A stretch of 64,000 bases of DNA, taken from positions 15,716 to 79,715 of the IMG/VR virus record IMGVR_UViG_2901802297_000002; one strand, given 5' to 3'. The notes beneath the pieces were generated by a model. That model was not told the origin of the DNA, ran no database searches, and saw only the letters and a list, made by a program, of their open reading frames with translations. The translations under genes were made by a program, and so were the position numbers. Source of the DNA: a virus. Its lineage: Duplodnaviria > Caudoviricetes. Positions within the stretch are counted from its first letter, which is position 1, and each line of letters starts with the position of its first letter. Positions 1-64,000 of this stretch are shown here, piece after piece.

Positions 1-291
1 TGGCCCATCATGCGCTTCCAACGCATTATAAATGGTCAGACCGTCAAACACATCACCGCCGGGGCTGTTGATGTGCAATTCAATCGGCCCTGGGCCAGCA
101 CTGACAAGGATCTGTGTGAAATCCTGCGCCGTGACGCCCCAGAGGCCGATTTCATCATACAGGTAAATAACGGCAGGCTGATCAGCTGCGGCACGCGGCC
201 GCATGTCCAATGTCTGGGGCAGACCAGCCTGCGCACACGTCAACAACACACGGTTGGAAAACCGGGCTGCTGGTGAATTATGTCGGTACAT
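1..291 (-). CDS. ClpP-like prohead protease (5' part; runs off the window)
   Basis: Manual translation MYRHNS...IYLYDEIG...LHINSPGGDVFDGLTIYNAL; directly downstream of the portal. Confidence 0.88.
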   Translation of the reverse strand, partial: MYRHNSPAARFSNRVLLTCAQAGLPQTLDMRPRAAADQPAVIYLYDEIGLWGVTAQDFTQILVSAGPGPIELHINSPGGDVFDGLTIYNALEAHDGP

Positions 292-297
292 ATTGCC

Positions 298-1608
298 TCA
301 TTCTTTAGCAGGCGTGGGTGGTGCAGGATCTTTGATCTGCTGTTCCAGCGGCACATATGCGCCATTGATGAACACCGTATCGCCACCAGAGACCGGCGGC
401 CGATTATCCTTTGCCCTGCCTTCGTTGATTGTAAGCTGGCCGCTTTGCACCTGCGCTGCCGTGACCTGGGCCGCTTTTAGCGGATCCATGGAAAGCAGCC
501 CTTCGCGGTCAAACTCCGCAAAGAAATTCGTGCCTAAAAACAGCTTGGCGTTCAGTTCACTCTCAATGCGTTTGAGATCCGCATCCAGCGTGAAAATCAG
601 ATAGGCTAGCGTATTTTCCGCAAGGCCCGTGCCCCATGATGTGCTCTTGTCCGTGGCATTGAGCATATGAAGCGGCACCCCGAAAAATCGGGAAATATCC
701 GCCACCTGATAGCCACGGGCCTGAATGGTTTGCAGATCCTGCGGGCTTAACTGGAATGGGGTGTATTTCGCACCATCATCCACAATGATGGTTTTGCCCC
801 ATTTCCCAACACCCGAATAATTCTGATCCAGCTGCGCCTTCATGCGCCTGAAGGAATCATCATTCATTCGGCTGGGCACCTGCATCACCCCGCTGGGCAA
901 TGCAGCATTCTGATGCATCCGACCGGTGCGCTCTTCCATGGAATGCGCAAGGCCAATGGATCCACGCGCAAACGCCTGAATGCGCGATAGCCCCTTCACA
1001 CCATCAAAACCGGGGCCGGGTATGTGGATCATATCCTCTTGCAGGACTGTTTCCACATTACCGTCCAGATGTGTGCAGACGTAGTAATTTACACCCGGTT
1101 TGGCAGGTAAGCGCACCACCTGCACCTGCCACGGCATGAAGGTTTCAAACCCGATCACCCGTGCAGCGCCGTCATACCGTATGGCGCTGTAATGGTTGCC
1201 CCACAGCAGCACATTCAGGCCCCACAGCTCACGCCAGACAAACGAGGTCAGGGAACGGCCCGGATATGGCACTGTATTGAGCAACGGAACCAGCTTGTGG
1301 TTCGGCTGCACTTCCCGCTGGCCGCCCGGATGCTGTTTCCAGATCTTCAATGGCAGACCGGCAATCACACCGGCTTCCAATGTCACGCACCGATACACGG
1401 CCGAACAGGCCATGGCCGTGCGTTCCGTTACCCGTGGTGCCCAATCCATACTCCGGCCACCAGGGTAGCCCAGCCATTCAGACCAATCCGGAATATCCGT
1501 AAGCGGTGTGCTGGGATTTTCCGGGTTGCCAGAGGCAAAGAACAAGGGTTCCTTACGTTCCTGCTGCGTGTTTTGACCGCCGCCGAAAATGCTGTTCAAG
1601 ATTCCCAT
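298..1608 (-). CDS. HK97-family portal protein
   Basis: SAVYRCV, LLWGNHY, DMIHI, ISRFFGVP, TINEGRA motifs; follows TerL. Confidence 0.93.
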   Translation of the reverse strand: MGILNSIFGGGQNTQQERKEPLFFASGNPENPSTPLTDIPDWSEWLGYPGGRSMDWAPRVTERTAMACSAVYRCVTLEAGVIAGLPLKIWKQHPGGQREVQPNHKLVPLLNTVPYPGRSLTSFVWRELWGLNVLLWGNHYSAIRYDGAARVIGFETFMPWQVQVVRLPAKPGVNYYVCTHLDGNVETVLQEDMIHIPGPGFDGVKGLSRIQAFARGSIGLAHSMEERTGRMHQNAALPSGVMQVPSRMNDDSFRRMKAQLDQNYSGVGKWGKTIIVDDGAKYTPFQLSPQDLQTIQARGYQVADISRFFGVPLHMLNATDKSTSWGTGLAENTLAYLIFTLDADLKRIESELNAKLFLGTNFFAEFDREGLLSMDPLKAAQVTAAQVQSGQLTINEGRAKDNRPPVSGGDTVFINGAYVPLEQQIKDPAPPTPAKE

Positions 1609-3386
1609 AGTTCCTCACGGTCATAAATGCTCTGGATCGGTGGCTCCGGGTTTCGGCTCATGCAGGCCACGGCATCAAACAGCGCCATCAGCGGGTCGAT
1701 CTTCTTGCCGCCTGCCATCTGCTTGGTAATTTCGATATTGTTGCCCTTGGCCTGCGCCTTCGCGTTGCCAACCGCCCAGGCCATGATCGGACGCGCCCCA
1801 TGGGAGAACGTGCCATCCGCCAGCTTGCGCTCCAGCGTCTTGATGGCCCCGGTCATTTTCCAGCCCTGGCTGATCCCGACAATCCGCTCCTGCTCAATGC
1901 CACGGGCATGCAGGGCAAACACGATTTCAGCCACACCCGCAGGATCCAGCCCAACCATGGCCAGCTTGCCGGACTGGTCAATCATCTCCGCCACGTCCGC
2001 CAGCTGCCGATTGTCGTCACGCATTTCATGGACAATGACGAGATCACCCTGCTTCTGGAAATCCAGATAGCGCGGTGCTTCCTCCTTGCGGTGCTTCAGC
2101 ACATCCTGAAACACCCAGCTGCGCTGCCAGTGCAGCCAATCGCCACTTTCTTCATCCCGGCCGAGCACAGCCAGAGATAGAAAATCGTCCAGACCGCCGC
2201 CATCAATGCCGCAGACAATCACATCAGAACATTCCAAAATCAGCTCCAGTGTGACCAGCGGATCACCCTGGCGTTCCCAATATTTGGCCCCGGCCCATGC
2301 CTTTTCGCGCAGGGACATGCCCATTTCCACGTTCAGATGCTTGGCCATCCAGACGCGCAGCACGCCTTCCCCAGCCTCTTTGGCCTGAGCGTATCTATCC
2401 CGCAGGAACTCATCCGATACCGACACCCCCAGATTGGGGTTGGTCATGTACCAGTTATCCGGATTGTGCTCGCCTTTCTTATCCAGAATTTTCTTGGGAA
2501 ATTCATAGATAACCGGCAGGAAACGGGGCGAATTGATCTTGCCGTCCCGCACGCCACGCGCATATTCCAGACGGCTCTTAAACACACCGGCAGGCTCTTC
2601 ATCCGACTGCGTGCTCAGGTAAATGATGAAGCCTTCCGGACGGGAGGCGATGCCGCCAGTGGCTTCCATGAGCATGTTCTCAGCCGTGGGCTTCTTGCCG
2701 AACTCCCACAGTTCATCCACCAGAATGCCGGTGGCTTTCTTGCCCACAACAGAAGATCCATCTGCCGCCACAACCTTGAGTGTCGCCCCGGTTTCGCGGT
2801 GCGTCACGATGCGGGTGTAATCCTGCACATGGAACAGGGCATCCAGTTCCGGATCTGCCTTGATCATGTCCCGCGCAGGCTTGAAGGCGTTGTCTGCGGC
2901 TTCCTTGGTCGGTGCCAGGATCAGGAACTCGGCTGATTGCCGCCAGTTCAGGATCAGCACCGTCAACATTACGCCCGCCGCAATGGTGCTTTTGGTGTTC
3001 TTCTTGCTCACCAGCAGGAAAAACTCGGTGATCATGCGCTTTCCGGTTTCCGGGTCATATGAACCGAAAATGGCGGCCGCAAAGTCCTTCAGCCAATCAC
3101 GGCAGGATTCACCAATAGTGGGTTCACCCAGCACGTCCACGATCTTCAGGGCGTTGAAAACAGCCATTCCCTGCGCAGCGGCGTCCGGAAAAAGCAGATC
3201 ACATGGCACAAGGCTTTCGCCTGCAATGATGCGCTTTTCCCAATCCCGGCAGGCTGTGCTCCATGACAGGACAGCCTTGGCCGCAGGCGCTGCCTTGCGC
3301 CGTGTGGTGGCTGTTGCGGTCTTTCGCGCGGTGGTTGTCGCCTTGCGCTTGCGTGTTGCGGGCTTTTTCTCGGTTTCACTTGCCAT
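1596..3386 (-). CDS. terL: Terminase large subunit
   Basis: Walker A-like SKKNTKST, LVDE Walker B, GIDGG and KIDPLMA nuclease motifs. Confidence 0.93.
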   Translation of the reverse strand: MASETEKKPATRKRKATTTARKTATATTRRKAAPAAKAVLSWSTACRDWEKRIIAGESLVPCDLLFPDAAAQGMAVFNALKIVDVLGEPTIGESCRDWLKDFAAAIFGSYDPETGKRMITEFFLLVSKKNTKSTIAAGVMLTVLILNWRQSAEFLILAPTKEAADNAFKPARDMIKADPELDALFHVQDYTRIVTHRETGATLKVVAADGSSVVGKKATGILVDELWEFGKKPTAENMLMEATGGIASRPEGFIIYLSTQSDEEPAGVFKSRLEYARGVRDGKINSPRFLPVIYEFPKKILDKKGEHNPDNWYMTNPNLGVSVSDEFLRDRYAQAKEAGEGVLRVWMAKHLNVEMGMSLREKAWAGAKYWERQGDPLVTLELILECSDVIVCGIDGGGLDDFLSLAVLGRDEESGDWLHWQRSWVFQDVLKHRKEEAPRYLDFQKQGDLVIVHEMRDDNRQLADVAEMIDQSGKLAMVGLDPAGVAEIVFALHARGIEQERIVGISQGWKMTGAIKTLERKLADGTFSHGARPIMAWAVGNAKAQAKGNNIEITKQMAGGKKIDPLMALFDAVACMSRNPEPPIQSIYDREELWES

Positions 3387-3972
3387 TGTTCACAACTAGT
3401 TTGGGGGAAGACATGCGTGAGAACTTGCCGCTGGCTGCTTTTTCGGCAGCTTCCCGGCGCTCTTCCTTCACGCCCTTCTTTTTTCCGGAACCCGTGACGC
3501 CCATCATGTGGGTTTGCCTCAGCTTGTGCAGGCTTTCCGTGCGCTCTTTGATAGTGATGGCCTTCAACATCGCATCGCGCCGGCGCGATCCGGTATCGTC
3601 TGCTGTTTCCAGCTCAATCGCTTTGGAAATCTCGCCAAGATGGGATGTCGTATCCTCAAGTTCACCGAGCAGGCGCGACACCATTTCATCCATACGTTCA
3701 TCCACGTTGGCAGCAGATCTGCGCCCGGTGGATGGTAGTTTCTCCCGTGGTAGAGCGGGGTTGCGCTGGGGATTGTGCGCAGGTTGGTGCGCAGTTTTGG
3801 TATTTTTGCGCACTTTTTGCGCAGAAGTGCGCACCCATCCACCGGACGCAATGCGCTTGCGCAGCGTGCTTTCGGCTACGCCATGTTTTTTTGCAATTTG
3901 GCGGTTTGACAAGGCTCCTGCGCGAAAATCAGCCTCTATCGCGTGCCAATCCGTGTCAGTTTTCTTGGGCAT
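3376..3972 (-). CDS. terS: Terminase small subunit
   Basis: N-terminal HTH (DWHAIEADFRAG..SNRQIAKKHGV); overlaps the terL start. Confidence 0.8.
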   Translation of the reverse strand: MPKKTDTDWHAIEADFRAGALSNRQIAKKHGVAESTLRKRIASGGWVRTSAQKVRKNTKTAHQPAHNPQRNPALPREKLPSTGRRSAANVDERMDEMVSRLLGELEDTTSHLGEISKAIELETADDTGSRRRDAMLKAITIKERTESLHKLRQTHMMGVTGSGKKKGVKEERREAAEKAASGKFSRMSSPKLVVNNGK

Positions 3973-4014
3973 TCCCTACCATCCCGCGCAACAAAAGTGC
4001 GCACTTCAAAACGC

Positions 4015-4100
4015 TGGAACGAAAAATTTTTCACGCGTGCCACTGGCGCGGTTCAGGTGCCATGCGTCAGGCGCACTTTTACCCCTCCCCCTCCCCGCTA
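4015..4100 (-). other. Candidate cos/packaging-initiation region of prophage A
   Basis: GGGGAGGGGGAGGGG...CACGCGTGAAAAATTTTT between HNH and terS, the usual cos position in HNH-terS phages. Confidence 0.45.
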
Positions 4101-4126
4101 AACGCATAGCTGGGGGATGCTCAAAA

Positions 4127-4182
4127 ATACACACTGATACACACTTTTTGCATTGCTCTTGGTGTGTTTTTGTGTGTATGAT
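4127..4182 (+). promoter_or_regulatory. hicAB promoter/operator
   Basis: ATACACAC x2 (4127, 4137) facing GTGTGT/GTGTGTAT (4162, 4172); TTGCTC-18-TATGAT promoter 7 nt before the ATG. Confidence 0.6.
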
Positions 4183-4189
4183 TATGTGC

Positions 4190-4378
4190 ATGGACAGCAG
4201 AGAGATCATCAAGAAGATCAAGGCAGATGGCTGGTATCTTGTCGCCACGAAAGGCAGTCATCAGCAGTTCAAGCACCCGACAAAACCCGGTCGGGTAACG
4301 GTGCCTCACCCTAAGCGGGATCTTCCACTCGGCACTCTGCGGAGCGTAGAGAAACAATCAGGGGTCAAACTGAAATGA
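4190..4378 (+). CDS. hicA: HicA mRNA interferase toxin
   Basis: MDSREIIKKIKADGW...KGSHQQFKHPTKPGRVTVPHP signature. Confidence 0.93.
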   Translation: MDSREIIKKIKADGWYLVATKGSHQQFKHPTKPGRVTVPHPKRDLPLGTLRSVEKQSGVKLK

Positions 4379-4764
4379 GCGACTATATCGCGATCATCCA
4401 CAAAGAGCCCGAAAGTGATTTCGGGGTCAGCTTTCCAGATTTTCCCGGCTGCATCACAGCAGGCTCTTCATTGGAAGAAGCCCGGAAAATGGCCCAGGAA
4501 GCCTTGGAATTCCATATCTCTGGCATGACAGAAGATGGTGAGCCCATCCCTGCGCCATCGCCTTTGGATAAGGTCATGCAGGATCCGAACTTTGCTCAAG
4601 GTGTCGCCTTCATGGTTCATGTTCGGCTGCCTTCCAAAGCCGTGCGTGTGAACGTCACGTTGGATGAAAGCCTTGTGTCCGCCATTGCAGCTGTCAGCAA
4701 AAACCGCTCCAAATTTCTGGCTGAAGCCGCATGGGAAAAACTGAACCGTAATCAGGCTGTATAA
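4375..4764 (+). CDS. hicB: HicB antitoxin with C-terminal RHH
   Basis: FGVSFPDFPGCITAG..LEEA and RVNVTLD; ATGA overlap with hicA. Confidence 0.93.
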   Translation: MSDYIAIIHKEPESDFGVSFPDFPGCITAGSSLEEARKMAQEALEFHISGMTEDGEPIPAPSPLDKVMQDPNFAQGVAFMVHVRLPSKAVRVNVTLDESLVSAIAAVSKNRSKFLAEAAWEKLNRNQAV

Positions 4765-4777
4765 GCCTGCTTACCGC

Positions 4778-5107
4778 TCAATATTCCTGCTTATATCGCT
4801 CTGCCCGCGCCCGTGCGGTCTTGGCGGTATGGCAGGATCCGCAGAGCAACTGGACGTTGTTCTCGTCTAGCGGTGCGCCGCCGTCCTTCAGCTCCTGAAT
4901 GTGATCCCCAAAGAGCCGCGTGCCGGTGCGGCCGCACTGTTCACAGCAATGAGGCCGCTTGCGCTTGATGGATGCCATCAGGGCACGCCACTCACGGCTA
5001 GTATAAAAGCCGTCAGCGCGTTTGGGTGGCTCTTTGGCTATGCTGGTATCCAGAACGCCTACAAGCGGCCTCATGCACGTCAGAACGGCTTTCTTGCGGC
5101 TGCTCAT
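4778..5107 (-). CDS. Terminase-associated HNH endonuclease
   Basis: FYTSREW, CEQC, DHI, N..LLCGSCH. Confidence 0.9.
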   Translation of the reverse strand: MSSRKKAVLTCMRPLVGVLDTSIAKEPPKRADGFYTSREWRALMASIKRKRPHCCEQCGRTGTRLFGDHIQELKDGGAPLDENNVQLLCGSCHTAKTARARAERYKQEY

Positions 5108-5736
5108 GTGGTGGCCACGTCAAGCTTGGACAGGTCAAACGTTACCAGCTCCCACTTGGCATCTGGCGATGGCCGCCGGTGCAGCCGCACGTAGTCCTTG
5201 GTCACATCCACGCGCACGCTGTCAGAAATCGCCTGCATGCCGCGCTGCCATTCCTCATCGTCAATCTCCAGACGCCGCAGCGCGAGGATCTTGCCAACGT
5301 TCATGCTGCCCTGCTTGTCTACGTCAAACGCATCCAGCACCACAGCTTTCAGATTGGCGTTGGCACCTTCAGACCAGCGGTTCAGGCAACCATGGATCAG
5401 CGTTTGCGCCGCCTGAATTTCAGGGCCAAACGAAATGACGTTGCCGACCGCCACAGTCACGCGCAGCGTGCCATCATAGCTGGTCAGGGTAACGTTGCCT
5501 TTCTCGCTGCCCAGCTTGGTGCTGTATTGCTCGGCCACCAGATCCAGAAAGGCGTTGATCTCCGCAAAGCAGAGCCGCTTGAAATCCATCATGAACTGCC
5601 GCACCGGCTCGGCTTCATGGTGCAAACGGCGCACCAGCTCATCTTGCAGCTTGTCAGATGGTCGGACATTCGCTTCCGGCACCAAGCGCCCGCGACTGTC
5701 CTGCATGAAACCGTCAGGCACGGTTTGCATTGTCAT
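5104..5736 (-). CDS. DUF3164-family phage protein
   Basis: GFMQDSRGRLVP, KGNVTLTSYDG, ISFGPE, W..GM.AI.DS; paralogue at 48171..48803. Confidence 0.8.
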   Translation of the reverse strand: MTMQTVPDGFMQDSRGRLVPEANVRPSDKLQDELVRRLHHEAEPVRQFMMDFKRLCFAEINAFLDLVAEQYSTKLGSEKGNVTLTSYDGTLRVTVAVGNVISFGPEIQAAQTLIHGCLNRWSEGANANLKAVVLDAFDVDKQGSMNVGKILALRRLEIDDEEWQRGMQAISDSVRVDVTKDYVRLHRRPSPDAKWELVTFDLSKLDVATT

Positions 5737-5773
5737 TCTCCATCGTTGTCAGAAACGCCCGCGCCGGTTGGCG

Positions 5774-6649
5774 TCAGGCCAGAAGGTCAGCGCCCGCAGC
5801 ATCTGCGCTGGCGTGGCTGTATCGTGTTGTCGTGGCCAGCGAACTGTGGCCAAGCTGGGCCTGCACCCAATGCACCGGCTGCCCCGCGTCCAACTGGTGT
5901 GACGCAAAAGCATGGCGCAGCCAGTGAGCAGAGACATCAGGCGGCAGGCCCGCTCGTTTTGCGGCCCGCTTCACAACGCGATCCACAGCGCGTTCATGAA
6001 GCAGGCCGCCATCGTGGCCGGGGATAACGGGCGCATCTGGCCCGACATCAGACCGCACAGCCGCGATCTCTTTCCACAACGATGGTGAAACCTGCACATG
6101 GCGGGTTTTGCCACCTTTGCCGAAAACCGTTGCAATGCCGCCCGATTGGCGGCGTGTCATATCGCGCCAGCGTAACGCGCAGGCTTCTGAAATCCGCAGG
6201 CCGGTGCCGTAAAGCAGCGCCAGCAACGCATGGCGGCGCGGATCCTTCTCACCCGCCAGCATGGCTAACACCTGCTGGCGCGAAAGAATGCGCTCATTCA
6301 GATTGTCGCGGCCACGCTCCATGCGGAACGCAGCGCCCGCATCCTGCGGTAGAAAGCCCAGCTTGTGGCCGTAGGTCAGCAGCGATTTCACGGCGCTGAT
6401 CTTGCGCCGGCGCGTGCTGTCCGCCGCATCGGCCATGCTGTCGTTCCATGCCTGAATGTCAGCCAGGGCAACATCTGCCATCGGCTTGGCAACAAAACGG
6501 GCGAACTCCGCAACATTGGTGCGATAGGCCCGCACCGTGTTGCTGCTGCGGTTGTGCAGCCACGTTTTGACCAGCGGAAGATCCGCACGGTGAATGCCAT
6601 CATCTGGCACTGCTGGCGCGGCTGATCTGGGCTGATCACCGCTAACCAT
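5774..6649 (-). CDS. XerC-like tyrosine recombinase (resolvase type, no arm-binding domain)
   Basis: Intact catalytic set: GLRISE, GKGGK, HWLRH, LGH, TTRY; 291 aa. Confidence 0.9.
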   Translation of the reverse strand: MVSGDQPRSAAPAVPDDGIHRADLPLVKTWLHNRSSNTVRAYRTNVAEFARFVAKPMADVALADIQAWNDSMADAADSTRRRKISAVKSLLTYGHKLGFLPQDAGAAFRMERGRDNLNERILSRQQVLAMLAGEKDPRRHALLALLYGTGLRISEACALRWRDMTRRQSGGIATVFGKGGKTRHVQVSPSLWKEIAAVRSDVGPDAPVIPGHDGGLLHERAVDRVVKRAAKRAGLPPDVSAHWLRHAFASHQLDAGQPVHWVQAQLGHSSLATTTRYSHASADAAGADLLA

Positions 6650-6691
6650 TTGATTTCCCTATATTATCGGGTCACTTCCAACCCTCAAAAT

Positions 6692-6794
6692 CCGTCAGAT
6701 AACAGATATTATCTGACGGGTTTGGGGGGTGTTCTGCGGGTTATCTGACACCTTGGCAGGTATGCCGTGTCAGATAATACCGCGTTATCATGAC
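6692..6794. other. Recombination (res) site: core CCGTCAGATAA-CAGATA-TTATCTGACGG plus accessory boxes
   Basis: Perfect 11-bp inverted repeat with 6-bp spacer at 6692-6719; TTATCTGACAC 6741, GTGTCAGATAA 6767, TTATCA 6785. Confidence 0.75.
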
Positions 6795-6799
6795 GCTTT

Positions 6800-6949
6800 T
6801 TACTGACATGCCTGAATGATTGCAGCCATGCCAGGCAATGCTTTTGCAACTGCAAATGCCAGAGCAACCAGCACAAGAGCAACAAAGCGCCATGCTTTGA
6901 GATCATTCATCACTTGTACCAAACGCCAGAGATCTTTAAGATCAGGCAT
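6800..6949 (-). CDS. 49-aa single-TM membrane micropeptide
   Basis: MPDLKDLWRLVQVMNDLKAWRFVALVLVALAF...; AGGA RBS; homologue at 49835..49996. Confidence 0.7.
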   Translation of the reverse strand: MPDLKDLWRLVQVMNDLKAWRFVALVLVALAFAVAKALPGMAAIIQACQ

Positions 6950-6982
6950 GTTCATTCCTGGAAAGGTCAGGGGTGGATACAA

Positions 6983-7017
6983 GAAACCCCCGCGCTGCTC
7001 GAACAGCCGGGGGTTTC
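6983..7017 (-). terminator. GC-rich hairpin (terminator or structured leader)
   Basis: GAAACCCCCG...CGGGGGTTTC; conserved at 50031..50065. Confidence 0.6.
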
Positions 7018-7019
7018 GC

Positions 7020-7430
7020 TTAATCGGATGGAGCACCGCCAACCTTGCGGCCGCAATCGCCCCATTTTGGCCCGCACCATGTTGTTTCCATCACGCCGGG
7101 TGGCAACTTCTCCACTGTGCGGGAAGCATGTTCTTTGCGTAGCGCGGCATCAATGCGCTGCATGTCGTGCTCAGCATACACCGCACCCGCTGGCAGTTCG
7201 CGCAGCGATTGCAGGTGGCCATATTTTTCGCATGCAAGGGCATCACATCGGGCAACCGTATTTTTCAGGCTACCAATGGCCCGCAAAATCACATCAGCCC
7301 GATGCCGTGGCAAACAATCTGGAACCATGCGCACGCAATGCGCCACATTTCCATCTGCCGAAACGACTAGAACAATCTTCTTCCCGCGCAGCAGAACAGC
7401 ACCACGGCAGATCTTCTGCCAGTGTTTCAT
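7020..7430 (-). CDS. Hypothetical protein, divergent PemK/MazF-like pattern
   Basis: ICRGAVL..KKIVLVVS..H..V.L..ARCD..MQRIDAAL; homologue at 50068..50475. Confidence 0.6.
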   Translation of the reverse strand: MKHWQKICRGAVLLRGKKIVLVVSADGNVAHCVRMVPDCLPRHRADVILRAIGSLKNTVARCDALACEKYGHLQSLRELPAGAVYAEHDMQRIDAALRKEHASRTVEKLPPGVMETTWCGPKWGDCGRKVGGAPSD

Positions 7431-7453
7431 GCGTTCAGCTTTTCAGAAGATAC

Positions 7454-7486
7454 AAAAAAAGCCGTGGCCCAGATGGACACACGACT
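7454..7486 (-). terminator. Late-leader intrinsic terminator (tR'-like)
   Basis: AGTCGTG...CACGGCTTTTTTT right after the putative late regulator; conserved at 50501..50534. Confidence 0.7.
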
Positions 7487-7529
7487 TCGACTATTTTGAC
7501 AATTTAAACGCGAAAGCTGCCGCAAGCAA

Positions 7530-8021
7530 CTATTTATTGAACCAGAGCTGCCCTGGCATATCTGTATAAAGGTCAGCCAGTTGCTCCAGGCAGAAATCAA
7601 TGGCACCGGCTATACGCTCTCGCCGCTTGCCATGCTTTTCAGACATTTTCTGCACAGAAAGACCATTTACCATTAAATCTGTCAGAAATTTCTCGCCTAG
7701 CGGCCCCATATGCTTCCGAATATATCGGCAGCGGTCAGCTGCACGAATACGCGCAATCAAGGCGTTTTCTGGATCTGGCTTTCCACATTGTTTTGATGCG
7801 TCTGGATCCCGCGCACCTAAAAGGCCGGTTTCATAATCCTGCGCCCACTGTTCTGCTGCCGCAACTTGCGCATCTGACAACGTGCCAGACTTCTGCAACG
7901 CATAAACCGCGCCCGATGAACGCAGGCGCGGCTGTTCTGATTTACAAACCGGATCTTTAATATAGACGCTGGTGATATCGCCTTTTTCTAGGCGCTCCGG
8001 CGTGGGAGGTAGTTCTTGCAT
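7530..8021 (-). CDS. Putative late-gene regulator (Q position; DUF6456-like, C-terminal HTH)
   Basis: Last early gene before the promoter/terminator; homologous to the C-terminal part of 50594..51331. Confidence 0.6.
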   Translation of the reverse strand: MQELPPTPERLEKGDITSVYIKDPVCKSEQPRLRSSGAVYALQKSGTLSDAQVAAAEQWAQDYETGLLGARDPDASKQCGKPDPENALIARIRAADRCRYIRKHMGPLGEKFLTDLMVNGLSVQKMSEKHGKRRERIAGAIDFCLEQLADLYTDMPGQLWFNK

Positions 8022-8251
8022 GTTGCAGCCCCGCGTTTTTGTGCATATCTTCCTCTGGCATCACGGGGACGGTCATTCTCGTAATCGGACAAGCGGCGTG
8101 TCAGAGTGGTGACTTCCAATTCAGCCTCTGCACGCCGTTTTTGTTCCTGGGCCAGCTTGGCCCGCAGGTCTTCCATTGCATCAATCGGGTTGGGCTTGCC
8201 TTCGGCCTTCAACCGCAGGTTTCTCAAAAGCTGCGTGAAGCACCCGCTCAT
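7988..8251 (-). CDS. Small coiled-coil phage protein
   Basis: Homologue at 51328..51549; RPRDARGRY motif. Confidence 0.7.
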   Translation of the reverse strand: MSGCFTQLLRNLRLKAEGKPNPIDAMEDLRAKLAQEQKRRAEAELEVTTLTRRLSDYENDRPRDARGRYAQKRGAATCKNYLPRRSA

Positions 8252-9438
8252 GCTGCTTTTGCTTCCGTGTTCTGGGAATTAGCGCGGTAATACGCGGCAT
8301 ATTCTTCCGCATTGCGCCTTACATGCGCAGGCGGCAGACCATGTGCTTTGGCCTGTTCATTGAATAGGCGCGAACATTTTGTGAAACTGCTGTCCTGCTT
8401 GAAAAGCGATGCCCACAGCCTGTTTGCTTCCTGAGCTTTCTTCCGGGCCTTAGCCATCTCCGGATCTTCCGCGATGGGCGCTTTATCTTGCGCCCTAAAT
8501 TCATCCAGATCCTGATTGGCCAAGGCGTTTGCCATAGGCTTCACAAACCCGCCCAGATGCTCAACCTTTTTCCCCAGATCACGATATTTCTGCACCGTTT
8601 CATGAATTGTGCGGATAATCAGATCTTCAGAAGCCCCGGCATTGAGCCATTCCTTGGCATAACGCATTGCATGAAGGGCCTGGTCTTTCCGGTTTTCATC
8701 AAAAGCCCGGATAATGCTGTAAGCCACCCGCTTGATCTCGGCATCGGGAATGCTGGGTTCTGGGTTTTGGGTTTCGCCAGTAGAGGAAGAATTAGGTTTA
8801 TATATATTATTACTCTTCTCTACTGTAGAACCCACGGAACCCAGATTATCCGAAACCGAAACCTGTTGGGTTTCTTGCGTGGGTTTCTGTGCTGCGGCAT
8901 TTCCCCCCGCAATAGGCATCATCATGTTCTGCTGGGCACGCTGTGCCGCCTGTTCTCGCTCCTTGCGTGCGTAATATTCTTCGTCTGACTCGCCTTTGCG
9001 TTTCCGGCCGCCCTTTTTGCCGTTTTCACGGGCTGACATAGCCTTGCGGCTTAGACCAGGCGGCACATCACCGCTTTCCTGCTTCTGCTGCCAGTCTGCA
9101 TCCGCTGTAGCTGTGCGGGTAGCGCGTTCCTCACGCCGTAGCAGCCGGTCATACATAACAGTGCTGAACAGCGCATTTTCATCATCACGCGCCAGCATGC
9201 CACGGGCAATCATCTGCGGCAGGTTGCGTTCCAGCTCATCGGCCTGCAATCCGGCCTGTTTGGCAATTTCCGTATCATTCAAAACCAGTGTGCCAGCACG
9301 AAACACGCAAGAACGCATTTCCTTCAGCGCATCCAGCAGCTTGTCCAGCACGCCGCGCATTTCGCACGGTGCTGAACGCAAGGTTTTTGGTGATGGTATT
9401 TGGCTGCGGTCAAATTCCGCAATGTTGGGGCATATCAT
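8248..9438 (-). CDS. Phage replication initiator (lambda O-like position)
   Basis: N-terminal wHTH-like region, ARENGKKGGR motif, internal iteron-like repeats; homologue at 52339..53511. Confidence 0.7.
   Translation of the reverse strand: MICPNIAEFDRSQIPSPKTLRSAPCEMRGVLDKLLDALKEMRSCVFRAGTLVLNDTEIAKQAGLQADELERNLPQMIARGMLARDDENALFSTVMYDRLLRREERATRTATADADWQQKQESGDVPPGLSRKAMSARENGKKGGRKRKGESDEEYYARKEREQAAQRAQQNMMMPIAGGNAAAQKPTQETQQVSVSDNLGSVGSTVEKSNNIYKPNSSSTGETQNPEPSIPDAEIKRVAYSIIRAFDENRKDQALHAMRYAKEWLNAGASEDLIIRTIHETVQKYRDLGKKVEHLGGFVKPMANALANQDLDEFRAQDKAPIAEDPEMAKARKKAQEANRLWASLFKQDSSFTKCSRLFNEQAKAHGLPPAHVRRNAEEYAAYYRANSQNTEAKAA
8755..8890. repeat. Putative replication origin iterons
   Basis: Clustered TGGGTT/AACCCA/GAAACC repeats around an AT-rich tract inside rep. 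Confidence 0.5.
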
Positions 9439-9860
9439 GCTGCCGCGCTCCTTGCCGCATACATGTACAGCTTTGCTCTCCTAATACCGACAACGCGCAG
9501 CAATGCTTTGGAAAGCCGCCTGCGGTCATTCATCATATTGGAAAGGTGTTTGATATTTAGGCTGTGCAACCGCGCAAAAGCCGAATTGCCGCCAGCCTGC
9601 CTTATTGCTGTATTCAGTTTTGAATACACTTCCAGCATGGGCAGGATGTTGCCATCCACATCCACATACCGTTCAACTTCAATCAGGCCCAACGCTGCCA
9701 GCAGTTCATCATTCAGCCTGCGGCGTGCATTGGCCATGTTAGACAGTGTTTTGTCGTTCAGGCCCAACATGCGGGCAAAAGCCGAATTGCCACCGGCTTT
9801 GCGCATGCGTGTATTCAAAAATGAATACACCGCCTCAAGATCAAAAAACACGTCAGCCAT
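9435..9860 (-). CDS. Protein made of two tandem HTH-like repeats
   Basis: VYS.LNT..R.AGGNSAFAR...LN.K.LSNM.N.RRRL occurs twice. Confidence 0.75.
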   Translation of the reverse strand: MADVFFDLEAVYSFLNTRMRKAGGNSAFARMLGLNDKTLSNMANARRRLNDELLAALGLIEVERYVDVDGNILPMLEVYSKLNTAIRQAGGNSAFARLHSLNIKHLSNMMNDRRRLSKALLRVVGIRRAKLYMYAARSAAA

Positions 9861-10357
9861 CAGAAGCCACTAGCCTCTTGCGGAAAGGTCACCTGCAATG
9901 GCTTGCCTTCTGCAATGATCTTATGAGCTGTGGATTCAATATGATGCAGCGATGTGCGGGCACGTTGCGCATATGTGAGAATTTCTTGCGCTTCCTGCAC
10001 ATCCACGTTGCCATCCGCCATGCTCTCGAAGCCCTTTTGCAGAACCTCACTGGTGGCCTTGGCAAACTTACCCATATCGTGTGGCAGTGGGCCGCTTCCG
10101 AATTTAACCGGAACCAGAGCAAAGCCCTCTGCATTAGCCATTTCTGAAAGCAGAATGGGCTGCTCCGCACATCTGTCCAGATCTATGGCAACGTCTAGTG
10201 GAATAACGGTTGGCTGATGCCGGCTGGCATAGGCTTCCAGCTGAGATTTCTGCACGCGCGTAAAACCGGCCGCAGCACGAAAATCTCCAACAGCTTCAAC
10301 CGCATGTTTTGTGGCTGTTTTGATGGACGCCAGAAAGCGATTAGAAAATGGTGTCAT
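9860..10357 (-). CDS. CII-like regulatory protein
   Basis: IKTATK, P.DVA.DLD, ADGNVD..EA; homologue at 53603..54103. Confidence 0.7.
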   Translation of the reverse strand: MTPFSNRFLASIKTATKHAVEAVGDFRAAAGFTRVQKSQLEAYASRHQPTVIPLDVAIDLDRCAEQPILLSEMANAEGFALVPVKFGSGPLPHDMGKFAKATSEVLQKGFESMADGNVDVQEAQEILTYAQRARTSLHHIESTAHKIIAEGKPLQVTFPQEASGF

Positions 10358-10665
10358 GCCGCGGCATTCCTCAACACCAACACACGCTGCATTTCACACA
10401 GAATTTCCTGCATTAGAGGCATTGCCGCAAGGAGTGCATCAGCCATGCCAAGCAACATCATGCATTGCATCTGCTCTGCATTTGTATTCACTTTTGAAGA
10501 ATTGCGGCACTGTTTCGTGCCCCAATCTACATCATGACCACCACGGGAATCAGTGAAAACGCTGGAAAGAAGATCTGCACGCCGCGCCTGCAGATCCTTC
10601 CGTATATCCAAAGTCCGGCGGCACAGATCGTCTAGATCTTTCATATCCTTACTGAAGAAGCTCAT
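10354..10665 (-). CDS. Hypothetical phage protein
   Basis: ATGA-coupled on both sides within the pR-like operon. Confidence 0.55.
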   Translation of the reverse strand: MSFFSKDMKDLDDLCRRTLDIRKDLQARRADLLSSVFTDSRGGHDVDWGTKQCRNSSKVNTNAEQMQCMMLLGMADALLAAMPLMQEILCEMQRVLVLRNAAA

Positions 10666-10919
10666 GGCGTAAAAAACGCCTTCAGGCGTGCAAACGTAGG
10701 GCAATACAATTTCGGAAAACCGAAAACCCTCACATGGCGCACAAAATCGCGCAGTCTGGGGTAGTAAAAACAAACCGTAACGTCTTCGCTTTGCCCAAAC
10801 TTTTGTATGGAAATCTCAGTTATAGCCACACCTAGCAAAAGCCGTGTGTCAGGCTGCATTCGCAGGCTATACCATGGGGCAGAACGCAGCCAGAAACGTA
10901 GTTCATTCAGCATGATCAA
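10662..10919 (-). CDS. Hypothetical phage protein
   Basis: ATGA overlaps with both neighbours. Confidence 0.5.
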   Translation of the reverse strand: MIMLNELRFWLRSAPWYSLRMQPDTRLLLGVAITEISIQKFGQSEDVTVCFYYPRLRDFVRHVRVFGFPKLYCPTFARLKAFFTP

Positions 10920-11425
10920 CCTGCCTGCGTCTCGTCTTGAGCAGGAACGCCAACGGTAAATTCATGCCGGTTGAGTGTACCAATATCTTCGGGCCGAAGC
11001 GGTTTTTCCAGCCCATACACAGTCGCCAAACAACCTCTGGCCCTATCCTGATAATCCACACCCATAACGTGATCACAAGACATTGTGGGCCATGCGTTTT
11101 GAGCCAAATCACGCAGCTGATACCGAAATTCCTTATTGGCATCAGCGCCATTCTGGAACTCCTGCATGATGTAAAGCAAACGGGCCAATAGCCATGTTTG
11201 TTTGGCATCCAGTTCCAGCACGGTTGCATCTTGTGAAGCATTGTTCACCTGGAGCAATGAGCTGCCGCAATCTGCCACGCTGATCATGCAAATCGGATCA
11301 ACGTCTCTTGAATTGCGCTTCTGGGAATCACTCATGCCTTCACTCCCGGCATTATGTAAAAGTGCCTTGGCTTCCTCCAAAATACGATTTAATTCGGCCC
11401 CCAATACTTTATGGCAATCAATCAT
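10916..11425 (-). CDS. Hypothetical phage protein (start 11425 or 11335)
   Basis: ATGA coupling; both possible starts lie in the repeated ATGA.TGATT.CCA motif. Confidence 0.5.
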   Translation of the reverse strand: MIDCHKVLGAELNRILEEAKALLHNAGSEGMSDSQKRNSRDVDPICMISVADCGSSLLQVNNASQDATVLELDAKQTWLLARLLYIMQEFQNGADANKEFRYQLRDLAQNAWPTMSCDHVMGVDYQDRARGCLATVYGLEKPLRPEDIGTLNRHEFTVGVPAQDETQAG

Positions 11426-11913
11426 GCTGCAACACCAGCATTTGCATTTTGCGGGCAATCTGTAGTGCGGGCAGCGGCGTTGTCGCCCCTGCCCGCTTCG
11501 TCCATCATGTGCTTCCCCAAACCATGAGAGGACGAATTCTTATGAAGCCGACTACGGAAGAACTGGAACGCCGCATTTCCGAACTGGAGCGTACGCAGGC
11601 CAAGATTTTGGAAGCCCTTAAAGGTGCCAACATTCTCATTCCCGGCCTGAACGCCCCGGTCGAAGAAGGAAGTATTTACGATAGAACTGACATCTGGAAG
11701 GACTGAAGATCCAGTCTTCACGTAAGCAACCAAGCGGGCAGCCCCAACTTCCATGCTGTCCCATGATTTAGGCATGGGGTGCGGGCTGAGCAGAATTGTC
11801 TGCAAGGCCCATTTGCGCAGGGCTTGCTCATTGCTCAAACCTTCGCCCCGGACACCATCCGCGTGACGGCTTCCGGCCTCTGCGGCATGGTTGGTTTCAT
11901 GGGAATCAGTCAT
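11422..11913 (-). CDS. Hypothetical phage protein; 3' half overlaps an antisense gene
   Basis: N-terminus MTDSH..NH....HADGVR shared with 12241..12708. Confidence 0.5.
   Translation of the reverse strand: MTDSHETNHAAEAGSRHADGVRGEGLSNEQALRKWALQTILLSPHPMPKSWDSMEVGAARLVAYVKTGSSVLPDVSSIVNTSFFDRGVQAGNENVGTFKGFQNLGLRTLQFGNAAFQFFRSRLHKNSSSHGLGKHMMDEAGRGDNAAARTTDCPQNANAGVAA
11467..11536 (+). promoter_or_regulatory. Two-hairpin structured leader, copy 1
   Basis: GCGGGCAGCGGCG-TTGT-CGCCCCTGCCCGC, then TTCGTCC..TCATG/CATGA..GGACGAA covering the RBS. Confidence 0.6.
11542..11706 (+). CDS. 54-aa antisense micro-gene (coiled coil)
   Basis: MKPTTEELERRISELERTQAKILEAL; GAGGA RBS. Confidence 0.65.
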   Translation: MKPTTEELERRISELERTQAKILEALKGANILIPGLNAPVEEGSIYDRTDIWKD

Positions 11914-11962
11914 GCCGTAACTCCAGCATTCGCATTTTCAGGGGATCGCACCGTGAAGGAAT

Positions 11963-12032
11963 CGGGCGACACGTTGTCATGCCGCCCGCCATCGTCCATT
12001 GTTTATTTGTCCAAAAAACAAATGGAGACGAT
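11963..12032 (+). promoter_or_regulatory. Two-hairpin structured leader, copy 2
   Basis: CGGGCGACACG-TTGT-CATGCCGCCCG, then ATCGTCCATTGTTT/AAACAAATGGAGACGAT. Confidence 0.6.
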
Positions 12033-12037
12033 TTCTT

Positions 12038-12244
12038 ATGCAGGATGAAAATACCAAGATGCTCAAAGAGCAGGTGCGCATTCTTCAGGGCGTTGTAAAC
12101 GCATTGCTGCGCAAACTTCCTGCCAGTGAACTGGAGGATGTTCGCCGTATTGCCGAAGAATACGCCACAGGCTTTCGGGTAGAAGACCCCATTACCCACC
12201 GCGCTCTGGATGATATTTTCAAACGCACACATCTAGATAATTAA
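12038..12244 (+). CDS. 68-aa antisense micro-gene
   Basis: MQDENTKMLKEQVRILQGVVNALL; GGAG RBS. Confidence 0.65.
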   Translation: MQDENTKMLKEQVRILQGVVNALLRKLPASELEDVRRIAEEYATGFRVEDPITHRALDDIFKRTHLDN

Positions 12245-12708
12245 CCGCGCTCAGGAAACGCACGATTTCGCGCCATAAGCAGGCATCCAACAGAAGCCTG
12301 CGCCGCACGGTCGTGTGTTTTCCTGCCAAGTCCAGCGGCAGTTTTGCCTGCATATTTTATTGCCAGATCCGGGCGGCAATGGCGCATTAGCGCCAGAATG
12401 CCCTCTTCCAGAATGTGCAGGCGCCGTTCCTTTTCAACCAAAAACGCTCTTACCGGCTCAATCTGCCGAAGTTCGGCTTCTGTTTTTTCCAGATCAGAAC
12501 GGCAATCTGCCAGCATGATCTTGAGCATTTCTGCCGTGAAAGACGGCCCATCTTCCAGCGGTTCATTTACAGCAAGGCCAGATGCAAACGTGTCCTGGTC
12601 AAACTGCTTTGCTTCTATTTCGGGAATCCCAAGCTTTTCGCTCCGGACACCATCCGCGTGACTGTGCGTACCGTGATTGGTAGCTTCATCGTTATGGGAA
12701 TCAGTCAT
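12241..12708 (-). CDS. Hypothetical phage protein
   Basis: ATGA-coupled to cro; coiled-coil segment. Confidence 0.55.
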   Translation of the reverse strand: MTDSHNDEATNHGTHSHADGVRSEKLGIPEIEAKQFDQDTFASGLAVNEPLEDGPSFTAEMLKIMLADCRSDLEKTEAELRQIEPVRAFLVEKERRLHILEEGILALMRHCRPDLAIKYAGKTAAGLGRKTHDRAAQASVGCLLMARNRAFPERG

Positions 12709-12920
12709 GCCGCAACTCCGGTGGTTTCAGGCTTCAGGAAGATGTCCGGTCGGAGTTCTTCACGAGGAATGCCGAATGCCGCCTCAATGATTGGGCAATA
12801 TTGTGGAGGCACAACATCCCATTGGGCCACGGCTCCGCGTGTAATACCCAATTCGGCTGCGATCTTCGCAGATAGGCCTCTGCGTGACCGTATCAATTCC
12901 ATTCCGGTGACATCGCTCAT
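12705..12920 (-). CDS. cro: Cro/YdaS-like regulator
   Basis: IAAELGITRGAVAQW..VP...LRPDIF; divergent from the repressor. Confidence 0.85.
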   Translation of the reverse strand: MSDVTGMELIRSRRGLSAKIAAELGITRGAVAQWDVVPPQYCPIIEAAFGIPREELRPDIFLKPETTGVAA

Positions 12921-12927
12921 ATGGAAC

Positions 12928-12980
12928 GCTTAGCGTTACTGAGCGGATAAGGCAAGGAATTTTGCTTAGTGCTGATAAGC
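12928..12980. promoter_or_regulatory. OR-like operators (GCTTAG-N5-CTAAGC consensus)
   Basis: GCTTAGCGTTACTGAGC 12928 and GCTTAGTGCTGATAAGC 12964 between cro and cI. Confidence 0.75.
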
Positions 12981-13003
12981 GCCCATTAAGGCAGTATCGA
13001 CAT

Positions 13004-13330
13004 ATGGAATTGAAAGACCTGATACGCACTGCCCGCAAAGCAAAGGGGCTATCCCAGGCTGCTTTGGCTGACCTGATACACGTCAATAAAAGTGCAGTTG
13101 CACAATGGGAATTAGGATCTACACGCCCAACAAATGAGAGTATGGCAGCACTAAAGTCTGTTCTTTCTATAGGTGAGCAAATCTCTCCAGTCGGGTCTGC
13201 TCCATACGCTGGTGAGATCGTTGAAGATCCTGACGAACTCGCCCTCCTCCGCTTCTGGAGATCTCTGTCTATCGAGAAACGTCGGGCAGTTGTCGAGCTT
13301 CTGCATATTGGCAGACCTTCTGACTACTGA
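13004..13330 (+). CDS. cI: XRE-family prophage repressor without S24 peptidase domain
   Basis: ARKAKGLSQAALA..VNKSAVAQWE HTH; only 108 aa. Confidence 0.85.
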   Translation: MELKDLIRTARKAKGLSQAALADLIHVNKSAVAQWELGSTRPTNESMAALKSVLSIGEQISPVGSAPYAGEIVEDPDELALLRFWRSLSIEKRRAVVELLHIGRPSDY

Positions 13331-13371
13331 TTTTCGCTTCTTTCCAGACATCACTCTAAAATCTAAATTAA

Positions 13372-13386
13372 GTTCACATTATGTTC
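13372..13386. promoter_or_regulatory. Alphaproteobacterial LexA (SOS) box
   Basis: GTTC-ACATTAT-GTTC matches GTTC-N7-GTTC exactly; intergenic. Confidence 0.6.
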
Positions 13387-13440
13387 TTATTGGCACCTAT
13401 ATCAGGGCTTAGTCAATGAATTTTACGCACTAAGAATTTT

Positions 13441-13522
13441 GCTTAGCATCACTAATTTTTTCTCTTGACTGCTTAGCATTACTAAGCGTAACCATTTTCC
13501 ATCACAACCCGTGGTGGAGAAA
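13441..13522 (+). promoter_or_regulatory. OL/pL-like operators and promoter with leader hairpin
   Basis: GCTTAGCATCACTAA 13441, TTGACT 13465, GCTTAGCATTACTAAGC 13471; TCCATCAC-AACCC-GTGGTGGA hairpin shared with prophage B. Confidence 0.7.
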
Positions 13523-13526
13523 AACC

Positions 13527-13865
13527 GTGTCGAATACACGATACAAAATTGAAGAAACCGATGGCGGCTTTGTGCTGGTAGAAGAGCGCAAAGGGAGATT
13601 CCCTACAGAAACCCGCGTGCCCTATTCCATCGCGCAGGAAGCAGAAAGCGGAACAGACGCTGTATCCCATAACGGTGATGGGCTCAGGGATCAGCGCAAA
13701 ATAGAAGCGCTTAGGTTAGCGCGATATGCCGCATCATTTTTTATCGAAAAAGATCCAGATGCCCAACACCTACTCAATATCCGTGAGCGTGTGGAAAAAC
13801 TGATAACAGCTTCCATTGCGGAATTGCGCAAGAATGCGGCCGTGCCCAGCCAACAAACAGAATAA
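13527..13865 (+). CDS. First pL-operon protein
   Basis: GGAG RBS; homologous to the N-terminal half of 56538..57194. Confidence 0.7.
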   Translation: MSNTRYKIEETDGGFVLVEERKGRFPTETRVPYSIAQEAESGTDAVSHNGDGLRDQRKIEALRLARYAASFFIEKDPDAQHLLNIRERVEKLITASIAELRKNAAVPSQQTE

Positions 13866-13903
13866 TAGGCGCGGCCTATAGTTTAGATGTTAGGCGTTAG
13901 ATA

Positions 13904-14095
13904 CTATTTTGGCTTTGGGTAATCTGATTTCAAGCGCTCCAAAAGGTTATAAAACTCACTGGAAACTTTAGAGTGCTCGTATTCATCGCTTGGATCACTT
14001 CCAGAAGCAGAACGAGCACTTAAATGAGAAGCTGTTAGTATTGCAGCAGCCTGAATAAGAGCCGCCTCAATAGTTGTATCTATTTCGTCTGACAT
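13904..14095 (-). CDS. 63-aa hypothetical moron protein
   Basis: AGGA RBS; MSDEIDTTIEAALIQAAAIL. Confidence 0.55.
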   Translation of the reverse strand: MSDEIDTTIEAALIQAAAILTASHLSARSASGSDPSDEYEHSKVSSEFYNLLERLKSDYPKPK

Positions 14096-14110
14096 AGAGT
14101 TTTTCCTTTC

Positions 14111-14806
14111 TTGGGTCTGTTGGCGCGCCAAGAATGGAAAAAGTTGGGGGAGTCTGGCAACAGGCTTCCCCTTCAAAGAGAAGCAAGATGGTTCATCAGA
14201 CCAATAGGCCAGAACAGTATGTGTTCTCTCATGCACATGCTACCCTTTGCACAACACCTACACAGCACACCAAAACAGGCTTGCAGCATGATACAAATAC
14301 CCAAGACCACAAAATTTGGGAAAACACCCCAATCTGGTCTCAGGCTTTGGAAAGCTGCTCAGGCTATCAGGTTGGCAGAACTGCGCCTTGCAGCTCAAGC
14401 ATCTGTTCTCATGGGGGCACAAGCACGCGCCACCAGTATGATTGGTTGGGTAGCCGCCGCTTTGGCCGCTTCAGCCGCCTTAGCTTTCAGCACTCCGTAT
14501 CATATAGCCGGAGCGATATTGTTGGTTGGGGAAAGTATTACGGGTATTCTGGCAGTTGTAGCTATTTACCCTTGCAAATGGTCAGAAACAGGCACGCGCC
14601 CGGAAGTGTTTATGGATTCACCAGCGCAAACAGAATTAGCCTGTCAGGAATCTCTTGCTCTTTATTACCAGAATGCCATCCAGCGGAATATCGAGAGGCT
14701 AAATACTATCAGCCTACTTATATCCGCAGGATGGATTATGTTTCTAGCAACGCCAATATTAGCGTGCCTTGTTCAAATGGTAATTTTTATGCAGAAGGTG
14801 CCTTAA
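14111..14806 (+). CDS. Multi-TM membrane protein (true start probably downstream)
   Basis: Three hydrophobic helices; lower-GC insert. Confidence 0.5.
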   Translation: MGLLARQEWKKLGESGNRLPLQREARWFIRPIGQNSMCSLMHMLPFAQHLHSTPKQACSMIQIPKTTKFGKTPQSGLRLWKAAQAIRLAELRLAAQASVLMGAQARATSMIGWVAAALAASAALAFSTPYHIAGAILLVGESITGILAVVAIYPCKWSETGTRPEVFMDSPAQTELACQESLALYYQNAIQRNIERLNTISLLISAGWIMFLATPILACLVQMVIFMQKVP

Positions 14807-14990
14807 TCGGCCACTGCACACGCCCTGTATCATCAGCAGGCAATGGTGCCGGCCGTGGTGGATATGGCTTTTCTTTATCGCTCATCAGTTTCCTCATCGA
14901 GTCTTGTGAACGCCCGATGATGGAAAATGCGGGAGAGTACGGCAACCGTCTCTCCCGCACTTCAGCCAATAAAATGGCAGGGGCAAGCGC

Positions 14991-15248
14991 ATGAACGCCA
15001 TTCCCTGCCCTGCGCATCTCAATGCATTCAAAATGGCACAATCAGCACATCGCCGCGCGGCGCTTATTCGCGTGCAGGCAGATGCCCTGATGGCGCATTC
15101 CTTCATGCTGGAAACCTATCACCGCGCATGTAGGGCCAGTGAAAACCATTATGGCGCGGAATCATGGCGCAAGCTTGCGCACCATGCCCGTGAAGAAGCC
15201 GAGCTTCTCTATACCCGCGCCAATATCCTCGAAAGCTACATCAAATGA
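14991..15248 (+). CDS. Conserved phage protein
   Basis: Homologue at 57225..57482. Confidence 0.75.
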   Translation: MNAIPCPAHLNAFKMAQSAHRRAALIRVQADALMAHSFMLETYHRACRASENHYGAESWRKLAHHAREEAELLYTRANILESYIK

Positions 15249-15475
15249 ACAATCACGCCTTTCAGGCTGCCCGCACGCAGCTGGAGCAGCTCATCCACAA
15301 CAATGTGGACAGCAAAGAAAAGCTGGCCATGCTTTCCCTGGTCAAAGACATGGCCAACGCCATGGAAGCAGAACAGGACATTGCAGATACTGCCCTGCGC
15401 ATCGGCTATGCCAAGCGCCGCACCCCGCTGGCACGCATTCAGGACTTCATTCTGGGTGAAGTGAGGGCTGCATAA
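15245..15475 (+). CDS. Conserved phage protein
   Basis: Near-identical to 57479..57712. Confidence 0.8.
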   Translation: MNNHAFQAARTQLEQLIHNNVDSKEKLAMLSLVKDMANAMEAEQDIADTALRIGYAKRRTPLARIQDFILGEVRAA

Positions 15476-15810
15476 TGACCACCAAAAAAGAACAGGCGCT
15501 CCGTGAGTTGGACAAAACTTATGCGGAATTCAAGGCGCATATCCAATCTGCCCCACAAGATGCCAATTTCAGTCTGGCAGCAGTAATGAATGTAATAGAG
15601 AATAAGGGATACCGTCCCGCCATATCTGTAAGCGGAAATAATCCGGGCGATATTGTTTTGGCTGCTGCAACTATATTTGGCTTTGCTTCTGGTTTCTATC
15701 CAACATTCAAAAATCCGGACGATTTCAGGGCAACTATGAATGCAGGCATCCAATGCGGACAAGGCGAATTTCCTGAAGAAGCAGCACCATGTTCAACCAC
15801 CAAGCATTAA
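15475..15810 (+). CDS. Hypothetical phage protein
   Basis: TAATG coupling. Confidence 0.6.
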   Translation: MTTKKEQALRELDKTYAEFKAHIQSAPQDANFSLAAVMNVIENKGYRPAISVSGNNPGDIVLAAATIFGFASGFYPTFKNPDDFRATMNAGIQCGQGEFPEEAAPCSTTKH

Positions 15811-16028
15811 CCCGCAAACAGGCTGTGGCACTTTCCATCTTGGCTGCACAGCCGGATGGATACCTTACCCACAGCAAAACAGTGGCATCAGCATCAGCGC
15901 AGCTTGCAGCCAGAAAACTGGTGCGGCGCATCAGAATAGACGGCTTTTGGTACTGTGCCCTTACAGAAACGGCACGACAGGAATATCCAATTATCCGCCG
16001 TGAGGTCAGAAAATGTTTGGCAGCGTAG
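15789..16028 (+). CDS. Small wHTH-like protein
   Basis: LTRKQ..AL..L...L..RKLV...LTE pattern. Confidence 0.55.
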   Translation: MFNHQALTRKQAVALSILAAQPDGYLTHSKTVASASAQLAARKLVRRIRIDGFWYCALTETARQEYPIIRREVRKCLAA

Positions 16029-16120
16029 GAAACATCAATGCGCAACCCTGCACCCTCTCAGCGCCTCACCATGTTGTGGATTTTGCTGTCAGTTATCGGC
16101 ATATGCGGAAACACATTCCT

Positions 16121-16411
16121 ATGGCTGCACAGATAGATCTGGAGCAGCTTCTAGGCACCTACGCACCACCACCACAGGTGGAAGCGCCAAAGCGCATCCG
16201 GAACGATAAACGCTTGGGTTTTCGCATCCGCCAGCGCCGCCATGAACTGCGCATGAGCCTGGAACAGCTAGGCCACGCCATAGGATGCACCTACCAGCAG
16301 ATGCAGAAGTATGAAACCGGCAAGAACGCCATAAAGGCAACGCTCCTGCCAACATTCGCCACCGCACTGGACGTGCCGCTGACATGGTTTTTTGAAGGAT
16401 TGGAAGTATGA
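16121..16411 (+). CDS. XRE HTH protein
   Basis: LGFRIRQRR..MS..QLG.AIGCTYQQ.QKYE.GKN; homologue at 58187..58477. Confidence 0.85.
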   Translation: MAAQIDLEQLLGTYAPPPQVEAPKRIRNDKRLGFRIRQRRHELRMSLEQLGHAIGCTYQQMQKYETGKNAIKATLLPTFATALDVPLTWFFEGLEV

Positions 16412-16590
16412 GAAGTCTTGCTAAGGAACTTGCTCTTATTTCCTTAATTGCTGCGCTGGTTGTTTTGATAATGAACGGTCACAGCGAAGAAGCAGCTGTT
16501 CATGCTGGAGAAAACACACGCCTGCACCAGGGCATGCAGGCAGACAAACGCGGCACCCTATCTGAAACAAGCTACCTAGGGAGAGCATGA
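16408..16590 (+). CDS. Small membrane-anchored protein
   Basis: N-terminal TM; ATGA coupling on both sides. Confidence 0.55.
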   Translation: MRSLAKELALISLIAALVVLIMNGHSEEAAVHAGENTRLHQGMQADKRGTLSETSYLGRA

Positions 16591-16826
16591 TGAGAGGAAT
16601 GATTGCAGCACCTACCCGCCGTATTCTCAACATGAAGGAAGCGGCTTCATACATGGGTATGTCTGTAACCACATTCAGGGAGCAAGTCGCGCCGCAAGTA
16701 AAAGGTGTAAGGGTGCTGCCGAAGCGCATTAGCTACGATGTAGAGGAATTAAACAGCTTTATTGATCGTATGTCAGGGAAATCAACGGATTCTCACGAAC
16801 AGAATTTCTGGGATAAATTCAGGTGA
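16587..16826 (+). CDS. xis: Excisionase (HTH_17/AlpA-like)
   Basis: LNMKEAASYMGMS.TTF...YDVEEL; overlaps the int start. Confidence 0.8.
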   Translation: MMRGMIAAPTRRILNMKEAASYMGMSVTTFREQVAPQVKGVRVLPKRISYDVEELNSFIDRMSGKSTDSHEQNFWDKFR

Positions 16827-17851
16827 CAATCATACGCCTGAAATACGTTCACAAGTTCCCCGGCCGCAATGGGAAGACTCGTTATTATCTCAGAAAGCCG
16901 GGGCATAAGCAGGCTAAGCTGCCAGATCCATCCAGCCCAGATTTCTATGCCGAATATCTGCGCCTCCTGAATGGGGACGCCCCAAAGATAGAAGTGCAGA
17001 AGTCTAAAACGATTGAAGGCAGCTTGCTTGACCTTATCGTGCAGTGGAAAACATCCCACAAATATAAAACCATCAAACAGAGCACGAAACAGGTATATGA
17101 TCGGCTTCTGAACAGAATAGCTGCAATGGATTGCGCTCAAGGCGCGGTCAAGCATATGGCTCCGCAAAATATTCGCTTCATCATGCGCCAATATGAAGAG
17201 GCAGGCCCCACAACAGCCAACCGCATATTAAGCATTCTCAGCATGATGCTGGACTACGCCATAGATATTGGCTGGCGTGATGATAACCCTGCCGTGGGTA
17301 TTAAGCGCCTGCAAATAAAATCCAAGGGCCTGCATTCTTGGTCTGATGCAGAGATTGAGAAATATCAGTCGCATTGGCCTACAGGCACAAAGCAGCGTCT
17401 GGCATTTGCTTTATTATTATATACGGGCCAGCGCAGAAGTGATGTTGTGCGCATGCGCCCAGATGATGTGTCTAGCGGAAGCATTAAGGTCACACAGCAG
17501 AAAACTGGGGCAAAGCTGGACATCCCCATTCATCCGAAACTTCAGGCAGAACTGAATGCTTGGCAGGATGTCGGTGCAGGAACATTCCTTGCCACAGAGT
17601 ATGGCAAGCCGTTTTCTGTGAACGGATTTTATAACAATTTTTCGGAATGGTGTCAGGAAGCCGGATTGCCCAAAGGATGCAGCCCACATGGGTTGCGCAA
17701 AGCAGCAGCCAGACTGCTTGCAGAAGCCGGCTGCACCACGCACCAGATCGCATCCATCACAGGGCACAAGACTCTATCAGAGGTGGAAAGATATACCCGT
17801 GCTGTGGAGCAGAAACGCCTAGCTCAAGAGGCCATGATCAAGATTGAATAA
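16823..17851 (+). CDS. int: Prophage A tyrosine integrase
   Basis: N-terminal arm-binding region; YTGQRRSD, QQKT, HGLRK, TGH, RY. Confidence 0.93.
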   Translation: MTIIRLKYVHKFPGRNGKTRYYLRKPGHKQAKLPDPSSPDFYAEYLRLLNGDAPKIEVQKSKTIEGSLLDLIVQWKTSHKYKTIKQSTKQVYDRLLNRIAAMDCAQGAVKHMAPQNIRFIMRQYEEAGPTTANRILSILSMMLDYAIDIGWRDDNPAVGIKRLQIKSKGLHSWSDAEIEKYQSHWPTGTKQRLAFALLLYTGQRRSDVVRMRPDDVSSGSIKVTQQKTGAKLDIPIHPKLQAELNAWQDVGAGTFLATEYGKPFSVNGFYNNFSEWCQEAGLPKGCSPHGLRKAAARLLAEAGCTTHQIASITGHKTLSEVERYTRAVEQKRLAQEAMIKIE

Positions 17852-17883
17852 TTGGCACACATAAAACACGGATTGGCACACAT
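17851..17883 (+). repeat. Integrase arm-type direct repeat ATTGGCACACAT x2
   Basis: Copies at 17851-17862 and 17872-17883, between the int stop and the att core. Confidence 0.65.
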
Positions 17884-17923
17884 TGGATAAAGTGCCTTGT
17901 TTTTATGGAATAAAATAAAGTGC

Positions 17924-17937
17924 TGGCGGATGGGGTG
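17924..17937 (-). repeat. att core: tRNA-Ser-like 3' end (CACCCCATCCGCCA)
   Basis: Reverse complement ends in GCCA like tRNA-Ser; flanked by arm-type repeats on both sides. Confidence 0.65.
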
Positions 17938-18000
17938 TCAGTCAGGATAGGTTAATAAGTATTTGATTATAAGAAATAATTAAAAATAAATTATATGCGG

Positions 18001-18021
18001 ATACCCACAGGATTACCCACA
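18001..18021 (+). repeat. TACCCACA direct repeat (P4-type integrase arm sites)
   Basis: ATACCCACA-GGA-TTACCCACA about 65 bp inside the att core. Confidence 0.55.
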
Positions 18022-18120
18022 AATTTTGAGCGCTTGTATGTGATGCCTAAATGCCTTTCTATATGCATTAAGGTAAATTTCAGATCACCAACCAACACTT
18101 CCATGAAGCAGAATTTTGTT

Positions 18121-18834
18121 ATGCCAAACGATTCCATCGTCCATCACAATGCAACTTGGCATCCCGGCTCTGTACGTAATGCTGTCATGGATTCAGCCCG
18201 TAAACTGGTAGAATCTAAGATACCTGTGCCTCCGAAGTCCTTTTTTAGAAAGCTAGCTAATGAGGCAGAGACACTAGCTAATGAAGCAATCGCAGAAGCA
18301 ATCGCTTCTAAGGATGAAGCACCCGTTGCCCTTAATATTAAAATCGCTCATGACTTGTTTTATAATCTAAGCGATGACATTTTCCTTGCGACTGAAAATG
18401 CTAATGATCCTATCATTGCCCAGCTAGCTGCTTACTTCCTTCTCAATGCGATGGATGGTTATAATAAAGCCATTTACATGGATGCCTGGAACGGACATCC
18501 AGATCCAGAATGGGGTACAATCTGGGGCATCCATCAACGCATTCGGGACTTCACCCCGGCTTTCATATTCAAAGTCTGCATGCACGGTGATGTGCGTTTT
18601 CTGGCTGTAGAATGCCACGCACCGAATCGTCACCTTCCTGATGATCCTCGTGCACGTCTTCGTGCACGGACAATGATAGTATCAGGTCTGCCAGTGATCG
18701 CGTTTTCTCCAAATGAGATTAAGACAGATCCTGATGCATGTGTTTCTGAAGTGAACGAGGCGCTTGTAACTCTTGCGGAAGAATTGCTCTCGAATCCCCA
18801 AAAATATGATTTTCGTCCACAGACAGGCATATAG
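18121..18834 (+). CDS. Moron protein with degenerate DUF559/Vsr-like nuclease domain
   Basis: Q.RI....PAF....LAVECHA..H....R...G.PVIAFS..EI..DP.ACV pattern. Confidence 0.6.
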   Translation: MPNDSIVHHNATWHPGSVRNAVMDSARKLVESKIPVPPKSFFRKLANEAETLANEAIAEAIASKDEAPVALNIKIAHDLFYNLSDDIFLATENANDPIIAQLAAYFLLNAMDGYNKAIYMDAWNGHPDPEWGTIWGIHQRIRDFTPAFIFKVCMHGDVRFLAVECHAPNRHLPDDPRARLRARTMIVSGLPVIAFSPNEIKTDPDACVSEVNEALVTLAEELLSNPQKYDFRPQTGI

Positions 18835-18836
18835 AA

Positions 18837-18887
18837 TCGCCTTCACACGGCGGGGGGTCACAGGTTCAATACCTGTCGCACCCACCA
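18837..18887 (+). pseudogene. 3' two-thirds of tRNA-Val(CAC), att-like relic
   Basis: CGCC-TTCACAC-GGCG anticodon arm, ACAGG-TTCAATA-CCTGT T arm, ends in ACCA; no D arm or 5' strand. Confidence 0.8.
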
Positions 18888-19012
18888 CGGTTTTTCCTAG
18901 ATTTCTGCGACTTTTAGAGAATTTCTGGAATGTTGGTCAGTTCCAGTTAGGATCGTTTTATACCTATCAGAATCGATAAATCATCACCAAATCCGTGCAC
19001 GATTCTCAGGCC

Positions 19013-19041
19013 TTGTACCCGTCCCCACGCCGTACTAGAAT
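19013..19041 (+). promoter_or_regulatory. Sigma70-like promoter
   Basis: TTGTAC-17 bp-TAGAAT. Confidence 0.6.
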
Positions 19042-19047
19042 CATGGG

Positions 19048-19280
19048 GCTGCGGCGGGTTTTTTGGTGGGCCGTGAGACGCCGCAGCACTCTATTCCGGT
19101 GCTAGGCGCAATGGTTAGTAGGCACTTCGGGTCATAGGCCCGGTAAAAGCGCGGCGAAACCCTGAACAGGTGAAGCATATTCACCGACCGGAACCATTTC
19201 CTATTTGGAAACAGTTCACTCCCCGTTATAACGCCCGCAAGCCAAGAGCCTGTCCGCTACCTATGGCGGCTCTTGGTCTT
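19048..19280 (+). ncRNA. Candidate structured non-coding RNA
   Basis: Upstream promoter, several stems, terminal CCAAGAGCC/GGCTCTTGG hairpin, no sizeable ORF. Confidence 0.45.
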
Positions 19281-19296
19281 ACGTCCTGAAAAGAAT

Positions 19297-19455
19297 CTAT
19301 TCCTGAGAATTCTCGGCAGCGACAGTCTGAGCGCTTGGAAGCGTCTCAATAAACTGCAGGATCTGAGCGGCTTCCTGCGCTGTAATTAGAAACGTAGTGC
19401 TCACATTCGCTGCACCACTTGGATAAGAGACCATTACAGAAGAGTTCTTTTCCAT
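19297..19455 (-). CDS. 52-aa hypothetical protein
   Basis: Manual translation MEKNSSVMVSYP...; GGAG RBS. Confidence 0.5.
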   Translation of the reverse strand: MEKNSSVMVSYPSGAANVSTTFLITAQEAAQILQFIETLPSAQTVAAENSQE

Positions 19456-19456
19456 C

Positions 19457-19576
19457 TTACTTTCTCCAAATATCATTTTTATTGGTTAGAAACCGCCAAC
19501 CTGCGGCAAACATAATGATGGCGAAGGCAGATCCCACGCTGCCGAAAACCATCCCGCACTCAAAGTCCGGTGTCAT
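19457..19576 (-). CDS. 39-aa TM peptide
   Basis: MTPDFECGMVFGSVGSAFAIIMFAAGW; ATGA coupling. Confidence 0.4.
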   Translation of the reverse strand: MTPDFECGMVFGSVGSAFAIIMFAAGWRFLTNKNDIWRK

Positions 19577-20358
19577 AGCGCCACCATCGCGTTCTGCGCT
19601 TTCAGGTCGGCTAGATCAGAACCGCTGGGATACAGACCGTTCGCCAGTGTGAGCTGCGGCCAGATCAAGCCATGCGCTTCCATGATGCGGGATTTCAGCC
19701 AGCCCCACGTTGCCTTCTGCACGGTGCCCCATGTCAGTAGGTCAACCGTATCGGCATCCGTCAGGCCCGTGTAACTCCAGCCCAATAGGCAATGGCCGCC
19801 GGCACTTCCGGGCGTTGTATCCCCATAGGCACCATTATCAGGTGTGAGCACACATGCACCGTTGGTGGCTTCAATCTGGTTCATGTCAGACACAGAAAGC
19901 TGCACACCCAGATAGGCCGCGCCGAAACCGGCCATCAAAAGTGCCAGACTGTTCCTATCCTGCGGATCAATACTGCCCCAGAGCGGGAAATATGGTCCAC
20001 TGCCTAGCGTGTAGCCTTCCCGGCCTGCCGTTGCCAGAACATCAACCTCAATCCCGCCCAGATCTGTGTCCGGATTGCCCGGCACATACCCTGTGCTCCT
20101 GGCATAAAACTGCACGGCATTGGCTTGCGTCACGGCAACCTGATAGCCACCCAATGCGGCCACAGCCCGAATGTAGTTACCAATGCCCGCAGAGGTACAA
20201 TCCCCCAGCGTATCGTTCCCCAACATCAGCGGCTGCGGGTCAATGTGATCCCGCACCAACTTGGCCGGAGCCTTGCGCGCCATCATGTGCAGCTTGTCCA
20301 GCCGTGGCTGGTTGGGGATCCGCCGCGCCGGCAGGCAGCCCAGCTTACGTGTGATCAT
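19573..20358 (-). CDS. Papain-like cysteine peptidase
   Basis: ND.LGDCTSAG (Cys), GGHC (His), TWG. Confidence 0.7.
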   Translation of the reverse strand: MITRKLGCLPARRIPNQPRLDKLHMMARKAPAKLVRDHIDPQPLMLGNDTLGDCTSAGIGNYIRAVAALGGYQVAVTQANAVQFYARSTGYVPGNPDTDLGGIEVDVLATAGREGYTLGSGPYFPLWGSIDPQDRNSLALLMAGFGAAYLGVQLSVSDMNQIEATNGACVLTPDNGAYGDTTPGSAGGHCLLGWSYTGLTDADTVDLLTWGTVQKATWGWLKSRIMEAHGLIWPQLTLANGLYPSGSDLADLKAQNAMVAL

Positions 20359-20747
20359 TTATGCACAATCCACTTCTCGCATGCCAGCACCAGAGGTCGG
20401 CATGCAGCATACGGGCCGCCCAGCGTGGCACTTGGCCCGGTATATTCAATCTGTGACACCCGGCCCTGTCGCAACCGTGCGACCATGTGGCAGGTGCCAT
20501 GACCGCCTACGTCCAGCTCAAAGCTGAATGGAGTCTTGAGAGTGAGCGGCCCCTGCACTTCCTGATCCTGCCGCCATTCCAGAACCTCGCCATCTGGCAG
20601 TGATGTGCTGTTGTCAGGCACGCCAGCACAGGAAATCAGATCGGAACGCTGTATGCCGATCAGATCATGCTTGGCCTGCATGGGGGCAACAGAACATGCC
20701 CCCACCAGTAACAGCGGCAGGATAGCCAGCGTTTTCTTCCAGTGCAT
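20355..20747 (-). CDS. Lipoprotein (possible spanin component)
   Basis: Signal peptide II with LVGAC lipobox. Confidence 0.7.
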   Translation of the reverse strand: MHWKKTLAILPLLLVGACSVAPMQAKHDLIGIQRSDLISCAGVPDNSTSLPDGEVLEWRQDQEVQGPLTLKTPFSFELDVGGHGTCHMVARLRQGRVSQIEYTGPSATLGGPYAACRPLVLACEKWIVHK

Positions 20748-21337
20748 TACCGGGCAGCAATGGGCCGCAGGCCATGACGTGCCAGCAGCGCATTCACCCG
20801 GTCATGGCGCCACTGCTCCGGCGTCTTGCCAATGGCATCCAGAGCAACGGAATCCGCCATCGTGCCGATCGCGCTATCCAGCACAGCAGCAACAGAGGCC
20901 ACATCGGCAGAAACGGCCTGAACTTTGGCAATCAGATCTGTGCTCAGCGTTCCGGTCTCGGACTGCACCACATTGCCAACAGTTGTGGCCGCGTTCTGAA
21001 TGGCCGTGATCACGCTGCTAAATTCAGCCGGCACGCTGTTCTTGTTGAAGGTGATGGAGGCCTTGCCCTGGCTAAAGGTATTCCAGGCAGAAAGTGCAGC
21101 CTGAATACCCGTGATCCCGGTATCAGCCACGGCAACAACAGCGGGCGGAACACCTGTGAAGGCCAGAACGGTTTTGACAATATTCAGGGCCGCAGTCCCG
21201 TCTGCCGTCACTTCCGCAACATTCAGCGTGTAGGTGGTCACGCCATTTGCAGTTGTGCTGGAGCAGGCAGCCAACCCGGCTGCCGTCAGGCCAAGCGCAG
21301 TCGTCCGCAGGAATCCGCGGCGAGAGAGTGATTTCAT
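20747..21337 (-). CDS. Tat-signal lipoprotein
   Basis: SRRGFL twin-arginine motif plus LAAC lipobox. Confidence 0.75.
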   Translation of the reverse strand: MKSLSRRGFLRTTALGLTAAGLAACSSTTANGVTTYTLNVAEVTADGTAALNIVKTVLAFTGVPPAVVAVADTGITGIQAALSAWNTFSQGKASITFNKNSVPAEFSSVITAIQNAATTVGNVVQSETGTLSTDLIAKVQAVSADVASVAAVLDSAIGTMADSVALDAIGKTPEQWRHDRVNALLARHGLRPIAAR

Positions 21338-21390
21338 TTTGTGATGTCTTTCGTTTTTCAGATCATTTTCCCGGCGTCAGGAAAATGGTC

Positions 21391-21756
21391 TCACTTGCTG
21401 TCCTGCGGAATCTGCACAACAGATCCGGGGCCTGCTTGTGGTGCTACAGTTTTGGAAGACATGCTGCCGCGCAACATGATCACTGCGTTAGCGGCATACT
21501 TCCAATTGAGAGCAAGGAAGTTGATAACCCGGTAAAGCAGCCAAAGCTTGCCGGACTGGTTGGCTGGAAGCGGGATCTGGGTTGCTGCCGCCCCCGCTGC
21601 CGCAAACACAACACAGGCATACAGAACCCATGTAGCTTCCGGCTGTGGAAGGGCTGTCACCATGGCAGGCAGAGACAGGCCAGCAGCAACGGCCTTGGCG
21701 GTCTGTGCCAGAACGGCAGAGCGTTTTGGCACTACGGGAACAGGTGCGTCAGTCAT
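21391..21756 (-). CDS. Holin-like membrane protein
   Basis: Two to three TM segments, LY..IN.LALN..YA motif; downstream of the endolysin. Confidence 0.6.
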   Translation of the reverse strand: MTDAPVPVVPKRSAVLAQTAKAVAAGLSLPAMVTALPQPEATWVLYACVVFAAAGAAATQIPLPANQSGKLWLLYRVINFLALNWKYAANAVIMLRGSMSSKTVAPQAGPGSVVQIPQDSK

Positions 21757-21922
21757 GTGCCACACCTCCCCGCAAACTGACAGGCAGCGTGTTGACTTCC
21801 ACCACCTCAATCATGAGGTTCCCGTTTGGGCTGCGCTGCACATTTTTCCGTAGATCTTCGCGCATTTCTTCCGCCATCATGCGCGCAATCCTGCGCAGGT
21901 CGTTTTCGGTGTAAAACCCCAT
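21749..21922 (-). CDS. 57-aa hypothetical protein
   Basis: Manual translation MGFYTENDLRRIARMMAEE; AAGGA RBS. Confidence 0.55.
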   Translation of the reverse strand: MGFYTENDLRRIARMMAEEMREDLRKNVQRSPNGNLMIEVVEVNTLPVSLRGGVAHD

Positions 21923-21982
21923 GGGTTTCCTTTCTAAGTAACTGCCATGCCAACTGGCGCATAAGAGGCAGGAGAACCCGCC

Positions 21983-22471
21983 TCATGCATTGATGGCCTG
22001 CTGGAATAGAGATGTGTTTGCGCTGGCATTGGCCTGCCCCAGCACCGTGTTGTAATGCTGCTTGTGGTAAGCGCTTAGGGCTGCAGCATCTATGGCTGAG
22101 GGCAATGGTTCGGGAGCGCGCAAGTATTGCACTCTGCACATACAAGCTGAATAAGCCCTGTTCTCCACAAGGCTTTCTGCTTCCGGCAGGCCAGTCAAAC
22201 CGCTTGCTGCCAGTATGCGATTAGCAAGATCAGGCCGGTAACGCAGAAAGTTCAGCCAGATATCATCATGGGTTCTGGGCTCCATCTGGAACCAGCCCAG
22301 TGCTGGCCCATTGATTTGCCGATCATGCATAAATCCACTTTCAACAAGCCCTGTGCCTGTCACCAAATTTACTGCTGAACCCCCACCAAGATTGATGGCT
22401 TCCAATGCTGGAAGAATAGTCAGGTGCTTGATGACAGAGAGGTTCGCGCCCCATACATTTTTAGTGCTCAT
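21983..22471 (-). CDS. Endolysin (lysozyme-like fold)
   Basis: GT.LVESG..RQ..GPALG.FQMEP.T..DIW and Y.K.HYNT motifs. Confidence 0.8.
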   Translation of the reverse strand: MSTKNVWGANLSVIKHLTILPALEAINLGGGSAVNLVTGTGLVESGFMHDRQINGPALGWFQMEPRTHDDIWLNFLRYRPDLANRILAASGLTGLPEAESLVENRAYSACMCRVQYLRAPEPLPSAIDAAALSAYHKQHYNTVLGQANASANTSLFQQAINA

Positions 22472-23037
22472 GCCACCTCCATTTCACGCGGGGGCAGAAT
22501 GAACTGCGTTGTCTGGGGTTGTGGTAAGGGCTGTGTGGGGGGATGTTTCCGATGCAGGAACTGCACATTCCCAAACGCGTAATCATCCCACGTCTGACTG
22601 GAAAGAAGCATTCCGCCAACAGCAGTAATAACACCCACCAGAAAGCCAGCTATGGCAATCCAGTATTTGATCTTTGCCGCCGCTGCATTGGCGTCCGCCT
22701 CGGATTCCTGTGCACGCGCCGCATCTGTCTGAGCCTGCAGAAGTTTTTGCTGCTCAATGCGGTTGCGTTCCTGCTGCGCTCCATTCTGTGCTGCAAGTTG
22801 CTGGGAAAGTGTAGCGATTGCTGCGCGGTTCTGGGCTGATTCCTGCGCCCTGTTTCGTTCCCGCTCCTGCCCCTGCGCTTCAATGGAAATCAGCCGGTCC
22901 ATCATCGATCTCTGGCCAGACTTGAGGGTATCTACATCGTCCTCAAGTCCATCCAGACGCCGACCATGACCTGCAACAATTTGACGCAGGTCATTATCAG
23001 CCACGCAGGGGGTGCCCGCGCTCTGTTCATCTGTCAT
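22468..23037 (-). CDS. Coiled-coil plus TM lysis protein (holin/XhlA-like position)
   Basis: Long coiled coil and one C-terminal TM, coupled to the endolysin. Confidence 0.55.
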   Translation of the reverse strand: MTDEQSAGTPCVADNDLRQIVAGHGRRLDGLEDDVDTLKSGQRSMMDRLISIEAQGQERERNRAQESAQNRAAIATLSQQLAAQNGAQQERNRIEQQKLLQAQTDAARAQESEADANAAAAKIKYWIAIAGFLVGVITAVGGMLLSSQTWDDYAFGNVQFLHRKHPPTQPLPQPQTTQFILPPREMEVA

Positions 23038-23061
23038 TAAGTTTCTCGAATGTTTTCGATT

Positions 23062-23895
23062 TTACCCGACAATCAGGCCGTTCTGCTTCAGAACACGGCG
23101 AATTTTCGTTGCCATGTCCTGAATTTCACTCTGCGTCATCGCGCGCTGAAATCCCGCCCAGAACGACAGTTTTGCCCCAAGGCACGGGGCATTGCCATTT
23201 TGAGCATCATACGAACTGCCAATCAGCAAATTGGTATCCGCCACGTTATACCCGGTCCCCATAGCACCGGCAGACAGCGCGTTACCGGGCGCATTTGTCA
23301 GATCGTAAAACGTCAGGGTTTTTGTTGAGGTCGTTTGTGTCAGCGCGACTAAAATGGGGGTTTCGGCAATAGGTAGTGCTGCTGTGGGAGTGAAAATCTG
23401 GTGTAGCGTGCTATATCCAGAATATACCCCCTGCGAATACCCCTCCCAGCGAAATGTATTCGAAGATTGCGCATTCGCCTGAACACCAACCCCCTGCAAT
23501 GTTGAGCCACCAACAATATTCCCAAACGGGATAATGCCGGACATACCTGCTGTCACCGGATTACCCTGCCCCGTTGGAGCCGATGCAGCATTAAAAAAAT
23601 CTGGTGTGACAACGGCAAATACCGTGAAATCCTCACTGCCAGACAGGTTACTGACAATCTCAGATTTCGTATTGTTCACAACAATATTGTTCTGATTGAC
23701 AGTAATGCTGCTTTCGCCTGTCACTGTCGGGGATTTTGCCCCAGATGCCTGATTAGTCAGGCTGCTCGTTATGCTGCCTGCGCCAGTGCGATCACCAAAC
23801 ACATACCAGTCTGTAATTGTGCTGTCCCCGGCGGGATCAAACCCAACAGACGTGGAAAATGATGCACCTGCAATGGTAAGAGAAAGACCTGTCAT
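23062..23895 (-). CDS. LamG/ConA-like tail-associated protein
   Basis: Beta-rich; DFTVFAVV, LLIG, RAMTQSEI. Confidence 0.6.
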   Translation of the reverse strand: MTGLSLTIAGASFSTSVGFDPAGDSTITDWYVFGDRTGAGSITSSLTNQASGAKSPTVTGESSITVNQNNIVVNNTKSEIVSNLSGSEDFTVFAVVTPDFFNAASAPTGQGNPVTAGMSGIIPFGNIVGGSTLQGVGVQANAQSSNTFRWEGYSQGVYSGYSTLHQIFTPTAALPIAETPILVALTQTTSTKTLTFYDLTNAPGNALSAGAMGTGYNVADTNLLIGSSYDAQNGNAPCLGAKLSFWAGFQRAMTQSEIQDMATKIRRVLKQNGLIVG

Positions 23896-23898
23896 ATT

Positions 23899-26403
23899 TC
23901 AGGCTCCAAAATTTGGGATGGGATTACGGATGCACGTCCCGTGCTGAGGATTTGACGGCACTGTTAGGAGTTTTGGGGCAGACCATGCGCCGGTCAGGAC
24001 ATCAGGCCATGCGCCAACAGCATCGCTATAGGAAATACCTGCGCCCTGTGCGTCGATATAAATACGGAACATAGTATTCCCGGCAGCATCTTCACCCAGA
24101 GGCATAACGCTAGGCCCTTCTACGCCACTGCCCCAGCCTGCCCAATCGCCCGTTGTCAGGACTGTATATGGGCCGGTTGGCTCAGATGCCGTAGCAATCT
24201 GGATTTGGCGTGCGCTTTCGTCTTTGAAAAATAGAACCCAACGGTCTTTGTAATAGAATGGGAAGCTATCAATGACGTTTGAATATCCGGTCAGCGAAAT
24301 CAGAACCGGCGTGGACCAATTCAACAGCGTATCGTCAGTCGGGTGCATTTCGTAAATCTGGCTCGCAGCAGAGCCGATATCCAGATGCACAACCAAACGC
24401 AAAACGCCATCAATGGGGTCATGAAACCATTCCGGAGCCCACGTCTGGTGGGATGCCACACCCCCGACTGTACAAACAACGTCAGTGACAAAATCCCAAT
24501 GCCGCCCGTCTGTGGACGAATAGACGGAGAACCGATCCTGATACCCGTTGCCAAAAGAACCCGCCGTGCAGGCCAATAGAAAACGCCCGTTGTGGTAGGT
24601 AATTGTCGGATCACGCATTGTGTGTGCGCTATCAAAAATTAATTCTGTCGGGACATGCTGCCATTCAATGCCGTTATCAGATGAGAGCATGACAAGGCCC
24701 TCAACGCCGCCTGACTCTAAACCCGCCTCTGTTGTCTGAAACGCCCCATACAAAAAACGCCCGAATACCGGCTGCAAACTGTATTTGCTCTGCAACGCAT
24801 CAACAACGGCATTGTATTCCCGCTGGCTCAATGCCCGTTGCCAAATCAACAGTTCGCACAGATCGCCCGTGAAATAGTCTGTCAGAGCGCCAGACGCATT
24901 ATACGTTGCGCCAATAGTGCCAGATTTTCCACCGGGGGACAGAACCGTTGCTGCTGGGGACTTCACGCACGGGATGCTATGCGTTTTCCCTGATGCCACG
25001 GTGACTGTATCGTTGGAATATGTGGCGCCCAGAACCTGCCAGTGACCGAGAGCGCCAGAAACGCGCCCGGCAAACTCGCCGCCGGACAAAGACGTGCCAA
25101 TCTGATAGCCCTGCGCCCGTGCGAAGCCACCGCCAACGCCCATCGGGATAAACCCACGCAATGCGTACGCAGGAGTGCCAGCCGTAGGGCTATCGCATGC
25201 AATGATTGCGGGCCGTGTTGATCCTGCTGTGGTTGTGTTGCGGTAAACCGCAATCACTGTCCCAGGCGTAAACGGAAGCGAGTGGGAGAGTGCAGACACG
25301 CCGTCAAAATGAATTGCAGGCAATTCCCCAATCGCGTTTGCAATTTTAACAGGATTGCCCGCAACAAATGCAGCAGACCACGGTGATGTGGTTTTACTTG
25401 TCCATTCCTGCACAGCGCCAGAAGCGGCGTAAGTTAACCCATAATCTGCATCTAGCCAGAGATCTGGCGCGGCTTCTGTAATAACTGGATCGGTATCGGG
25501 AAGGCCGATATCCATATATGTGCCGTCCGAACCCACCAGCCGTAGCGGTGCAGTCTGGTCTTCCGCCACTTGCAGAATAGAGCCATCTGGCAACGTCAAA
25601 TTGATGGCCAGCATATTTCCGGAGAAATCAATCTCGAACGCGACGTTGCCGTTGCTATCGCAGATAGAGAACCCCGTGCCCCCCGCAGATAGTCTGTGAT
25701 CGCCTACCCCCAGCGCATTGAGAGCTACAATTTCCTGCGCCACCGCAGCCCAGCCAGCGCGGGCAAAATAAACCCATTTGCCGTTTGTAAACCATGCACC
25801 GTCACCAACTGACCACGCGACGTTGCCATCCAGATTTGTCGTGCCCGCAACAGAAACAATATAGAGGTCGCCCTCAGTCCCGGTGCCGCTGGCCAACGCG
25901 GGAGAGTTTGTCGCGGCATCCCAGTAGCCACGGTATTCAAGGGGCGCAGATCCGGACAGAGCTGCCGTCAGCAGCACTTTGGCGGCGTTAGCATCTGCCG
26001 TTACGCCTGCAACCGCGTTTTGAGCGCTGGCGGCTGTATCGTTAATACTGGACGCAATAGTAGCAACCTGCACGCCTGTTTGCGCTGCCTGCGCCGCGCT
26101 TGTCGAAGCTGCCGCCGATGCTGTCTGAGACTGGTTAGCAGACGTTTCTGAGGATGCCGCATGCGTAGCGGCCTGTGTGACATACTGACTCAAGGCCGAG
26201 CCAGAAAGTGCTGCGTTCAGGTCATCCGTTTTTACAACGTCTGATGGTAGTCCCGCATTAACAATATCTTCTGGTTTTGCGAGTTTTGCGTTGCCGCCAA
26301 ATACACCAAGGATGGCATCGCTTGCGGCAACATCCTGCGCTTCAGGCAACGACGAAATCGGCGCACCACTCTGCGTGGTCGCCGTTGAGCTGGTTCCCGA
26401 CAT
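23899..26403 (-). CDS. Tailspike/receptor-binding protein with LamG and GH43-like beta-propeller
   Basis: YRGYWDA..N.P.L module; LWLDA..RALS LamG; RDP, WAPE, ID, EGP glycosidase motifs. Confidence 0.75.
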   Translation of the reverse strand: MSGTSSTATTQSGAPISSLPEAQDVAASDAILGVFGGNAKLAKPEDIVNAGLPSDVVKTDDLNAALSGSALSQYVTQAATHAASSETSANQSQTASAAASTSAAQAAQTGVQVATIASSINDTAASAQNAVAGVTADANAAKVLLTAALSGSAPLEYRGYWDAATNSPALASGTGTEGDLYIVSVAGTTNLDGNVAWSVGDGAWFTNGKWVYFARAGWAAVAQEIVALNALGVGDHRLSAGGTGFSICDSNGNVAFEIDFSGNMLAINLTLPDGSILQVAEDQTAPLRLVGSDGTYMDIGLPDTDPVITEAAPDLWLDADYGLTYAASGAVQEWTSKTTSPWSAAFVAGNPVKIANAIGELPAIHFDGVSALSHSLPFTPGTVIAVYRNTTTAGSTRPAIIACDSPTAGTPAYALRGFIPMGVGGGFARAQGYQIGTSLSGGEFAGRVSGALGHWQVLGATYSNDTVTVASGKTHSIPCVKSPAATVLSPGGKSGTIGATYNASGALTDYFTGDLCELLIWQRALSQREYNAVVDALQSKYSLQPVFGRFLYGAFQTTEAGLESGGVEGLVMLSSDNGIEWQHVPTELIFDSAHTMRDPTITYHNGRFLLACTAGSFGNGYQDRFSVYSSTDGRHWDFVTDVVCTVGGVASHQTWAPEWFHDPIDGVLRLVVHLDIGSAASQIYEMHPTDDTLLNWSTPVLISLTGYSNVIDSFPFYYKDRWVLFFKDESARQIQIATASEPTGPYTVLTTGDWAGWGSGVEGPSVMPLGEDAAGNTMFRIYIDAQGAGISYSDAVGAWPDVLTGAWSAPKLLTVPSNPQHGTCIRNPIPNFGA

Positions 26404-26418
26404 GAGAACTCCGATTAT

Positions 26419-26946
26419 TTATGCAATGAGAAGAGGCTGGCCGTTATCAGCAAGCAAAATTACGCCATCAGGAAGCTGTATGGCATTGGGCGGTATCGGT
26501 GTTCCGTTTGGTAATATTGGTGTTTTTTGCGGATCTGTAGCAGCGAGCGCGCTACTAACTGGCAGTAATATACTAATCGCAGCGCGCCGACCTTGCTGGG
26601 TCAGCAATTTAACATTGATGTTTTGTTGTGTTCCCGGCTGTCCACTGCCCAGCATAAGACATGCCATGCCATTTATTACGCTAGACCACAGACATGATAG
26701 GTCATCAGCTTCACCTAAGCATGTAGTTATTTCAACACTTTCAATAAATGACAAATAATCATTTGTTCCAGCCAGCCAATCACTGGGATCTAGAGAATAA
26801 TCAAGGTTATCTGCACTGGTCTTTTTAGGCCACACAAGCTGTGTGGGTGGAGAGATAACAGCCCCCCTAACCTGCCCCATATTAGGCAACAGAAGTGTAC
26901 GCCCTGGAGCAGGAGACCATCCAATAGACGGAATAGATGGGATCAT
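26419..26946 (-). CDS. Fibre-tail adaptor protein
   Basis: WP.K...D.LDYS.D...WL motif. Confidence 0.65.
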   Translation of the reverse strand: MIPSIPSIGWSPAPGRTLLLPNMGQVRGAVISPPTQLVWPKKTSADNLDYSLDPSDWLAGTNDYLSFIESVEITTCLGEADDLSCLWSSVINGMACLMLGSGQPGTQQNINVKLLTQQGRRAAISILLPVSSALAATDPQKTPILPNGTPIPPNAIQLPDGVILLADNGQPLLIA

Positions 26947-27371
26947 GCTGCTGGCGCCTGCGGTAACGCCGTTGCTACGGTGTCTGTACCATTTTCAATT
27001 GCCTCAAGCGCATTGAGATAAGTTATCCACGCTTCAGGAGTAGCAGCGTTTTTAATCGTATAAGCGTTAAGCACATATGACCGGGCACCTGCCAAAGCTG
27101 CAGTAGCTTCTGTTTTCAAATCAGTTGTGGCTGGAGGCGTATAATCAACAATGACACCATCCAGAACACCTTTACCCAGAGGCAGACGGAATGATGACTG
27201 ATCTGCCCAATTTTCTGATGACACAGGTATCATATCAGACGCTAGTGGAACATTCGCCAGATTGGACATTACCCACGTATCATACCAACCAGTCACACGG
27301 GTGGGCTGCTGAGCTGTCTTATCGTAACTGGCATAGTAACGATCGGGATACAGTGTTTTCACGTCAGTCAT
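26943..27371 (-). CDS. Tail fibre assembly protein
   Basis: Follows the fibre gene; W..Y..AL..I....LP.AP C-terminus. Confidence 0.65.
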   Translation of the reverse strand: MTDVKTLYPDRYYASYDKTAQQPTRVTGWYDTWVMSNLANVPLASDMIPVSSENWADQSSFRLPLGKGVLDGVIVDYTPPATTDLKTEATAALAGARSYVLNAYTIKNAATPEAWITYLNALEAIENGTDTVATALPQAPAA

Positions 27372-28432
27372 CACGGTGTTCCTGATACGAGAAAGTTCAC
27401 GCTGGTTGCTCCATTTGTCTGAATTTGGAACCCCGTTGCTGTCCACCCGCCCAAAACTGATACAGAAGCGTTACTGCCATTTGTCAAACCGTGACTGATA
27501 ACAACTGACGTTGGCGCAGAAGACAGAGCTTGAGGTAGTGTAATGTCGTGCACGCCGCTGCTATCAACGGCCACTACAAAATCCTGCAAAAGTTTACCGC
27601 CGCTGAGGCCTATAATGTAATTACCAGATGGTTGGTAATTACCTGCTGGCTGATAGTTGCCTTTTGGCTGTGCATAATCAGTTAAAGATTTGGACAAATA
27701 TGCAAGCGTTGGTACAGCCAGCGAAACGTTACCGCCTGTAACCTGCACATATGAATTATTGGCAGCAGAATCCCAGTTGCAGCCTTGAATATTTGTAAGT
27801 GACGTATTTCCTGAACCAGAAGCCGCGGAGAAATAAGGTAAGACATCAGCTGCCTTTAGAAACTTATTTCCACTCGGATCATAGATGTAACCATCGCCAC
27901 GAAAATAGAAGTTCGTTTGCGTGCCGTCATATGCAGTAAACTGCAGAAGTCCGCCTGATCGGTAATCACCGCCTTTGCCGTTTACGTCTGTGACAGATAG
28001 CGAAACCGCCATCTTGCCATAGCCGTAAGCCGTTATTCCATCAGACCATACATAATCCCCAGTCTGAATAGCCCCATCTGCTCCAGAGCCACCCGACATA
28101 ACACGGGAGTTCCCTGCCACCATCCAACCGTTGGAGGTTACCCAGGCAGCCGTGTCGCCGCTTTTGAGGAAGTATGCACTCTCAGAGCCTGTAGCTATCT
28201 GACTGATAGCCTTGAACAGCTGCGTATTATCCGTTCTGTCTGGAGTTAATTTTGCTCCGACAATAACGTTATATATTTCTGCCAACAGGGCATTGTACGC
28301 ATATGCAGGAAAAACCGTGCGTGCAATTTGCTTAACCGGATCTCCATCCGTTGCCCAACCAGGTGTTCCTGTTTCTGGGGCAGTATCAGCTTTGCTGGCA
28401 TCAACTGTGCCAGGAGCGATTAAAAGATCCAT
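27371..28432 (-). CDS. Tail fibre protein
   Basis: Mu S-like N-terminus (G..TDG.P...T...A...N...E); GNYQP repeats. Confidence 0.8.
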   Translation of the reverse strand: MDLLIAPGTVDASKADTAPETGTPGWATDGDPVKQIARTVFPAYAYNALLAEIYNVIVGAKLTPDRTDNTQLFKAISQIATGSESAYFLKSGDTAAWVTSNGWMVAGNSRVMSGGSGADGAIQTGDYVWSDGITAYGYGKMAVSLSVTDVNGKGGDYRSGGLLQFTAYDGTQTNFYFRGDGYIYDPSGNKFLKAADVLPYFSAASGSGNTSLTNIQGCNWDSAANNSYVQVTGGNVSLAVPTLAYLSKSLTDYAQPKGNYQPAGNYQPSGNYIIGLSGGKLLQDFVVAVDSSGVHDITLPQALSSAPTSVVISHGLTNGSNASVSVLGGWTATGFQIQTNGATSVNFLVSGTP

Positions 28433-28435
28433 CGT

Positions 28436-28984
28436 TTAACCTGTATATTCAAAATATATGGTTGTTCCTGCTTGGGATGCGCGCCGCATTTCATATTCGA
28501 ACACCGTGTGATCATCCGTGCTGGGTGAATCTACAGTGATGACATAGACAAAATTCCACTCCTCCCCACCAAAGGGAGAGCCAAATGTCATGCCAAAATA
28601 AGATGCTCTGCACGGCGTAACTGTTGCGCTATACCCAAGTGTTTTCGCCAGATCTTCCAATGCAGGTATGCTGATACTTTGATCACCGCATAACCGCGCC
28701 ACTACCTGCCCTTGCGCCTGTGCAAGCGTAGGTGCTGTGGTTTGAACTGCATCGGGAAGCCCCAGCGTTTTCTGCCACTCAGGAAGAAGCTCATCTGTTG
28801 TAGCTGGGAATGCATCAGTCAGCAGGTTGGAAGCTCTCTCTCCATTGCGTTGGAAAGTCTGAGCCCAAATCCCAGCTAGTTTGTATAAAACGCCATCAAC
28901 GGAACGAGACCAGATTGGACCACGCGGCAGGAGAGATAAAACGGCGCTACGGAAATTCTCAACAGAGAAGAGAGGAGCCGCCAT
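28436..28984 (-). CDS. Baseplate wedge protein, Mu gp48/DUF2313
   Basis: LLPRG.IW; P.T..ELLPEW...LGLPD. Confidence 0.85.
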   Translation of the reverse strand: MAAPLFSVENFRSAVLSLLPRGPIWSRSVDGVLYKLAGIWAQTFQRNGERASNLLTDAFPATTDELLPEWQKTLGLPDAVQTTAPTLAQAQGQVVARLCGDQSISIPALEDLAKTLGYSATVTPCRASYFGMTFGSPFGGEEWNFVYVITVDSPSTDDHTVFEYEMRRASQAGTTIYFEYTG

Positions 28985-28987
28985 ATA

Positions 28988-30103
28988 TCAGCTCTCCGTT
29001 GTCAGTGTTCCAAGAACAGGCATGGACCCTGCTGTTTCAGGAACAATAGGGCCTGATGGACTGGTGATATCGTAAGACGACAGCCCGATGGCCGCGACAG
29101 CTTCTTGCCATGCATTTTCATGAATGGTCACACCTGGGCCGCTCAAACGCAGAAACATATCCTGCAAAGCGGCTTTGATGAGGGCCTGATTGGCTTCAGT
29201 ATTCTCAGACCCAAGATCTGAGATCACAAAGTCTGTCGCCTGGGCAATTGGCGCACACACAACCACTAGCGGTGTTGCCGGCTCTTTTTCCCATACAGCG
29301 TTTGCTACCGTGAGCTGGTCACCTGTAGCAGTTGTATAGCGCGTATCATTGCTGGACGCGCCATCTGTTCCCTGTGGGAAGCCACCCTCTGCAGCATTTG
29401 CATCATCCATCATAACGTAGATGACTACAGAGCCAGATCCAAAGCCGTTAGGCACAACCCATGCACGGGTTACGCCCGCCACTGCTTCGGCCCACTCCTT
29501 GTAATCTGCTGCCGTGCCGTATCCACCGGGGTTCTGATAGGCATCCAGAACGCGGGAACGGAACTCATCCTGCGTTTCAATATCTGCCCCACCAGTAAAG
29601 GCAGTGCTAACGGATCCAGTCGTCTGCACACCTTCAACTGGGCTGGACAACGTAGCCAGAGATCCGGCTGCAATGTTACCGGCAGCGCCAGTGCTGGAGC
29701 ACTCAGCCTGGGCAACTGTTTGACCATTTATCGTAACTGAATCTGCAGTCGTTATGGCTGAAAGCGCCCCGCCTAGAATGATTGTGGTTCCGGCCGGAAT
29801 AATGTTGTTACCAGTGACAGTGAATGTAACGCTACCAGAAGCCGCTGTGGCATCCTTCAGGTAAATCCCCTTCAATGCCCCCCATGCGGCCAGATACTCG
29901 TCTGTAGCCGTCCATGGCACGGCCTGCTTGGCTATCCAGTCCAGGTATCCATAATGCAGCCACGCCAGCCCAGCTAAGGCATAGGTAATGACAGTGATGA
30001 CAGAAAAACGCAAAACGGCGGAAACATTGCTGATTCCGCCGTCTAGAACATCCTGTAATGCCTGCTGGCGCAGCTGCGTCAGCGTAGGCCGTGCATATGG
30101 CAT
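28988..30103 (-). CDS. Baseplate J / Mu gp47
   Basis: MPY.RPTL, GGAD.E....R.R, DY..WA..V.GV.RAW. Confidence 0.9.
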   Translation of the reverse strand: MPYARPTLTQLRQQALQDVLDGGISNVSAVLRFSVITVITYALAGLAWLHYGYLDWIAKQAVPWTATDEYLAAWGALKGIYLKDATAASGSVTFTVTGNNIIPAGTTIILGGALSAITTADSVTINGQTVAQAECSSTGAAGNIAAGSLATLSSPVEGVQTTGSVSTAFTGGADIETQDEFRSRVLDAYQNPGGYGTAADYKEWAEAVAGVTRAWVVPNGFGSGSVVIYVMMDDANAAEGGFPQGTDGASSNDTRYTTATGDQLTVANAVWEKEPATPLVVVCAPIAQATDFVISDLGSENTEANQALIKAALQDMFLRLSGPGVTIHENAWQEAVAAIGLSSYDITSPSGPIVPETAGSMPVLGTLTTES

Positions 30104-30106
30104 CTA

Positions 30107-30607
30107 CTAGCTCATCCCTTCCCATGCCCACGAGAACAGGAATTCCTGCGTGGCCGTTTTTCCAGGTTCCGTAATTTTCACTGTGAATAGAAGTGCTGGC
30201 GCGGATCCACTGGCCCATTCTGCCGTCACGTTAATCGATTGAGCCACACCGTCCGTTACAAGCCATTCCAGTGCTTCGTAACATATGGCCTCAACCTCAC
30301 GCAGCGCAGACGTTTGGTCAGCCTTAATGGTACGCGCCATTTGCCATAGGCGAGATCCAATAGGCATTTCTGCATACGCATCTGCCCACCAGCCGCGCCG
30401 ATCTTCCTTATTGGAACCAGCGGCGTCTGGAGCGCCACGAATGCCAACTGCAGCCGCATCTGCCGTAACTGTTTCTGGTGCCACGCGGTCAGTAAACAGA
30501 CTGACCATAACCGCAGATTTTAACGGGCTATCAAGCGCAATATCTCCGCCCTCAATAACAAAATCGCCGCAGCATTCATTTGGTATCCAGCGGATTGCAA
30601 TGTCCAT
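30107..30607 (-). CDS. Mu gp46-like baseplate protein
   Basis: AV..SLFTDR, RGWW.D, IGSRLW, EAL.WL. Confidence 0.88.
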   Translation of the reverse strand: MDIAIRWIPNECCGDFVIEGGDIALDSPLKSAVMVSLFTDRVAPETVTADAAAVGIRGAPDAAGSNKEDRRGWWADAYAEMPIGSRLWQMARTIKADQTSALREVEAICYEALEWLVTDGVAQSINVTAEWASGSAPALLFTVKITEPGKTATQEFLFSWAWEGMS

Positions 30608-30608
30608 A

Positions 30609-31139
30609 TTATCCCTCTGGCGCGCCTGTTTCACCTGGTGCATCCGTAACTGGATGCGTGTGGTCTGTTAGGCTGATGCTGCCAGCCACAACGTCTTTCT
30701 TCCCGGTGATTGTTCCCGTAGAGGTTATGTCTCCTGAAACATCCATACCACCGCAGGTCACATTGATTTTGTTCTTACCGGTATCAATAGAAATGCTGCC
30801 ATCTTCCTTCAGGATGATGGAGCTTCCTGACGTTGGGTGGAAAAGACAAACCTCTCCAGGCTGTAGACCGGGAGGCAGATGACGTTGATCACCTGTGGCA
30901 ATCACAACGCCCCGTGTTCTATCGCCACCTTGAAACAGGACAGCAGCATCACAACCGGACGTTGGCCTGCTGCGAAAACCATATTGCTGCATGAGGGGAA
31001 CGTCAGAGCGCATTTCACCAGCAGCCAATGCCAGCTGCATGGTAGGTGTGGATTTGCTTTCATCTGTATCTGATGTCTGGCGTGCCAGACCCAAGGCCAT
31101 CATCACCCGGCGCCCAAGGCGCTGTAAAGGAGATGCCAT
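30609..31139 (-). CDS. Baseplate spike (Mu gp45)
   Basis: QQYGF.S.P, L.PGEV, HTH C-terminus. Confidence 0.88.
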   Translation of the reverse strand: MASPLQRLGRRVMMALGLARQTSDTDESKSTPTMQLALAAGEMRSDVPLMQQYGFRSRPTSGCDAAVLFQGGDRTRGVVIATGDQRHLPPGLQPGEVCLFHPTSGSSIILKEDGSISIDTGKNKINVTCGGMDVSGDITSTGTITGKKDVVAGSISLTDHTHPVTDAPGETGAPEG

Positions 31140-32287
31140 CAGTCCCTGCTCACTGCTGCGGTAACTTCATTCTGTTCAGCAGGAAGCACCAAGGGCTCTG
31201 GAACAAATGCATCAGATGGCATCAACACCATATTGGCATGCGTTCCGTCTTCTCCCTGCACTAGTTCCAATTCGCCCAACAGCAGATCATTCCGGCTGCT
31301 AGACGCGCGTGTAAGAGGGATGAGCGTATTGGGAGCCCACAATGTACCTGATCCATCCCGCCAGCTGCTAACAGTTGCCTCAATCACCTGGGAACGCCCA
31401 TAGCGCCGTGCCACTTCCCACTGCACGCGTTTACGCGCAACGCTGTAATTATCATCGGCCAACTCCACCGGGATAAGGAGTGGCCTTCGGCGTGGGACAC
31501 CCGGATCTGATGCACTGGCATTAACTGGTGCTGTTTGCGCCTGCATTTGCTGAGCATGTTTGTCCCCATCAGCTGGAGGCGTAAACAAAATGGCCGGGTT
31601 TTGAATAATGGCTTGCACACTGGAAAAACGGCCTTCCAATGATGAAAGAGAAACAAGCCGTTCCATATTAACGCCCTGCTGCACGCCTCCACTGGCAACC
31701 GTTGTTCCAACAGGACTGAGCACAATGGTGCCATCAGGCTGATCATAGAAAATACAGCCTGCCAAACGGCATACGCGTTCAATAACCTCGTAGGCAGTTT
31801 CCGTCAGAATAACGGAAAACTGCTGTATCTGGATATCGCCCGCCCCACCTACCGCTGAAACACTGATGCCAAATGGCTGACAAACCTGCTGGGCAATGCC
31901 CAAGGCCGTTGTGTTATTCATCTGGTATGTGGAAAACTCAGCCGAGCATTCCACCAGATCCACCGATCTGGAAGCAATGACCACACGATATACGTGCTCC
32001 TGCGGCGTAAGCTCTTCTGATACGCTCTGCACGTATCCGGTAAGCACCGTATCTCCGCCAATAGACAGAACACACGCCGCTCCGGCAGGGATATCCACGC
32101 TGGCTCCTGTATCTGGCTGATACAGAGTTGTTTCCAGCATGGCTGTCCAGGGCATGATATCCACCCCCATGCGAATGGAAACTCTACCCCAGCCTGAAAT
32201 TTGGTTCCCATTGACTGTGATTGAAACTGCATTGGATGCTGTCTGATCATAGCCAACAAATTCAGATACTGTTGAAAGCACAGACAT
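31139..32287 (-). CDS. Baseplate hub (Mu gp44/P)
   Basis: GW..V.I, DLV.CS, WR...G.LW.PN. Confidence 0.88.
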   Translation of the reverse strand: MSVLSTVSEFVGYDQTASNAVSITVNGNQISGWGRVSIRMGVDIMPWTAMLETTLYQPDTGASVDIPAGAACVLSIGGDTVLTGYVQSVSEELTPQEHVYRVVIASRSVDLVECSAEFSTYQMNNTTALGIAQQVCQPFGISVSAVGGAGDIQIQQFSVILTETAYEVIERVCRLAGCIFYDQPDGTIVLSPVGTTVASGGVQQGVNMERLVSLSSLEGRFSSVQAIIQNPAILFTPPADGDKHAQQMQAQTAPVNASASDPGVPRRRPLLIPVELADDNYSVARKRVQWEVARRYGRSQVIEATVSSWRDGSGTLWAPNTLIPLTRASSSRNDLLLGELELVQGEDGTHANMVLMPSDAFVPEPLVLPAEQNEVTAAVSRD

Positions 32288-33585
32288 CAGGAAGACAAAG
32301 CCTCAAACTGCGTGGGCATAAATGCGGGATGTATGGGATCTGCCCGCCGGATCAGATCTGGCGCCCTGCTGGCATCTGCATATAGCTGCTGCCCCAGAAC
32401 CAGAGCTGGAACCGGTGCGTTGCGTGTGACGGTAATCTGGTCAGGCAGTTGGCTTGCACGCTGCGACAGATCTGTTGTGACCTGAACACGAAGTGAGCGA
32501 AGAGCCCGCCACATATCATCAAGCCCTGCATCTGCTGCCTCTGTGGCGGCATCATCCAGCAAGGTAGCCACACGCAACCGTAGGTTTTCTGCTTCCTCAG
32601 CTGATGTTGGCTGCCAGGTGGCACATGCCAGCGCGATAGACGTAAAGGCCATCCAGCAGCAGATCTGCGCGGTAGATGTAGATGCCGTGGCAATAGCGGA
32701 TCCGATAGGTGCTGATGATGGCGTAACATCAATCTTATACGTGGCCATTGGCAGCAATACGCTAATCTGCGTGCCCGGATCATTGATGGCTTGACGCAGT
32801 TGCTCGGTAACATTCAGCACAGCATCAGCTAGGGAAGTTGCTGTAGTTTGCTCTTGGGCATTTTCAATCAGGCTATCAATTTTCGTTCGGGAAGCTGTTA
32901 GATTCTGCAGGACGGAATCAACGGTTGCCGTGCTATCTATTGTCCCGGCATTCCCCGCAGCATAACGCCCATTATTGCCTGGTAGCGTAGCAATGGCCGC
33001 ACTGTTTACACGTGGTGAACGTATGGCAGAACTGGCCAAGTTTCCCCATCCACCAACAACGCTTTGAGCTGCGGAAATAACCGGGCTGCCAACAGACAGG
33101 GATGATGTGACCGCACCTGAATACGTGGTGCTGCCGACCATCTGTGCGGCCAAAGCTGCCGCGCCAATGGCTGCATCCAGAGATGTTTGAATGATTGTGC
33201 TGAGATAGTTTTTCTGTTCCAGAAAATCGAAATCAACATCAATACGGCCCATAATGCCGTCTGGTTCCATCCATGAGAAATTGCTTAATGTAACCCGCAA
33301 AATCCCAAGTGTTGGGTGAACCAGCAAACCGGCATCTGCCGCTTCTGCTGCGTTAATCAGCAGATCTCTCTGCGCCATATATTCAGGCCCGCACACAAAC
33401 CCACGCACATGATACATCCGGGCACGGCGCCCCAGATCTTCTGTCCATACGCCATCACGGTATGGATAATCATGCACAGCCTGCTTGCGGCCTGCCTGCC
33501 CGCCGCTGCCCAGCACAACAAACGGAACGCCCCAGAAGGAGCATTGCAAATACTCTTCTGCCAGAGTGGTAAGTGTGCCGGACAT
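32287..33585 (-). CDS. Mu N-like DNA circularization protein
   Basis: SF.GVPF, H.YPYRD..W.EDLGR, G.LVHP, HPAF. Confidence 0.88.
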   Translation of the reverse strand: MSGTLTTLAEEYLQCSFWGVPFVVLGSGGQAGRKQAVHDYPYRDGVWTEDLGRRARMYHVRGFVCGPEYMAQRDLLINAAEAADAGLLVHPTLGILRVTLSNFSWMEPDGIMGRIDVDFDFLEQKNYLSTIIQTSLDAAIGAAALAAQMVGSTTYSGAVTSSLSVGSPVISAAQSVVGGWGNLASSAIRSPRVNSAAIATLPGNNGRYAAGNAGTIDSTATVDSVLQNLTASRTKIDSLIENAQEQTTATSLADAVLNVTEQLRQAINDPGTQISVLLPMATYKIDVTPSSAPIGSAIATASTSTAQICCWMAFTSIALACATWQPTSAEEAENLRLRVATLLDDAATEAADAGLDDMWRALRSLRVQVTTDLSQRASQLPDQITVTRNAPVPALVLGQQLYADASRAPDLIRRADPIHPAFMPTQFEALSS

Positions 33586-33589
33586 GGCG

Positions 33590-35527
33590 TTAATTCCCTA
33601 TGGAACTGTTTTCAGGATCCATCGCACGTTGCTGCTTAACGCTGGCAACATGCAGATTATCGCTACGGCTGGTTGCTTTTACCGTGGTGCCTGCTGGTGT
33701 TTTCGCAGTAACGTGCACATCCATTTGCACCTTCCCTGCAGAAGCATCTGTTAAAGCTGCTGGTCTGGAAGAAAGATCCGCCTGAAACCCAGAAATGAAC
33801 CCGCGACCACGTTGGATATCATCTAGCGTTCCGTCTCCTGGTCGCAGAAAATCCGTTGTGAAGCGGCTCATTGCCTCTTCGGGACTACGAGAGGTGGCAA
33901 ACCGCGCAAACTGCGATGGATAATGCTTTTTGTAATAAGCAAGGGCAGCCTGTGTTTGGGTAGGCACATCAGCTCCCCATACATCTATGCCTTGCTCCTT
34001 AAGAATTTCATCACGTGTGCCTTGCAGAAATTGATAGGCACCCCGCGCTGATGAAACTGGATTAGCTGCATTTGGATCAAGATGTGATTCTGCAACGCCT
34101 GCCGCGGCTGTGCCTATAATGGCATTATCATTGATTCCTAGACGGTTATTCTGGCGCAAATATCCGACAAGGTTTCCACCACGAAGTTGATCTTGGGCTG
34201 AAGATCCATAGCCTGGAGGATCATAACCGTAGATCTTCCGGAACATCCATGCGTAACCGCTTTCAATTTGAGAGACACCCGGCAGACTTTCTATCCAATC
34301 TCTATTTGCGGCCTGTTGATCTGGCGTCGTTCCTTGCTGAAGCGTTTTCCATGCTTGGAACGCTGCAAGCAATGTCATCACGCGGCTTAAACCGCCACGC
34401 TGGGCAACAATGCCTCCGACTGCCTTGCTAACCTCCAGCAACCCCCATGTGAGTGATGCAATACCCGTAATAACTGGCGCGGCCCATAGAACAGCTATGC
34501 CAATAAATGCATCTTTTGCAGCAGCTTTCCATCCTCCCAGATAGTCAACGACACTTTTTATATGCTGCATTACGCCAGAAATTTGGGATTTTATCTTATC
34601 CCAGCCACCTGTTTGCAGCCATTTCACCACACGTCTGACGTAACCTGCCAGATCCTGCGCTATCCAGTCCCTGTTGGCTGCAATCCATTCTGCCATCTGG
34701 TGCAGCACGGGAGTGATAACTGGTGCTAACGTCTGAGCTATGGAGTATCCAAACCCCTCCACAGCCATAGAAAGCTCTTGCTGGGACTTTTGCAGCTTGG
34801 CTGCTGCATCGGCCCCTTCCTCATTCATCACGCCATAGCGTTTGGCCAGACGAATGTTATCTTGGAACGCGCGCCCTGTTTGCTGGAAGATTGGAAGCAG
34901 CCCTGCCCCTGCCTCTCCAAACAGTTTGGTAGCTGCTATTGTTTGGGCCGCTGGTGTTTTGAGAGACCGGATGCGGGCAGCAATACGGGCAAAAATCTGA
35001 TCTGGGGAAAGCTGCTTCAGCTCTTTCATGCTGATGCCCAGCGCCTGAAATTGTGCAGCAGCTTCTGGAGCAAACCCGTTTACGGCTTCCCACTTCTGGG
35101 TAGAAAGCTGCCCCAGGGCACTGCTCATGGCATCGGCAGATCCTCCCGAAAGCCGAGCCGCGTTGCGCAGCGCCATCAGCCGGCCCGGGTTCATTCCGAT
35201 ACTACGCGCAGTTGTGCGCAGATTAGTGCCAAAAGTAGCCCAGGCAGAAGCCAGCTTGTACACACCAGCAATAGAGGATGCGCTGGTAAGGATACCCATT
35301 TCAGGCACCAGACGCCCGACAGATCTAAATGCGCTCAATGTAGAGCGCGATAGATCTGCCATGCCCTTACGCATGCGCGTAACGCCGGTGATATCAAAAA
35401 ACCTCTTTAGGCTCCGCTGTGCATGACGCACTGGAGCCTGCAGAGAGGCTATTTTGTTATTGATGCCATCCAGCTTGCGACTGAGCTTGTCATTGGCACT
35501 GAGCGTAAGACTAACGGCTGCGCCCAC
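33590..35527 (-). CDS. Tape measure protein with C-terminal tail lysozyme domain
   Basis: Helical body; AES.LDP.A.N..S.A.G.YQ motif. Confidence 0.8.
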   Translation of the reverse strand: MGAAVSLTLSANDKLSRKLDGINNKIASLQAPVRHAQRSLKRFFDITGVTRMRKGMADLSRSTLSAFRSVGRLVPEMGILTSASSIAGVYKLASAWATFGTNLRTTARSIGMNPGRLMALRNAARLSGGSADAMSSALGQLSTQKWEAVNGFAPEAAAQFQALGISMKELKQLSPDQIFARIAARIRSLKTPAAQTIAATKLFGEAGAGLLPIFQQTGRAFQDNIRLAKRYGVMNEEGADAAAKLQKSQQELSMAVEGFGYSIAQTLAPVITPVLHQMAEWIAANRDWIAQDLAGYVRRVVKWLQTGGWDKIKSQISGVMQHIKSVVDYLGGWKAAAKDAFIGIAVLWAAPVITGIASLTWGLLEVSKAVGGIVAQRGGLSRVMTLLAAFQAWKTLQQGTTPDQQAANRDWIESLPGVSQIESGYAWMFRKIYGYDPPGYGSSAQDQLRGGNLVGYLRQNNRLGINDNAIIGTAAAGVAESHLDPNAANPVSSARGAYQFLQGTRDEILKEQGIDVWGADVPTQTQAALAYYKKHYPSQFARFATSRSPEEAMSRFTTDFLRPGDGTLDDIQRGRGFISGFQADLSSRPAALTDASAGKVQMDVHVTAKTPAGTTVKATSRSDNLHVASVKQQRAMDPENSSIGN

Positions 35528-35690
35528 GGGCCATGCTCTCCTTGCGCTGTTTTTCCGCTATACGGTTGGCCTGCTTTACCCAGAACATCATCTGGCTACC
35601 GCTCAGCCCTTCAACATCAGATAGAGACCAGCCCGAGAACACGGTGCAGAGATCTGCGGTCAGTTGTTCCCAGTTGTCCGGCCATGCATA
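35511..35690 (-). CDS. -1 frameshift extension of the tail chaperone (P2 gpE'-like)
   Basis: T7 run at 35690-35696; -1 frame reads YAWPDNWEQLTADL..FSGWS.SDV..L...MFW..QA. Confidence 0.75.
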   Translation of the reverse strand, partial: YAWPDNWEQLTADLCTVFSGWSLSDVEGLSGSQMMFWVKQANRIAEKQRKESMARGRSR

Positions 35691-36310
35691 AAAAAACCGG
35701 TCAGATAATCCGCTGCACGAGCAAACTTACTAATCGGCATCTTGAGGACTGCTGCCTTTGGCCAGCAGCTGATCCGTTCTACGAGATCGATCTCGCCAGA
35801 CATGAGCCCTTCAAACGTCTGGCGTGATTCAAACGATTTGAATGCACGGCGTTCTGACACTACCGGCTCACGCAGTTCCATAACGTTGAAGGTTTTGCCC
35901 ACAGCCTCAATGCCAGGCTTAAACGTGATCGTCAGTTCTGGTGTGAGATCCGGTTCCTCGTCAGGGTTCCGCCGTGCATCTTCCTCAAAATGACCAAGGA
36001 AGTCAGTTGCTGCATCCAGAATATGAGAGGGCAACTGATCTACGGCTAGACGAGGCCATTTACTGATCTGGCAAACCATACTGATCTGGGAATCATAAAT
36101 GCTTTCCAGAGTAGGTTTGCGACCAATAACCTTGGTGGCCTGTAGCGCATGAAACACAGCAGGCTCATGCAATTTCAGGGTTTCGAATGTTTCTCCACCC
36201 TTGATTGTAATCGGCTTTTCCAGATGAAAAACACCAGGAATTTCCTCGACAACTTCCTCCTGAGGATCACTCATGGCAGACAGAACATCTTCATCGCTCA
36301 GCATGGTCAC
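35660..36310 (-). CDS. Tail assembly chaperone with duplicated domain
   Basis: Between tube and TMP; two PI...G.TF....L.EP...W repeats. Confidence 0.8.
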   Translation of the reverse strand: MTMLSDEDVLSAMSDPQEEVVEEIPGVFHLEKPITIKGGETFETLKLHEPAVFHALQATKVIGRKPTLESIYDSQISMVCQISKWPRLAVDQLPSHILDAATDFLGHFEEDARRNPDEEPDLTPELTITFKPGIEAVGKTFNVMELREPVVSERRAFKSFESRQTFEGLMSGEIDLVERISCWPKAAVLKMPISKFARAADYLTGFFMHGRTTGNN

Positions 36311-36690
36311 GATACAGTATCCTCGGTCATGGTGTCGCTTTCCACCCGGAATTCAAACGTGCCTTCCTGAGTGTTGACGTTGATGACTTCAACCTGCCAG
36401 CCATTGACACACGTAATAATCTTGCCATTTGCCAAGGTTGCCACCACGTCAAAACCACTGCCGCCCTGCAAGTCAGAAATCTTCATATCCCGGCGGTCAC
36501 GCAGGGTTGCCTGAATGAACCCCTGGTTGGGCATGGACGAAAAACCCTCAACGGTTGTCTGACCTTTGAGGGTTTCATTCTGGTTTCCTGAGGGCTGCCA
36601 TTGCAGTTCCCCCACTACGTTAAACGGCACACCATTGATTGTAAGGGATGCGACACCCGCTAGGGGGCCGCGATAAAGAGAACCCGACAT
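36307..36690 (-). CDS. Tail tube protein
   Basis: Follows the sheath; LAG.A...ING, LANGK motifs. Confidence 0.85.
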   Translation of the reverse strand: MSGSLYRGPLAGVASLTINGVPFNVVGELQWQPSGNQNETLKGQTTVEGFSSMPNQGFIQATLRDRRDMKISDLQGGSGFDVVATLANGKIITCVNGWQVEVINVNTQEGTFEFRVESDTMTEDTVS

Positions 36691-36701
36691 ATTTTCCCCG
36701 T

Positions 36702-38177
36702 TCAGGATGTCACAAACTGGGCATCGCCTGCGATAACCCAGAGCTGATCAGCAAATTTGAATGGCAGCAGCATTTTCACCACACCATTCCCGGCATTTTC
36801 AGAGACCAGATTGGCAGAGAACGTGCTGGGGTCTTGCGCCCAGAGCTGCTGGCATTGCCAGTTGTAGCGGGCTGCTGCGGCTTTTCCGACCAACTGTGCC
36901 GTAGTTGCCTTCGCGCCAGCAGGAATTTTGCTGCCATCAACAACCAGAATGAACCGATTAAACGTGGATGCCAGATACGAACGCATATCCTGCAGGCAGA
37001 CTTCTGCCGTCAGAAGACGTTCAATATCCAGATAGCTATTGTCGGACACACCCGCACTGTTGGTCTGATAGGTTGTGATCAGACGTTCCGTCAGTACCGT
37101 ATTATCATCGGCCACGGTGAAGGTGGACAGGCCATCATACAGCAGGCTGGCACGCTCATCGAATGTGAAGCGCCCTGCATCCGTTGGTGGCAAAACGGAA
37201 AGGGATAGGCCGCGAACAGGAAGGGCAGGATTTTCCCGCATGGACACTGCCGTAACAGCCATCAGCTGGGCAGCCCAGATCATGGGAGAAGATGGGCTAT
37301 CCGAAATAGGCATGATGGTGCCGTGCGGATCATTCTGCGTAATGCCGAACGCTGTTGCCTGCCCATATGTGCCACGATACGCTGCGATATGGTGACCATA
37401 AAGCTGCCTCATGGGAGACCAGTTACCGCTTGTATTGTCAAACAGCTGCTTGAACGCGTTCAGGCTCGCTGTATCGACATACGGATGGGCATAGAGGTCA
37501 TAGACACGCTCCCCCAGATTAGCCAGTGCTGTAGCCAGCGTGGTGGGGTTTTGTGTGCCACCAGACATCTGGGTGATGGCAACAGACAAGCCTGCAGGAA
37601 CAGACTGCCCCCCAGCGGTGCCCAACAGGCAGGAACCCAACAGGATATCATTCCCGGCCAAGCCTTTGTTCAAGGCCGTTGCCGTGATTGTTCCATTAGA
37701 TGCAGTAAGGGAAACTGGCAGCGTGGTAACAGACTTGGCTGCAGTGATCACATTGGCGGCAACTGTTGCGGCTGTATCCCCAGAGGAAACGCCTACCGGG
37801 ATCAGAACATCCCCAACATACAGAGGCAGTGTACCATCAGCTGTTGCTGTGCCAGTAATGGCCCATGTGCCACTGGCCGCTTTTGAGGCGGCATCATCTT
37901 CCAGAGGCAGCACCCACAGTTCACCGGAGCTATCCAGATCACGGTAGGCTTTGACCATCAATGCACACTGGGAGCCAAGTCCATATTTGGCTACAGCGTC
38001 TGAATAGCCTCCAGATATCTCGGCAACGTTAGCAGTGGCACTGCCAGTGCTAAGCATCTGGGCAACAATAATGACGCGCCGTGCAGCGCTGGCAGTATTG
38101 GCTGCAGAATTATCCAAGGCAAAATAGAAGCCCGGAACACGGTTATTGTCTGAATAACCGGGGATTGTAACAGTCAA
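36702..38177 (-). CDS. Tail sheath protein (Mu L-like)
   Basis: RVPG.Y...DNS.A, ER..LL..G.ST, ITTYQ.N..G..D.SYLD. Confidence 0.93.
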   Translation of the reverse strand: MTVTIPGYSDNNRVPGFYFALDNSAANTASAARRVIIVAQMLSTGSATANVAEISGGYSDAVAKYGLGSQCALMVKAYRDLDSSGELWVLPLEDDAASKAASGTWAITGTATADGTLPLYVGDVLIPVGVSSGDTAATVAANVITAAKSVTTLPVSLTASNGTITATALNKGLAGNDILLGSCLLGTAGGQSVPAGLSVAITQMSGGTQNPTTLATALANLGERVYDLYAHPYVDTASLNAFKQLFDNTSGNWSPMRQLYGHHIAAYRGTYGQATAFGITQNDPHGTIMPISDSPSSPMIWAAQLMAVTAVSMRENPALPVRGLSLSVLPPTDAGRFTFDERASLLYDGLSTFTVADDNTVLTERLITTYQTNSAGVSDNSYLDIERLLTAEVCLQDMRSYLASTFNRFILVVDGSKIPAGAKATTAQLVGKAAAARYNWQCQQLWAQDPSTFSANLVSENAGNGVVKMLLPFKFADQLWVIAGDAQFVTS

Positions 38178-38381
38178 TTACGCCCCCTTGTCTGTTTGCG
38201 CCTGAGCAGGGGCTGCAGCCGGCACGCTCTGGCTGGTTGTTGGGGTTGCTTTCTGCACATCGCCACGCGCCAGCGCACGCAGCCAGAAGCTTGTGTCGGG
38301 CACATTTTCACCTGCTGCATTCAGCAGGCGCTTTGTGCCAGGCCACCGGACCGATCGGCCCTGTGCCGGTTTTACAAACAT
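38178..38381 (-). CDS. DUF2635 family protein
   Basis: MFVKPA.GR.VR.P...W.R....GDV. Confidence 0.85.
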   Translation of the reverse strand: MFVKPAQGRSVRWPGTKRLLNAAGENVPDTSFWLRALARGDVQKATPTTSQSVPAAAPAQAQTDKGA

Positions 38382-38390
38382 GGAGAATTC

Positions 38391-38915
38391 CTATTGAGGA
38401 AAATCAACGCGCAGGCCGGGAGTGGTCATGCCTTCATCCGCAGTACCTACACGGCCAGTAATTTCTTGAAGATCTACACCGGGAACAGGGTAGTCCTGCT
38501 GGTATTCCAGACCGAATGTGATTTTTACAGCACCCAGATGATCTTCCGCCTCATCCAGCAAACCTTGTTCCAGATTGAAATCTGTTACCTGCGATATAGA
38601 TCTTTGCAGATCCTGATCGCACATCACGGACATTTCGATCTGCTCGGCGATATGGTCCATATTCTCCCGAACCTGTTCGGGAGTGCCACCAGCAACTTTT
38701 GCCACAACCTCAACTTTTACAATCTTATTGAAGCCCGGTTGAGCACGCCCAAATGACGTGCCCGTTTCGGAAGGTATGGCAACAAAGATAACCGGAAGCA
38801 TTTCTGGTTTTACAGGTGCCGTGCGATGCGTAAAAACACTTTGTCCGGCGTCAGTAGTCTTCCGGAGCAATGCCGCAATTTTGTCGCGGAACATGACCCG
38901 ATACAGCATTTTCAC
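38391..38915 (-). CDS. Tail terminator-like protein
   Basis: Position; R..I...L..V...R..P....LP pattern. Confidence 0.65.
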   Translation of the reverse strand: MKMLYRVMFRDKIAALLRKTTDAGQSVFTHRTAPVKPEMLPVIFVAIPSETGTSFGRAQPGFNKIVKVEVVAKVAGGTPEQVRENMDHIAEQIEMSVMCDQDLQRSISQVTDFNLEQGLLDEAEDHLGAVKITFGLEYQQDYPVPGVDLQEITGRVGTADEGMTTPGLRVDFPQ

Positions 38916-39252
38916 CGTCCGCCTTGTTCAGCAGAATGTCAGCAGCACCATGGCTATCAGGCTGGACCTCACGCACACGGTATTGTTTCCCGCGTATGAC
39001 GAAAAGATCACCCTGCTGTGGTGCTGACACAAACTGCGAGAGTTGAACACCTAACCGCGCATCTGCCGTAGTCACATGCGTTGGAGAAAGGCCGTCCACA
39101 ATTTCGAGTGGCATGGCTTTATAGCCATTATCGAAAATACCGGTAACGGGAACAGGATCTGGATTGAGGGAGGAAATCCATTGGACTTCCTCCCCGAACA
39201 CATTCTGGCATGGGGCCAGAACCAGTTGATCCCAATCTACTGGGCCGACCAT
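38851..39252 (-). CDS. Head closure/head-tail joining protein
   Basis: FGE, GIFD, P.QGD, PD.HG motifs. Confidence 0.75.
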   Translation of the reverse strand: MVGPVDWDQLVLAPCQNVFGEEVQWISSLNPDPVPVTGIFDNGYKAMPLEIVDGLSPTHVTTADARLGVQLSQFVSAPQQGDLFVIRGKQYRVREVQPDSHGAADILLNKADGENAVSGHVPRQNCGIAPEDY

Positions 39253-39253
39253 A

Positions 39254-39535
39254 TCAGGCCTGTGTAGCCGGTGGTGCTTTCATGTCCGGCGCAGGCGGCA
39301 TGGATGCGGCCTGCAATGTATTGGGAGCAGGCTGCTCACCATCACGGGCCACACGGGCAATCTTGCGCGCTACCCACAGATCTGCACGATATTTGGGAAC
39401 AGGCATCTTGGTGCCTACAGGCCACGGACGGCGCCCAACCTGCGGATAAACAGGGATAAGCGTGACGACATCAACTGTGTCGCCCTTCTGCACACTCTTC
39501 TTGGGTGCATCAGGCGTTGTGTTTTGTTCTGTCAT
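39254..39535 (-). CDS. Small head-associated protein
   Basis: Directly after the capsid gene. Confidence 0.6.
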   Translation of the reverse strand: MTEQNTTPDAPKKSVQKGDTVDVVTLIPVYPQVGRRPWPVGTKMPVPKYRADLWVARKIARVARDGEQPAPNTLQAASMPPAPDMKAPPATQA

Positions 39536-39538
39536 TTA

Positions 39539-40648
39539 TCAGGTTCCTGTCGGTCCAGACACTGCAGCACCCGCTTCCATGACGGTTGCCGACAAGGAGC
39601 AGTTCACACGAGAAGGAATGACGATTGGAGCAGACTGCATCATCAGATTGATGGTTGCAGGGTTTTCTTTGTACCAAATCTTTGGTGCGTAAGCGAGCGC
39701 ACCATAGGCAAAAGCAGGGTCGAGAATAAGACCGAAACCACGGGTACCTTCCAGACCAGGGCCTGTCAGAATAACCGTCCCATCCGGGATCATGGGTTCT
39801 TCTTCATCTGTATCTGGATCAACATACCAGTCGTTATACAGCCAAAGATTAAACTGGCCCCATTTCCCCATAAAGATGGCGCCCTTATCAACGCGGCCAC
39901 CGAGATCAACATCGGAGCCACCCACCTTACCAGGCCAGATAATGGCATTCAGAACCTTGATATCGCTTTTGAACGCATTCCATGTGGAATTTGTAAACAC
40001 GATGTCTCGCGGTGCGATACCAGACTTCTGTAAGACCAAGGCTGCCCAGGTTGTGATGTAATCCGAAGGATAAACACCACTCTGCCCCCACTGAGCAGCA
40101 CCTGTAAGCGCAATGGTAAGGGCTGGATCACGTTGGAAATCAACGACTGTTGCCGGGTAACCTTCGCCTTTAACGGTGACTGTCCCGTACACCAGAGCAG
40201 ACGCTGCCATCCATTCCAGGCGACGATTGATCATATCAATCTGGTCTGTCATCTCATACGCGAGATTGGCTTCCAGACGTTGTGCCGGGGTCATGCCACC
40301 CATCAACCGTTCGCCAATGTTCCGGCGCACGGGTTTCAACAGATCTGGATTACGCCAGTCTTTAACGTAAGCAGGCTTGAACAGGTTGGTCTGCCACCGG
40401 CGACTTTCCACCATTTTCCCCTCGACCAAGGGGGAGCAGAAAGGCGACATACGCCGCTTACCAACATCGACATCAATCGCCACTTCTGGCGCATCAGATT
40501 CCACGATATTAGGAAAGAAATTGTCCAGCAGGAAGGTCTGTGCTGTTTTGGCATTTTGGACAAAATAAACGAGCTCAGCTACGCTATATGCACTGAGCAG
40601 CGGCAGAAGTGCCTGCTGCACCCCTGCTGCGCCGGTTGTTCCGGACAT
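39539..40648 (-). CDS. Major capsid protein (lambda gpE family)
   Basis: FL...FF, PF.SP, P.Y.K, R.EWMAA, QSAP. Confidence 0.92.
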   Translation of the reverse strand: MSGTTGAAGVQQALLPLLSAYSVAELVYFVQNAKTAQTFLLDNFFPNIVESDAPEVAIDVDVGKRRMSPFCSPLVEGKMVESRRWQTNLFKPAYVKDWRNPDLLKPVRRNIGERLMGGMTPAQRLEANLAYEMTDQIDMINRRLEWMAASALVYGTVTVKGEGYPATVVDFQRDPALTIALTGAAQWGQSGVYPSDYITTWAALVLQKSGIAPRDIVFTNSTWNAFKSDIKVLNAIIWPGKVGGSDVDLGGRVDKGAIFMGKWGQFNLWLYNDWYVDPDTDEEEPMIPDGTVILTGPGLEGTRGFGLILDPAFAYGALAYAPKIWYKENPATINLMMQSAPIVIPSRVNCSLSATVMEAGAAVSGPTGT

Positions 40649-40682
40649 TCAGTATTTTCCTGAAACTATTGGAAAAACGCTA

Positions 40683-41072
40683 TCACACGATAGCGTTGGA
40701 CTCTCCGGTCTTCACAAAGATGGAGAACTGACGCAGAGCCGGTTTCAGGGTATCCACCGTCCAGCTTGCATCAAAGATCATGTAATTCGAGTTGAACTCG
40801 CCCATCTCATAGATGGCACCTGTGGCATCAGCCGCAGAGGCATCTACCTCATCAACTACAATACCGCATGGGGTCTGGGACCCGTCTGTAGCCGTTTTGA
40901 CGCACGGGATATATTTTCCGGTAGCAGTTACCTGCCCGACAACCTGACCCCGCTGGAGCGTGTTGCCTTCGGCAAAGGTGACTGTCTCCGTGACCAGCTT
41001 GAGGTTTCCGGCAATGAGCTGATCCGGAACAAACACAACCTGCTGTGCGCTGGGGTAAAAACCATAGCTCAT
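40683..41072 (-). CDS. Head decoration protein (gpD-like)
   Basis: L.RG.V.G, DGSQ.P.GI, GEFN. Confidence 0.85.
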   Translation of the reverse strand: MSYGFYPSAQQVVFVPDQLIAGNLKLVTETVTFAEGNTLQRGQVVGQVTATGKYIPCVKTATDGSQTPCGIVVDEVDASAADATGAIYEMGEFNSNYMIFDASWTVDTLKPALRQFSIFVKTGESNAIV

Positions 41073-41668
41073 CGGCTACCTCCCATACGGGCATGGTTCA
41101 AGCGGACCATGCGGGCTCCAGGGCGTTCATCTTGCTGGCTGCTACCCTGCGGGGCTACGGGGGCATGCCCTTCGTTCTGCATGCGCGTGCGCAGTGCAGC
41201 GTAGCCTGCCTGATCTGCGGCGGGTGCAGGTTCCTGCTGTGCAGATGCTGCGGGAGCAACCGTGCGCAACAGGTTGACTGCTGCCGTACGCGTCATGCTG
41301 GTGCCAAATGCAATTTCAGCAGCGGCAGCAGGATTGCGGCCGGCAGCGGCAGAACGGAAAATGGCAGCGCACCGGCCACGTTCGCGCATGCGGATGGCGC
41401 GGGCCTTCGGGTCCTTTTCGTCATCCTCATCGTCATCATCGGTGCCGTCCGGATCTTCATTGTCCGTATCTTCGGCACGCTTGGATTTTTTGCCATTTTT
41501 GCCACCCGTATCTTCCTGATTGTCTTCGCTATCAGGATCCTTGTTTTCTGGATCGGCCTCAGCTGCAGGGGTTGCGCTGCTGCCGGCAGCATTTGCACCT
41601 ACTCCAGAGGAAGCAAGATGCGCAAATGGACTGATAGCAGAGCTGCTCATCAGCGCTGGTTTTGGCAT
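41069..41668 (-). CDS. Scaffold-like protein
   Basis: Acidic low-complexity region then ER.RC.AI; between protease and decoration genes. Confidence 0.7.
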   Translation of the reverse strand: MPKPALMSSSAISPFAHLASSGVGANAAGSSATPAAEADPENKDPDSEDNQEDTGGKNGKKSKRAEDTDNEDPDGTDDDDEDDEKDPKARAIRMRERGRCAAIFRSAAAGRNPAAAAEIAFGTSMTRTAAVNLLRTVAPAASAQQEPAPAADQAGYAALRTRMQNEGHAPVAPQGSSQQDERPGARMVRLNHARMGGSR

Positions 41669-41694
41669 GCTCTATTTTCTCCGATATGGAAAAT

Positions 41695-42525
41695 TTACTT
41701 CAGATGCGCCAGAAAATCTAAAAAGGCGCTATCGCGTGACATGACAGCATCTGCCAAACCTGCAGATACGGCATCCTGCCCATAAAAAACGGCGGCTTCC
41801 ATGTCCTGCACATCTTGTGCAGACAACCCACGGTTTCGTGCCACTGTTTCAAAAAACAGCTTGCCCATGCTCTCAATGTCGCTCTGGATGATTTTCTGGG
41901 CATCTTCGGACATGGGCGTGGTTGGATATGTATCCGTTTTGCGTGCCCCGGTCTGAAATGTCGTGACCTTGATGCCCGTTTCATCCAGAAATTTCGTGAT
42001 ATCAGCATGGAGATAAACCACACCGATTGATCCCACCTCACCCGTGCGCGGCAGGACAATTTTTTCTGCAGAACAGGCCAGAGCATATGCGGCAGAACAG
42101 GCCTGCTCATCCACAATTGCAATTACGGGCTTGCTTTCCCGCGCTGCGTAAATGCGGTCTCCCGTATCAAAGCAGCCGGCAACAGCACCGCCTGGGCTGT
42201 TCACATGTAGGATAATACCGCGAACAGTTTCATCCTGTGCAGCCAAATTGATGGCGTTGCTGATGTCATCGTAGAAAGTTGCACCACCCCACCACCAGCC
42301 ATTGCTGCTGCCTGGGAGCAAAATGCCCTTGATGGATATGACAGCAATGCCCGAAACATTCTCTGTGATGCTTTGGGCTGCATAGCGGGCATCATCATCA
42401 ACAGGGCCGAACAGTGCTTTATCATCGGCACCGCTGGCCAAGAGCCCCCGGACAATATCCAGCTTGCGGCTGGAAAGCGCCAGCGGTGCCCCGATCAGCG
42501 CCTGTGTATGCGCGTATTGTTTCAT
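41695..42525 (-). CDS. S49 (SppA-type) prohead protease
   Basis: NSPGG, ACSAAY, GSIGV. Confidence 0.92.
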   Translation of the reverse strand: MKQYAHTQALIGAPLALSSRKLDIVRGLLASGADDKALFGPVDDDARYAAQSITENVSGIAVISIKGILLPGSSNGWWWGGATFYDDISNAINLAAQDETVRGIILHVNSPGGAVAGCFDTGDRIYAARESKPVIAIVDEQACSAAYALACSAEKIVLPRTGEVGSIGVVYLHADITKFLDETGIKVTTFQTGARKTDTYPTTPMSEDAQKIIQSDIESMGKLFFETVARNRGLSAQDVQDMEAAVFYGQDAVSAGLADAVMSRDSAFLDFLAHLK

Positions 42526-44171
42526 TCTGCGTCCGGTTTCTTATCTGCTTTGTCTGCTGGATCTCCGCCGCTCCATTCAGGCAATGGCAAGCCACGGTCT
42601 TTGAAGGCCTGCATTTCGATTGCACGCTGGGCAACGTTCTCTTCCCAATCGCGCCCTTCATTTTCAGCGCATTCATCTTCCAGAGTGGACAGCGCACCAT
42701 CCATGCCAAGAATGGCCCCTTGGCGTTCGGCAACTGGATCAATCCAGCCGCGACCAGGACCAAGCCATCGGCACCGTGCATAAGCATGCCGCGCCTCTAG
42801 GAAGCTGGGAGCGCCTGCAGGCAACGGCAGGTTATCGGCCTCCATGGACTCTTCCAGCCATGCCAGACGCACGGGAGAAGCAAACCCTATGGAGAATTCT
42901 TCGCGCCGCCGCTTCATGGTTTTCCATGCCTCCAGCAGCGCACCACGAGCCGATGAATAATTGACATCGGACCAGTCGTTACTGAGCTGCATGGGTGCAA
43001 GGCCAGCACCACTGGCGATGTTGTTCAGGGTTGCTCTTTCAAACTCCCTGAAGTTGCTGGCGGGACGGGCCGCAGTGACTGTGTTGATCTTTTCGCCAGG
43101 GAACAAGATTGGCAAACGTGATCCCTGCATGGAAATATTATGCTGCTTATGAAACACCCCGCGCATTTCCTGATATGCACCTAGTGTTTCATCCCCTCCT
43201 TCCAATGCCTCGGCAGTCATCCCCTGATCATATGGGCTTTCAATATACGCCGCGAAAATGGCATTCAGGATGGCTGAGTCCATTTCAGCACCATCATATT
43301 TGATCAGCATTTTCAGGCGTTGCAGGACAGGCGTGAGCATTCCTGTTCCGCCCGTATGCTGGCCACCACGATGATGTTCAAAGAAATGCACAACCTGCGG
43401 GCGTCCCCACGATGTTTCCCGCGGGATACGAGACCAGGTTACCGCCTCTGATGCGCTATACCAGTCACACTCATGGGCGTTCCGGATGTGATAGGCGATA
43501 GGAACGCCTGCATCATTGATCTCAACCCCATTGCGCATGTTTTTGAGATCAAACTGGTTCTGCGGGTTGCTGAGCCTATCTGGATCAATGATCTGCACTG
43601 CTGTGCCATATCTGGCGCGCCCCAGACCGATATTCTCCTCCAGCCACGGGATATGGGCCAATGCATCCCCATCCACGATGAGATGGCGAAATGCCAAATG
43701 CATTTGCTGGGAGAACGTCAGCATCCGTTCGGCATCATTGAACCGCAATGGATCATTCGCCCATGAGCGCCAGTTGCTATCTACAGCACGCGCAAACTCA
43801 TGCGCCCATGTGGCATCAAACGCCGAGTTGCCGGTAATATGGGCAAGAAAGCGATAATCTGGTTTGCTGATCGGACGTAACGTGACGCCCACAGCATTAT
43901 CCAGAACACGCGTGACTGCCCCGGAAGCCCAGCCATCATTGCGCACCAGATCGCGCACACGGCTGACAATCCGGTTACGCCACGGGCTACGTTCAGTATC
44001 GGCAGAAAACAGGGGAGGATTCCACCCCTGCATACGTTGTCCATAAATATCTGCCGCGTCATACGGCAGACCTGGCCAACCTGTAAGAGCACTGAACCCC
44101 CGGCGAGAGGGAGGGCTCTTTTTTCCTGCATCATTACTGAACAAGCGCGCGAATGTATCGCGCAGCCCCAT
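42522..44171 (-). CDS. Lambda-family portal protein
   Basis: R.RDLVRN, D.S.VNYSSAR, WIDP.E. Confidence 0.93.
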   Translation of the reverse strand: MGLRDTFARLFSNDAGKKSPPSRRGFSALTGWPGLPYDAADIYGQRMQGWNPPLFSADTERSPWRNRIVSRVRDLVRNDGWASGAVTRVLDNAVGVTLRPISKPDYRFLAHITGNSAFDATWAHEFARAVDSNWRSWANDPLRFNDAERMLTFSQQMHLAFRHLIVDGDALAHIPWLEENIGLGRARYGTAVQIIDPDRLSNPQNQFDLKNMRNGVEINDAGVPIAYHIRNAHECDWYSASEAVTWSRIPRETSWGRPQVVHFFEHHRGGQHTGGTGMLTPVLQRLKMLIKYDGAEMDSAILNAIFAAYIESPYDQGMTAEALEGGDETLGAYQEMRGVFHKQHNISMQGSRLPILFPGEKINTVTAARPASNFREFERATLNNIASGAGLAPMQLSNDWSDVNYSSARGALLEAWKTMKRRREEFSIGFASPVRLAWLEESMEADNLPLPAGAPSFLEARHAYARCRWLGPGRGWIDPVAERQGAILGMDGALSTLEDECAENEGRDWEENVAQRAIEMQAFKDRGLPLPEWSGGDPADKADKKPDAE

Positions 44172-44473
44172 TAGAACACCGGCCTAAGTGCACGCCTGCG
44201 TGTGCCTGGCATACCAAGCTGCCGTTGCAATGTTTTGATCATCGCAGATAGATCTCCAACATTTGCCTGACTGTACGTGACAGCACGGCTGCCATCACCC
44301 TGAGAGTAGCTGACAGAAGCCACACGCTGACCACCCTGCAGGGCAATCAGGGCCATCTGGCAGTTGGTTAGCGCCTGTTGCAGCTGCGCCTTGCTCAGTC
44401 CTGCCAAGAGGCTACTGGCTGGCTCAAAATGAGCCTGCGGTAAACGATACCCAAACGGGCCATAACCACACAT
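44171..44473 (-). CDS. gpW-like head-tail adaptor
   Basis: G.RV.SVSY...R.VTY..A....L..I..L; between TerL and portal. Confidence 0.8.
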   Translation of the reverse strand: MCGYGPFGYRLPQAHFEPASSLLAGLSKAQLQQALTNCQMALIALQGGQRVASVSYSQGDGSRAVTYSQANVGDLSAMIKTLQRQLGMPGTRRRALRPVF

Positions 44474-44484
44474 TCTGTTATCCC

Positions 44485-46503
44485 CTACCCTGCAAGTTTG
44501 GCAGCAAGCCGTTCCATGCGGGTCATTTTCTTCTTCGGTTCTGCGGTTTTTCCCTGAGCCGGCGTATCAGTGATTGCCATTTTCACAGGTTCTTCCGCGA
44601 AAGGATCCACCTCTTCCTGCACTGGCTCTGGTGCGGGTGGATGTTCTGTTGTTTCGGCTTCCAAGGCATCGGCCCGTTTGTTCAGCTTCAGGCCCATGTA
44701 AATCAGACCGCAGAGGGCAGCGTAGCTGTAAACCGCGATATCCAGCGCTTCATTCCGTCGCCCTGGCAAAAGCTCCCAAACACGCACGATTGTGCCGTTG
44801 ATGCTTTTACGCACAGACCTCTCGGACACCATCTGCGCGAAATAGTTTACATCCCGGTCTGCCGGAAAGTGCATATACCCTGGGGCTGGTTGACCGGGCT
44901 CTGGTTGCGGCAGATGCAGACGCGCCCTGATGACATCCTTGGCGGCGTTCACCCCAATGATGACGGGACGAAAGCTTGCCTTGTTACGTGCGCTGGGCCG
45001 TTTGGTTGGCCACACTGGAGATCTAGCACCCCCACGTGCAGACTCACCCTTGATCGCCCAAATGCGACGGCCAAGCCGAGCGCGGCAGAATTCATACACC
45101 CTCTGGGTGTGATGGCCGCCTGAATCGATACACGCCGCCATAATGGTGAATGGTCTGCCATCCGCACGGTACCATGTGCGCTTCAGCACATCGTCCACGC
45201 GTGCCCAGGTTTCGGGCATTTCAGGATCACCATCCACCACAATAACAGCGATGGACCAGCGTTCCTCATTACGGCCCCAGCCGACAACCTCTATTTCAAT
45301 ACGGTCGTCCTGCGTATCTGCCCCGGCTGTCAGAACCACGACACCGAAAGGCACCTCGCCTTCCCAGACCTCTACGCGTGCAGCCAGTGACAGCTCATTA
45401 AGAGCACCGTCCCCTTTATCCTCATAAGGAAGCCCAAGGGTTGTGTTGATGAATGTCTGGCGCCGGATTGGATCCCGATAAACATCCAGCCATTCCTCCA
45501 CCAGCTTTGCCCATGTGGCATTGGGAGAAAGGGAATAGCCTGTCCAGATATGGAAAGAGGCATGCCCCTTGAAGGGCTTGGAAGCTATCCACTTCCCTTT
45601 TGCCACCATATCGGCCTTTTCGGCTTCTGTGATGATGCAGCCGTTATGCCGACACACGTAATAGGCCGTTTCCGGTAGCGGCTTTCCCTTCTCGTCACAG
45701 TCCCATTTTATGCCATATGGGGTTTCCTTTTCACCCCATTCCAGAACCTGCATATCTCCGCAATGCGGGCATGGAACATGAAACTGGCGGCAGTCTCCTT
45801 CCTCATAGAGTTTTTCTATTCGGCTCAGGCCTGTAACCGTGGGTGTGGATCCTGCGATGATCTTGCGGTTCCAGAATGTCTCTGAACGCTTGGAACCAAG
45901 AGATATCTGATCACCTTCAGATCCCGCACCACCTACCGGATAACCATCCACCTCATCAAAAATAACGATACGCACGGTGATACGGCGGAAACCACCCGGA
46001 GAGTTGGCCCCTACCAACTTCAGAGATGAGCCATTCCGCATCGTCTTGGACAGCAGAGTGTTCTCGCCACTTTTGGCCTTGGTGTCCGGAGCAATGGCAG
46101 CCAGCACAGGGGTATCCCTGAGCATGGGGGCTATTTCCGTTTTACTGTAATCCTCGGCGTCAGTTTCGCGGGGCTGCACAACCAGAATGGGGCATGGATC
46201 CTGCTGCAGAAAATACCCTACAGCATTATCCACAATCTTTGTGTAGCCAACACGCGCTGACTTCATCACAGACACTTTCTCTACGGTATCATCCGTAATC
46301 GCATCCATGATTCCGATCTGGTAGACGTAAGCCTCAAACCGTCCGGTCTGTGCGCTTGTCTCCCGAGAAAGCACTGCATATTCAGCTGACCACTGGCTTA
46401 ACGTCAGCCGTGGCGGGGGTTTCAGGTTCTCAATCTGTGCTCGGTCTAGGAGCTGGAGGAAAAACTTATACCCCTCTGGATAATCCGTTGGTGGGATCTG
46501 CAT
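44485..46503 (-). CDS. terL: Terminase large subunit (lambda gpA family)
   Basis: KSARVGYT, DEVD, STPT, CPHC, DSGG, RNEALD. Confidence 0.95.
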   Translation of the reverse strand: MQIPPTDYPEGYKFFLQLLDRAQIENLKPPPRLTLSQWSAEYAVLSRETSAQTGRFEAYVYQIGIMDAITDDTVEKVSVMKSARVGYTKIVDNAVGYFLQQDPCPILVVQPRETDAEDYSKTEIAPMLRDTPVLAAIAPDTKAKSGENTLLSKTMRNGSSLKLVGANSPGGFRRITVRIVIFDEVDGYPVGGAGSEGDQISLGSKRSETFWNRKIIAGSTPTVTGLSRIEKLYEEGDCRQFHVPCPHCGDMQVLEWGEKETPYGIKWDCDEKGKPLPETAYYVCRHNGCIITEAEKADMVAKGKWIASKPFKGHASFHIWTGYSLSPNATWAKLVEEWLDVYRDPIRRQTFINTTLGLPYEDKGDGALNELSLAARVEVWEGEVPFGVVVLTAGADTQDDRIEIEVVGWGRNEERWSIAVIVVDGDPEMPETWARVDDVLKRTWYRADGRPFTIMAACIDSGGHHTQRVYEFCRARLGRRIWAIKGESARGGARSPVWPTKRPSARNKASFRPVIIGVNAAKDVIRARLHLPQPEPGQPAPGYMHFPADRDVNYFAQMVSERSVRKSINGTIVRVWELLPGRRNEALDIAVYSYAALCGLIYMGLKLNKRADALEAETTEHPPAPEPVQEEVDPFAEEPVKMAITDTPAQGKTAEPKKKMTRMERLAAKLAG

Positions 46504-46990
46504 CCAGCGTCAGTTCCTCTAGGGCACGAAAGATCAGTTTCTCCAGACGGTCCCGCAGTTCCCTTGGCGTTTTGCACCGTGCCAGTGTGGGTGCCTGCTC
46601 TGCAGGGATGGCCAGAAGCTTTGTTCTCACTGTGGCGAACTTGGCACCCACGGCCTTGGCAATCAGGTCAGCATCTACAACACGTCCGGACTTCTGATCA
46701 TATTCCAGCTTGCGTTGGAGGGCCTTGTAATTCTGCTCAACCTGAAACGCTGTTGCCGTGGGCATAAGCCCTTTTGCCAACAGATCAGCGGCTTCTCCTT
46801 CTGCAACCTTGGTTGCATCCGGTTGCGGGTCTGGTTGCACCCCTGAACGGGTGGTCATCCATTCCTCAAAAGAAGCAAGGATTACGCGACCGCCGTCTGA
46901 TTTAATCTTGCCGGCATCAATGTTTTTTTTGATAGCGGGACGGCTGATGCCAGCGCGGCGCGCCGCCTCGCTCTGGCTGATCGTCGTCAC
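46466..46990 (-). CDS. terS: Terminase small subunit (Nu1-like)
   Basis: N-terminal HTH; R.KLL.IP, I..ALEEL. Confidence 0.85.
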   Translation of the reverse strand: MTTISQSEAARRAGISRPAIKKNIDAGKIKSDGGRVILASFEEWMTTRSGVQPDPQPDATKVAEGEAADLLAKGLMPTATAFQVEQNYKALQRKLEYDQKSGRVVDADLIAKAVGAKFATVRTKLLAIPAEQAPTLARCKTPRELRDRLEKLIFRALEELTLDADPTNGLSRGV

Positions 46991-47041
46991 TATCTCACCT
47001 GCAACTGCAACCTAAAAAAATTGCCATATCTAGGGAACAAA

Positions 47042-47086
47042 CGGGCTGGCGCAATCCCCGCGTTTCAAGGGGTCCAGGAAGGACCC
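47042..47086 (-). other. Lambda-like cos region
   Basis: GGGTCCT (identical to lambda cosQ) followed about 20 bp later by GGGGATTGCGCC, just upstream of terS. Confidence 0.6.
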
Positions 47087-47135
47087 AAGCCCCTAGGGGA
47101 GGGGGCACCATCCAAACGCATAGCAGCCATGCGCT

Positions 47136-47792
47136 TCATCGCGCCGTCCTCACGGCCCTCTGGATGGCGTCTGCCAATGCCTGACCCCCTCGGGTAGCGA
47201 CGATCTCCATGCCCCTCTCCGCAAAGCCTAGGCGTTTATTGACTGGCCTGTTGGGAGCAAAGCGAAGAAGAAGCCGCCGCCTATGTTTTTCAGCTCCCTG
47301 CCCAGATCCTGCTTTACCCCGACGTTTGCGTTTCGGCTCCGGCAACCGTTGCCAGACCAGACCACGTGCTTTGTCAATATATACGTCAGTGCGAGCACTC
47401 AGGAGCGCCATGACGCGCTTGAGTGTAGCTCGTGGTATCTGCCCATATGGATCGCGCTTGATATCAACCGGCACAAGTAGGTTACCCTGGTTGCCGTTGG
47501 TTGCATGATCTCCGCCTGTCTCATACGGTTGCAGGTATCGTTCCTGAGCAGGTCGCAATGAGACAACTGCTGTCAGATCGCTTTTGGTCGCCTTCTTTTC
47601 AACCTGTGTTGCACGTAACGTAAACGGGCGCGGATGTTCGAAAATCTTGCTGAATGCATCGTTCTCACCGCGCATGATCTGAAATGCCAGATCATTCAAT
47701 GCAGAGGCCTGCGCGAATGGGATTTGCTTTTGCATGTCTGATAATGCGCGCTGGGCTTCTGATGTATCCAGCTTGATATCAATATCAGCCAA
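47136..47792 (-). CDS. Phage protein (gpZ/HK97 gp10-like)
   Basis: KQIPFA.A.ALN, F..P.PFT, YL...E.GG. Confidence 0.65.
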   Translation of the reverse strand: MADIDIKLDTSEAQRALSDMQKQIPFAQASALNDLAFQIMRGENDAFSKIFEHPRPFTLRATQVEKKATKSDLTAVVSLRPAQERYLQPYETGGDHATNGNQGNLLVPVDIKRDPYGQIPRATLKRVMALLSARTDVYIDKARGLVWQRLPEPKRKRRGKAGSGQGAEKHRRRLLLRFAPNRPVNKRLGFAERGMEIVATRGGQALADAIQRAVRTAR

Positions 47793-47800
47793 TTGGCAGT

Positions 47801-48028
47801 TTACCCATTACGCACAGCAAAGGCATGCGCAGAGCATTCCTGAGCACGCTGTTTAGCCCACACCCGAATACCAGGAAAACGTGCACGAGATGCCAGGCGC
47901 TCATAATGATCTGCTGCCCGTGCCCACACACTGTAATCAGATGTCATTTTGGTGCCGCGCGCAGGGCCATGCTTTTGTGGTCGCCGTGCGCCAACAGCCC
48001 CAGAATGGTTCATTTCTTTACGTCGCAT
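47801..48028 (-). CDS. Hypothetical protein
   Basis: In-operon ORF. Confidence 0.45.
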   Translation of the reverse strand: MRRKEMNHSGAVGARRPQKHGPARGTKMTSDYSVWARAADHYERLASRARFPGIRVWAKQRAQECSAHAFAVRNG

Positions 48029-48207
48029 GACATCCCCGATTTTATGATGATGTATTGCAGCCGCCGTATTTCACGGTGCTGCTCTTCTAACTGGCGAGAT
48101 TTACGGCCCATTTCCCGGCGCAGTTTGAAATTCTCACGCCGCGCAGAAAGCACATCCGTCAGCCAGCGCTTCATGCCTTTGCCAGATCCAGCGATAACAT
48201 TTGCCAA
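48010..48207 (-). CDS. Hypothetical basic coiled-coil protein
   Basis: In-operon ORF. Confidence 0.45.
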   Translation of the reverse strand: MANVIAGSGKGMKRWLTDVLSARRENFKLRREMGRKSRQLEEQHREIRRLQYIIIKSGMSCDVKK

Positions 48208-48803
48208 GCCTGCTCCGGCGTTTCTCGCTTATGAAGCCGAAGATATGCCTTGCTGCTGTCGATACGAATGCTATCTGCAATAGCATCCATGGCCCGCTTC
48301 CACTGTGGCTCGTCTATATTGTGCCGGCGAAGACCAAGGATTTTCGTGGCGGAAAGTTTACCTTCTTTCCCCACATCGAACGCTTCCATCGCAATGGTTT
48401 TTAGGTTCGCGTTCGCGCCCTCAGACCACTCCTCAAAAAGTTCATCCAGCAGACTCTTGGCAACCTGCAGTTCAGGCCCAAAAGAAATGCTCTCACCCAT
48501 GCAAACAGACACGCGCAATCGGCCATCGTAGCTACTCAGCGTGGTATTGCCTTTCGGTCCACCAAGCTTGGCATGATATTTTTCATGCAGCAGAGATTGC
48601 AGCGCAGAAACCTCACTGAAACCGCGCTTCTTGAATTCTGCCAACTCTCTCGCCAGAAGCTTCGCTTGCGCATGAATGGCGCGAACCAGCTCATCTTCCA
48701 GAAGATCTTGCGGCTTTACCTGCGCAACAGGAACCAGACGCCCTTGAGCATCTTTCATATAGCCCTCGGGCACATCGTCCACGGGCTGGGGTGTGTCTGT
48801 CAT
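48171..48803 (-). CDS. DUF3164-family phage protein
   Basis: 210 aa, paralogue of 5104..5736. Confidence 0.8.
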   Translation of the reverse strand: MTDTPQPVDDVPEGYMKDAQGRLVPVAQVKPQDLLEDELVRAIHAQAKLLARELAEFKKRGFSEVSALQSLLHEKYHAKLGGPKGNTTLSSYDGRLRVSVCMGESISFGPELQVAKSLLDELFEEWSEGANANLKTIAMEAFDVGKEGKLSATKILGLRRHNIDEPQWKRAMDAIADSIRIDSSKAYLRLHKRETPEQAWQMLSLDLAKA

Positions 48804-48807
48804 GATG

Positions 48808-49698
48808 TCAGTCCAGATATTTTGCAGAGCCGTCACCCTCACGCACGTGAGAGTAACGTGTGGTTGTAGCGAGAGAGGCATGCCCCAGCGTGGCGCAAAC
48901 CACGTGGGCAGGCGCATTGTTGTCCAATGCGTGCGATGCGTGGGCGTGCCGGAGCCAATGCGCTGAGACACGCGATGACAATCCGGCACGCCGTGCTGCC
49001 CGCTTCACGACACGATGCGCCGCATCTTTCGAGAGCGAGCAGCCATCATGGCCGGGGATAACAGGCGCATCTGGCCCGCTATCAACCCTGAGCGCCATGA
49101 GTTCTTTGAACAGTTTGGCAGGAACCTGCACAGGTCGCGTCTTGTTTCCCTTACCGAAAACGGAAGCAACCGCGCCCTGCTGGCGGCGCGTCAGATCTCG
49201 CCAACGCAAAGCGCAGGCCTCTGAAATGCGCAGCCCCATACGGTACAGAACATTCAGCAGCGCTCGCTTGCGCGGCTCTTCTTCGCCGTCAATCAGCGCA
49301 ATCACCTGCTCACGGGTGAGAATGCGCTCATGCAGCGTGTCTCTCCCTCGCGCTATGCGAAATGCAGATCCTGCATCATGAGAAAGAACGCCAGTCCCCG
49401 CGCCGTAGGAAAGGAGAGATTTAACGGCTGATAATTTTCTTCTGCGCGTGGCATCGGAAGCATTGCCCATGCTGTCAAACCACGCCTGTAGGTCTGGCAA
49501 CACAATCTCGTTAAGTGATTTCCCGGCAAATGCCAGAAGGTCGCGCACGTCTCTCTCGTATGCGCGGCGCGTGTTCTCGCCACGGTTATGCAGCCACGTC
49601 CGGATGCACAGCTCATCGGCAGAAACTGGGGCGGCTTTCACCGCCTCTGGCGCGGGTGATCGGTTACGATCTCCGCTAACCATTTGTTTTCCATACAT
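48808..49698 (-). CDS. XerC-like tyrosine recombinase (resolvase type)
   Basis: GLRISE, GKGNK, HWLRH, LGH, TTRY; paralogue of 5774..6649. Confidence 0.9.
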   Translation of the reverse strand: MYGKQMVSGDRNRSPAPEAVKAAPVSADELCIRTWLHNRGENTRRAYERDVRDLLAFAGKSLNEIVLPDLQAWFDSMGNASDATRRRKLSAVKSLLSYGAGTGVLSHDAGSAFRIARGRDTLHERILTREQVIALIDGEEEPRKRALLNVLYRMGLRISEACALRWRDLTRRQQGAVASVFGKGNKTRPVQVPAKLFKELMALRVDSGPDAPVIPGHDGCSLSKDAAHRVVKRAARRAGLSSRVSAHWLRHAHASHALDNNAPAHVVCATLGHASLATTTRYSHVREGDGSAKYLD

Positions 49699-49725
49699 TA
49701 TGTGGTGTTTTTCACCCCATTAAAT

Positions 49726-49828
49726 CCGCAAGATAACTACACTTATCTTGCGGGTTTTTGGGGTGCTGTACGACTTATCTTGCGGGTGCCCAATACTGGG
49801 GTGCCAGATAAGTCAGCGTTATCATTGC
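49726..49828. other. Recombination (res) site: core CCGCAAGATAA-CTACAC-TTATCTTGCGG plus accessory boxes
   Basis: Perfect 11-6-11 inverted repeat at 49726-49753; TTATCTTGCGG 49775, CCAGATAA ending 49811, TTATCA 49819. Confidence 0.75.
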
Positions 49829-49834
49829 GTCTTT

Positions 49835-49996
49835 TTACCGGCATGCCTGAATGATTGCAGCCACACCGGGGAGCGCTTTTTCGATGGCAAATGCGAGACC
49901 AGTGATTAGAGCAACAAGCATAATCACAGTGAAGCGCCATGCTTTAATTTCATTCATGACTTGTACCAAACGCCAGATATCTTTAAGATCAGACAC
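49835..49996 (-). CDS. 53-aa single-TM membrane micropeptide
   Basis: Manual translation from GTG: MSDLKDIWRLVQVMNEIKAWRFTVIMLVAL...IIQACR. Confidence 0.7.
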   Translation of the reverse strand: MSDLKDIWRLVQVMNEIKAWRFTVIMLVALITGLAFAIEKALPGVAAIIQACR

Positions 49997-50030
49997 GTTC
50001 ATTCCTGGGTCAATCAGGGGTGGACAAAAA

Positions 50031-50065
50031 GAAACCCCCGGCTGTTCACGCAGCGCGGGGGTTTC
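50031..50065 (-). terminator. GC-rich hairpin (terminator or leader)
   Basis: GAAACCCCCG...CGGGGGTTTC, same as 6983..7017. Confidence 0.6.
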
Positions 50066-50067
50066 GC

Positions 50068-50475
50068 TTAATCAGACGGCGCACCGCCAATTTTTCTTCC
50101 GCAACCACCCCACTTTGGGGGCCTCCAGCTGGAGCGAATTGTGCCTGCAGAAATTTGTTCACCTGTCTGGAGCATCATTTCCCGTTGCACCGCAGCTTCT
50201 ACACGCAGCACATCCGCTTCTGCTGCCGGGCCAATGTCGGCAGCCATACGGCGCAATGCACTCCGCGCCACGCGGGCAACACGTGCCGCACGTGCAATGC
50301 GATTGCGCAACAGCAAACCGCTGCCGCCCAGATCAACATCACTGCGATGATAAGGAGGATTGGTGTTGATCAACTGAACAACAAGGCATTCAGGCCCATC
50401 AACACCTAAAACCAGAACCGGCTTTTTCCCGCGCAGCACAATAGAGCCCCGGCAGATACTCCGCCGCTTGCCCAT
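50068..50475 (-). CDS. Hypothetical protein, divergent PemK/MazF-like pattern
   Basis: ICRGSIV..KKPVLVL..LVV.L..H..V.L..GL..IG....V.RVEAAV. Confidence 0.6.
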   Translation of the reverse strand: MGKRRSICRGSIVLRGKKPVLVLGVDGPECLVVQLINTNPPYHRSDVDLGGSGLLLRNRIARAARVARVARSALRRMAADIGPAAEADVLRVEAAVQREMMLQTGEQISAGTIRSSWRPPKWGGCGRKIGGAPSD

Positions 50476-50500
50476 AAGTATGCTCGTATTGTTCGGAAAT

Positions 50501-50578
50501 AAAAAAAAGCCGTGGCCCTCTCAGGCACACGACTTCGAATAGGATACCAGAATAGACAGATTATCTGTGGACAGTCAA
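50501..50578 (-). promoter_or_regulatory. Late promoter plus leader terminator (pR'/tR'-like)
   Basis: TTGACT-18-TATTCT then AGTCGTG...CACGGCTTTTTTTT. Confidence 0.65.
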
Positions 50579-50593
50579 GATAACTCTAAAAAA

Positions 50594-51331
50594 TCAGTTA
50601 TCGTCTTTTTTAGGTTCGATATTGAACCACAGTTTTCCAGGCATCTCTGCATATACGTCTGCCAGCTGCCCTAACAGCAATTCAATGGCGCCAGAAATCT
50701 GACGCCGATCACGCTTGCGCTGCCCCGCAACCTGAGAAATGCTCATATGGTCGATCAGGAAACTATACAGAAATTCTTCTGAACGTTTTCCAAGGTGCTC
50801 TCGAATATATCTGCACCGTTCTGTCCCATGCATGCGGGCAAGCAAAACATATTCAGGATCTGGCTTACCGCCCTTACTAGATTCTTCCGGATCTTTGGCA
50901 CCCATGATTCCGGTCTCATAATCCCGCGCCCACATCTGGGCTGCCGCCACTTCGGCATCACCAATCACGCCAGAAGTATGCAGCTTGTTTAACAGCCCGC
51001 ATGAGCTGGAAACCTCAACTGCCGGTTTACCTTTCTCTTCCAGCCAGATGGTTGCAACGTCACCATGCTGCTGGCGTTCTGGAAGAACTTCACCTGATGG
51101 GCCTGAATGCAATGTAAGTTTTTCGAGCGCATCAACATGTTCATCATCACTAACGTGATGGAATAGTTTGCATTCTCGCAGTGGAAAGGATTTCTCGCCT
51201 AATCCAATACCAAATGCACGTATGCCATCATCATAAGCATACTGGAAACGAAAGGCATCTATCTTCCCTTCCCGATATATAATCCAATCCCCTGCCCGGA
51301 ATTGAATGTCCTTTGGCTCTTTCTGGGTCAC
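50594..51331 (-). CDS. Putative late-gene regulator with extra N-terminal domain
   Basis: C-terminal ~165 aa homologous to 7530..8021. Confidence 0.6.
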   Translation of the reverse strand: MTQKEPKDIQFRAGDWIIYREGKIDAFRFQYAYDDGIRAFGIGLGEKSFPLRECKLFHHVSDDEHVDALEKLTLHSGPSGEVLPERQQHGDVATIWLEEKGKPAVEVSSSCGLLNKLHTSGVIGDAEVAAAQMWARDYETGIMGAKDPEESSKGGKPDPEYVLLARMHGTERCRYIREHLGKRSEEFLYSFLIDHMSISQVAGQRKRDRRQISGAIELLLGQLADVYAEMPGKLWFNIEPKKDDN

Positions 51332-51549
51332 GTTGCTGCCCTACCTCTTCTGGTGTACCGTCCTCGGGCATCACGTGGTTGTTCGTATGCATCCAAACGG
51401 CGCTGCAGAGTGGTGATTTCCAGTTCAGACTCTGCGCGCCGTTTTCTTTCTTTCGCCAATTCAGCTTTCAGATTTTCAAAGGCATCAATCGGGTTGGGCT
51501 TGCCTGCGGCCTGCAACCGCAAGTTTCGTAACAGCTTAAAGAAACTCAT
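51328..51549 (-). CDS. Small coiled-coil phage protein
   Basis: Homologue of 7988..8251. Confidence 0.7.
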   Translation of the reverse strand: MSFFKLLRNLRLQAAGKPNPIDAFENLKAELAKERKRRAESELEITTLQRRLDAYEQPRDARGRYTRRGRAAT

Positions 51550-51782
51550 GGCCGCTGCTCCCAACTGTTATCGGCACGCTCTTTCATGCGGCCGAGTGAA
51601 AACATGCAACCGAACCCCAACCAACAGCCTAAAAATTGAACCACGGACAAGATTGTCACAAACCAGAAGCCAGCCCCTCTTTCTTGAGCAGTCACAGAGC
51701 CCAGAAGAAAAACATTGTTGATGAATAGGCCTGCCACAGCGCCAAACAATGGAAGGACCCATTTCAGAACTTTTCTATTCAT
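51546..51782 (-). CDS. Two-TM membrane protein
   Basis: Hydrophobic helices; ATGA coupling. Confidence 0.55.
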   Translation of the reverse strand: MNRKVLKWVLPLFGAVAGLFINNVFLLGSVTAQERGAGFWFVTILSVVQFLGCWLGFGCMFSLGRMKERADNSWEQRP

Positions 51783-52342
51783 GACGGCATCTCACCAACT
51801 TTAGGCAGGAACTTCACAACAGGGTCGCCTTTCCACCCGTGCTCAAAAACAAACCATGCGTAAGCAATGGCGCCACCTTTCGCGGGAATATCGGTGCCAC
51901 CCGGCGGCATGGAAATACGCTTGCTGGACACCCAGACACGTGCCAGCGGAACAGTCGGAAACCATTCCCCGCGCTTAATCCCTTCCAGAAAGGCTAGACG
52001 CAGCAGCACACACACGCGGTCTTTCGTCTTGGCCAAGCAAGCCGTGATAAAGTCTTCCGGCGCGCCATATGGGGGATTGCTGACAACATTTGTGGGCAAG
52101 GAAATAGATAAAGACTGCTCATAGCTCAGGCGTGGATACGTGCCGCCTGCCCGATCTTGAATGTCTGAACCACCAGCAAAAACCCCGTGGCTGCTCAGAA
52201 CACGCACGATATTCCCGCCGCCGCAGCACGGATCCAGCACAGTCCCCATAAATGGGCGCTCACCTTTGACCAGGGCATGAACGCACCACGCGGGCTCAAC
52301 ATACCAATCATCCTTGTGCCGCTCATAACCAGAATGCCTCAT
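51779..52342 (-). CDS. Orphan amino-methyltransferase (probably N6-adenine DNA)
   Basis: VLDPCCGGG SAM motif followed by SNPPY. Confidence 0.8.
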   Translation of the reverse strand: MRHSGYERHKDDWYVEPAWCVHALVKGERPFMGTVLDPCCGGGNIVRVLSSHGVFAGGSDIQDRAGGTYPRLSYEQSLSISLPTNVVSNPPYGAPEDFITACLAKTKDRVCVLLRLAFLEGIKRGEWFPTVPLARVWVSSKRISMPPGGTDIPAKGGAIAYAWFVFEHGWKGDPVVKFLPKVGEMPS

Positions 52343-53511
52343 CCCACAGCCTCCATCATGGCGGGGTGTTCACGGTAATAGGCTGCATAATCCTCAACGC
52401 GGCGTTTGATATCTGCTGGAGGAAAGCCGTGTTTCTCCGCTTGAGCAGCAAAAGCTGTATCAGCACGCTCAATGTTTCTGTCATTGAGGTGGAAAAGACT
52501 TTGCCAAAGCCGTTCAGCTTCTCGAAGCCTCTGGGTGGCATAGGGCTTCACAGGGTCGGATACAGTCTGCGGTTCCTGCTCCTGAGCATCTGAAAGCCGG
52601 TCTCTCACATTCTGCAGCTCAATCTGGCGGAAGACCTCAGCCTCAAAGACCTTGAACTTTCTCGGTTCTTCAGTATTTCCGCGCATTTTCTCGGTATGCG
52701 CACGAATGGCGGTGATGATCGTATCAGGCTGTGCACCAGCCTTCAGCCATCTCTTGGCAAATGAGACCGCGTAACCAGCCTGATCTTCCATGCCCGTTGC
52801 AGCAATCATTCGCGCTACGGTCTGCGAGACCAGCTCAGGAGAGATGTCCACGCTTGGGTTTTGGGTTTCCCCAGAAATAGAACTAGAAGGAATATTAGTA
52901 TCTCTCTCTAATTCTAGATCTATGGAACCCACGGAACCCAAATTTTCAGAAACCGAAACCGAATTGGGTTTTTTGTTTGGGTTTTGGGTTTCGGTTTTTC
53001 CACCCTGAATAACCGATGCCAAAGGCATGTGGCGTTGGTTACGGTCAGCAACTGCCTTCTTTCCGCTCCCTGGTGGGCGTCCACCCTTTTTCCCATTCTC
53101 ACGTGCGGTAATCTGCTTGCGTGTCAGGCCCGGTGGCACATCACCCTCTTCCTGCCGCTGCTGCCAATCTGCATCAGCTGCGGCCTTGCGGGCAGCGCGT
53201 TCTTCCTTGCGTAGCAGTTTGTCATACAGGTGTGGGCTAAACAGTGCGCCTTCATCATCCCGCGCCATAAAGCCAGCCTTCACAACAGCCGGCAGCACAC
53301 GGTCCAGTTCAGAACGGGGCATCCATGATTGCGCGGCAATCTGCCCATCATCCAGAACCATCTCACCTGCGCGAAATACCGTGGTCCGCATGCTTTTCAG
53401 TGCATCATGTAGGCTTTGCACTACACCACGCATTTCTGCCGGCATGCTACGCAGCATGTTCCATGGTGTAAGGGTGCTGCGGTCAAATTCAGCAATAACA
53501 GGCCGCATCAT
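52339..53511 (-). CDS. Phage replication initiator
   Basis: Homologue of 8248..9438; ARENGKKGGRP. Confidence 0.7.
   Translation of the reverse strand: MMRPVIAEFDRSTLTPWNMLRSMPAEMRGVVQSLHDALKSMRTTVFRAGEMVLDDGQIAAQSWMPRSELDRVLPAVVKAGFMARDDEGALFSPHLYDKLLRKEERAARKAAADADWQQRQEEGDVPPGLTRKQITARENGKKGGRPPGSGKKAVADRNQRHMPLASVIQGGKTETQNPNKKPNSVSVSENLGSVGSIDLELERDTNIPSSSISGETQNPSVDISPELVSQTVARMIAATGMEDQAGYAVSFAKRWLKAGAQPDTIITAIRAHTEKMRGNTEEPRKFKVFEAEVFRQIELQNVRDRLSDAQEQEPQTVSDPVKPYATQRLREAERLWQSLFHLNDRNIERADTAFAAQAEKHGFPPADIKRRVEDYAAYYREHPAMMEAVG
52855..53000. repeat. Putative origin iterons
   Basis: TGGGTT/AACCCA/GAAACC repeats around an AT-rich tract. Confidence 0.5.
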
Positions 53512-53559
53512 ATTTCTCCCGGCTTGTATTGCGTATCATAGCAGCACTCGGCACGGTGG

Positions 53560-53594
53560 CCTGCTGCCTGCTGCCTGCTGCCTGCTGCCTGCTG
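53560..53594. repeat. Tandem repeat (CCTGCTG)x5
   Basis: Five perfect 7-mers between cII and rep. Confidence 0.9.
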
Positions 53595-53602
53595 TGCGTT
53601 GC

Positions 53603-54103
53603 TCAACCATGCGCGGCATCTCCCATCGGGCGCACAATATGCGGCTTGGCAGATTTCTGAACTGCGCGGCCAAACGCTATGGCCTGCTCCAGAATGCGCT
53701 GGGCATGCAGCATTTTGGGAATGATCTCGTCAGCTTCTTCAGGGTCTAGCTGGTTATCTTCCAGCACCTTCATGGCCGTGGCCATTACATCCACAGATGC
53801 CATGCCAAACTGGCTCATATCCTTGCCAAAATCGCTGGTACCAACACGTAGGGGCATCAACACGTAGCCCAGCGCATGGGCCATGGCCTCCAGAATGAAC
53901 GGATGCTCAGCGCAGTGGTCCAGATCCACAGCCACATCCACCGGCACCACGCATTCCTTGGAGCGGTTCTGGTAATCAGAAAACTGGGTGCGCCCCACGC
54001 GGGAAATACGTGCAGCGGCATCTACGCCACCAACATGCGTGAGGGCCGTTTTGGTGGCCGTCTTAATGGCTGGAACAAATGCAGAGGAAAATGGAGCGCT
54101 CAT
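53603..54103 (-). CDS. CII-like regulatory protein
   Basis: Homologue of 9860..10357. Confidence 0.7.
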   Translation of the reverse strand: MSAPFSSAFVPAIKTATKTALTHVGGVDAAARISRVGRTQFSDYQNRSKECVVPVDVAVDLDHCAEHPFILEAMAHALGYVLMPLRVGTSDFGKDMSQFGMASVDVMATAMKVLEDNQLDPEEADEIIPKMLHAQRILEQAIAFGRAVQKSAKPHIVRPMGDAAHG

Positions 54104-54130
54104 GCTGCGTTCTCCCGCGTATAGTTCATA

Positions 54131-54198
54131 CTGGTGGCTACGTTGCCGCAGCCACCAGCACCGTCCATCATGTGTTTGCCCACAACATGAAAGGACGA
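54131..54198 (+). promoter_or_regulatory. Two-hairpin structured leader, copy 3
   Basis: CTGGTGGCTACG-TTGC-CGCAGCCACCAG, then CGTCCATCATGT/ACATGAAAGGACG. Confidence 0.6.
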
Positions 54199-54205
54199 TT
54201 CCTCA

Positions 54206-54406
54206 ATGAGTGAAAAAATCAGCCTGCATGCACGAGTTTCTGTAATAGAAACGCTTTTGCAAGACAGACTTAAAAAGCAGTTTGGATCATCCAGAGAAGG
54301 TCTGGAAACAAACCTTTCTGTGTTCCTAAAACCCTTGCTGGACAACGGAACAGAAGAAGAAAAGGAAGCAGCAAAAGCGTTCATTTCTGCCACCCTTGAT
54401 TTCTAG
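54206..54406 (+). CDS. 66-aa antisense micro-gene
   Basis: MSEKISLHARVSVIETLL; AAGGA RBS. Confidence 0.6.
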   Translation: MSEKISLHARVSVIETLLQDRLKKQFGSSREGLETNLSVFLKPLLDNGTEEEKEAAKAFISATLDF

Positions 54407-54866
54407 CTTTCGACAAATCTGGATCTGCACCAGCCAAAAGGCCGCAGATCTTGGATTTGATGTAATGCCATTCTGCATCTGGTATTTTTCTTGCCTGCGA
54501 CCGCATGAAAACACGCCAGAACAGCACATCAACCAGCAGCCATGCCAAAATGGGACTACGGGGGCCAATGCGGTTTTTCACAACATCATCATATTCAACC
54601 GCATTGCCTTTTGTGTAACAGCGATACCCAAGTTCAAACGCGGTTACAGCTCCGGCAACGGCCAAAGCGCCCAACGCGCACTTGCTGAATGTTTTTAGAC
54701 GCTGCCTAGATTTCTGCTGTTTCCGAATTTCTTCCCGGCAGAAATCTTTTACAGCTTCCCGAAGCTTATTAAGGGCAAGGGTATTTGCGTCCACAGGCTG
54801 ACCCGAACGTTCCAGCATATCCTTCTGGACGGGGTAGCTTAGGCCTGTAGGGTTTTCATTGCTCAT
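54381..54866 (-). CDS. Hypothetical membrane protein
   Basis: ATGA-coupled; central TM. Confidence 0.45.
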   Translation of the reverse strand: MSNENPTGLSYPVQKDMLERSGQPVDANTLALNKLREAVKDFCREEIRKQQKSRQRLKTFSKCALGALAVAGAVTAFELGYRCYTKGNAVEYDDVVKNRIGPRSPILAWLLVDVLFWRVFMRSQARKIPDAEWHYIKSKICGLLAGADPDLSKARNQGWQK

Positions 54867-54892
54867 GCTGCGCTTCCCTGCATAGGCACAAC

Positions 54893-54961
54893 GCGGGCGG
54901 AAATATTGTCATTCCCGCCCGTGCGCCTCACGATGGGGTTGCTAGACCTAACCATCGTGAG
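54893..54961 (+). promoter_or_regulatory. Two-hairpin structured leader, copy 4
   Basis: GCGGGCGGAAAT-ATTGTC-ATTCCCGCCCGT, then CTCACGATGG/CCATCGTGAG. Confidence 0.55.
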
Positions 54962-54970
54962 AACTGATGA

Positions 54971-55270
54971 ATGAAGATTGAAATCGGAAAGCCCTCTCTG
55001 CCGCCGGTCACCATCACCGAAATCAAGCAGGATTTCCTGATGCGCTACGCGGGAACAAAGGGCGAAAGTGAACGCCGAATCACCGTGAATGGGCTGAAAG
55101 GTGAGCAGTTGCCGGACGGAAGCATCCGTATCCTCAGCATCAACGCCTACTGCCATGAGCGCAAAATGGCGCGCACATTCAAAATGAGCAGCGTGAAAGA
55201 ACTTGTCGTGCCTGAAACTGGAGAGGTTGTGACAGACCTGCTGGGCTGGCTGAAAGCCAATGAGGCCTAG
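54971..55270 (+). CDS. Stand-alone WYL-like domain protein
   Basis: Y....G.SERRI....AYCHERK.ARTFK.S.V. Confidence 0.75.
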   Translation: MKIEIGKPSLPPVTITEIKQDFLMRYAGTKGESERRITVNGLKGEQLPDGSIRILSINAYCHERKMARTFKMSSVKELVVPETGEVVTDLLGWLKANEA

Positions 55271-55332
55271 CCGAACCGCATTCGGCTGACAGGCACTCTT
55301 GGGTGCGGCATGGTTCCCTGCATGAGACACGA

Positions 55333-55566
55333 TCATGCTGCTTCACCTGTGCCATTCTCTGGCGCATCTACAGCACCGGCAGATATAGGAGCAGGGAAAA
55401 CATCGGGACGAATTTTCCACACAGGTATGCCTGATAGCCGAGACACAGTTTGGACATGCTCGGCCGGAACACGACACCATAAAGATACTGTCGAATGCGA
55501 GCGGTTAACTGCTTTCGCCACCTTTGTTACGCCGCCAGCAGCTTTAATAAGGTCTTTCATGTTCAT
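55333..55566 (-). CDS. cro: Cro/YdaS-like regulator
   Basis: AGGVTKVA..V..S.STVS.W.RVP..IRPDVF. Confidence 0.85.
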   Translation of the reverse strand: MNMKDLIKAAGGVTKVAKAVNRSHSTVSLWCRVPAEHVQTVSRLSGIPVWKIRPDVFPAPISAGAVDAPENGTGEAA

Positions 55567-55597
55567 CCCCTCATGTTGCATATTGCAACATGAGGGG
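55567..55597. promoter_or_regulatory. OR-like operator palindrome
   Basis: CCCCTCATGTTGCA-TAT-TGCAACATGAGGGG. Confidence 0.75.
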
Positions 55598-55656
55598 TCA
55601 AGAAGCACGTTTATAGAAACATCCCCCGCTTTTTTTAAAGCGGCGAAATTCCCTTT

Positions 55657-56001
55657 ATGACAGCCAATAATACCTTAGGTTTGCGGATTAAATCTCTCCG
55701 TGAACAAGCTAATCTAGATCAAGCTGTTCTTGCTGAAGCAGTAGGAACAGCCAGATCTCATTTAACCAACATTGAAAGAGGTCGAGCGAAGCCAGGAAGG
55801 GACTTACTTTTGGCTATCGCGAAATTCTTCTCAGTTTCCATAGATTGGCTGGCTAATGGTGGAGACGAAAAAACCCACATGGAACCCGTCTCCCCCAAAG
55901 AAATTCTGCTTTTAAATAGCTTCCGAAAACTTCCAAAAGATGAAGCTGAACTTCACTTAAACTTAATATTGGCGCGTATCTCACAGGGAAAAGAACAATG
56001 A
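55657..56001 (+). CDS. cI: XRE-family prophage repressor without S24 domain
   Basis: RIK.LRE...L.Q..LA..VG..RS....IE.G; 114 aa; divergent from cro. Confidence 0.85.
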   Translation: MTANNTLGLRIKSLREQANLDQAVLAEAVGTARSHLTNIERGRAKPGRDLLLAIAKFFSVSIDWLANGGDEKTHMEPVSPKEILLLNSFRKLPKDEAELHLNLILARISQGKEQ

Positions 56002-56435
56002 ATATAATTAAAATATCTATATTTTCGTTGCTTTTTATTGCAATACCACTCAAATCTCATGCAGAAAAAATAGAATTTATTAACGTTTCCATATCAAAAA
56101 CTAAAAAACCTAAAGTAACAATAAAAACAAATCTTCCAGAAGGCATGGAAATCGCCATAGATATAAATAAAGTCGGTGGAGGATATGCAGACAGTTATAA
56201 CGGCACTGTCAGGCGTGGAGAAATCATCACAGACCAATTTTCTCAAAACGGATCAGACCTTCCTCCGGGTCAATATATGGTCATGATTTTGTCCTCTGGA
56301 GCTCAATTTGAACCAGATCCAATTCAAAAAATTATTGGAGAAAATGGCGAAAAACTACTTGGGCCTGATGTTAAGGAATCAACAATGGGCGTAGGAAACG
56401 TCATTGATAAGAGAGTGTTTTTCGACATCCCGTAA
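55998..56435 (+). CDS. Exported protein co-transcribed with cI
   Basis: Signal peptide (..KSHA/EK); TNLP.G motif; AT-rich. Confidence 0.7.
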   Translation: MNIIKISIFSLLFIAIPLKSHAEKIEFINVSISKTKKPKVTIKTNLPEGMEIAIDINKVGGGYADSYNGTVRRGEIITDQFSQNGSDLPPGQYMVMILSSGAQFEPDPIQKIIGENGEKLLGPDVKESTMGVGNVIDKRVFFDIP

Positions 56436-56451
56436 AACTCACTCACACCAA

Positions 56452-56531
56452 ATGTTGCAATAATAAACATTTTTGCTTGACCTTCATGTTGGTTTAAGCA
56501 ACATATTCTCCATCACAACCCGTGGTGGAGA
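56452..56531 (+). promoter_or_regulatory. OL/pL-like operators, promoter and leader hairpin
   Basis: ATGTTGCAATAATAAACAT 56452, TTGACC 56477, ATGTTGGTTTAAGCAACAT 56486; TCCATCAC-AACCC-GTGGTGGA. Confidence 0.7.
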
Positions 56532-56537
56532 AACCCC

Positions 56538-57194
56538 GTGTCGAACGACGCTATCAAGATTGAAAAATCAGGCGCAGGCTTTGTGCTGATAGGAAGCCTC
56601 AACCGCGTTTCCTATAGCATGGAGCAGGAAGCCCGAAGCGGCAGCATGGCTGCGGCTTATAGCTATGATCGCCTAGATGATTTGCGCAAGGAAACCGCAC
56701 TAAAGCTGGTGCAACAAGCCACCAACAATTTCATTGCCGATCAACCAAGCATTTCTGAACTTTCAATGCTTCGTGATGCAGCGGAATGCCTGATTACAAT
56801 CTCCATAGCGGAAATGCGCAAGGCAGCCAGCGCATCAGAAGAAAAGCAGTCCTCAGATCAAGAGAGGGATCATGCTGCCCTAAAACCCGCAGAGCCTGAT
56901 GCGCACTATGGCCGCGCCCCCTGCTTGTCAGTGAGCGATTGCTGGCTGCAGCCAGAAAAAGATGGCTCACGGTTACAACTTATTACCCACAATACAGGCT
57001 TAGATATTACTGACTTTGCTACCAACATGCTTTTTGGCAGTCAGGTAATTCCTGTCAGGTTTTCCGTTTCGGGCAAAATCAAAGATGACCGGCTATTTGA
57101 AGCCAGTGAAGTAAATCCGGAGCATGCCTTAGGCCGCTCTTTACCAGTTCGCCAGTTAAGACTTTCAAGCCTTCAGCCGGCAAAGAGGGCTTAA
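56538..57194 (+). CDS. First pL-operon protein
   Basis: N-terminal half homologous to 13527..13865. Confidence 0.65.
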   Translation: MSNDAIKIEKSGAGFVLIGSLNRVSYSMEQEARSGSMAAAYSYDRLDDLRKETALKLVQQATNNFIADQPSISELSMLRDAAECLITISIAEMRKAASASEEKQSSDQERDHAALKPAEPDAHYGRAPCLSVSDCWLQPEKDGSRLQLITHNTGLDITDFATNMLFGSQVIPVRFSVSGKIKDDRLFEASEVNPEHALGRSLPVRQLRLSSLQPAKRA

Positions 57195-57224
57195 CGTGGT
57201 GTACCGCCGCAGGGATCAGGCAGC

Positions 57225-57482
57225 ATGAACGCCATCCCCTGCCCTGCGCACCAAATCCCCTGCCAGATGTTCAGTGTTCCGGAGCACAAGGTAGCGCTCA
57301 TTCGTGCGCAGGCCGATGCCCTGCTTGCCCATGCAAGCACGCTGGAATCCTACCGCCGCGCATGTGCCGATACCAACAATTCATATGGCGAAGAGGCATG
57401 GAAGCACCTTGCCGGCCAAGCACGCCTGCAGGCCGAGCTTCTCTATACCCGCGCCAATATCCTCGAAAGTTATAGCAAATGA
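57225..57482 (+). CDS. Conserved phage protein
   Basis: Homologue of 14991..15248. Confidence 0.75.
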   Translation: MNAIPCPAHQIPCQMFSVPEHKVALIRAQADALLAHASTLESYRRACADTNNSYGEEAWKHLAGQARLQAELLYTRANILESYSK

Positions 57483-57712
57483 ACAACCAAGCCTTTCAGG
57501 CTGCCCGCACGCAGCTGGAGCAGCTCATCCACAACAATGTGGACAGCAAAGAAAAGCTGGCCATGCTTTCCCTGGTCAAAGACATGGCCGCCGCAATGGA
57601 AGCCGAGCAGGACATTGCAGATGCAGGCCTGCGCATGGGCTACGCCAAGCGCCGCAACCCGCTGGCCCGCATTCAGGACTTCATTCTGGGTGAAGTGAGG
57701 GTCGCACAATGA
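57479..57712 (+). CDS. Conserved phage protein
   Basis: Near-identical to 15245..15475. Confidence 0.8.
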   Translation: MNNQAFQAARTQLEQLIHNNVDSKEKLAMLSLVKDMAAAMEAEQDIADAGLRMGYAKRRNPLARIQDFILGEVRVAQ

Positions 57713-58092
57713 ACCGTCAGGAAATGCTTGAGGCATTGGATAAACGGGTGGCCGAGATCAAGACTGAAATAGAAAGCCACCAACCAGATACACAATACGC
57801 ATTCGTCTATGGTCTTTCTGCACTGGATGCCCAAGGAAAGATGGTCGATAATCTCATGGGCACATTAGGAGATGCAAGCCCTCTGCTTTGTGCAGCTGGT
57901 GCTTCTACATCAATGGCAGTAGTGGCAAGCGCGTCAGTGCCACCACTGTTTTACTTGAGCAGATTAAATACAGCCGTCATGAGCTTCCTCATGCAAGGTG
58001 GAGACGGTGCTGTAATCAGGCCCGAAGATACAAAAACTGTTTCTGATATCTTCAAGAACAATGGCCAATCACCTGCTGGCGCACGGCATTAA
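57709..58092 (+). CDS. Hypothetical phage protein
   Basis: ATGA coupling. Confidence 0.6.
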   Translation: MNRQEMLEALDKRVAEIKTEIESHQPDTQYAFVYGLSALDAQGKMVDNLMGTLGDASPLLCAAGASTSMAVVASASVPPLFYLSRLNTAVMSFLMQGGDGAVIRPEDTKTVSDIFKNNGQSPAGARH

Positions 58093-58186
58093 GGAAATGG
58101 GATATGCACAACCCCGCCCCCTCCCAGCGCCTCAACATGCTGTGGTTTGTGTTGTTAGTTATCGGAATATGCGGGAATGCGTTCAT

Positions 58187-58477
58187 ATGGCTGCACAGAT
58201 AGATCTGGAGCACCTGCTGGGCACTTACAGGCCTGCGCCACAGGTAGAAGCCCCCAAGCGCATCAGAAACGATAAATGCCTGGGCTTTCGCATCCGCCAG
58301 CGCCGCCAGCAACTCAGCATGAGCATGCAGCAGTTAGGGGCTGCCATCGGCTGCACCTACCAGCAGGTGCAGAAATACGAAAGCGGCAAGAACGCAATCA
58401 AAGCCAGCCTGCTCCCCACATTCGCCACCGCACTAGATGTGCCGCTGACATGGTTTTTTGAAGGATTGGAAGCATGA
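58187..58477 (+). CDS. XRE HTH protein
   Basis: Homologue of 16121..16411. Confidence 0.85.
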   Translation: MAAQIDLEHLLGTYRPAPQVEAPKRIRNDKCLGFRIRQRRQQLSMSMQQLGAAIGCTYQQVQKYESGKNAIKASLLPTFATALDVPLTWFFEGLEA

Positions 58478-58677
58478 GCACAGAACCCAACGAAAAATTC
58501 CTGACCCGCAAAGAGGTATTGGAAACCGTAAAGGTCTGCACATCCACCCTGTACCGCTGGATGGAACAAAACCGTTTCCCACGCCCTCTCAAATTCACAG
58601 CAGGTTGCGTGCGCTGGAAGGAAAGTGCCGTAAAAAACTGGCTGTCTGCCCAGGAAGAAATGAGGGCCGTAGCATGA
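58474..58677 (+). CDS. AlpA-family excisionase/regulator
   Basis: FL..KEV......STLYRW....FP.P......RW.ES.V..W. Confidence 0.88.
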   Translation: MSTEPNEKFLTRKEVLETVKVCTSTLYRWMEQNRFPRPLKFTAGCVRWKESAVKNWLSAQEEMRAVA

Positions 58678-59501
58678 GAGATAAAAACTATCTCCGGAAT
58701 GATCTGGATACCCATGTTATGACGGAAAGCAAAAGCCGCAGCTTCAACTTCCGCCGTGCAAATGGCTCCAGCTTCTACTTTTTCAAAATAACATGGAGCG
58801 CAGGCGTTATCAGCATTACGGGCGATATGGGCGAACTGATGCTTGAGCACTGCTATGCCATGCCTACGTTTGAAAAAGCAGTGCGTTGGGCAGCTGATGC
58901 AGAGCTTCAATATATTCTGGGCAAGAGCAATGTGTCAGAAGAATATGATGGTAAAGAAACAGCAAAAGCCATTATTCGGCATGCTAACAATGAAGTAATA
59001 GGAGCACTAAACGGCCAATTCTGGGGTGGAGGAATCCGCAGTAATGGCATGCGCCAGATTGCGCAAAAAATCAGAAAAGGTCTGTTAGAAAAGGAAGAGC
59101 TGGAAGATTACGATATCTATTACTTTTCCAAGCGCACAAAAATAGACAGCTTTGTGATTCGTAATGTTCCAGCAAAATATTGGGACTTCTGTGATGTTTG
59201 GGACGGCTGGATAGAGCTTTGGAAAGCACTGGAAGACTTTGGCCGGTATCGTAAATGGTCAGATGATAGCTTAAAAAACATCCTTAAGCCGTCATATCGC
59301 AGGGAAATGCGAAAGGCCGTAGAGGAAGCCTGCTGCACAGAGATGGGCGCCATAGATCTGTTTAACCACACAGATTATGACGACTACCCAATTATGCGCG
59401 ACTATTCCTTTACAAATTATCGCCTAGCAGCAGCAATACGCTGGGCTTGTCAGAAGTTTATTGCTGAGGGTGTTGTGCCTGCTGAAAGGGAAGTAGCATG
59501 A
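58674..59501 (+). CDS. Conserved hypothetical phage protein
   Basis: F.R..S..Y.F.I.W..G...I.GD.G motif; ATGA coupling. Confidence 0.7.
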   Translation: MRDKNYLRNDLDTHVMTESKSRSFNFRRANGSSFYFFKITWSAGVISITGDMGELMLEHCYAMPTFEKAVRWAADAELQYILGKSNVSEEYDGKETAKAIIRHANNEVIGALNGQFWGGGIRSNGMRQIAQKIRKGLLEKEELEDYDIYYFSKRTKIDSFVIRNVPAKYWDFCDVWDGWIELWKALEDFGRYRKWSDDSLKNILKPSYRREMRKAVEEACCTEMGAIDLFNHTDYDDYPIMRDYSFTNYRLAAAIRWACQKFIAEGVVPAEREVA

Positions 59502-59896
59502 CCGAAACCCGCGCACCGTTTAACGGGAAGAAAAAAGAGCTTTTTCTCATCCAGCTTCCAATGAGTGCTGAAAACGTCATGACTGTTCGCAAGCACATCA
59601 TGAGCCAATGCGTGACCAATGATGCCATCGTGAACGGTATCCGCGCCATTGGCATGCCGGCCACTGGCAGCAAAATGGATTACGAAGCCACGGTAGCTCA
59701 CTATGAAGCGAAACTTGCCGAGCGCGATGCAGAGATTTCACGCCTTTGGGCGGCCCTAGACAGCATTGAATGCGGCATAGATGCCCTGCCGGCCGACAAT
59801 GAATACGGTTCTCGTATATCCGCCCATCAAATGCAGTGGCAAGCGGTTGACCTTGTGAAGGAGGAAATTAAAGCCCTGAAAGGTGGTGGTGCATGA
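59498..59896 (+). CDS. Hypothetical phage protein
   Basis: ATGA coupling. Confidence 0.6.
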   Translation: MTETRAPFNGKKKELFLIQLPMSAENVMTVRKHIMSQCVTNDAIVNGIRAIGMPATGSKMDYEATVAHYEAKLAERDAEISRLWAALDSIECGIDALPADNEYGSRISAHQMQWQAVDLVKEEIKALKGGGA

Positions 59897-60357
59897 AGTT
59901 ATGTTCAGCCCCAATAACACTAACACGAGCGTTTGACTTTGTAGCGAAACACCATAGGCACAAAAAGCCCCCGCAGGGTGGATTATTTGCTGTATCAGCT
60001 GGATACGGTTCTGATTTAGTAGGTGTGGCTATTGTAGGGCGTCCTGTTAGCAGGCTCCAACAGGATGGGTACACAGCAGAGGTCACGCGATGTTGTGTTT
60101 TAGATAATGCCCCGAAAAATACGTGCTCGTTTCTGTACGGGTGCTGTTGGCGTGCAGCGCGAGCATTAGGATGGCGGAAACTTATTACCTACACACTAAA
60201 ATCAGAAAGCGGTGCTTCTCTGCGTGCATCAGGTTGGCGAACAATAGCTGAAACATCCGGTTCTAACCCCGCATCGTGGCAATCACGGTCCGGTCGAGAT
60301 TATCAAAATGTTGTTGGACAATCAAAATTCGTTTGGATGAAAGGCCCAGAAGCATGA
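59893..60357 (+). CDS. XF1762-like GNAT-fold protein
   Basis: HHRH, VGVAIVGRPV.R, EVTR.C, TYTL.SE.GASL. Confidence 0.8.
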   Translation: MKLCSAPITLTRAFDFVAKHHRHKKPPQGGLFAVSAGYGSDLVGVAIVGRPVSRLQQDGYTAEVTRCCVLDNAPKNTCSFLYGCCWRAARALGWRKLITYTLKSESGASLRASGWRTIAETSGSNPASWQSRSGRDYQNVVGQSKFVWMKGPEA

Positions 60358-60524
60358 GCGCGGAATTGAAGCCGTGCCCGTTCTGCGGAAAACGCAGAAT
60401 ATATCTTGCGGAAGGCATAAACTCTTATGCTTGGTGCAGGAATTGCGAAGCATGTGGGCCTGAGCGAGCAACAAAAGAAGCCGCAACCGAAGCATGGAAC
60501 ACCCGCGCAGGAGAGAAGGCGTGA
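60354..60524 (+). CDS. Lar-family restriction alleviation protein
   Basis: ELKPCPFCG..C..C.A.GP....A..AWN.R. Confidence 0.8.
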   Translation: MSAELKPCPFCGKRRIYLAEGINSYAWCRNCEACGPERATKEAATEAWNTRAGEKA

Positions 60525-60763
60525 TGCAGGCGAAACCAGATCTGTTTGGCTTTCAAAGGCCTAGATCCCCCAGACGGTTTATGGCCCACATGGTTGACGT
60601 GGGCATAAGTGACTGCACGCCGCAAGATAGCAACATGACCCAGATTGCAGAGTTCAAATGCAATCGCTGTGGTTGGGAAAGCGGCTGGATATACATGAAG
60701 AATGTAACAGCCGTTAAGCGTGGCGTGCCATGTGATGAATGCAATGAGATTATGGAAAAATGA
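60524..60763 (+). CDS. Small zinc-ribbon protein
   Basis: C.RCG.ESGW...RG.PC..CN. Confidence 0.7.
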   Translation: MQAKPDLFGFQRPRSPRRFMAHMVDVGISDCTPQDSNMTQIAEFKCNRCGWESGWIYMKNVTAVKRGVPCDECNEIMEK

Positions 60764-60987
60764 TAATTTATATTATTATGATGTGGCTAATATTCGGTAT
60801 AGTTCAGTTATTTGGCATACTAACTTATGACAGAATACACAGATGGAAAGATGCCGCAGAAATCATATTAGCTGTTGCTGTAGGGCCGTTACTTTTCCCA
60901 ATAAGGTTTTTACTATCAGCCTATGCAAGGAGCAGACAAAGAAAAATCGTGAGGTTTTATCGCAATCAATCAAAAATAAAATGGTAA
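60760..60987 (+). CDS. Small two-TM protein
   Basis: Hydrophobic; ATGA coupling. Confidence 0.5.
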   Translation: MIIYIIMMWLIFGIVQLFGILTYDRIHRWKDAAEIILAVAVGPLLFPIRFLLSAYARSRQRKIVRFYRNQSKIKW

Positions 60988-60992
60988 TATTC

Positions 60993-61616
60993 CTATTTCC
61001 GATCAACTTTTTCTTGAAAGCGGCAGAAATGAATAGATAATTTCAAAAGTAACATATAAAATCCAGTATTGCTCAATGTGAAAATTTTCTCACACTCTTG
61101 GTTTTCATGAAAATCTTTTACTAACATTGAATAAATATCATCAAACCGAATAATATAATCATCAGTTCCCCATCTTCCTGCTGGAAGAAAAAAAATATTT
61201 GTAATTTTTTGTGATCTTATTGCACTAATCTTTTGCTGAATTTTCTCTTCCGGAAGTTGGGCCTTTTTTAATACTTCTTGATATTTATTCAATTTCACCA
61301 AAGGACAAAAAGTTACACGAGCTGGAGTATCGCGCAAATTTTTAGTCTCGATATCACAAGAATTAGATAAGATAAGTCCAGAAACTGATTTGAGAGATTT
61401 TTTCTTGAAAATGTATAATTGAAATCCTTTCCAACCATCACCTTGTAACATTTCCGATTTAAAATTGTCTCTATAATCACTAAGGATATATTCAGCACTT
61501 CCACCCTGAGATATCGCTTCCAATTCCCTAACTAACACCTGACGATCTTCAGCTGTTAAGTAATATGGAATCTGCTGCTCTAAGGTGGAAGTATCAAAAT
61601 TCATTTTACTGATCAT
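60993..61616 (-). CDS. Moron gene 3: putative toxin/nuclease (QGD...SNSCD motif)
   Basis: LQGD, LILSNSCDI, V.FCPL, L..KLS.HF.R; AT-rich. Confidence 0.7.
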   Translation of the reverse strand: MISKMNFDTSTLEQQIPYYLTAEDRQVLVRELEAISQGGSAEYILSDYRDNFKSEMLQGDGWKGFQLYIFKKKSLKSVSGLILSNSCDIETKNLRDTPARVTFCPLVKLNKYQEVLKKAQLPEEKIQQKISAIRSQKITNIFFLPAGRWGTDDYIIRFDDIYSMLVKDFHENQECEKIFTLSNTGFYMLLLKLSIHFCRFQEKVDRK

Positions 61617-61933
61617 GACTCATAAAGAGAATCTATATTTGCATTCCATGCAGCTTCATACTCTTTTCCAAGAGCTTCCTGCCCATCACAAAGGGAAATA
61701 AATATATCTTGTATTTCCTGCTCAAAAGATTCCTCTACATTAGAAGAATCAATTGTTACGAAACTATGAGTGCCTTTTAGCTGCTTCACTTCATACAACG
61801 GCGGTGTATTTATCTTCCATGATGAACCGCCATCAGTATCAAGCGTATGCCCTCCCCCACCTGCATACAACATAGCTGTTGTAAACACCACGGCTGTAGC
61901 GGCTATCAGATTTGGAAATTTCACTTCACTCAT
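61613..61933 (-). CDS. Moron gene 2: small protein with acidic helical C-terminus
   Basis: Overlaps both neighbours; L..GQE.LG.EYE..W..N...LYE tail. Confidence 0.65.
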   Translation of the reverse strand: MSEVKFPNLIAATAVVFTTAMLYAGGGGHTLDTDGGSSWKINTPPLYEVKQLKGTHSFVTIDSSNVEESFEQEIQDIFISLCDGQEALGKEYEAAWNANIDSLYES

Positions 61934-62696
61934 AAATCGGCCCCATTTCGTCAATTGTTTCCGGTTTCAAGCAATTGAAAAACTGAACTTTATTAGAATT
62001 ACGTAGCTTTTCTAATTTAGATTCCCAATCATGCGCAAACTTACTGAACGGAACTGGATCAATCTCACAAATTGAATCAATGCCGACCATTACACCACGC
62101 ACTTTTCCTTGTCTTGGAATAGTAACTTCTGCACCTGTCGCGATTGTTAATATATGAATAATAAATTCGTAAGTGTTGGTTATCGTCAAATTGATATTAT
62201 CATTATTTATCTTGAAAGATCCTATGCGTAAATCCATATCAATTTTTGATATTTGCTCAGATAAATTTAAACCTTCAATAATATTAACGTATTTTAGTGA
62301 AAAACGCTCTACTGATGGAGCAATTTCCATACAAGAAACTAAATTAACTATTTTGAGAATATTTTCTTTAAACTTTGACCATTTTGGATAGGGACGCGGA
62401 CAACTAATGAGTATATTTCTGTCTCCAATTGCAATAACGTAACCATCCACATCTAGCCTCTGTATAGGAGCATAATGCAAAGATGAATCCTGCGCGCGCA
62501 TTGGAAAAGGAATGTTTGATGCAGGCAAACGGGTGATTTTAGGCTTAGGTTTTAATTTATCGAATAGGATGCCAGGCAAAATATCAGCCAAAGGCACCCC
62601 TGCCTGCATACGTATTTCACAGACAGCTTCCACCAACGGCTCACGCTTAAGCACTACGGGCAATTTTATATCTGACACAAACATCTCCCAATTCAC
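61926..62696 (-). CDS. Moron gene 1: TIGR04255-like protein (start may be 62684 or 62678)
   Basis: L...PLVEAVCEIR, YP.W..F, R..LKYVN, D, F...L. Confidence 0.8.
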   Translation of the reverse strand: MNWEMFVSDIKLPVVLKREPLVEAVCEIRMQAGVPLADILPGILFDKLKPKPKITRLPASNIPFPMRAQDSSLHYAPIQRLDVDGYVIAIGDRNILISCPRPYPKWSKFKENILKIVNLVSCMEIAPSVERFSLKYVNIIEGLNLSEQISKIDMDLRIGSFKINNDNINLTITNTYEFIIHILTIATGAEVTIPRQGKVRGVMVGIDSICEIDPVPFSKFAHDWESKLEKLRNSNKVQFFNCLKPETIDEMGPIYE

Positions 62697-62818
62697 GCAA
62701 AATTATATCAAATTTTGCACCATGCACAACGTTTGGCACATATTAGGCAAGACCACTGTGTAATGATAATTATAAAATGTTTTTATCTTTTAATTGAAAT
62801 CAATTCCCCAAGAGAATT

Positions 62819-64000
62819 TTATCCGTTCAGTATTAAATTAGCCCATATAGTAGCTAGCTCTCGACGCCTATCAATATATAGTGCCCGGTTATAAGCCGCC
62901 GCCACTTTATCCTTGGATGCATGCGCAAGCATTAACTCAATCACATCATGATCCAGTGGGAAGCGCTCATTCATATTACTGGAGAATGTGGAGCGGAATC
63001 CATGCGGAACATGGCGCCCATGGTATCCAGCACGGTTGATCAAATACCCAATTGCATTCTCACTCATCGGCAGCTTAGGGCGTCTGGTGTTGGGGAACAA
63101 ATGCGGCCAGCGGCTTGAAAATGGTCTCACGGCCTGGACTACATCTACGGCCTGCGGAGATAGTGGAACAATATGCTCCCGGCTCATCTTCATACGCTCA
63201 GCCGGGATAATCCAGACAGGCTCCTGCGAATCTAAGCCATGGAATTCATCCCACATGGCAGCCCGCACTTCACCCGGACGCACAGCTGTCAGATATAATA
63301 GCCGAAATGCCAGCAATGTAACCGGATGCGCCACACAGCTTTCTACACGTGCAATCATCTCACGCGCCTGCTCTAGGTCAGTGATGGCAGGTTGACGATT
63401 GCGTATTACAGGGCGCAGCGCAGGTTTAACAATTCCGGCCGGATCTGTGTCTGCTCTCTCTGTTGCTATAGCATGTACAAACACATCGCTCATACGCTGG
63501 CGGATCCTATGCGCTGTTTCCACCGCTCCGCGCTCTTCAATACCTTTTAATATATGCAGCACAACCCGAGGTGTAATTTGTCCTGGCGGCAGATGCCCTA
63601 TGTGAGGGAACACATCACGCTCCAGACTGTGGATTACATCATAAGCATGCCTTGGCCGCCATAAATCCTTCCTCTGCTCGTACCACTCTCTGGCAACTGC
63701 CTCAAAGCTATCTTGCTGTTGAGGCTCAGCCAACAGGTGAGCAACCTTCCCTGCCTTATTCGGGTCTATCCCCTGCCGAAGCAGATCCTTAGCATTGTCA
63801 CGCATCATGCGTGCCTCACGCAAACCTACGGATGGATATGGCCCCAACGTAAGGGTCTGCTCTTTCCCTTGCTGCCGGTAACGCAGGCGCCAGAACTTCT
63901 TGCCTGTGGGCATTACATGCACAAACAGCCCTTCACTATCAGAAAGGCGATAGGCTTTCTCGGCTGCCTTAGCTGTCTTGACCTTGGAATCTGTCAGCAT
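62819..64000 (-). CDS. int: P4-like tyrosine integrase of prophage B
   Basis: MLTD..V, D.EGL..V.PTG.K.W, LG.YP arm domain; R..E, MK, HGFR, LAH, AYN. Confidence 0.95.
   Translation of the reverse strand: MLTDSKVKTAKAAEKAYRLSDSEGLFVHVMPTGKKFWRLRYRQQGKEQTLTLGPYPSVGLREARMMRDNAKDLLRQGIDPNKAGKVAHLLAEPQQQDSFEAVAREWYEQRKDLWRPRHAYDVIHSLERDVFPHIGHLPPGQITPRVVLHILKGIEERGAVETAHRIRQRMSDVFVHAIATERADTDPAGIVKPALRPVIRNRQPAITDLEQAREMIARVESCVAHPVTLLAFRLLYLTAVRPGEVRAAMWDEFHGLDSQEPVWIIPAERMKMSREHIVPLSPQAVDVVQAVRPFSSRWPHLFPNTRRPKLPMSENAIGYLINRAGYHGRHVPHGFRSTFSSNMNERFPLDHDVIELMLAHASKDKVAAAYNRALYIDRRRELATIWANLILNG

Follow-up and report, generated by a model that had tools for sequence, protein, structure and literature searches.

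A recombinase/site module ahead of the DNA-packaging genes of two tandem Acetobacter prophages

Gene order and regulatory elements of the cassette

The window analyzed here, a stretch of 64,000 nucleotides, harbors two tandem prophages of Acetobacter, A and B, the latter being about 95% identical to phage phiAP1. Directly ahead of the DNA-packaging genes, both carry the same cassette on the minus strand (7529..5104 in A and 50578..48171 in B), which consists, in this order, of a promoter, an intrinsic terminator, an open reading frame with a predicted MazF/PemK fold, a GC hairpin together with a transmembrane (TM) peptide of 51-55 aa, an array of recombinase half-sites, a recombinase gene and a gene for a DUF3164 protein. 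The initial annotation had described this order at both loci, and it proved to be real, all elements being located on the minus strand and the order recurring with different virion modules. Two of its further observations hold as well: the encoded proteins have diverged, with identities between A and B of 39% (p136/p135), 50% (DUF3164), 62% (recombinase) and 69% (TM peptide), and the downstream head modules differ, A possessing a PF03354-type TerL, a PF04860 portal and HNH, whereas B possesses a GpA terminase, a lambda-family portal, capsid E and decoration D. Among 41 non-redundant relatives the cassette is followed by HNH and TerS_A in 23 and by p218 and TerS_B in 13, and a third terminase type is found in relative L050, in which the order p163-p136-site-recombinase leads directly into TerS and DUF3164 is absent.

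Colinear homology between A and B reaches upstream beyond the cassette into p163/p245, a coiled-coil ORF, p396/p390 and a CII-like gene. As this homology spans the whole early region from CII to DUF3164, the common order largely reflects common descent. The proposal that the conserved order marks one functional unit is partly supported; it stands with respect to the recurring order, but not with respect to its unity: a survey of gene neighborhoods revealed a partly independent assortment of the components, the outcome named beforehand as refuting the proposal, the TM peptide and GC hairpin occurring in only 9 of the 41 non-redundant loci and DUF3164 missing from L050. The cassette more likely represents linked genes held together by descent than a single machine. 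RNA libraries made from related strains yielded contigs that cover TerS-HNH-DUF3164-recombinase-site. These libraries may contain DNA and the contig ends coincide with strain-variable junctions; the contigs lend weak support to a single operon and do not prove a single transcript.

The promoter of A, P' (7501..7529, minus strand), has a -35 element TTGCTT at 7529-7524, a spacer of 17 bp and a -10 element TAAATT at 7506-7501; it is a weak match with a poor -35 and was missed by a consensus scan, whereas the same scan flagged P' of B (50549..50578, minus strand; TTGACT-18-TATTCT). The consensus among the relatives is TTGACN-18-TAnnnT. The terminator t' of A (7454..7488, minus strand) has a 13-bp stem followed by T7 and begins about 12 nt past the -10 element, and a similarly promoter-proximal hairpin is located at 50501..50536 (minus strand) in B. 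The predicted folding energies are -17.8 kcal/mol (z -5.1) in A and -18.7 kcal/mol (z -4.3) in B, and none of 200 shuffled sequences was as stable in either case. The late promoter/terminator pair had been noted before in A and B; this layout is kept in all of 21 distinct relative sequences, each with a t' hairpin and T6-8 (-17 to -25 kcal/mol) and with compensatory changes in the stem. A sigma-70-type promoter with a strong intrinsic terminator right behind it would be expected to gate expression, and read-through past t' would depend on an antitermination or activation factor of the phage. The arrangement resembles PR'-tR' of phage lambda, which works with Q antitermination, in that the promoter heads the late genes, a strong terminator follows closely and the packaging genes lie downstream; unlike in lambda, t' begins only about 10 nt past the predicted transcription start. 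No Q homologue was identified, the gene upstream of the promoter encoding a PHROG 16492 protein with a weak match to DUF6456, and in the relatives accessory genes often reside between this gene and the promoter.

The first gene behind t' encodes p136 in A (7020..7430, minus strand; 136 aa) and its homologue p135 in B (50068..50475, minus strand; 135 aa). Neither protein has a Pfam or NCBIfam match at E <= 0.01, and p136 belongs to PHROG 27245. In a Foldseek search of the PDB with an AF2 model of p136 (pLDDT 79), the matches listed were all MazF/PemK toxins (E 1.6e-4, probability 1.0, target TM 0.61-0.76). The model thus agrees at the level of the fold with the earlier designation as PemK-like, and p136 and p135 are predicted to adopt the MazF/CcdB-type SH3-like barrel with a C-terminal helix. 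While this predicted fold is shared with the MazF/PemK toxins, p136 carries an additional conserved basic C-terminal tail (GRKVGGAPSD), and the position of the catalytic Thr of MazF is not evident in an alignment of the p136 family. There is no antitoxin gene beside p136 or p135; the promoter and terminator are located upstream, and the optional TM peptide or the site follows downstream. Which role a MazF-fold protein may have behind a promoter-proximal terminator is a further question raised by this arrangement.

Downstream, a terminator-like GC-rich hairpin followed by a T-rich tail is located at 6981..7017 in A, and a GC hairpin with a T-run at 50026..50065 in B (both minus strand; -27.6 kcal/mol, z -5.3, and -26.2 kcal/mol, z -4.7, respectively, with 0 of 200 shuffles as stable in each). 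The adjoining peptide, with a single predicted TM segment in A, is 51 aa in A (6800..6955, minus strand) and 55 aa in B (49835..50002, minus strand) and yielded no family match in Pfam and PHROG searches. The hairpin of A is part of an optional 221-bp insert, and a contig of a related strain joins position 6798 to 7020, indicating that the insert is missing in that strain.

The recombinase and its site

The recombinase genes are located at 5774..6649 in A and 48808..49683 in B (both minus strand); each encodes a Xer-like tyrosine recombinase of 291 aa, counted in B from a conserved MVSGD start, the protein of B being equivalent to PhiAP1_290. Both have two domains, Phage_integrase (PF00589; E 4e-28 in A and 9e-27 in B) and SAM_1 (PF02899), with no arm-binding domain among the Pfam matches. 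The catalytic residues R152, K178, H242, R245, H268 and Y277 are invariant in an alignment of 30 sequences and kept between A and B, and judged from its sequence the recombinase is catalytically complete. Among the NCBIfam models, XerC, XerA and XerD score highest, all under cut-off, and orthology to XerC, XerD or XerS is not indicated (159 bits against a cut-off of 335, 143 against 330 and 65 against 267, respectively); the closest solved structures are XerA, IntI4 and XerD. Separate arm-type integrases reside at 16823-17851 and 62819-64000, one at each prophage end, that of B with an Arm-DNA-bind_3 domain, and the corresponding integrase of phiAP1, with an attP at tRNA-Ser, was shown by experiment to be functional (PMC8566455). 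The recombinase of the cassette is not the prophage integrase; integration would be carried out by the arm-type enzymes.

Upstream of the recombinase, the initial annotation had placed a res site, and this turned out to be a genuine multi-subsite recombinase site with clustered half-sites and identical spacing in A and B. It covers about 100 bp with five half-sites and lies about 60-70 bp upstream of the start codon. In A (6694..6794, minus strand) it comprises h0 (6794-6784), h1 (6777-6769), h2 (6749-6741) and the core GTCAGATAA-TATCTG-TTATCTGAC (6717-6694); in B (49728..49828, minus strand) the core GCAAGATAA-GTGTAG-TTATCTTGC is accompanied by three more half-sites. The core is dif-like, with two inverted arms of 9-11 bp around an asymmetric 6-bp spacer, and the inner arm ends follow ATAA-N6-TTAT, as those of dif do. 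In the window, TTATCTGAC occurs five times against 0.20 expected, four of these within 6694-6777, and TTATCTTGC four times against 0.64 expected, three of these within 49728-49783. Each prophage has a single core site in the 79.7-kb record, and the core of B is the sole match in the complete phiAP1 genome; likewise, each of two complete plasmids contains one site.

In 39 of 42 distinct upstream sequences the core stays in register with the half-sites located at -32, -60 and -76, and in 36 of these 39 h2 is identical to the left arm of the core. The arms fall into four classes (GTCA, GCAA, GGGA and GGGAC) that co-vary with the recombinase lineage. The spacers, by comparison, are of 14 different sequences, four of which occur among recombinases at least 98% identical. 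Since the spacer differs among near-identical recombinases, the site must find its partner in a further copy of the phage's own site.

Distant relatives of the recombinase and the position of DUF3164

The recombinase family also occurs on plasmids and ICEs and is present in 69 plasmid records. The motif GCAAGATAA-N6-TTATCTTGC (with up to three mismatches) lies within -500 to +100 of the gene start in 23 of the 57 distant relatives, which stem from several phyla, and 534 kb of flanks contained just one further match. On plasmid pCMU02 the site is located 42 bp upstream of the recombinase gene, after parA; ParA is encoded in 12 of the 57 loci, and prim-pol and ArdC are found among the neighbors as well. 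This family of Xer-like recombinases, carried by plasmids, ICEs and phages, is widespread and has a recognizable cognate site right upstream of the gene. We infer that the recombinase binds its own arms, as the arms change with the lineage and the same site stands beside distant relatives that share no other gene.

The DUF3164 gene is located at 5104..5736 in A, its stop overlapping the start of the HNH gene, and at 48171..48803 in B, starting 4 nt past the recombinase stop (both minus strand; 210 aa each). The assignment to PF11363 is firm (E 1e-71 and 5e-68; 240.7 and 228.9 bits, the gathering threshold being 23.7; positions 1-194 of 194), although the phiAP1 record labels the protein as 'sulfate transporter'. 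TnpS/TnpT, a system of cointegrate resolution, consists of a tyrosine recombinase and a small adjoining gene proposed to encode an accessory factor. By analogy, the initial annotation had speculated that DUF3164 may be a cofactor of the recombinase; as its dedicated accessory protein or directionality factor, DUF3164 would form a two-protein system with it. DUF3164 does lie directly 3' of the recombinase gene in 39 of the 41 non-redundant relatives (gaps of 4-240 nt), an adjacency that holds down to a recombinase identity of 43% (L079), and the confident AF2 model (pLDDT 93.5) with no fold match in the PDB leaves room for such a function. However, the 38 phage recombinases form one clade, so that the adjacency amounts to a single inherited event rather than a repeated association; in L050 the site and recombinase run into TerS without DUF3164; a true DUF3164 neighbor was found at none of the 57 loci outside the phage lineage; and of 209 DUF3164-bearing phage records, which are nearly all Mu-like, only two (phiAP1 and phiKM1) contain the same recombinase. 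Unlike the accessory gene of TnpS/TnpT, with which the comparison is one of layout, DUF3164 is co-directional, lies downstream and mostly occurs without such a recombinase, and a consistent pairing of accessory protein and recombinase was accordingly not observed. Judged by its gene neighborhoods, DUF3164 does not act as a general cofactor for the recombinase family, and we consider a dedicated role unlikely; a lineage-specific functional link is conceivable. Elsewhere, DUF3164 is described as an early gene of Mu-like transposable phages (PMC5488378). Two weak phmmer matches to DUF3164 at distant loci (L061, 1e-5; L092, 6e-5) were rejected, as the respective ORFs overlap the recombinase gene itself. 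The question of what a protein without a matched fold might do at this position is also raised by our analysis.

Possible function of the module

With regard to the block as a whole, we lean, at slightly better than even confidence, towards a promoter-proximal block of the late unit with a self-contained recombinase/site resolution core, the other genes being passengers. That this core is a self-contained recombinase/site module is well supported. The module has the layout of Cre/loxP and TnpI/IRS, with an inverted-repeat core and an asymmetric spacer, adjoining the gene and present once per replicon, so that the recombinase and its adjoining site belong to a kind of system already known, contrary to the earlier view of the cassette as an unrecognized one. 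To our knowledge this Xer-like recombinase family is apparently unstudied, and the kind of module is known from plasmids and has not been studied in such phages. In P1, a plasmid prophage with headful packaging, a single tyrosine recombinase and an inverted-repeat site with an asymmetric spacer beside its gene serve cyclization and dimer resolution. Likewise, the Acetobacter phages carry a single recombinase and one site per genome next to the gene, as compared by layout; unlike P1, they integrate by a separate integrase, have cos-type terminases and possess three extra half-sites. TnpI/IRS of Tn4430, a Tn3-family transposon, is described as a site of about 100-116 bp in which extra copies of a 9-bp motif next to an inverted-repeat core are bound by further subunits, providing resolution selectivity without a second protein (PMC2847244). 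The combination of tyrosine recombinase, inverted-repeat core and extra half-sites is the same in layout, but IRS contains four motifs, two of which are direct repeats, and its spacer is 4 bp long (PMC2847244), as opposed to five half-sites, a 6-bp spacer and a phage context here. XerS/difSL and other single-recombinase Xer systems similarly link the recombinase genetically to a dif-like site, but are reported to be chromosomal and FtsK-coupled (PMC2965235, PMC5357621), whereas the present module resides on phages, plasmids and ICEs and scores far under the XerC, XerD and XerS cut-offs. Another additional Xer-like recombinase in the late region of a temperate phage is gp50 of Tyrovirus, 160-kb Bacillus phages, with a perfect 11-6-11 inverted repeat adjoining; it belongs to a different phage group, lies within the tail module and has its site downstream of the gene, not upstream, and the passages on gp50 report neither accessory half-sites nor DUF3164 (PMC9703825).

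Under the favored reading, the block would stand next to the promoter in the late (packaging) transcription unit of one lineage of Acetobacteraceae temperate phages, with the MazF-fold protein, the optional TM peptide and DUF3164 as co-transcribed passengers. The recombinase would join copies of the phage's own single site and thereby turn phage DNA that is multimeric or terminally redundant into circular monomers, as do Cre/loxP in P1 and TnpI/IRS in Tn4430; by this analogy, resolution or cyclization of phage DNA multimers is its most likely role. The accessory half-sites probably impose resolution selectivity, which is drawn from the analogy with TnpI/IRS, as such half-sites were absent at the four distant loci with a clear core that were checked. 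Actual recombination, its direction and its timing we infer; no recombination product or junction was seen in the related-strain contigs examined. It might further be speculated that a late-expressed, antitermination-gated resolvase provides unit circles or defined substrates for packaging by three terminase types, with DUF3164 recruited as a directionality or accessory factor and the GTCA, GCAA and GGGA arms marking orthogonal recombinase/site pairs, an extension which we regard as doubtful.

The module might instead be a second integration/excision system with the site as an alternative attP, since the records annotate the gene as 'integrase' and some distant relatives adjoin prim-pol genes, which are typical of integrative elements. 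We consider this very unlikely: both integrated prophages carry the complete site undisrupted in their middle, each prophage has its own arm-type integrase, the recombinase lacks an arm-binding domain, and a fixed attB would forbid the variation of the spacer among near-identical recombinases. Furthermore, a second full site is absent from five host genomes, in which the exact inner motif is confined to prophages apart from a single chance match that lies within a coding region and is not palindromic. Equally improbable, in our estimation, is that the array mainly serves as a transcriptional operator for autoregulation or control of the packaging operon, recombination being secondary or lost. 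It is true that the array is located directly upstream of the recombinase start, that its five half-sites exceed the requirement of strand exchange and that a conserved TTGAnG...TAAT(A/G)T stretch behind it could be a promoter, a call that is doubtful because the putative -10 overlaps the ribosome-binding region. Yet every catalytic residue is conserved, the geometry of the core is exactly that of a strand-exchange site, and the extra half-sites of TnpI/IRS are described as regulating recombination itself (PMC2847244). Least probable of all appears an exchange of early and virion modules between different co-resident or co-infecting phages at the site. The same cassette is joined to three types of packaging module and the sites of the tandem prophages have the same orientation, but each genome has a single site, and A and B part at a mosaic break that falls after DUF3164 and not at the site, through which DNA homology is continuous; as the site of A differs from that of B in its arms and in its spacer, cross-recombination of the two is unlikely.

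The present work separates inherited synteny from a working module. The five-subsite array with its several specificity classes offers a tractable natural system for the evolution of tyrosine-recombinase specificity and resolution selectivity, and the site/recombinase classes could supply orthogonal Cre-like tools. An integrating cos-type phage (A of the HNH-assisted HK97 type, B of the GpA type) has no obvious need for a resolvase, and in lambda-like packaging monomerization late in infection could even be counter-productive, which raises the question of why such phages retain one at the start of the packaging operon. As an infection and curing system exists for phiAP1 (PMC8566455), this question is directly testable.

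The recombinase and its site

The initial annotation had placed the same series of elements in both tandem prophages ahead of the packaging genes, and all of them, from late promoter (P') and terminator (t') to the DUF3164 gene, are present on the minus strand of prophage A (7529..5104) and prophage B (50578..48171). By Pfam, both recombinases are of the tyrosine type and have a SAM-like domain at the N-terminus; the catalytic residues are invariant in the alignment. The best models are XerC, XerA and XerD, with scores far below the cut-offs; among solved structures, XerA, IntI4 and XerD come nearest.

The putative site directly precedes the recombinase gene. Prophage A has four copies of TTATCTGAC, counting the motif and its complement, in a stretch of 84 bp, compared to an expected 0.2 copies in the entire window, and the same half-site layout is found in prophage B with TTATCTTGC. 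The core, GTCAGATAA-N6-TTATCTGAC in A and GCAAGATAA-N6-TTATCTTGC in B, is extendable to 11-bp arms in both cases; it begins 58 bp ahead of the recombinase ATG in the two prophages and 65-68 bp ahead of it in relatives. Three extra half-sites are located 32, 60 and 76 bp upstream of the core, a register kept in 39 of 42 distinct sequences. The arms belong to four classes (GTCA, GCAA, GGGA and GGGAC); core arms and half-site h2 change together within a locus, being identical in 36 of 39 sequences, and half-site h0 follows the core arms in three of the classes.

The 38 phage recombinases form a single clade (SH-aLRT 100 in a quick tree). Relatives sharing 40-50% identity were found in Alphaproteobacteria, cyanobacteria, Planctomycetes, Acidobacteria, Bacteroidota and Firmicutes, and the family is present on 69 plasmid records. 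Distant relatives are accompanied by ParA (12 of 57 loci), prim-pol/DUF3987, ArdC or a RelE toxin-antitoxin pair. At 23 of these 57 loci, GCAAGATAA-N6-TTATCTTGC is matched between -500 and +100 of the gene start, while 534 kb of flanking sequence yielded one match. On plasmid pCMU02 the site follows parA, 42 bp upstream of the recombinase gene; on the Methylobacterium plasmid pNYY1_2 (locus L117, 774-3453) it follows parA and an RHH gene at a distance of 2.7 kb from the recombinase gene, with IS5-family and IS110-family elements in between. Extra copies of the accessory half-sites were absent from the four distant loci with a clear core, a sample too small to generalise. As the recombinase is the sole gene common to all these contexts, it is predicted to be the protein that reads the arms, and by its distribution the family looks like a resolution module of plasmids and mobile elements. 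One relative (L029, 5647-6406) has an intact site and a recombinase divided between two overlapping ORFs, probably because of a frameshift.

Linkage of the cassette and the DUF3164 gene

Linkage was counted at 41 non-redundant loci of the Acetobacteraceae phage lineage. DUF3164 follows the recombinase at 39 of them, with one further copy truncated and one locus without it, and the small ORF termed p136 in prophage A (p135 in B) precedes the site in 36 of the 39 loci that have enough upstream sequence. The packaging modules next to the cassette are of different types, HNH with the terminase type TerS_A at 23 loci and p218 with TerS_B at 13. A Gluconobacter prophage (L050) has p163 (the gene upstream of P'), then a short relative of p136, the site and the recombinase, and a third TerS/TerL/portal type starts 4 nt after the recombinase stop. 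The order recurs with unlike packaging modules, but the proposal of one functional unit is supported only in part: the TM peptide is optional (its insert, including the GC hairpin, is present in nine of the 41 relatives), and L050 lacks DUF3164. The neighbourhood survey of recombinase homologues suggested in the initial annotation found no true DUF3164 neighbour at the 57 loci outside the lineage. Taken together, the surveys inside and outside the lineage indicate that what stays constant is the site plus recombinase, placed immediately ahead of the terminase genes, with DUF3164 as a gene linked to them in one clade. Two weak phmmer matches to DUF3164 among the distant loci (L061, 1e-5; L092, 6e-5) were rejected, since the respective ORFs overlap the recombinase gene itself.

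Both ORFs downstream of the recombinase are full-length DUF3164 proteins according to Pfam, in agreement with the earlier assignment. By tblastn against phage records, DUF3164 was identified in 209 of these. Most belong to Mu-like transposable phages, B3, JBD25, BcepMu (gp05) and RC1 among them; Mu-like carriers are also described in excerpts of PMC5488378. In Mu-like phages as well as in the phages studied here, the gene is among the last before the late functions. The AF2 model, a confident one (pLDDT 93.5), matched no solved structure beyond a generic helical segment (best Foldseek PDB E 0.26), a wide VIA-align search covered the helical part 103-174 alone (best Z 6.0), the ESM Atlas gave no usable match when PF11363 was excluded, and the literature searched held no functional account. 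The DUF3164 gene of phiAP1 (L001, 13283-13915) is labelled 'sulfate transporter' in the public record, a label that recurs in a Pseudomonas phage record and is probably a propagated mis-annotation.

In relatives the cassette lies between two variable slots: one separates p163 from P', the other DUF3164 from the packaging genes. Inserts reach 4.9 kb (L008, L018, L021, L035, L036, L042, L043 and L046). The accessory genes residing there, often on the opposite strand, encode Bro-N, KwaB-like (Kiwa defence), Ltp-type lipoprotein and HTH-M78 (ImmA/IrrE-like) proteins. In prophage A the HNH and TerS genes are separated by a HicA/HicB toxin-antitoxin pair on the opposite strand (4154-4764, plus strand; Pfam E 5e-22 and 7e-32). 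The pair is missing in related strains, whose contigs have 87 different letters in place of the sequence between 4107 and 4801.

A possible role in resolution

The observations best fit a self-contained recombination module that would operate on copies of the phage's own site. Recombination between such copies would result in multimer resolution or cyclisation, and by analogy the extra half-sites might play the part of DR1 and DR2, their counterparts in the TnpI/IRS system as presented in excerpts of PMC2847244. The main weakness of the resolution reading is that the need for a resolvase in an integrating, cos-type phage is hard to see. P2 packages from monomer circles; if packaging here were of this kind a late resolvase would be sensible, which does not apply to packaging of the lambda kind.

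Other readings have less support. The site might be a second attP, the cassette recombinase being the second, internal 'integrase' of these phage records (PhiAP1_290). However, 14 different spacers were found, four of them among recombinases at least 98% identical, a variation that a fixed external partner site would not tolerate, and five host genomes contained no partner site outside the prophages, apart from one exact match to the inner motif. This match is non-palindromic, lies within a coding region and has no neighbouring homologues, and was dismissed as a chance match. Each prophage moreover has an end integrase (arm-type or central-domain) near one end (16823-17851; 62819-64000), and integration of phiAP1 through its end integrase and a tRNA-Ser attP was demonstrated experimentally (excerpts of PMC8566455). 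A site for module exchange between phages would suit the unlike packaging modules, and is likewise less well supported: the core occurs once per prophage, once in the complete phiAP1 genome and once in each of two complete plasmids, none of which has a second site elsewhere for inversion or cassette exchange. The half-sites might also be read as an operator array, and the linkage within the lineage might point to a two-protein system dependent on DUF3164; both are less favoured, and the recombinase co-occurs with DUF3164 in only two of the 209 DUF3164 phage records, phiAP1 and phiKM1. Judged from sequence, the natural partner of the site is most readily taken to be another copy of the same phage's site.

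Enzyme and site are of an ordinary type; their placement is unusual and consistent. For Bacillus Tyroviruses, excerpts of PMC9703825 describe additional Xer-like recombinases that are encoded within late regions next to 11-6-11 sites, and give no function. No description of the recombinase family, its site or the cassette was found in the main texts of the literature searched, and the site motif strings returned unrelated papers alone. The terms 'recombinase' and 'XerC' do not occur in the main text of a paper on acetic-acid-bacterium prophages (PMC9379143), and main-text excerpts of PMC8566455 treat recombinases in general terms without discussing the internal one. What is distinctive here is the five-subsite architecture together with natural specificity classes.

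Genomic setting and the start of the late unit

The two prophages lie in tandem on a 79.7-kb provirus record. Over the cassette, prophage B and Acetobacter phage phiAP1 are about 95% identical; phage phiKM1 and prophage A are remoter relatives. The cassette proteins of A and B share 39-69% identity in pairwise comparison. As initially proposed, the virion modules are unlike in gene content: A has a PF03354-type TerL, a PF04860 portal and HNH, B a GpA terminase, a lambda-type portal, capsid E and decoration D. Colinear homology between A and B takes in the genes upstream as well (p163/p245, a coiled-coil ORF, p396/p390 and a CII-like gene), so that the cassette forms the last part of an early region common to both and is not an isolated island. 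A DNA methyltransferase gene (PHROG 799; 51779-52342) is present in the otherwise colinear early region of B and absent from that of A.

In all 21 distinct sequences compared, taken from the window and from relatives, the p136/p135 gene is preceded by TTGACN, a variable spacer of 18 bp and TAnnnT; 9 nt further on comes a hairpin (-17 to -25 kcal/mol) with six to eight T behind it. These energies are from folding each sequence singly, as the RNAalifold consensus on the MAFFT alignment was poor owing to misalignment of the loop region. Changes in the t' stem are compensatory (e.g. GTCGTG/CACGGC versus GGCGTG/CACGCC). The -35 element of prophage A is poor (TTGCTT), and a consensus promoter scan flagged B alone. 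Such a strong terminator directly behind the promoter suggests that the late unit is gated at its start by antitermination or an activator. No protein resembling Q was identified; p163/p245, the gene upstream of P' (7530-8021; 50594-51331; PHROG 16492, weak DUF6456 match), is conserved across the lineage, with an 80-aa N-terminal extension in B, and its C-terminus appears helix-turn-helix-like by eye, making it a candidate late regulator. The P' spacers vary widely among relatives, as would be expected if a cognate regulator binds there. In B the spacer (50548-50567) contains an imperfect palindrome, CAGATAA-TCTGTC-TATTCTG, with two mismatches to the A-type recombinase core. An Rfam scan of 3000-11000 gave nothing beyond two sub-threshold miRNA-model matches.

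The p136/p135 proteins matched no sequence family. The AF2 model of p136 (18 homologues, pLDDT 79) had solely MazF/PemK toxins as its best PDB matches (E 1.6e-4, target TM 0.61-0.76), so that the earlier designation 'PemK-like' holds at the level of the predicted fold, with neither toxin-family membership nor toxicity implied. A basic tail, GRKVGGAPSD, is conserved in the family, and no antitoxin gene lies beside p136/p135. The GC hairpin and TM peptide constitute a 221-bp insertion; a related strain's contig joins 6798 directly to 7020, and in relatives without the insert the p136 stop abuts the site. In two studies, RNA-library contigs stop at about 6796-6801, the exact place where the strains differ by this insert, and one 13-kb contig suggests the presence of DNA or induced phage in the library. 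The contigs are not read as marking transcript starts or as a measure of expression. One relative (L010, 5299-5718) carries two different TM-peptide ORFs in tandem ahead of the site.

Follow-up and report, generated by a model that had tools for sequence, protein, structure and literature searches.

The locus studied here raises the question why a phage that already has a conventional integrase should carry a second, smaller tyrosine recombinase gene, and what the palindrome and the arm-like boxes in front of that gene are for. The window (the whole stretch of 64,000 nucleotides that was analysed) belongs to an IMG/VR provirus record of 79,715 bp and holds two related prophages of an acetic acid bacterium side by side, termed A and B. 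In both, the second gene is placed between the early region and the packaging genes. The earlier note on this DNA proposed that each phage possesses a multimer-resolution or circularisation system of its own. The findings as a whole are best explained by a self-contained Xer-type site-specific recombination module in each prophage, an explanation to which we give about even chances.

Gene content and the second recombinase

The gene order of recombinase, DUF3164 and packaging genes is common to both prophages. Pfam assigns the packaging genes of prophage A to HNH, TerS and a TerL_ATPase-type terminase, and the packaging of prophage B to a GpA-type terminase. Of 80 genome loci (the best 80 of 533 relatives), 28 have a DUF3164 gene downstream of their recombinase gene, as has L159, another provirus, in which a 48%-identical relative of the recombinase, DUF3164, TerL and portal stand in a row. 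The DUF3164 product, which may be no functional partner of the recombinase, gave a model of pLDDT 79.1 whose best VIA-align score (Z 6.2) is to generic helical bundles; Foldseek returned no fold match at E ≤ 0.001, and the literature passages on DUF3164 merely place it in Mu-like phages. For the two genes upstream, atlas look-ups returned 'hypothetical' and DUF6456 only.

The separation of the second recombinase from the integrase is upheld, as each phage has a separate integrase of the arm-binding type and Acetobacter phage phiAP1 integrates by that one. phiAP1 differs little from prophage B and has the same site, and the product of its gene PhiAP1_290 is identical to that of recombinase B. 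Its first integrase, together with a 24-bp attP, was shown by experiment to integrate a vector into a tRNA-Ser gene of a cured strain (PMC8566455); the account of integration there does not take up the second 'integrase'. The phiAP1 24-mer attB/attP is absent from the 64-kb window, in which no whole tRNA and no Rfam family were found either.

Recombinase A belongs to the tyrosine recombinase superfamily, as indicated by its Pfam match to Phage_integrase (PF00589; 3.6e-28, 98.9 bits against a cut-off of 27.1), and matches the core-binding Phage_int_SAM_1 as well (PF02899; 1.2e-07, 32.3 bits against 22.3). The protein had been described as arm-less; Pfam indeed gives the SAM_1 core-binding and catalytic domains alone, with no Arm-DNA-bind match in recombinase A. 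The two recombinases of the window share 62% identity over 279 amino acids. None of the 51 site-linked proteins, which span about 40-100% identity, departs from the catalytic residues R152, K178/K181, H242, R245, H268 and Y277, and an alignment of 17 proteins of 44-84% identity shows no exception to the catalytic R, K, H-x-x-R, H and Y.

The AlphaFold model of recombinase A (pLDDT 85.7) has its best fold matches in XerA, IntI4 and XerH, with further matches to XerD, the lambda Int core and Cre, and the closest solved sequences are those of archaeal Xer, IntI4 and XerD. The best NCBIfam models are XerC (159.1 bits, cut-off 335), XerA (144.4, cut-off 220) and XerD (142.8, cut-off 330), all far under their equivalog cut-offs; XerS scores 65.2 against 267. 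Judged by its domains and fold matches, recombinase A is a simple recombinase of Xer type, with two domains, no arm-binding domain and a dif-like site. Assignment to XerC, XerD, XerA or XerS proper was rejected on the missed equivalog cut-offs and on the location of gene and site inside a prophage rather than at a chromosome terminus. An arm-binding integrase of the lambda Int type was likewise rejected, given the missing arm domain, the palindrome that stays intact in the integrated prophage, and the integration of phiAP1 by its other integrase.

Site architecture and its conservation in the phage clade

A perfect 11-6-11 core had been reported 42 bp from the recombinase gene of prophage A, and the coordinates bear this out to the base (Table 1). 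The core holds the identical position relative to the conserved start codon in relatives. The palindrome continues beyond the 11-bp arms: in A the arms reach 22 nt and are 86% complementary, and in B they reach 15 nt (93%). The three further arm-like boxes of A also lie where they had been placed: counted from position 6709, the first base of TTATCTGAC is 6741 (+32), the last base of GTGTCAGATAA is 6777 (+68) and the first base of TTATCATGACG is 6785 (+76). Prophage B repeats this layout and its offsets with other arms and another spacer, again as reported. Exact copies of TTATCTGAC number five in the 64-kb window, four of them within the 90-bp site stretch, and core B found 0 matches in 100 shuffles. 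Two arm positions and four of the six spacer positions differ between the sites of A and B, and the two recombinase/site pairs may plausibly be orthogonal. A mosaic boundary is present 3 nt past box4 of A (joint 6798->7020).

Table 1. Positions in the window of the prophages, their recombination genes and the elements of the two sites
Feature	Position	Strand	Remarks
Prophage A	past left window edge to ~18.9 kb		
Prophage B	~19.5 kb to right window edge		
Conventional integrase, prophage A	16823-17851	+	one end of prophage
Conventional integrase, prophage B	62819-64000	-	one end of prophage; arm-binding domain (Pfam)
DUF3164 gene A	5104..5736	-	directly 3' of recombinase A; Pfam DUF3164 1.3e-71
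DUF3164 gene B	48171..48803	-	starts 4 nt past recombinase B stop; Pfam 2.3e-68
Recombinase A	5774..6649	-	291 aa, Xer-type two-domain tyrosine recombinase; ATG at 6649
Recombinase B	48808..49683	-	conserved MVSGD start at 49683; open frame reaches 49698
Core A	6692..6719	.	CCGTCAGATAA (6692-6702) - CAGATA (6703-6708) - TTATCTGACGG (6709-6719)
Extended palindrome A	6681..6730	.	one side has an A-run and a C-run, the opposite side a T-run and a G-run
Box2 A	6741..6751	+	TTATCTGACAC on + strand; arm copy, 20 bp from core
Box3 A	6767..6777	-	GTGTCAGATAA on + strand; inverted relative to box2, 15 bp off
Box4 A	6785..6795	+	TTATCATGACG on + strand; arm motif with one extra base
Core B	49726..49753	.	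CCGCAAGATAA-CTACAC-TTATCTTGCGG
Box2 B	49775..49785	+	+32; 100% to arm
Box3 B	49803..about 49811-49813	-	end at +68
Box4 B	49819..49829	+	TTATCATTGCG; +76

Relatives were collected by a scan at one genome per species, which gave 533 among 600 candidate stretches, of which the best 80 loci were kept; two pattern scans and one protein scan of viral contigs supplied further loci. All Acetobacteraceae-type relatives that were examined share the fixed-spacing architecture (28 of 28 rows). Of these rows, 25 are Acetobacteraceae loci whose upstream DNA was long enough, two are the copies in the window and one is Komagataeibacter phage phiKM1; a contig end cuts one row. In the gene direction the register is box4, 7 bp, box3, 15 bp, box2, 20 bp, core, 42 bp, start codon. 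A tblastn search of 50,697 phage records matched 864, among which only phiAP1 and phiKM1 exceed 60% identity. phiKM1 shows a third specificity, CAGGGACATAA-CTGTAG-TTATGCCCCGT, with the box spacing unchanged.

The collected sites of the GATAA type comprise 62 distinct sequences with 18 spacers, and the phiKM1 type adds a nineteenth spacer. There are at least six arm types: GTCA, GCAA, GGGA (GATAA), GGGA (CATAA), GCCA and GACA/GGCA. Covariation of the arms among homologues had been named as a check in the earlier note; here the boxes follow the arm type, and the arm types follow the recombinase clades on a maximum-likelihood tree (a quick tree, the careful search being unfinished). Box2 bears the arm type of its clade, and box4 does so with one inserted base, in the variants GTCA-T-GATAA, GCAA-T-GATAA, GGGA-T-GATAA and GCCA-T-GATAA. 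Upstream DNA of 80 nt was available for 104 core occurrences; box2 is within one mismatch of an arm in 91 of them, and the 13 failures are six opposite-strand readings of already counted sites and seven distant loci. Box3 is within two mismatches of the arm in 86 of the 104. The arms of one core are unequal in 25 of the 62 distinct sequences, and this inequality persists in whole clades, which argues for selection on half-sites rather than on hairpin pairing. A left or right specificity of boxes 2 and 3 where the arms differ was considered and rejected, the counts being inconsistent (14 versus 10 and 16 versus 9).

The spacer can differ despite identical proteins, as in TATCTG of window A versus TCATTG of L088. 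Variable columns in the close relatives of A number 3 of 6 in the spacer versus 18 of 146 elsewhere (Fisher p 0.035), and in the Gluconobacter clade 4 of 6 versus 37 of 146 (p 0.046); clade B is without a spacer excess (1 of 6 versus 60 of 146). The variation hints at a crossover region that would need to match the sister copy only.

Distant relatives and comparison with known systems

The family extends far beyond these phages. It comprises 1545 proteins at E ≤ 1e-20 among 8000 candidates scored, and relatives of 40-50% identity occur in cyanobacteria, Planctomycetota, Acidobacteriota, Chloroflexota, Methylobacterium and others. Relatives at E ≤ 1e-30 are carried by 77 plasmids in PLSDB. The neighbours of the 40-50% relatives include ParA, ribbon-helix-helix (RHH) proteins, primases of the Prim-Pol or D5 type, ArdC, RepC and MobF relaxase. 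ParA, RHH, Prim-Pol, RepC and relaxase are usual neighbours of resolution systems, and the plasmid-borne relatives beside partition genes are compatible with a resolution role.

The earlier proposal could be doubted if homologues had no such core upstream. An 11-6-11 core with at least 10 of 11 pairs was found upstream of homologues in 31 of 77 loci versus 1 of 74 control stretches, and at 7 of the 77 loci that pairing also turned up in any of 20 shuffles. Outside the Acetobacter group such a repeat (10 of 11 pairs, 6-bp spacer) is present in 17 of 53 loci versus 1 of 50 controls. Examples come from Planctomycetota, Chloroflexota, Orenia, cyanobacteria and plasmid pCMU02; distant cores read AAGCAAGATAA-GTCCCG-TTATCTTGCGT and ACGCAAGATAA-TGATAC-TTATCATGCGT, and the core of pCMU02 reads ACGCAAGACAA-GAATCG-TTATCTTGCGT. 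The arm sequence itself is kept across phyla as xxGCAAGAxAA / TTATCTTGCxx. Accessory boxes in 19 loci of distant relatives did not rise above expectation. Since the core accompanies distant and plasmid relatives and the boxes stay at expectation there, gene and core appear as an old module, widespread on plasmid-like DNA, to which the phage clade has its accessory boxes as a specialty.

The core geometry matches the definition of dif in the review PMC5357621, where two roughly 11-bp inverted arms surround a centre of 6-8 bp; here two 11-bp arms surround 6 bp. XerS/difSL is described as a single Xer-type recombinase with a dif-like site immediately upstream of its own gene (PMC1914069, PMC5357621). 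Like XerS/difSL of streptococci and lactococci, and also XerH/difH, the phage gene and site form one module with two inverted arms round a short centre. In contrast to the phage module, XerS/difSL is chromosomal, situated at the terminus and FtsK-dependent; the phage site differs further by a centre of 6 rather than 11 bp, by near-perfect arms and by its three accessory boxes.

In Tn4430, the TnpI gene is preceded by a site of ~100 bp, in which accessory motifs bound by the same protein give resolution selectivity, and the IRS consists of two core motifs of 14 bp, separated by a 4-bp spacer, and the tandem direct repeats DR1-DR2 (PMC2847244). The likeness to TnpI/IRS drawn in the earlier note stands for a core with one-sided accessory motifs of the same sequence. 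It does not extend to their arrangement, which is direct, inverted and direct with a 1-nt insertion in the phages versus two tandem direct repeats in Tn4430. The phage site is of 11-6-11 form in a phage context, the IRS belongs to a Tn3-family transposon, and the two are likened by layout and not by sequence.

Cre/loxP of P1 acts on circular phage DNA, separate from packaging. Like it, the present module consists of a phage-borne recombinase with a simple palindromic site beside the gene, and Cre is among the fold matches. The loxP site is 13-8-13 without accessory motifs, and P1 is a plasmid prophage without an integrase. Unlike P1, the present phages integrate via a second, arm-binding integrase.

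Extra recombinases have been described in other phages. Tyrovirus gp50 is Xer-like and located in the late/structural module, with two perfect 11-bp inverted repeats round 6 bp beside the gene and a function left unexplained in PMC9703825; its site lies downstream of the stop codon, and the account of gp50 in that source describes neither accessory boxes nor arm covariation. In phIS3501, p22 is reported as a 'second integrase' beside a late regulator (PMC3335513). Tyrovirus and phIS3501 are Bacillus phages and are likened to the present family by description. The resolvase of SGI1 is of the serine type. SGI1 is no phage; it is an integrating element with a separate multimer-resolution system, whose enzyme is called just 'resolvase' in the relevant part of PMC12217951.

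No published description of the present recombinase family or of its box architecture was found in the main texts of the literature searched, and the word 'recombinase' is absent from the Acetobacter prophage survey PMC9379143. The module is placed as a phage variant of the XerS/difSL, TnpI/IRS and Cre/loxP kind. Temperate phages have repeatedly been reported to carry an extra, unexplained tyrosine recombinase in their late or junction regions, and the present family offers a tractable case, with a clear cognate site and natural variation that shows the specificity-setting bases. Inducible phiAP1, a cured host and a transformation system exist (strain C-27; PMC8566455). If the module recombines, it would provide a phage example of self-assembled accessory control of an Xer-type enzyme and, with no fewer than six arm types and 19 spacers, a natural collection of potentially mutually exclusive recombinase/site pairs.

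Proposed role and competing readings

Gene and site very probably constitute a working Xer-type recombinase/site module, and the comparisons of sequence and modelled fold give good reason to expect that the recombinase acts on, and recombines, its own upstream site. In the proposed mechanism the core would be bound by two protomers, and two occupied cores would synapse. The tyrosines would cleave at the arm-spacer borders and the strands would be exchanged across the spacer. Extra protomers on boxes 2-4 may shape the synapse such that directly repeated sites on one molecule are favoured; adjoining the promoter region of the recombinase gene, they may also limit its synthesis. Circular multimers of replicating phage DNA or of the excised circle would be converted to unit circles, independently of the integrase that handles attP x attB.

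Multimer resolution is the leading reading of the biological role and is held tentatively, at slightly less than an even chance. The motif AGATAA-N6-TTATCT occurs in four host genomes only at recombinase-linked sites, barring one extra match, which lies inside a CDS without further symmetry and was set aside as a chance match. The site is single-copy per element in these four genomes, which is consistent with a reaction that would take place between sister copies. One site per element argues against an inversion or excision switch, as well as against a chromosomal attB of the same form; a switch of an invertible or excisable segment, which requires two cis sites, was rejected.

The position of the gene is the main difficulty for resolution. 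The recombinase gene heads the packaging operon, and since cos packaging needs multimers, resolution by an enzyme expressed at that place would be counterproductive. The module may instead recombine for the opposite purpose or in another reaction, either converting monomer circles to two-cos dimers for terminase or exchanging DNA between co-infecting relatives at the early/late border; we regard this as unlikely overall. Site-specific recombination is able to supply packageable lambda dimers. The recombinase always lies between the early region and terminase, whichever of the two unrelated TerL types is present, with TerL no more than 6 kb downstream at 23 of 26 loci (and the same placement in L159), and in B a 4-nt gap couples it to the next late-side gene. 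The published unexplained extra phage recombinases also reside in late or structural modules (PMC9703825, PMC3335513). However, the one-sided accessory motifs of Tn4430 are described as biasing towards intramolecular resolution (PMC2847244), and the recombinase clades of the present family go with particular terminase types, which gives no sign of frequent exchange at the site.

In a further reading, which we consider rather improbable, the module is no housekeeping resolvase but is expressed late and manages the form of the phage DNA where the early and late regions meet. Circular genomes would be joined or exchanged at a fixed point, either for two-cos packaging substrates or for swaps of early and late arms between co-infecting relatives, with the palindrome doubling as a terminator whose read-through is set by recombinase occupancy. 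The variety of arm and spacer types would in that case represent isolation barriers between co-resident phages.

If the boxes are operators only, the recombinase-like protein would bind DNA to regulate its own gene or the late operon without recombining, a case that we judge very unlikely. All five motifs do fall within the 150 bp before the gene, ending 42 bp from the start codon, and the accessory boxes are confined to the phage clade, where late-operon regulation matters. Self-repression at res-type sites is common. The full catalytic set retained in the site-linked proteins would be unneeded by a mere DNA-binding regulator; the core has the geometry of a recombination site and also accompanies plasmid relatives that have no late operon; and a simple promoter scan found no sigma-70-like site between core and start codon. 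If the module did not recombine, a catalytic-looking recombinase would have been kept for regulation. RNA contigs from three libraries cover relatives of the region at 90-99% likeness, with DNA carry-over possible, since one of the RNA-library contigs, of 12,985 nt, spans 1638-7464. One raw-read RNA run, from a relative and of depth below 5, has five read starts at 6682, too few for a transcript start.

We also note that the palindrome with its T-run is terminator-like as well, a feature missed in the first reading. It would take a larger part if the palindrome served chiefly for intrinsic termination, or as a structure in DNA or RNA that separates early from late transcription, with arms that vary by compensatory change and a secondary link to the recombinase; the probability of this is low. 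A hairpin of 11-12 pairs with a 4-6-nt loop is followed by ATTT or TTTT on the gene strand in 28 of 28 rows, and it folds at -26 (A; as gene-strand RNA, z -5.5) and -30.1 kcal/mol (B), with 0 of 200 shuffles as stable. The loop, that is the spacer, is the most variable part in two clades, and a NusG-like gene stands directly upstream of the relative in L175. Against a mere terminator, the arm sequence is conserved across phyla beyond its pairing, TTTT follows the core in just 1 of 23 distant cores, and three extra arm copies in both orientations would be useless; the core is not listed by the terminator scan either. The short T-run is moreover mirrored by, and paired with, an A-run, which precedes the core in all 28 phage-clade rows. 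Distant cores without a T-run, the persistently unequal arms and the extra boxes indicate that termination is not the whole story. The T-run after the palindrome and the fold of -26 to -30 kcal/mol suggest that part of the palindrome conservation could serve transcription termination, in a possible double role with recombination.

The genes that follow the second recombinases

In each of the two related neighbouring prophages, A and B, the gene for the second, Xer-type recombinase is followed directly by a DUF3164 gene (Table). This arrangement is found throughout the phage clade, in 28 of the 80 loci (the best 80 of 533 recombinase relatives) and additionally in L159. Structure comparison of the DUF3164 model (pLDDT 79) gave no recognisable fold, and the literature found describes DUF3164 only from Mu-like phages. 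In phiAP1, a phage nearly the same as prophage B, the gene past the second “integrase” (L001:13283-13915) carries the annotation “sulfate transporter”; judging by position and length, it is the counterpart of prophage B's DUF3164 gene.

Other neighbours were noted in L175 and L178. A NusG-like gene (viral contig L175:952-1713) lies immediately upstream of a homologous recombinase, and a RepC replication gene (L178:3254-4420) adjoins another recombinase relative.

Further features of the two prophages (window positions)
Feature	Position	Strand	Remarks
hicA/hicB-like toxin-antitoxin pair	4190-4764	+	Between HNH gene and terS, prophage A; from ORF translations
DUF3164 gene	5104-5736	-	Next after recombinase A
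Terminator-like hairpin	6782-6796	+	GCGTTATCATGACGC then TTTTT; overlaps box4
Small membrane-protein gene	6800-7042	-	Missing from one relative
3' part of tRNA gene, CCA end	18836-18890		Directly past integrase A and ORF 17995-18834
DUF3164 gene	48171-48803	-	Next after recombinase B
ORF with weak Mom-family match	59893-60357	+	E 1.1e-05, 25.7 bits, under cut-off 27.1; prophage B early region

Mosaic joints and the border between the prophages

Because an RNA-library contig of a relative skips the small membrane-protein gene (joint 6798->7020), a mosaic boundary is placed 3 nt outside box4, the outermost box of the recombinase site of prophage A. The hicA/hicB-like pair, encoded on the opposite strand, is likewise missing from relatives in RNA-library contigs (joint 4107->4801).

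The tRNA 3' part, at which ARAGORN found no whole tRNA, probably represents prophage A's att remnant. Prophage B starts immediately past it, and the single “provirus” record therefore contains two prophages.

Sites residing in one genome

The co-resident sites of the window are unlike each other, as are those of A. pasteurianus LMG 1262 (L006 and L017) and of IMG genome 2529293253 (L088 and L108). In one metagenome-assembled Acetobacter genome, two contigs (L012 and L016) carry sites with identical arms and the identical spacer GTGCAG.
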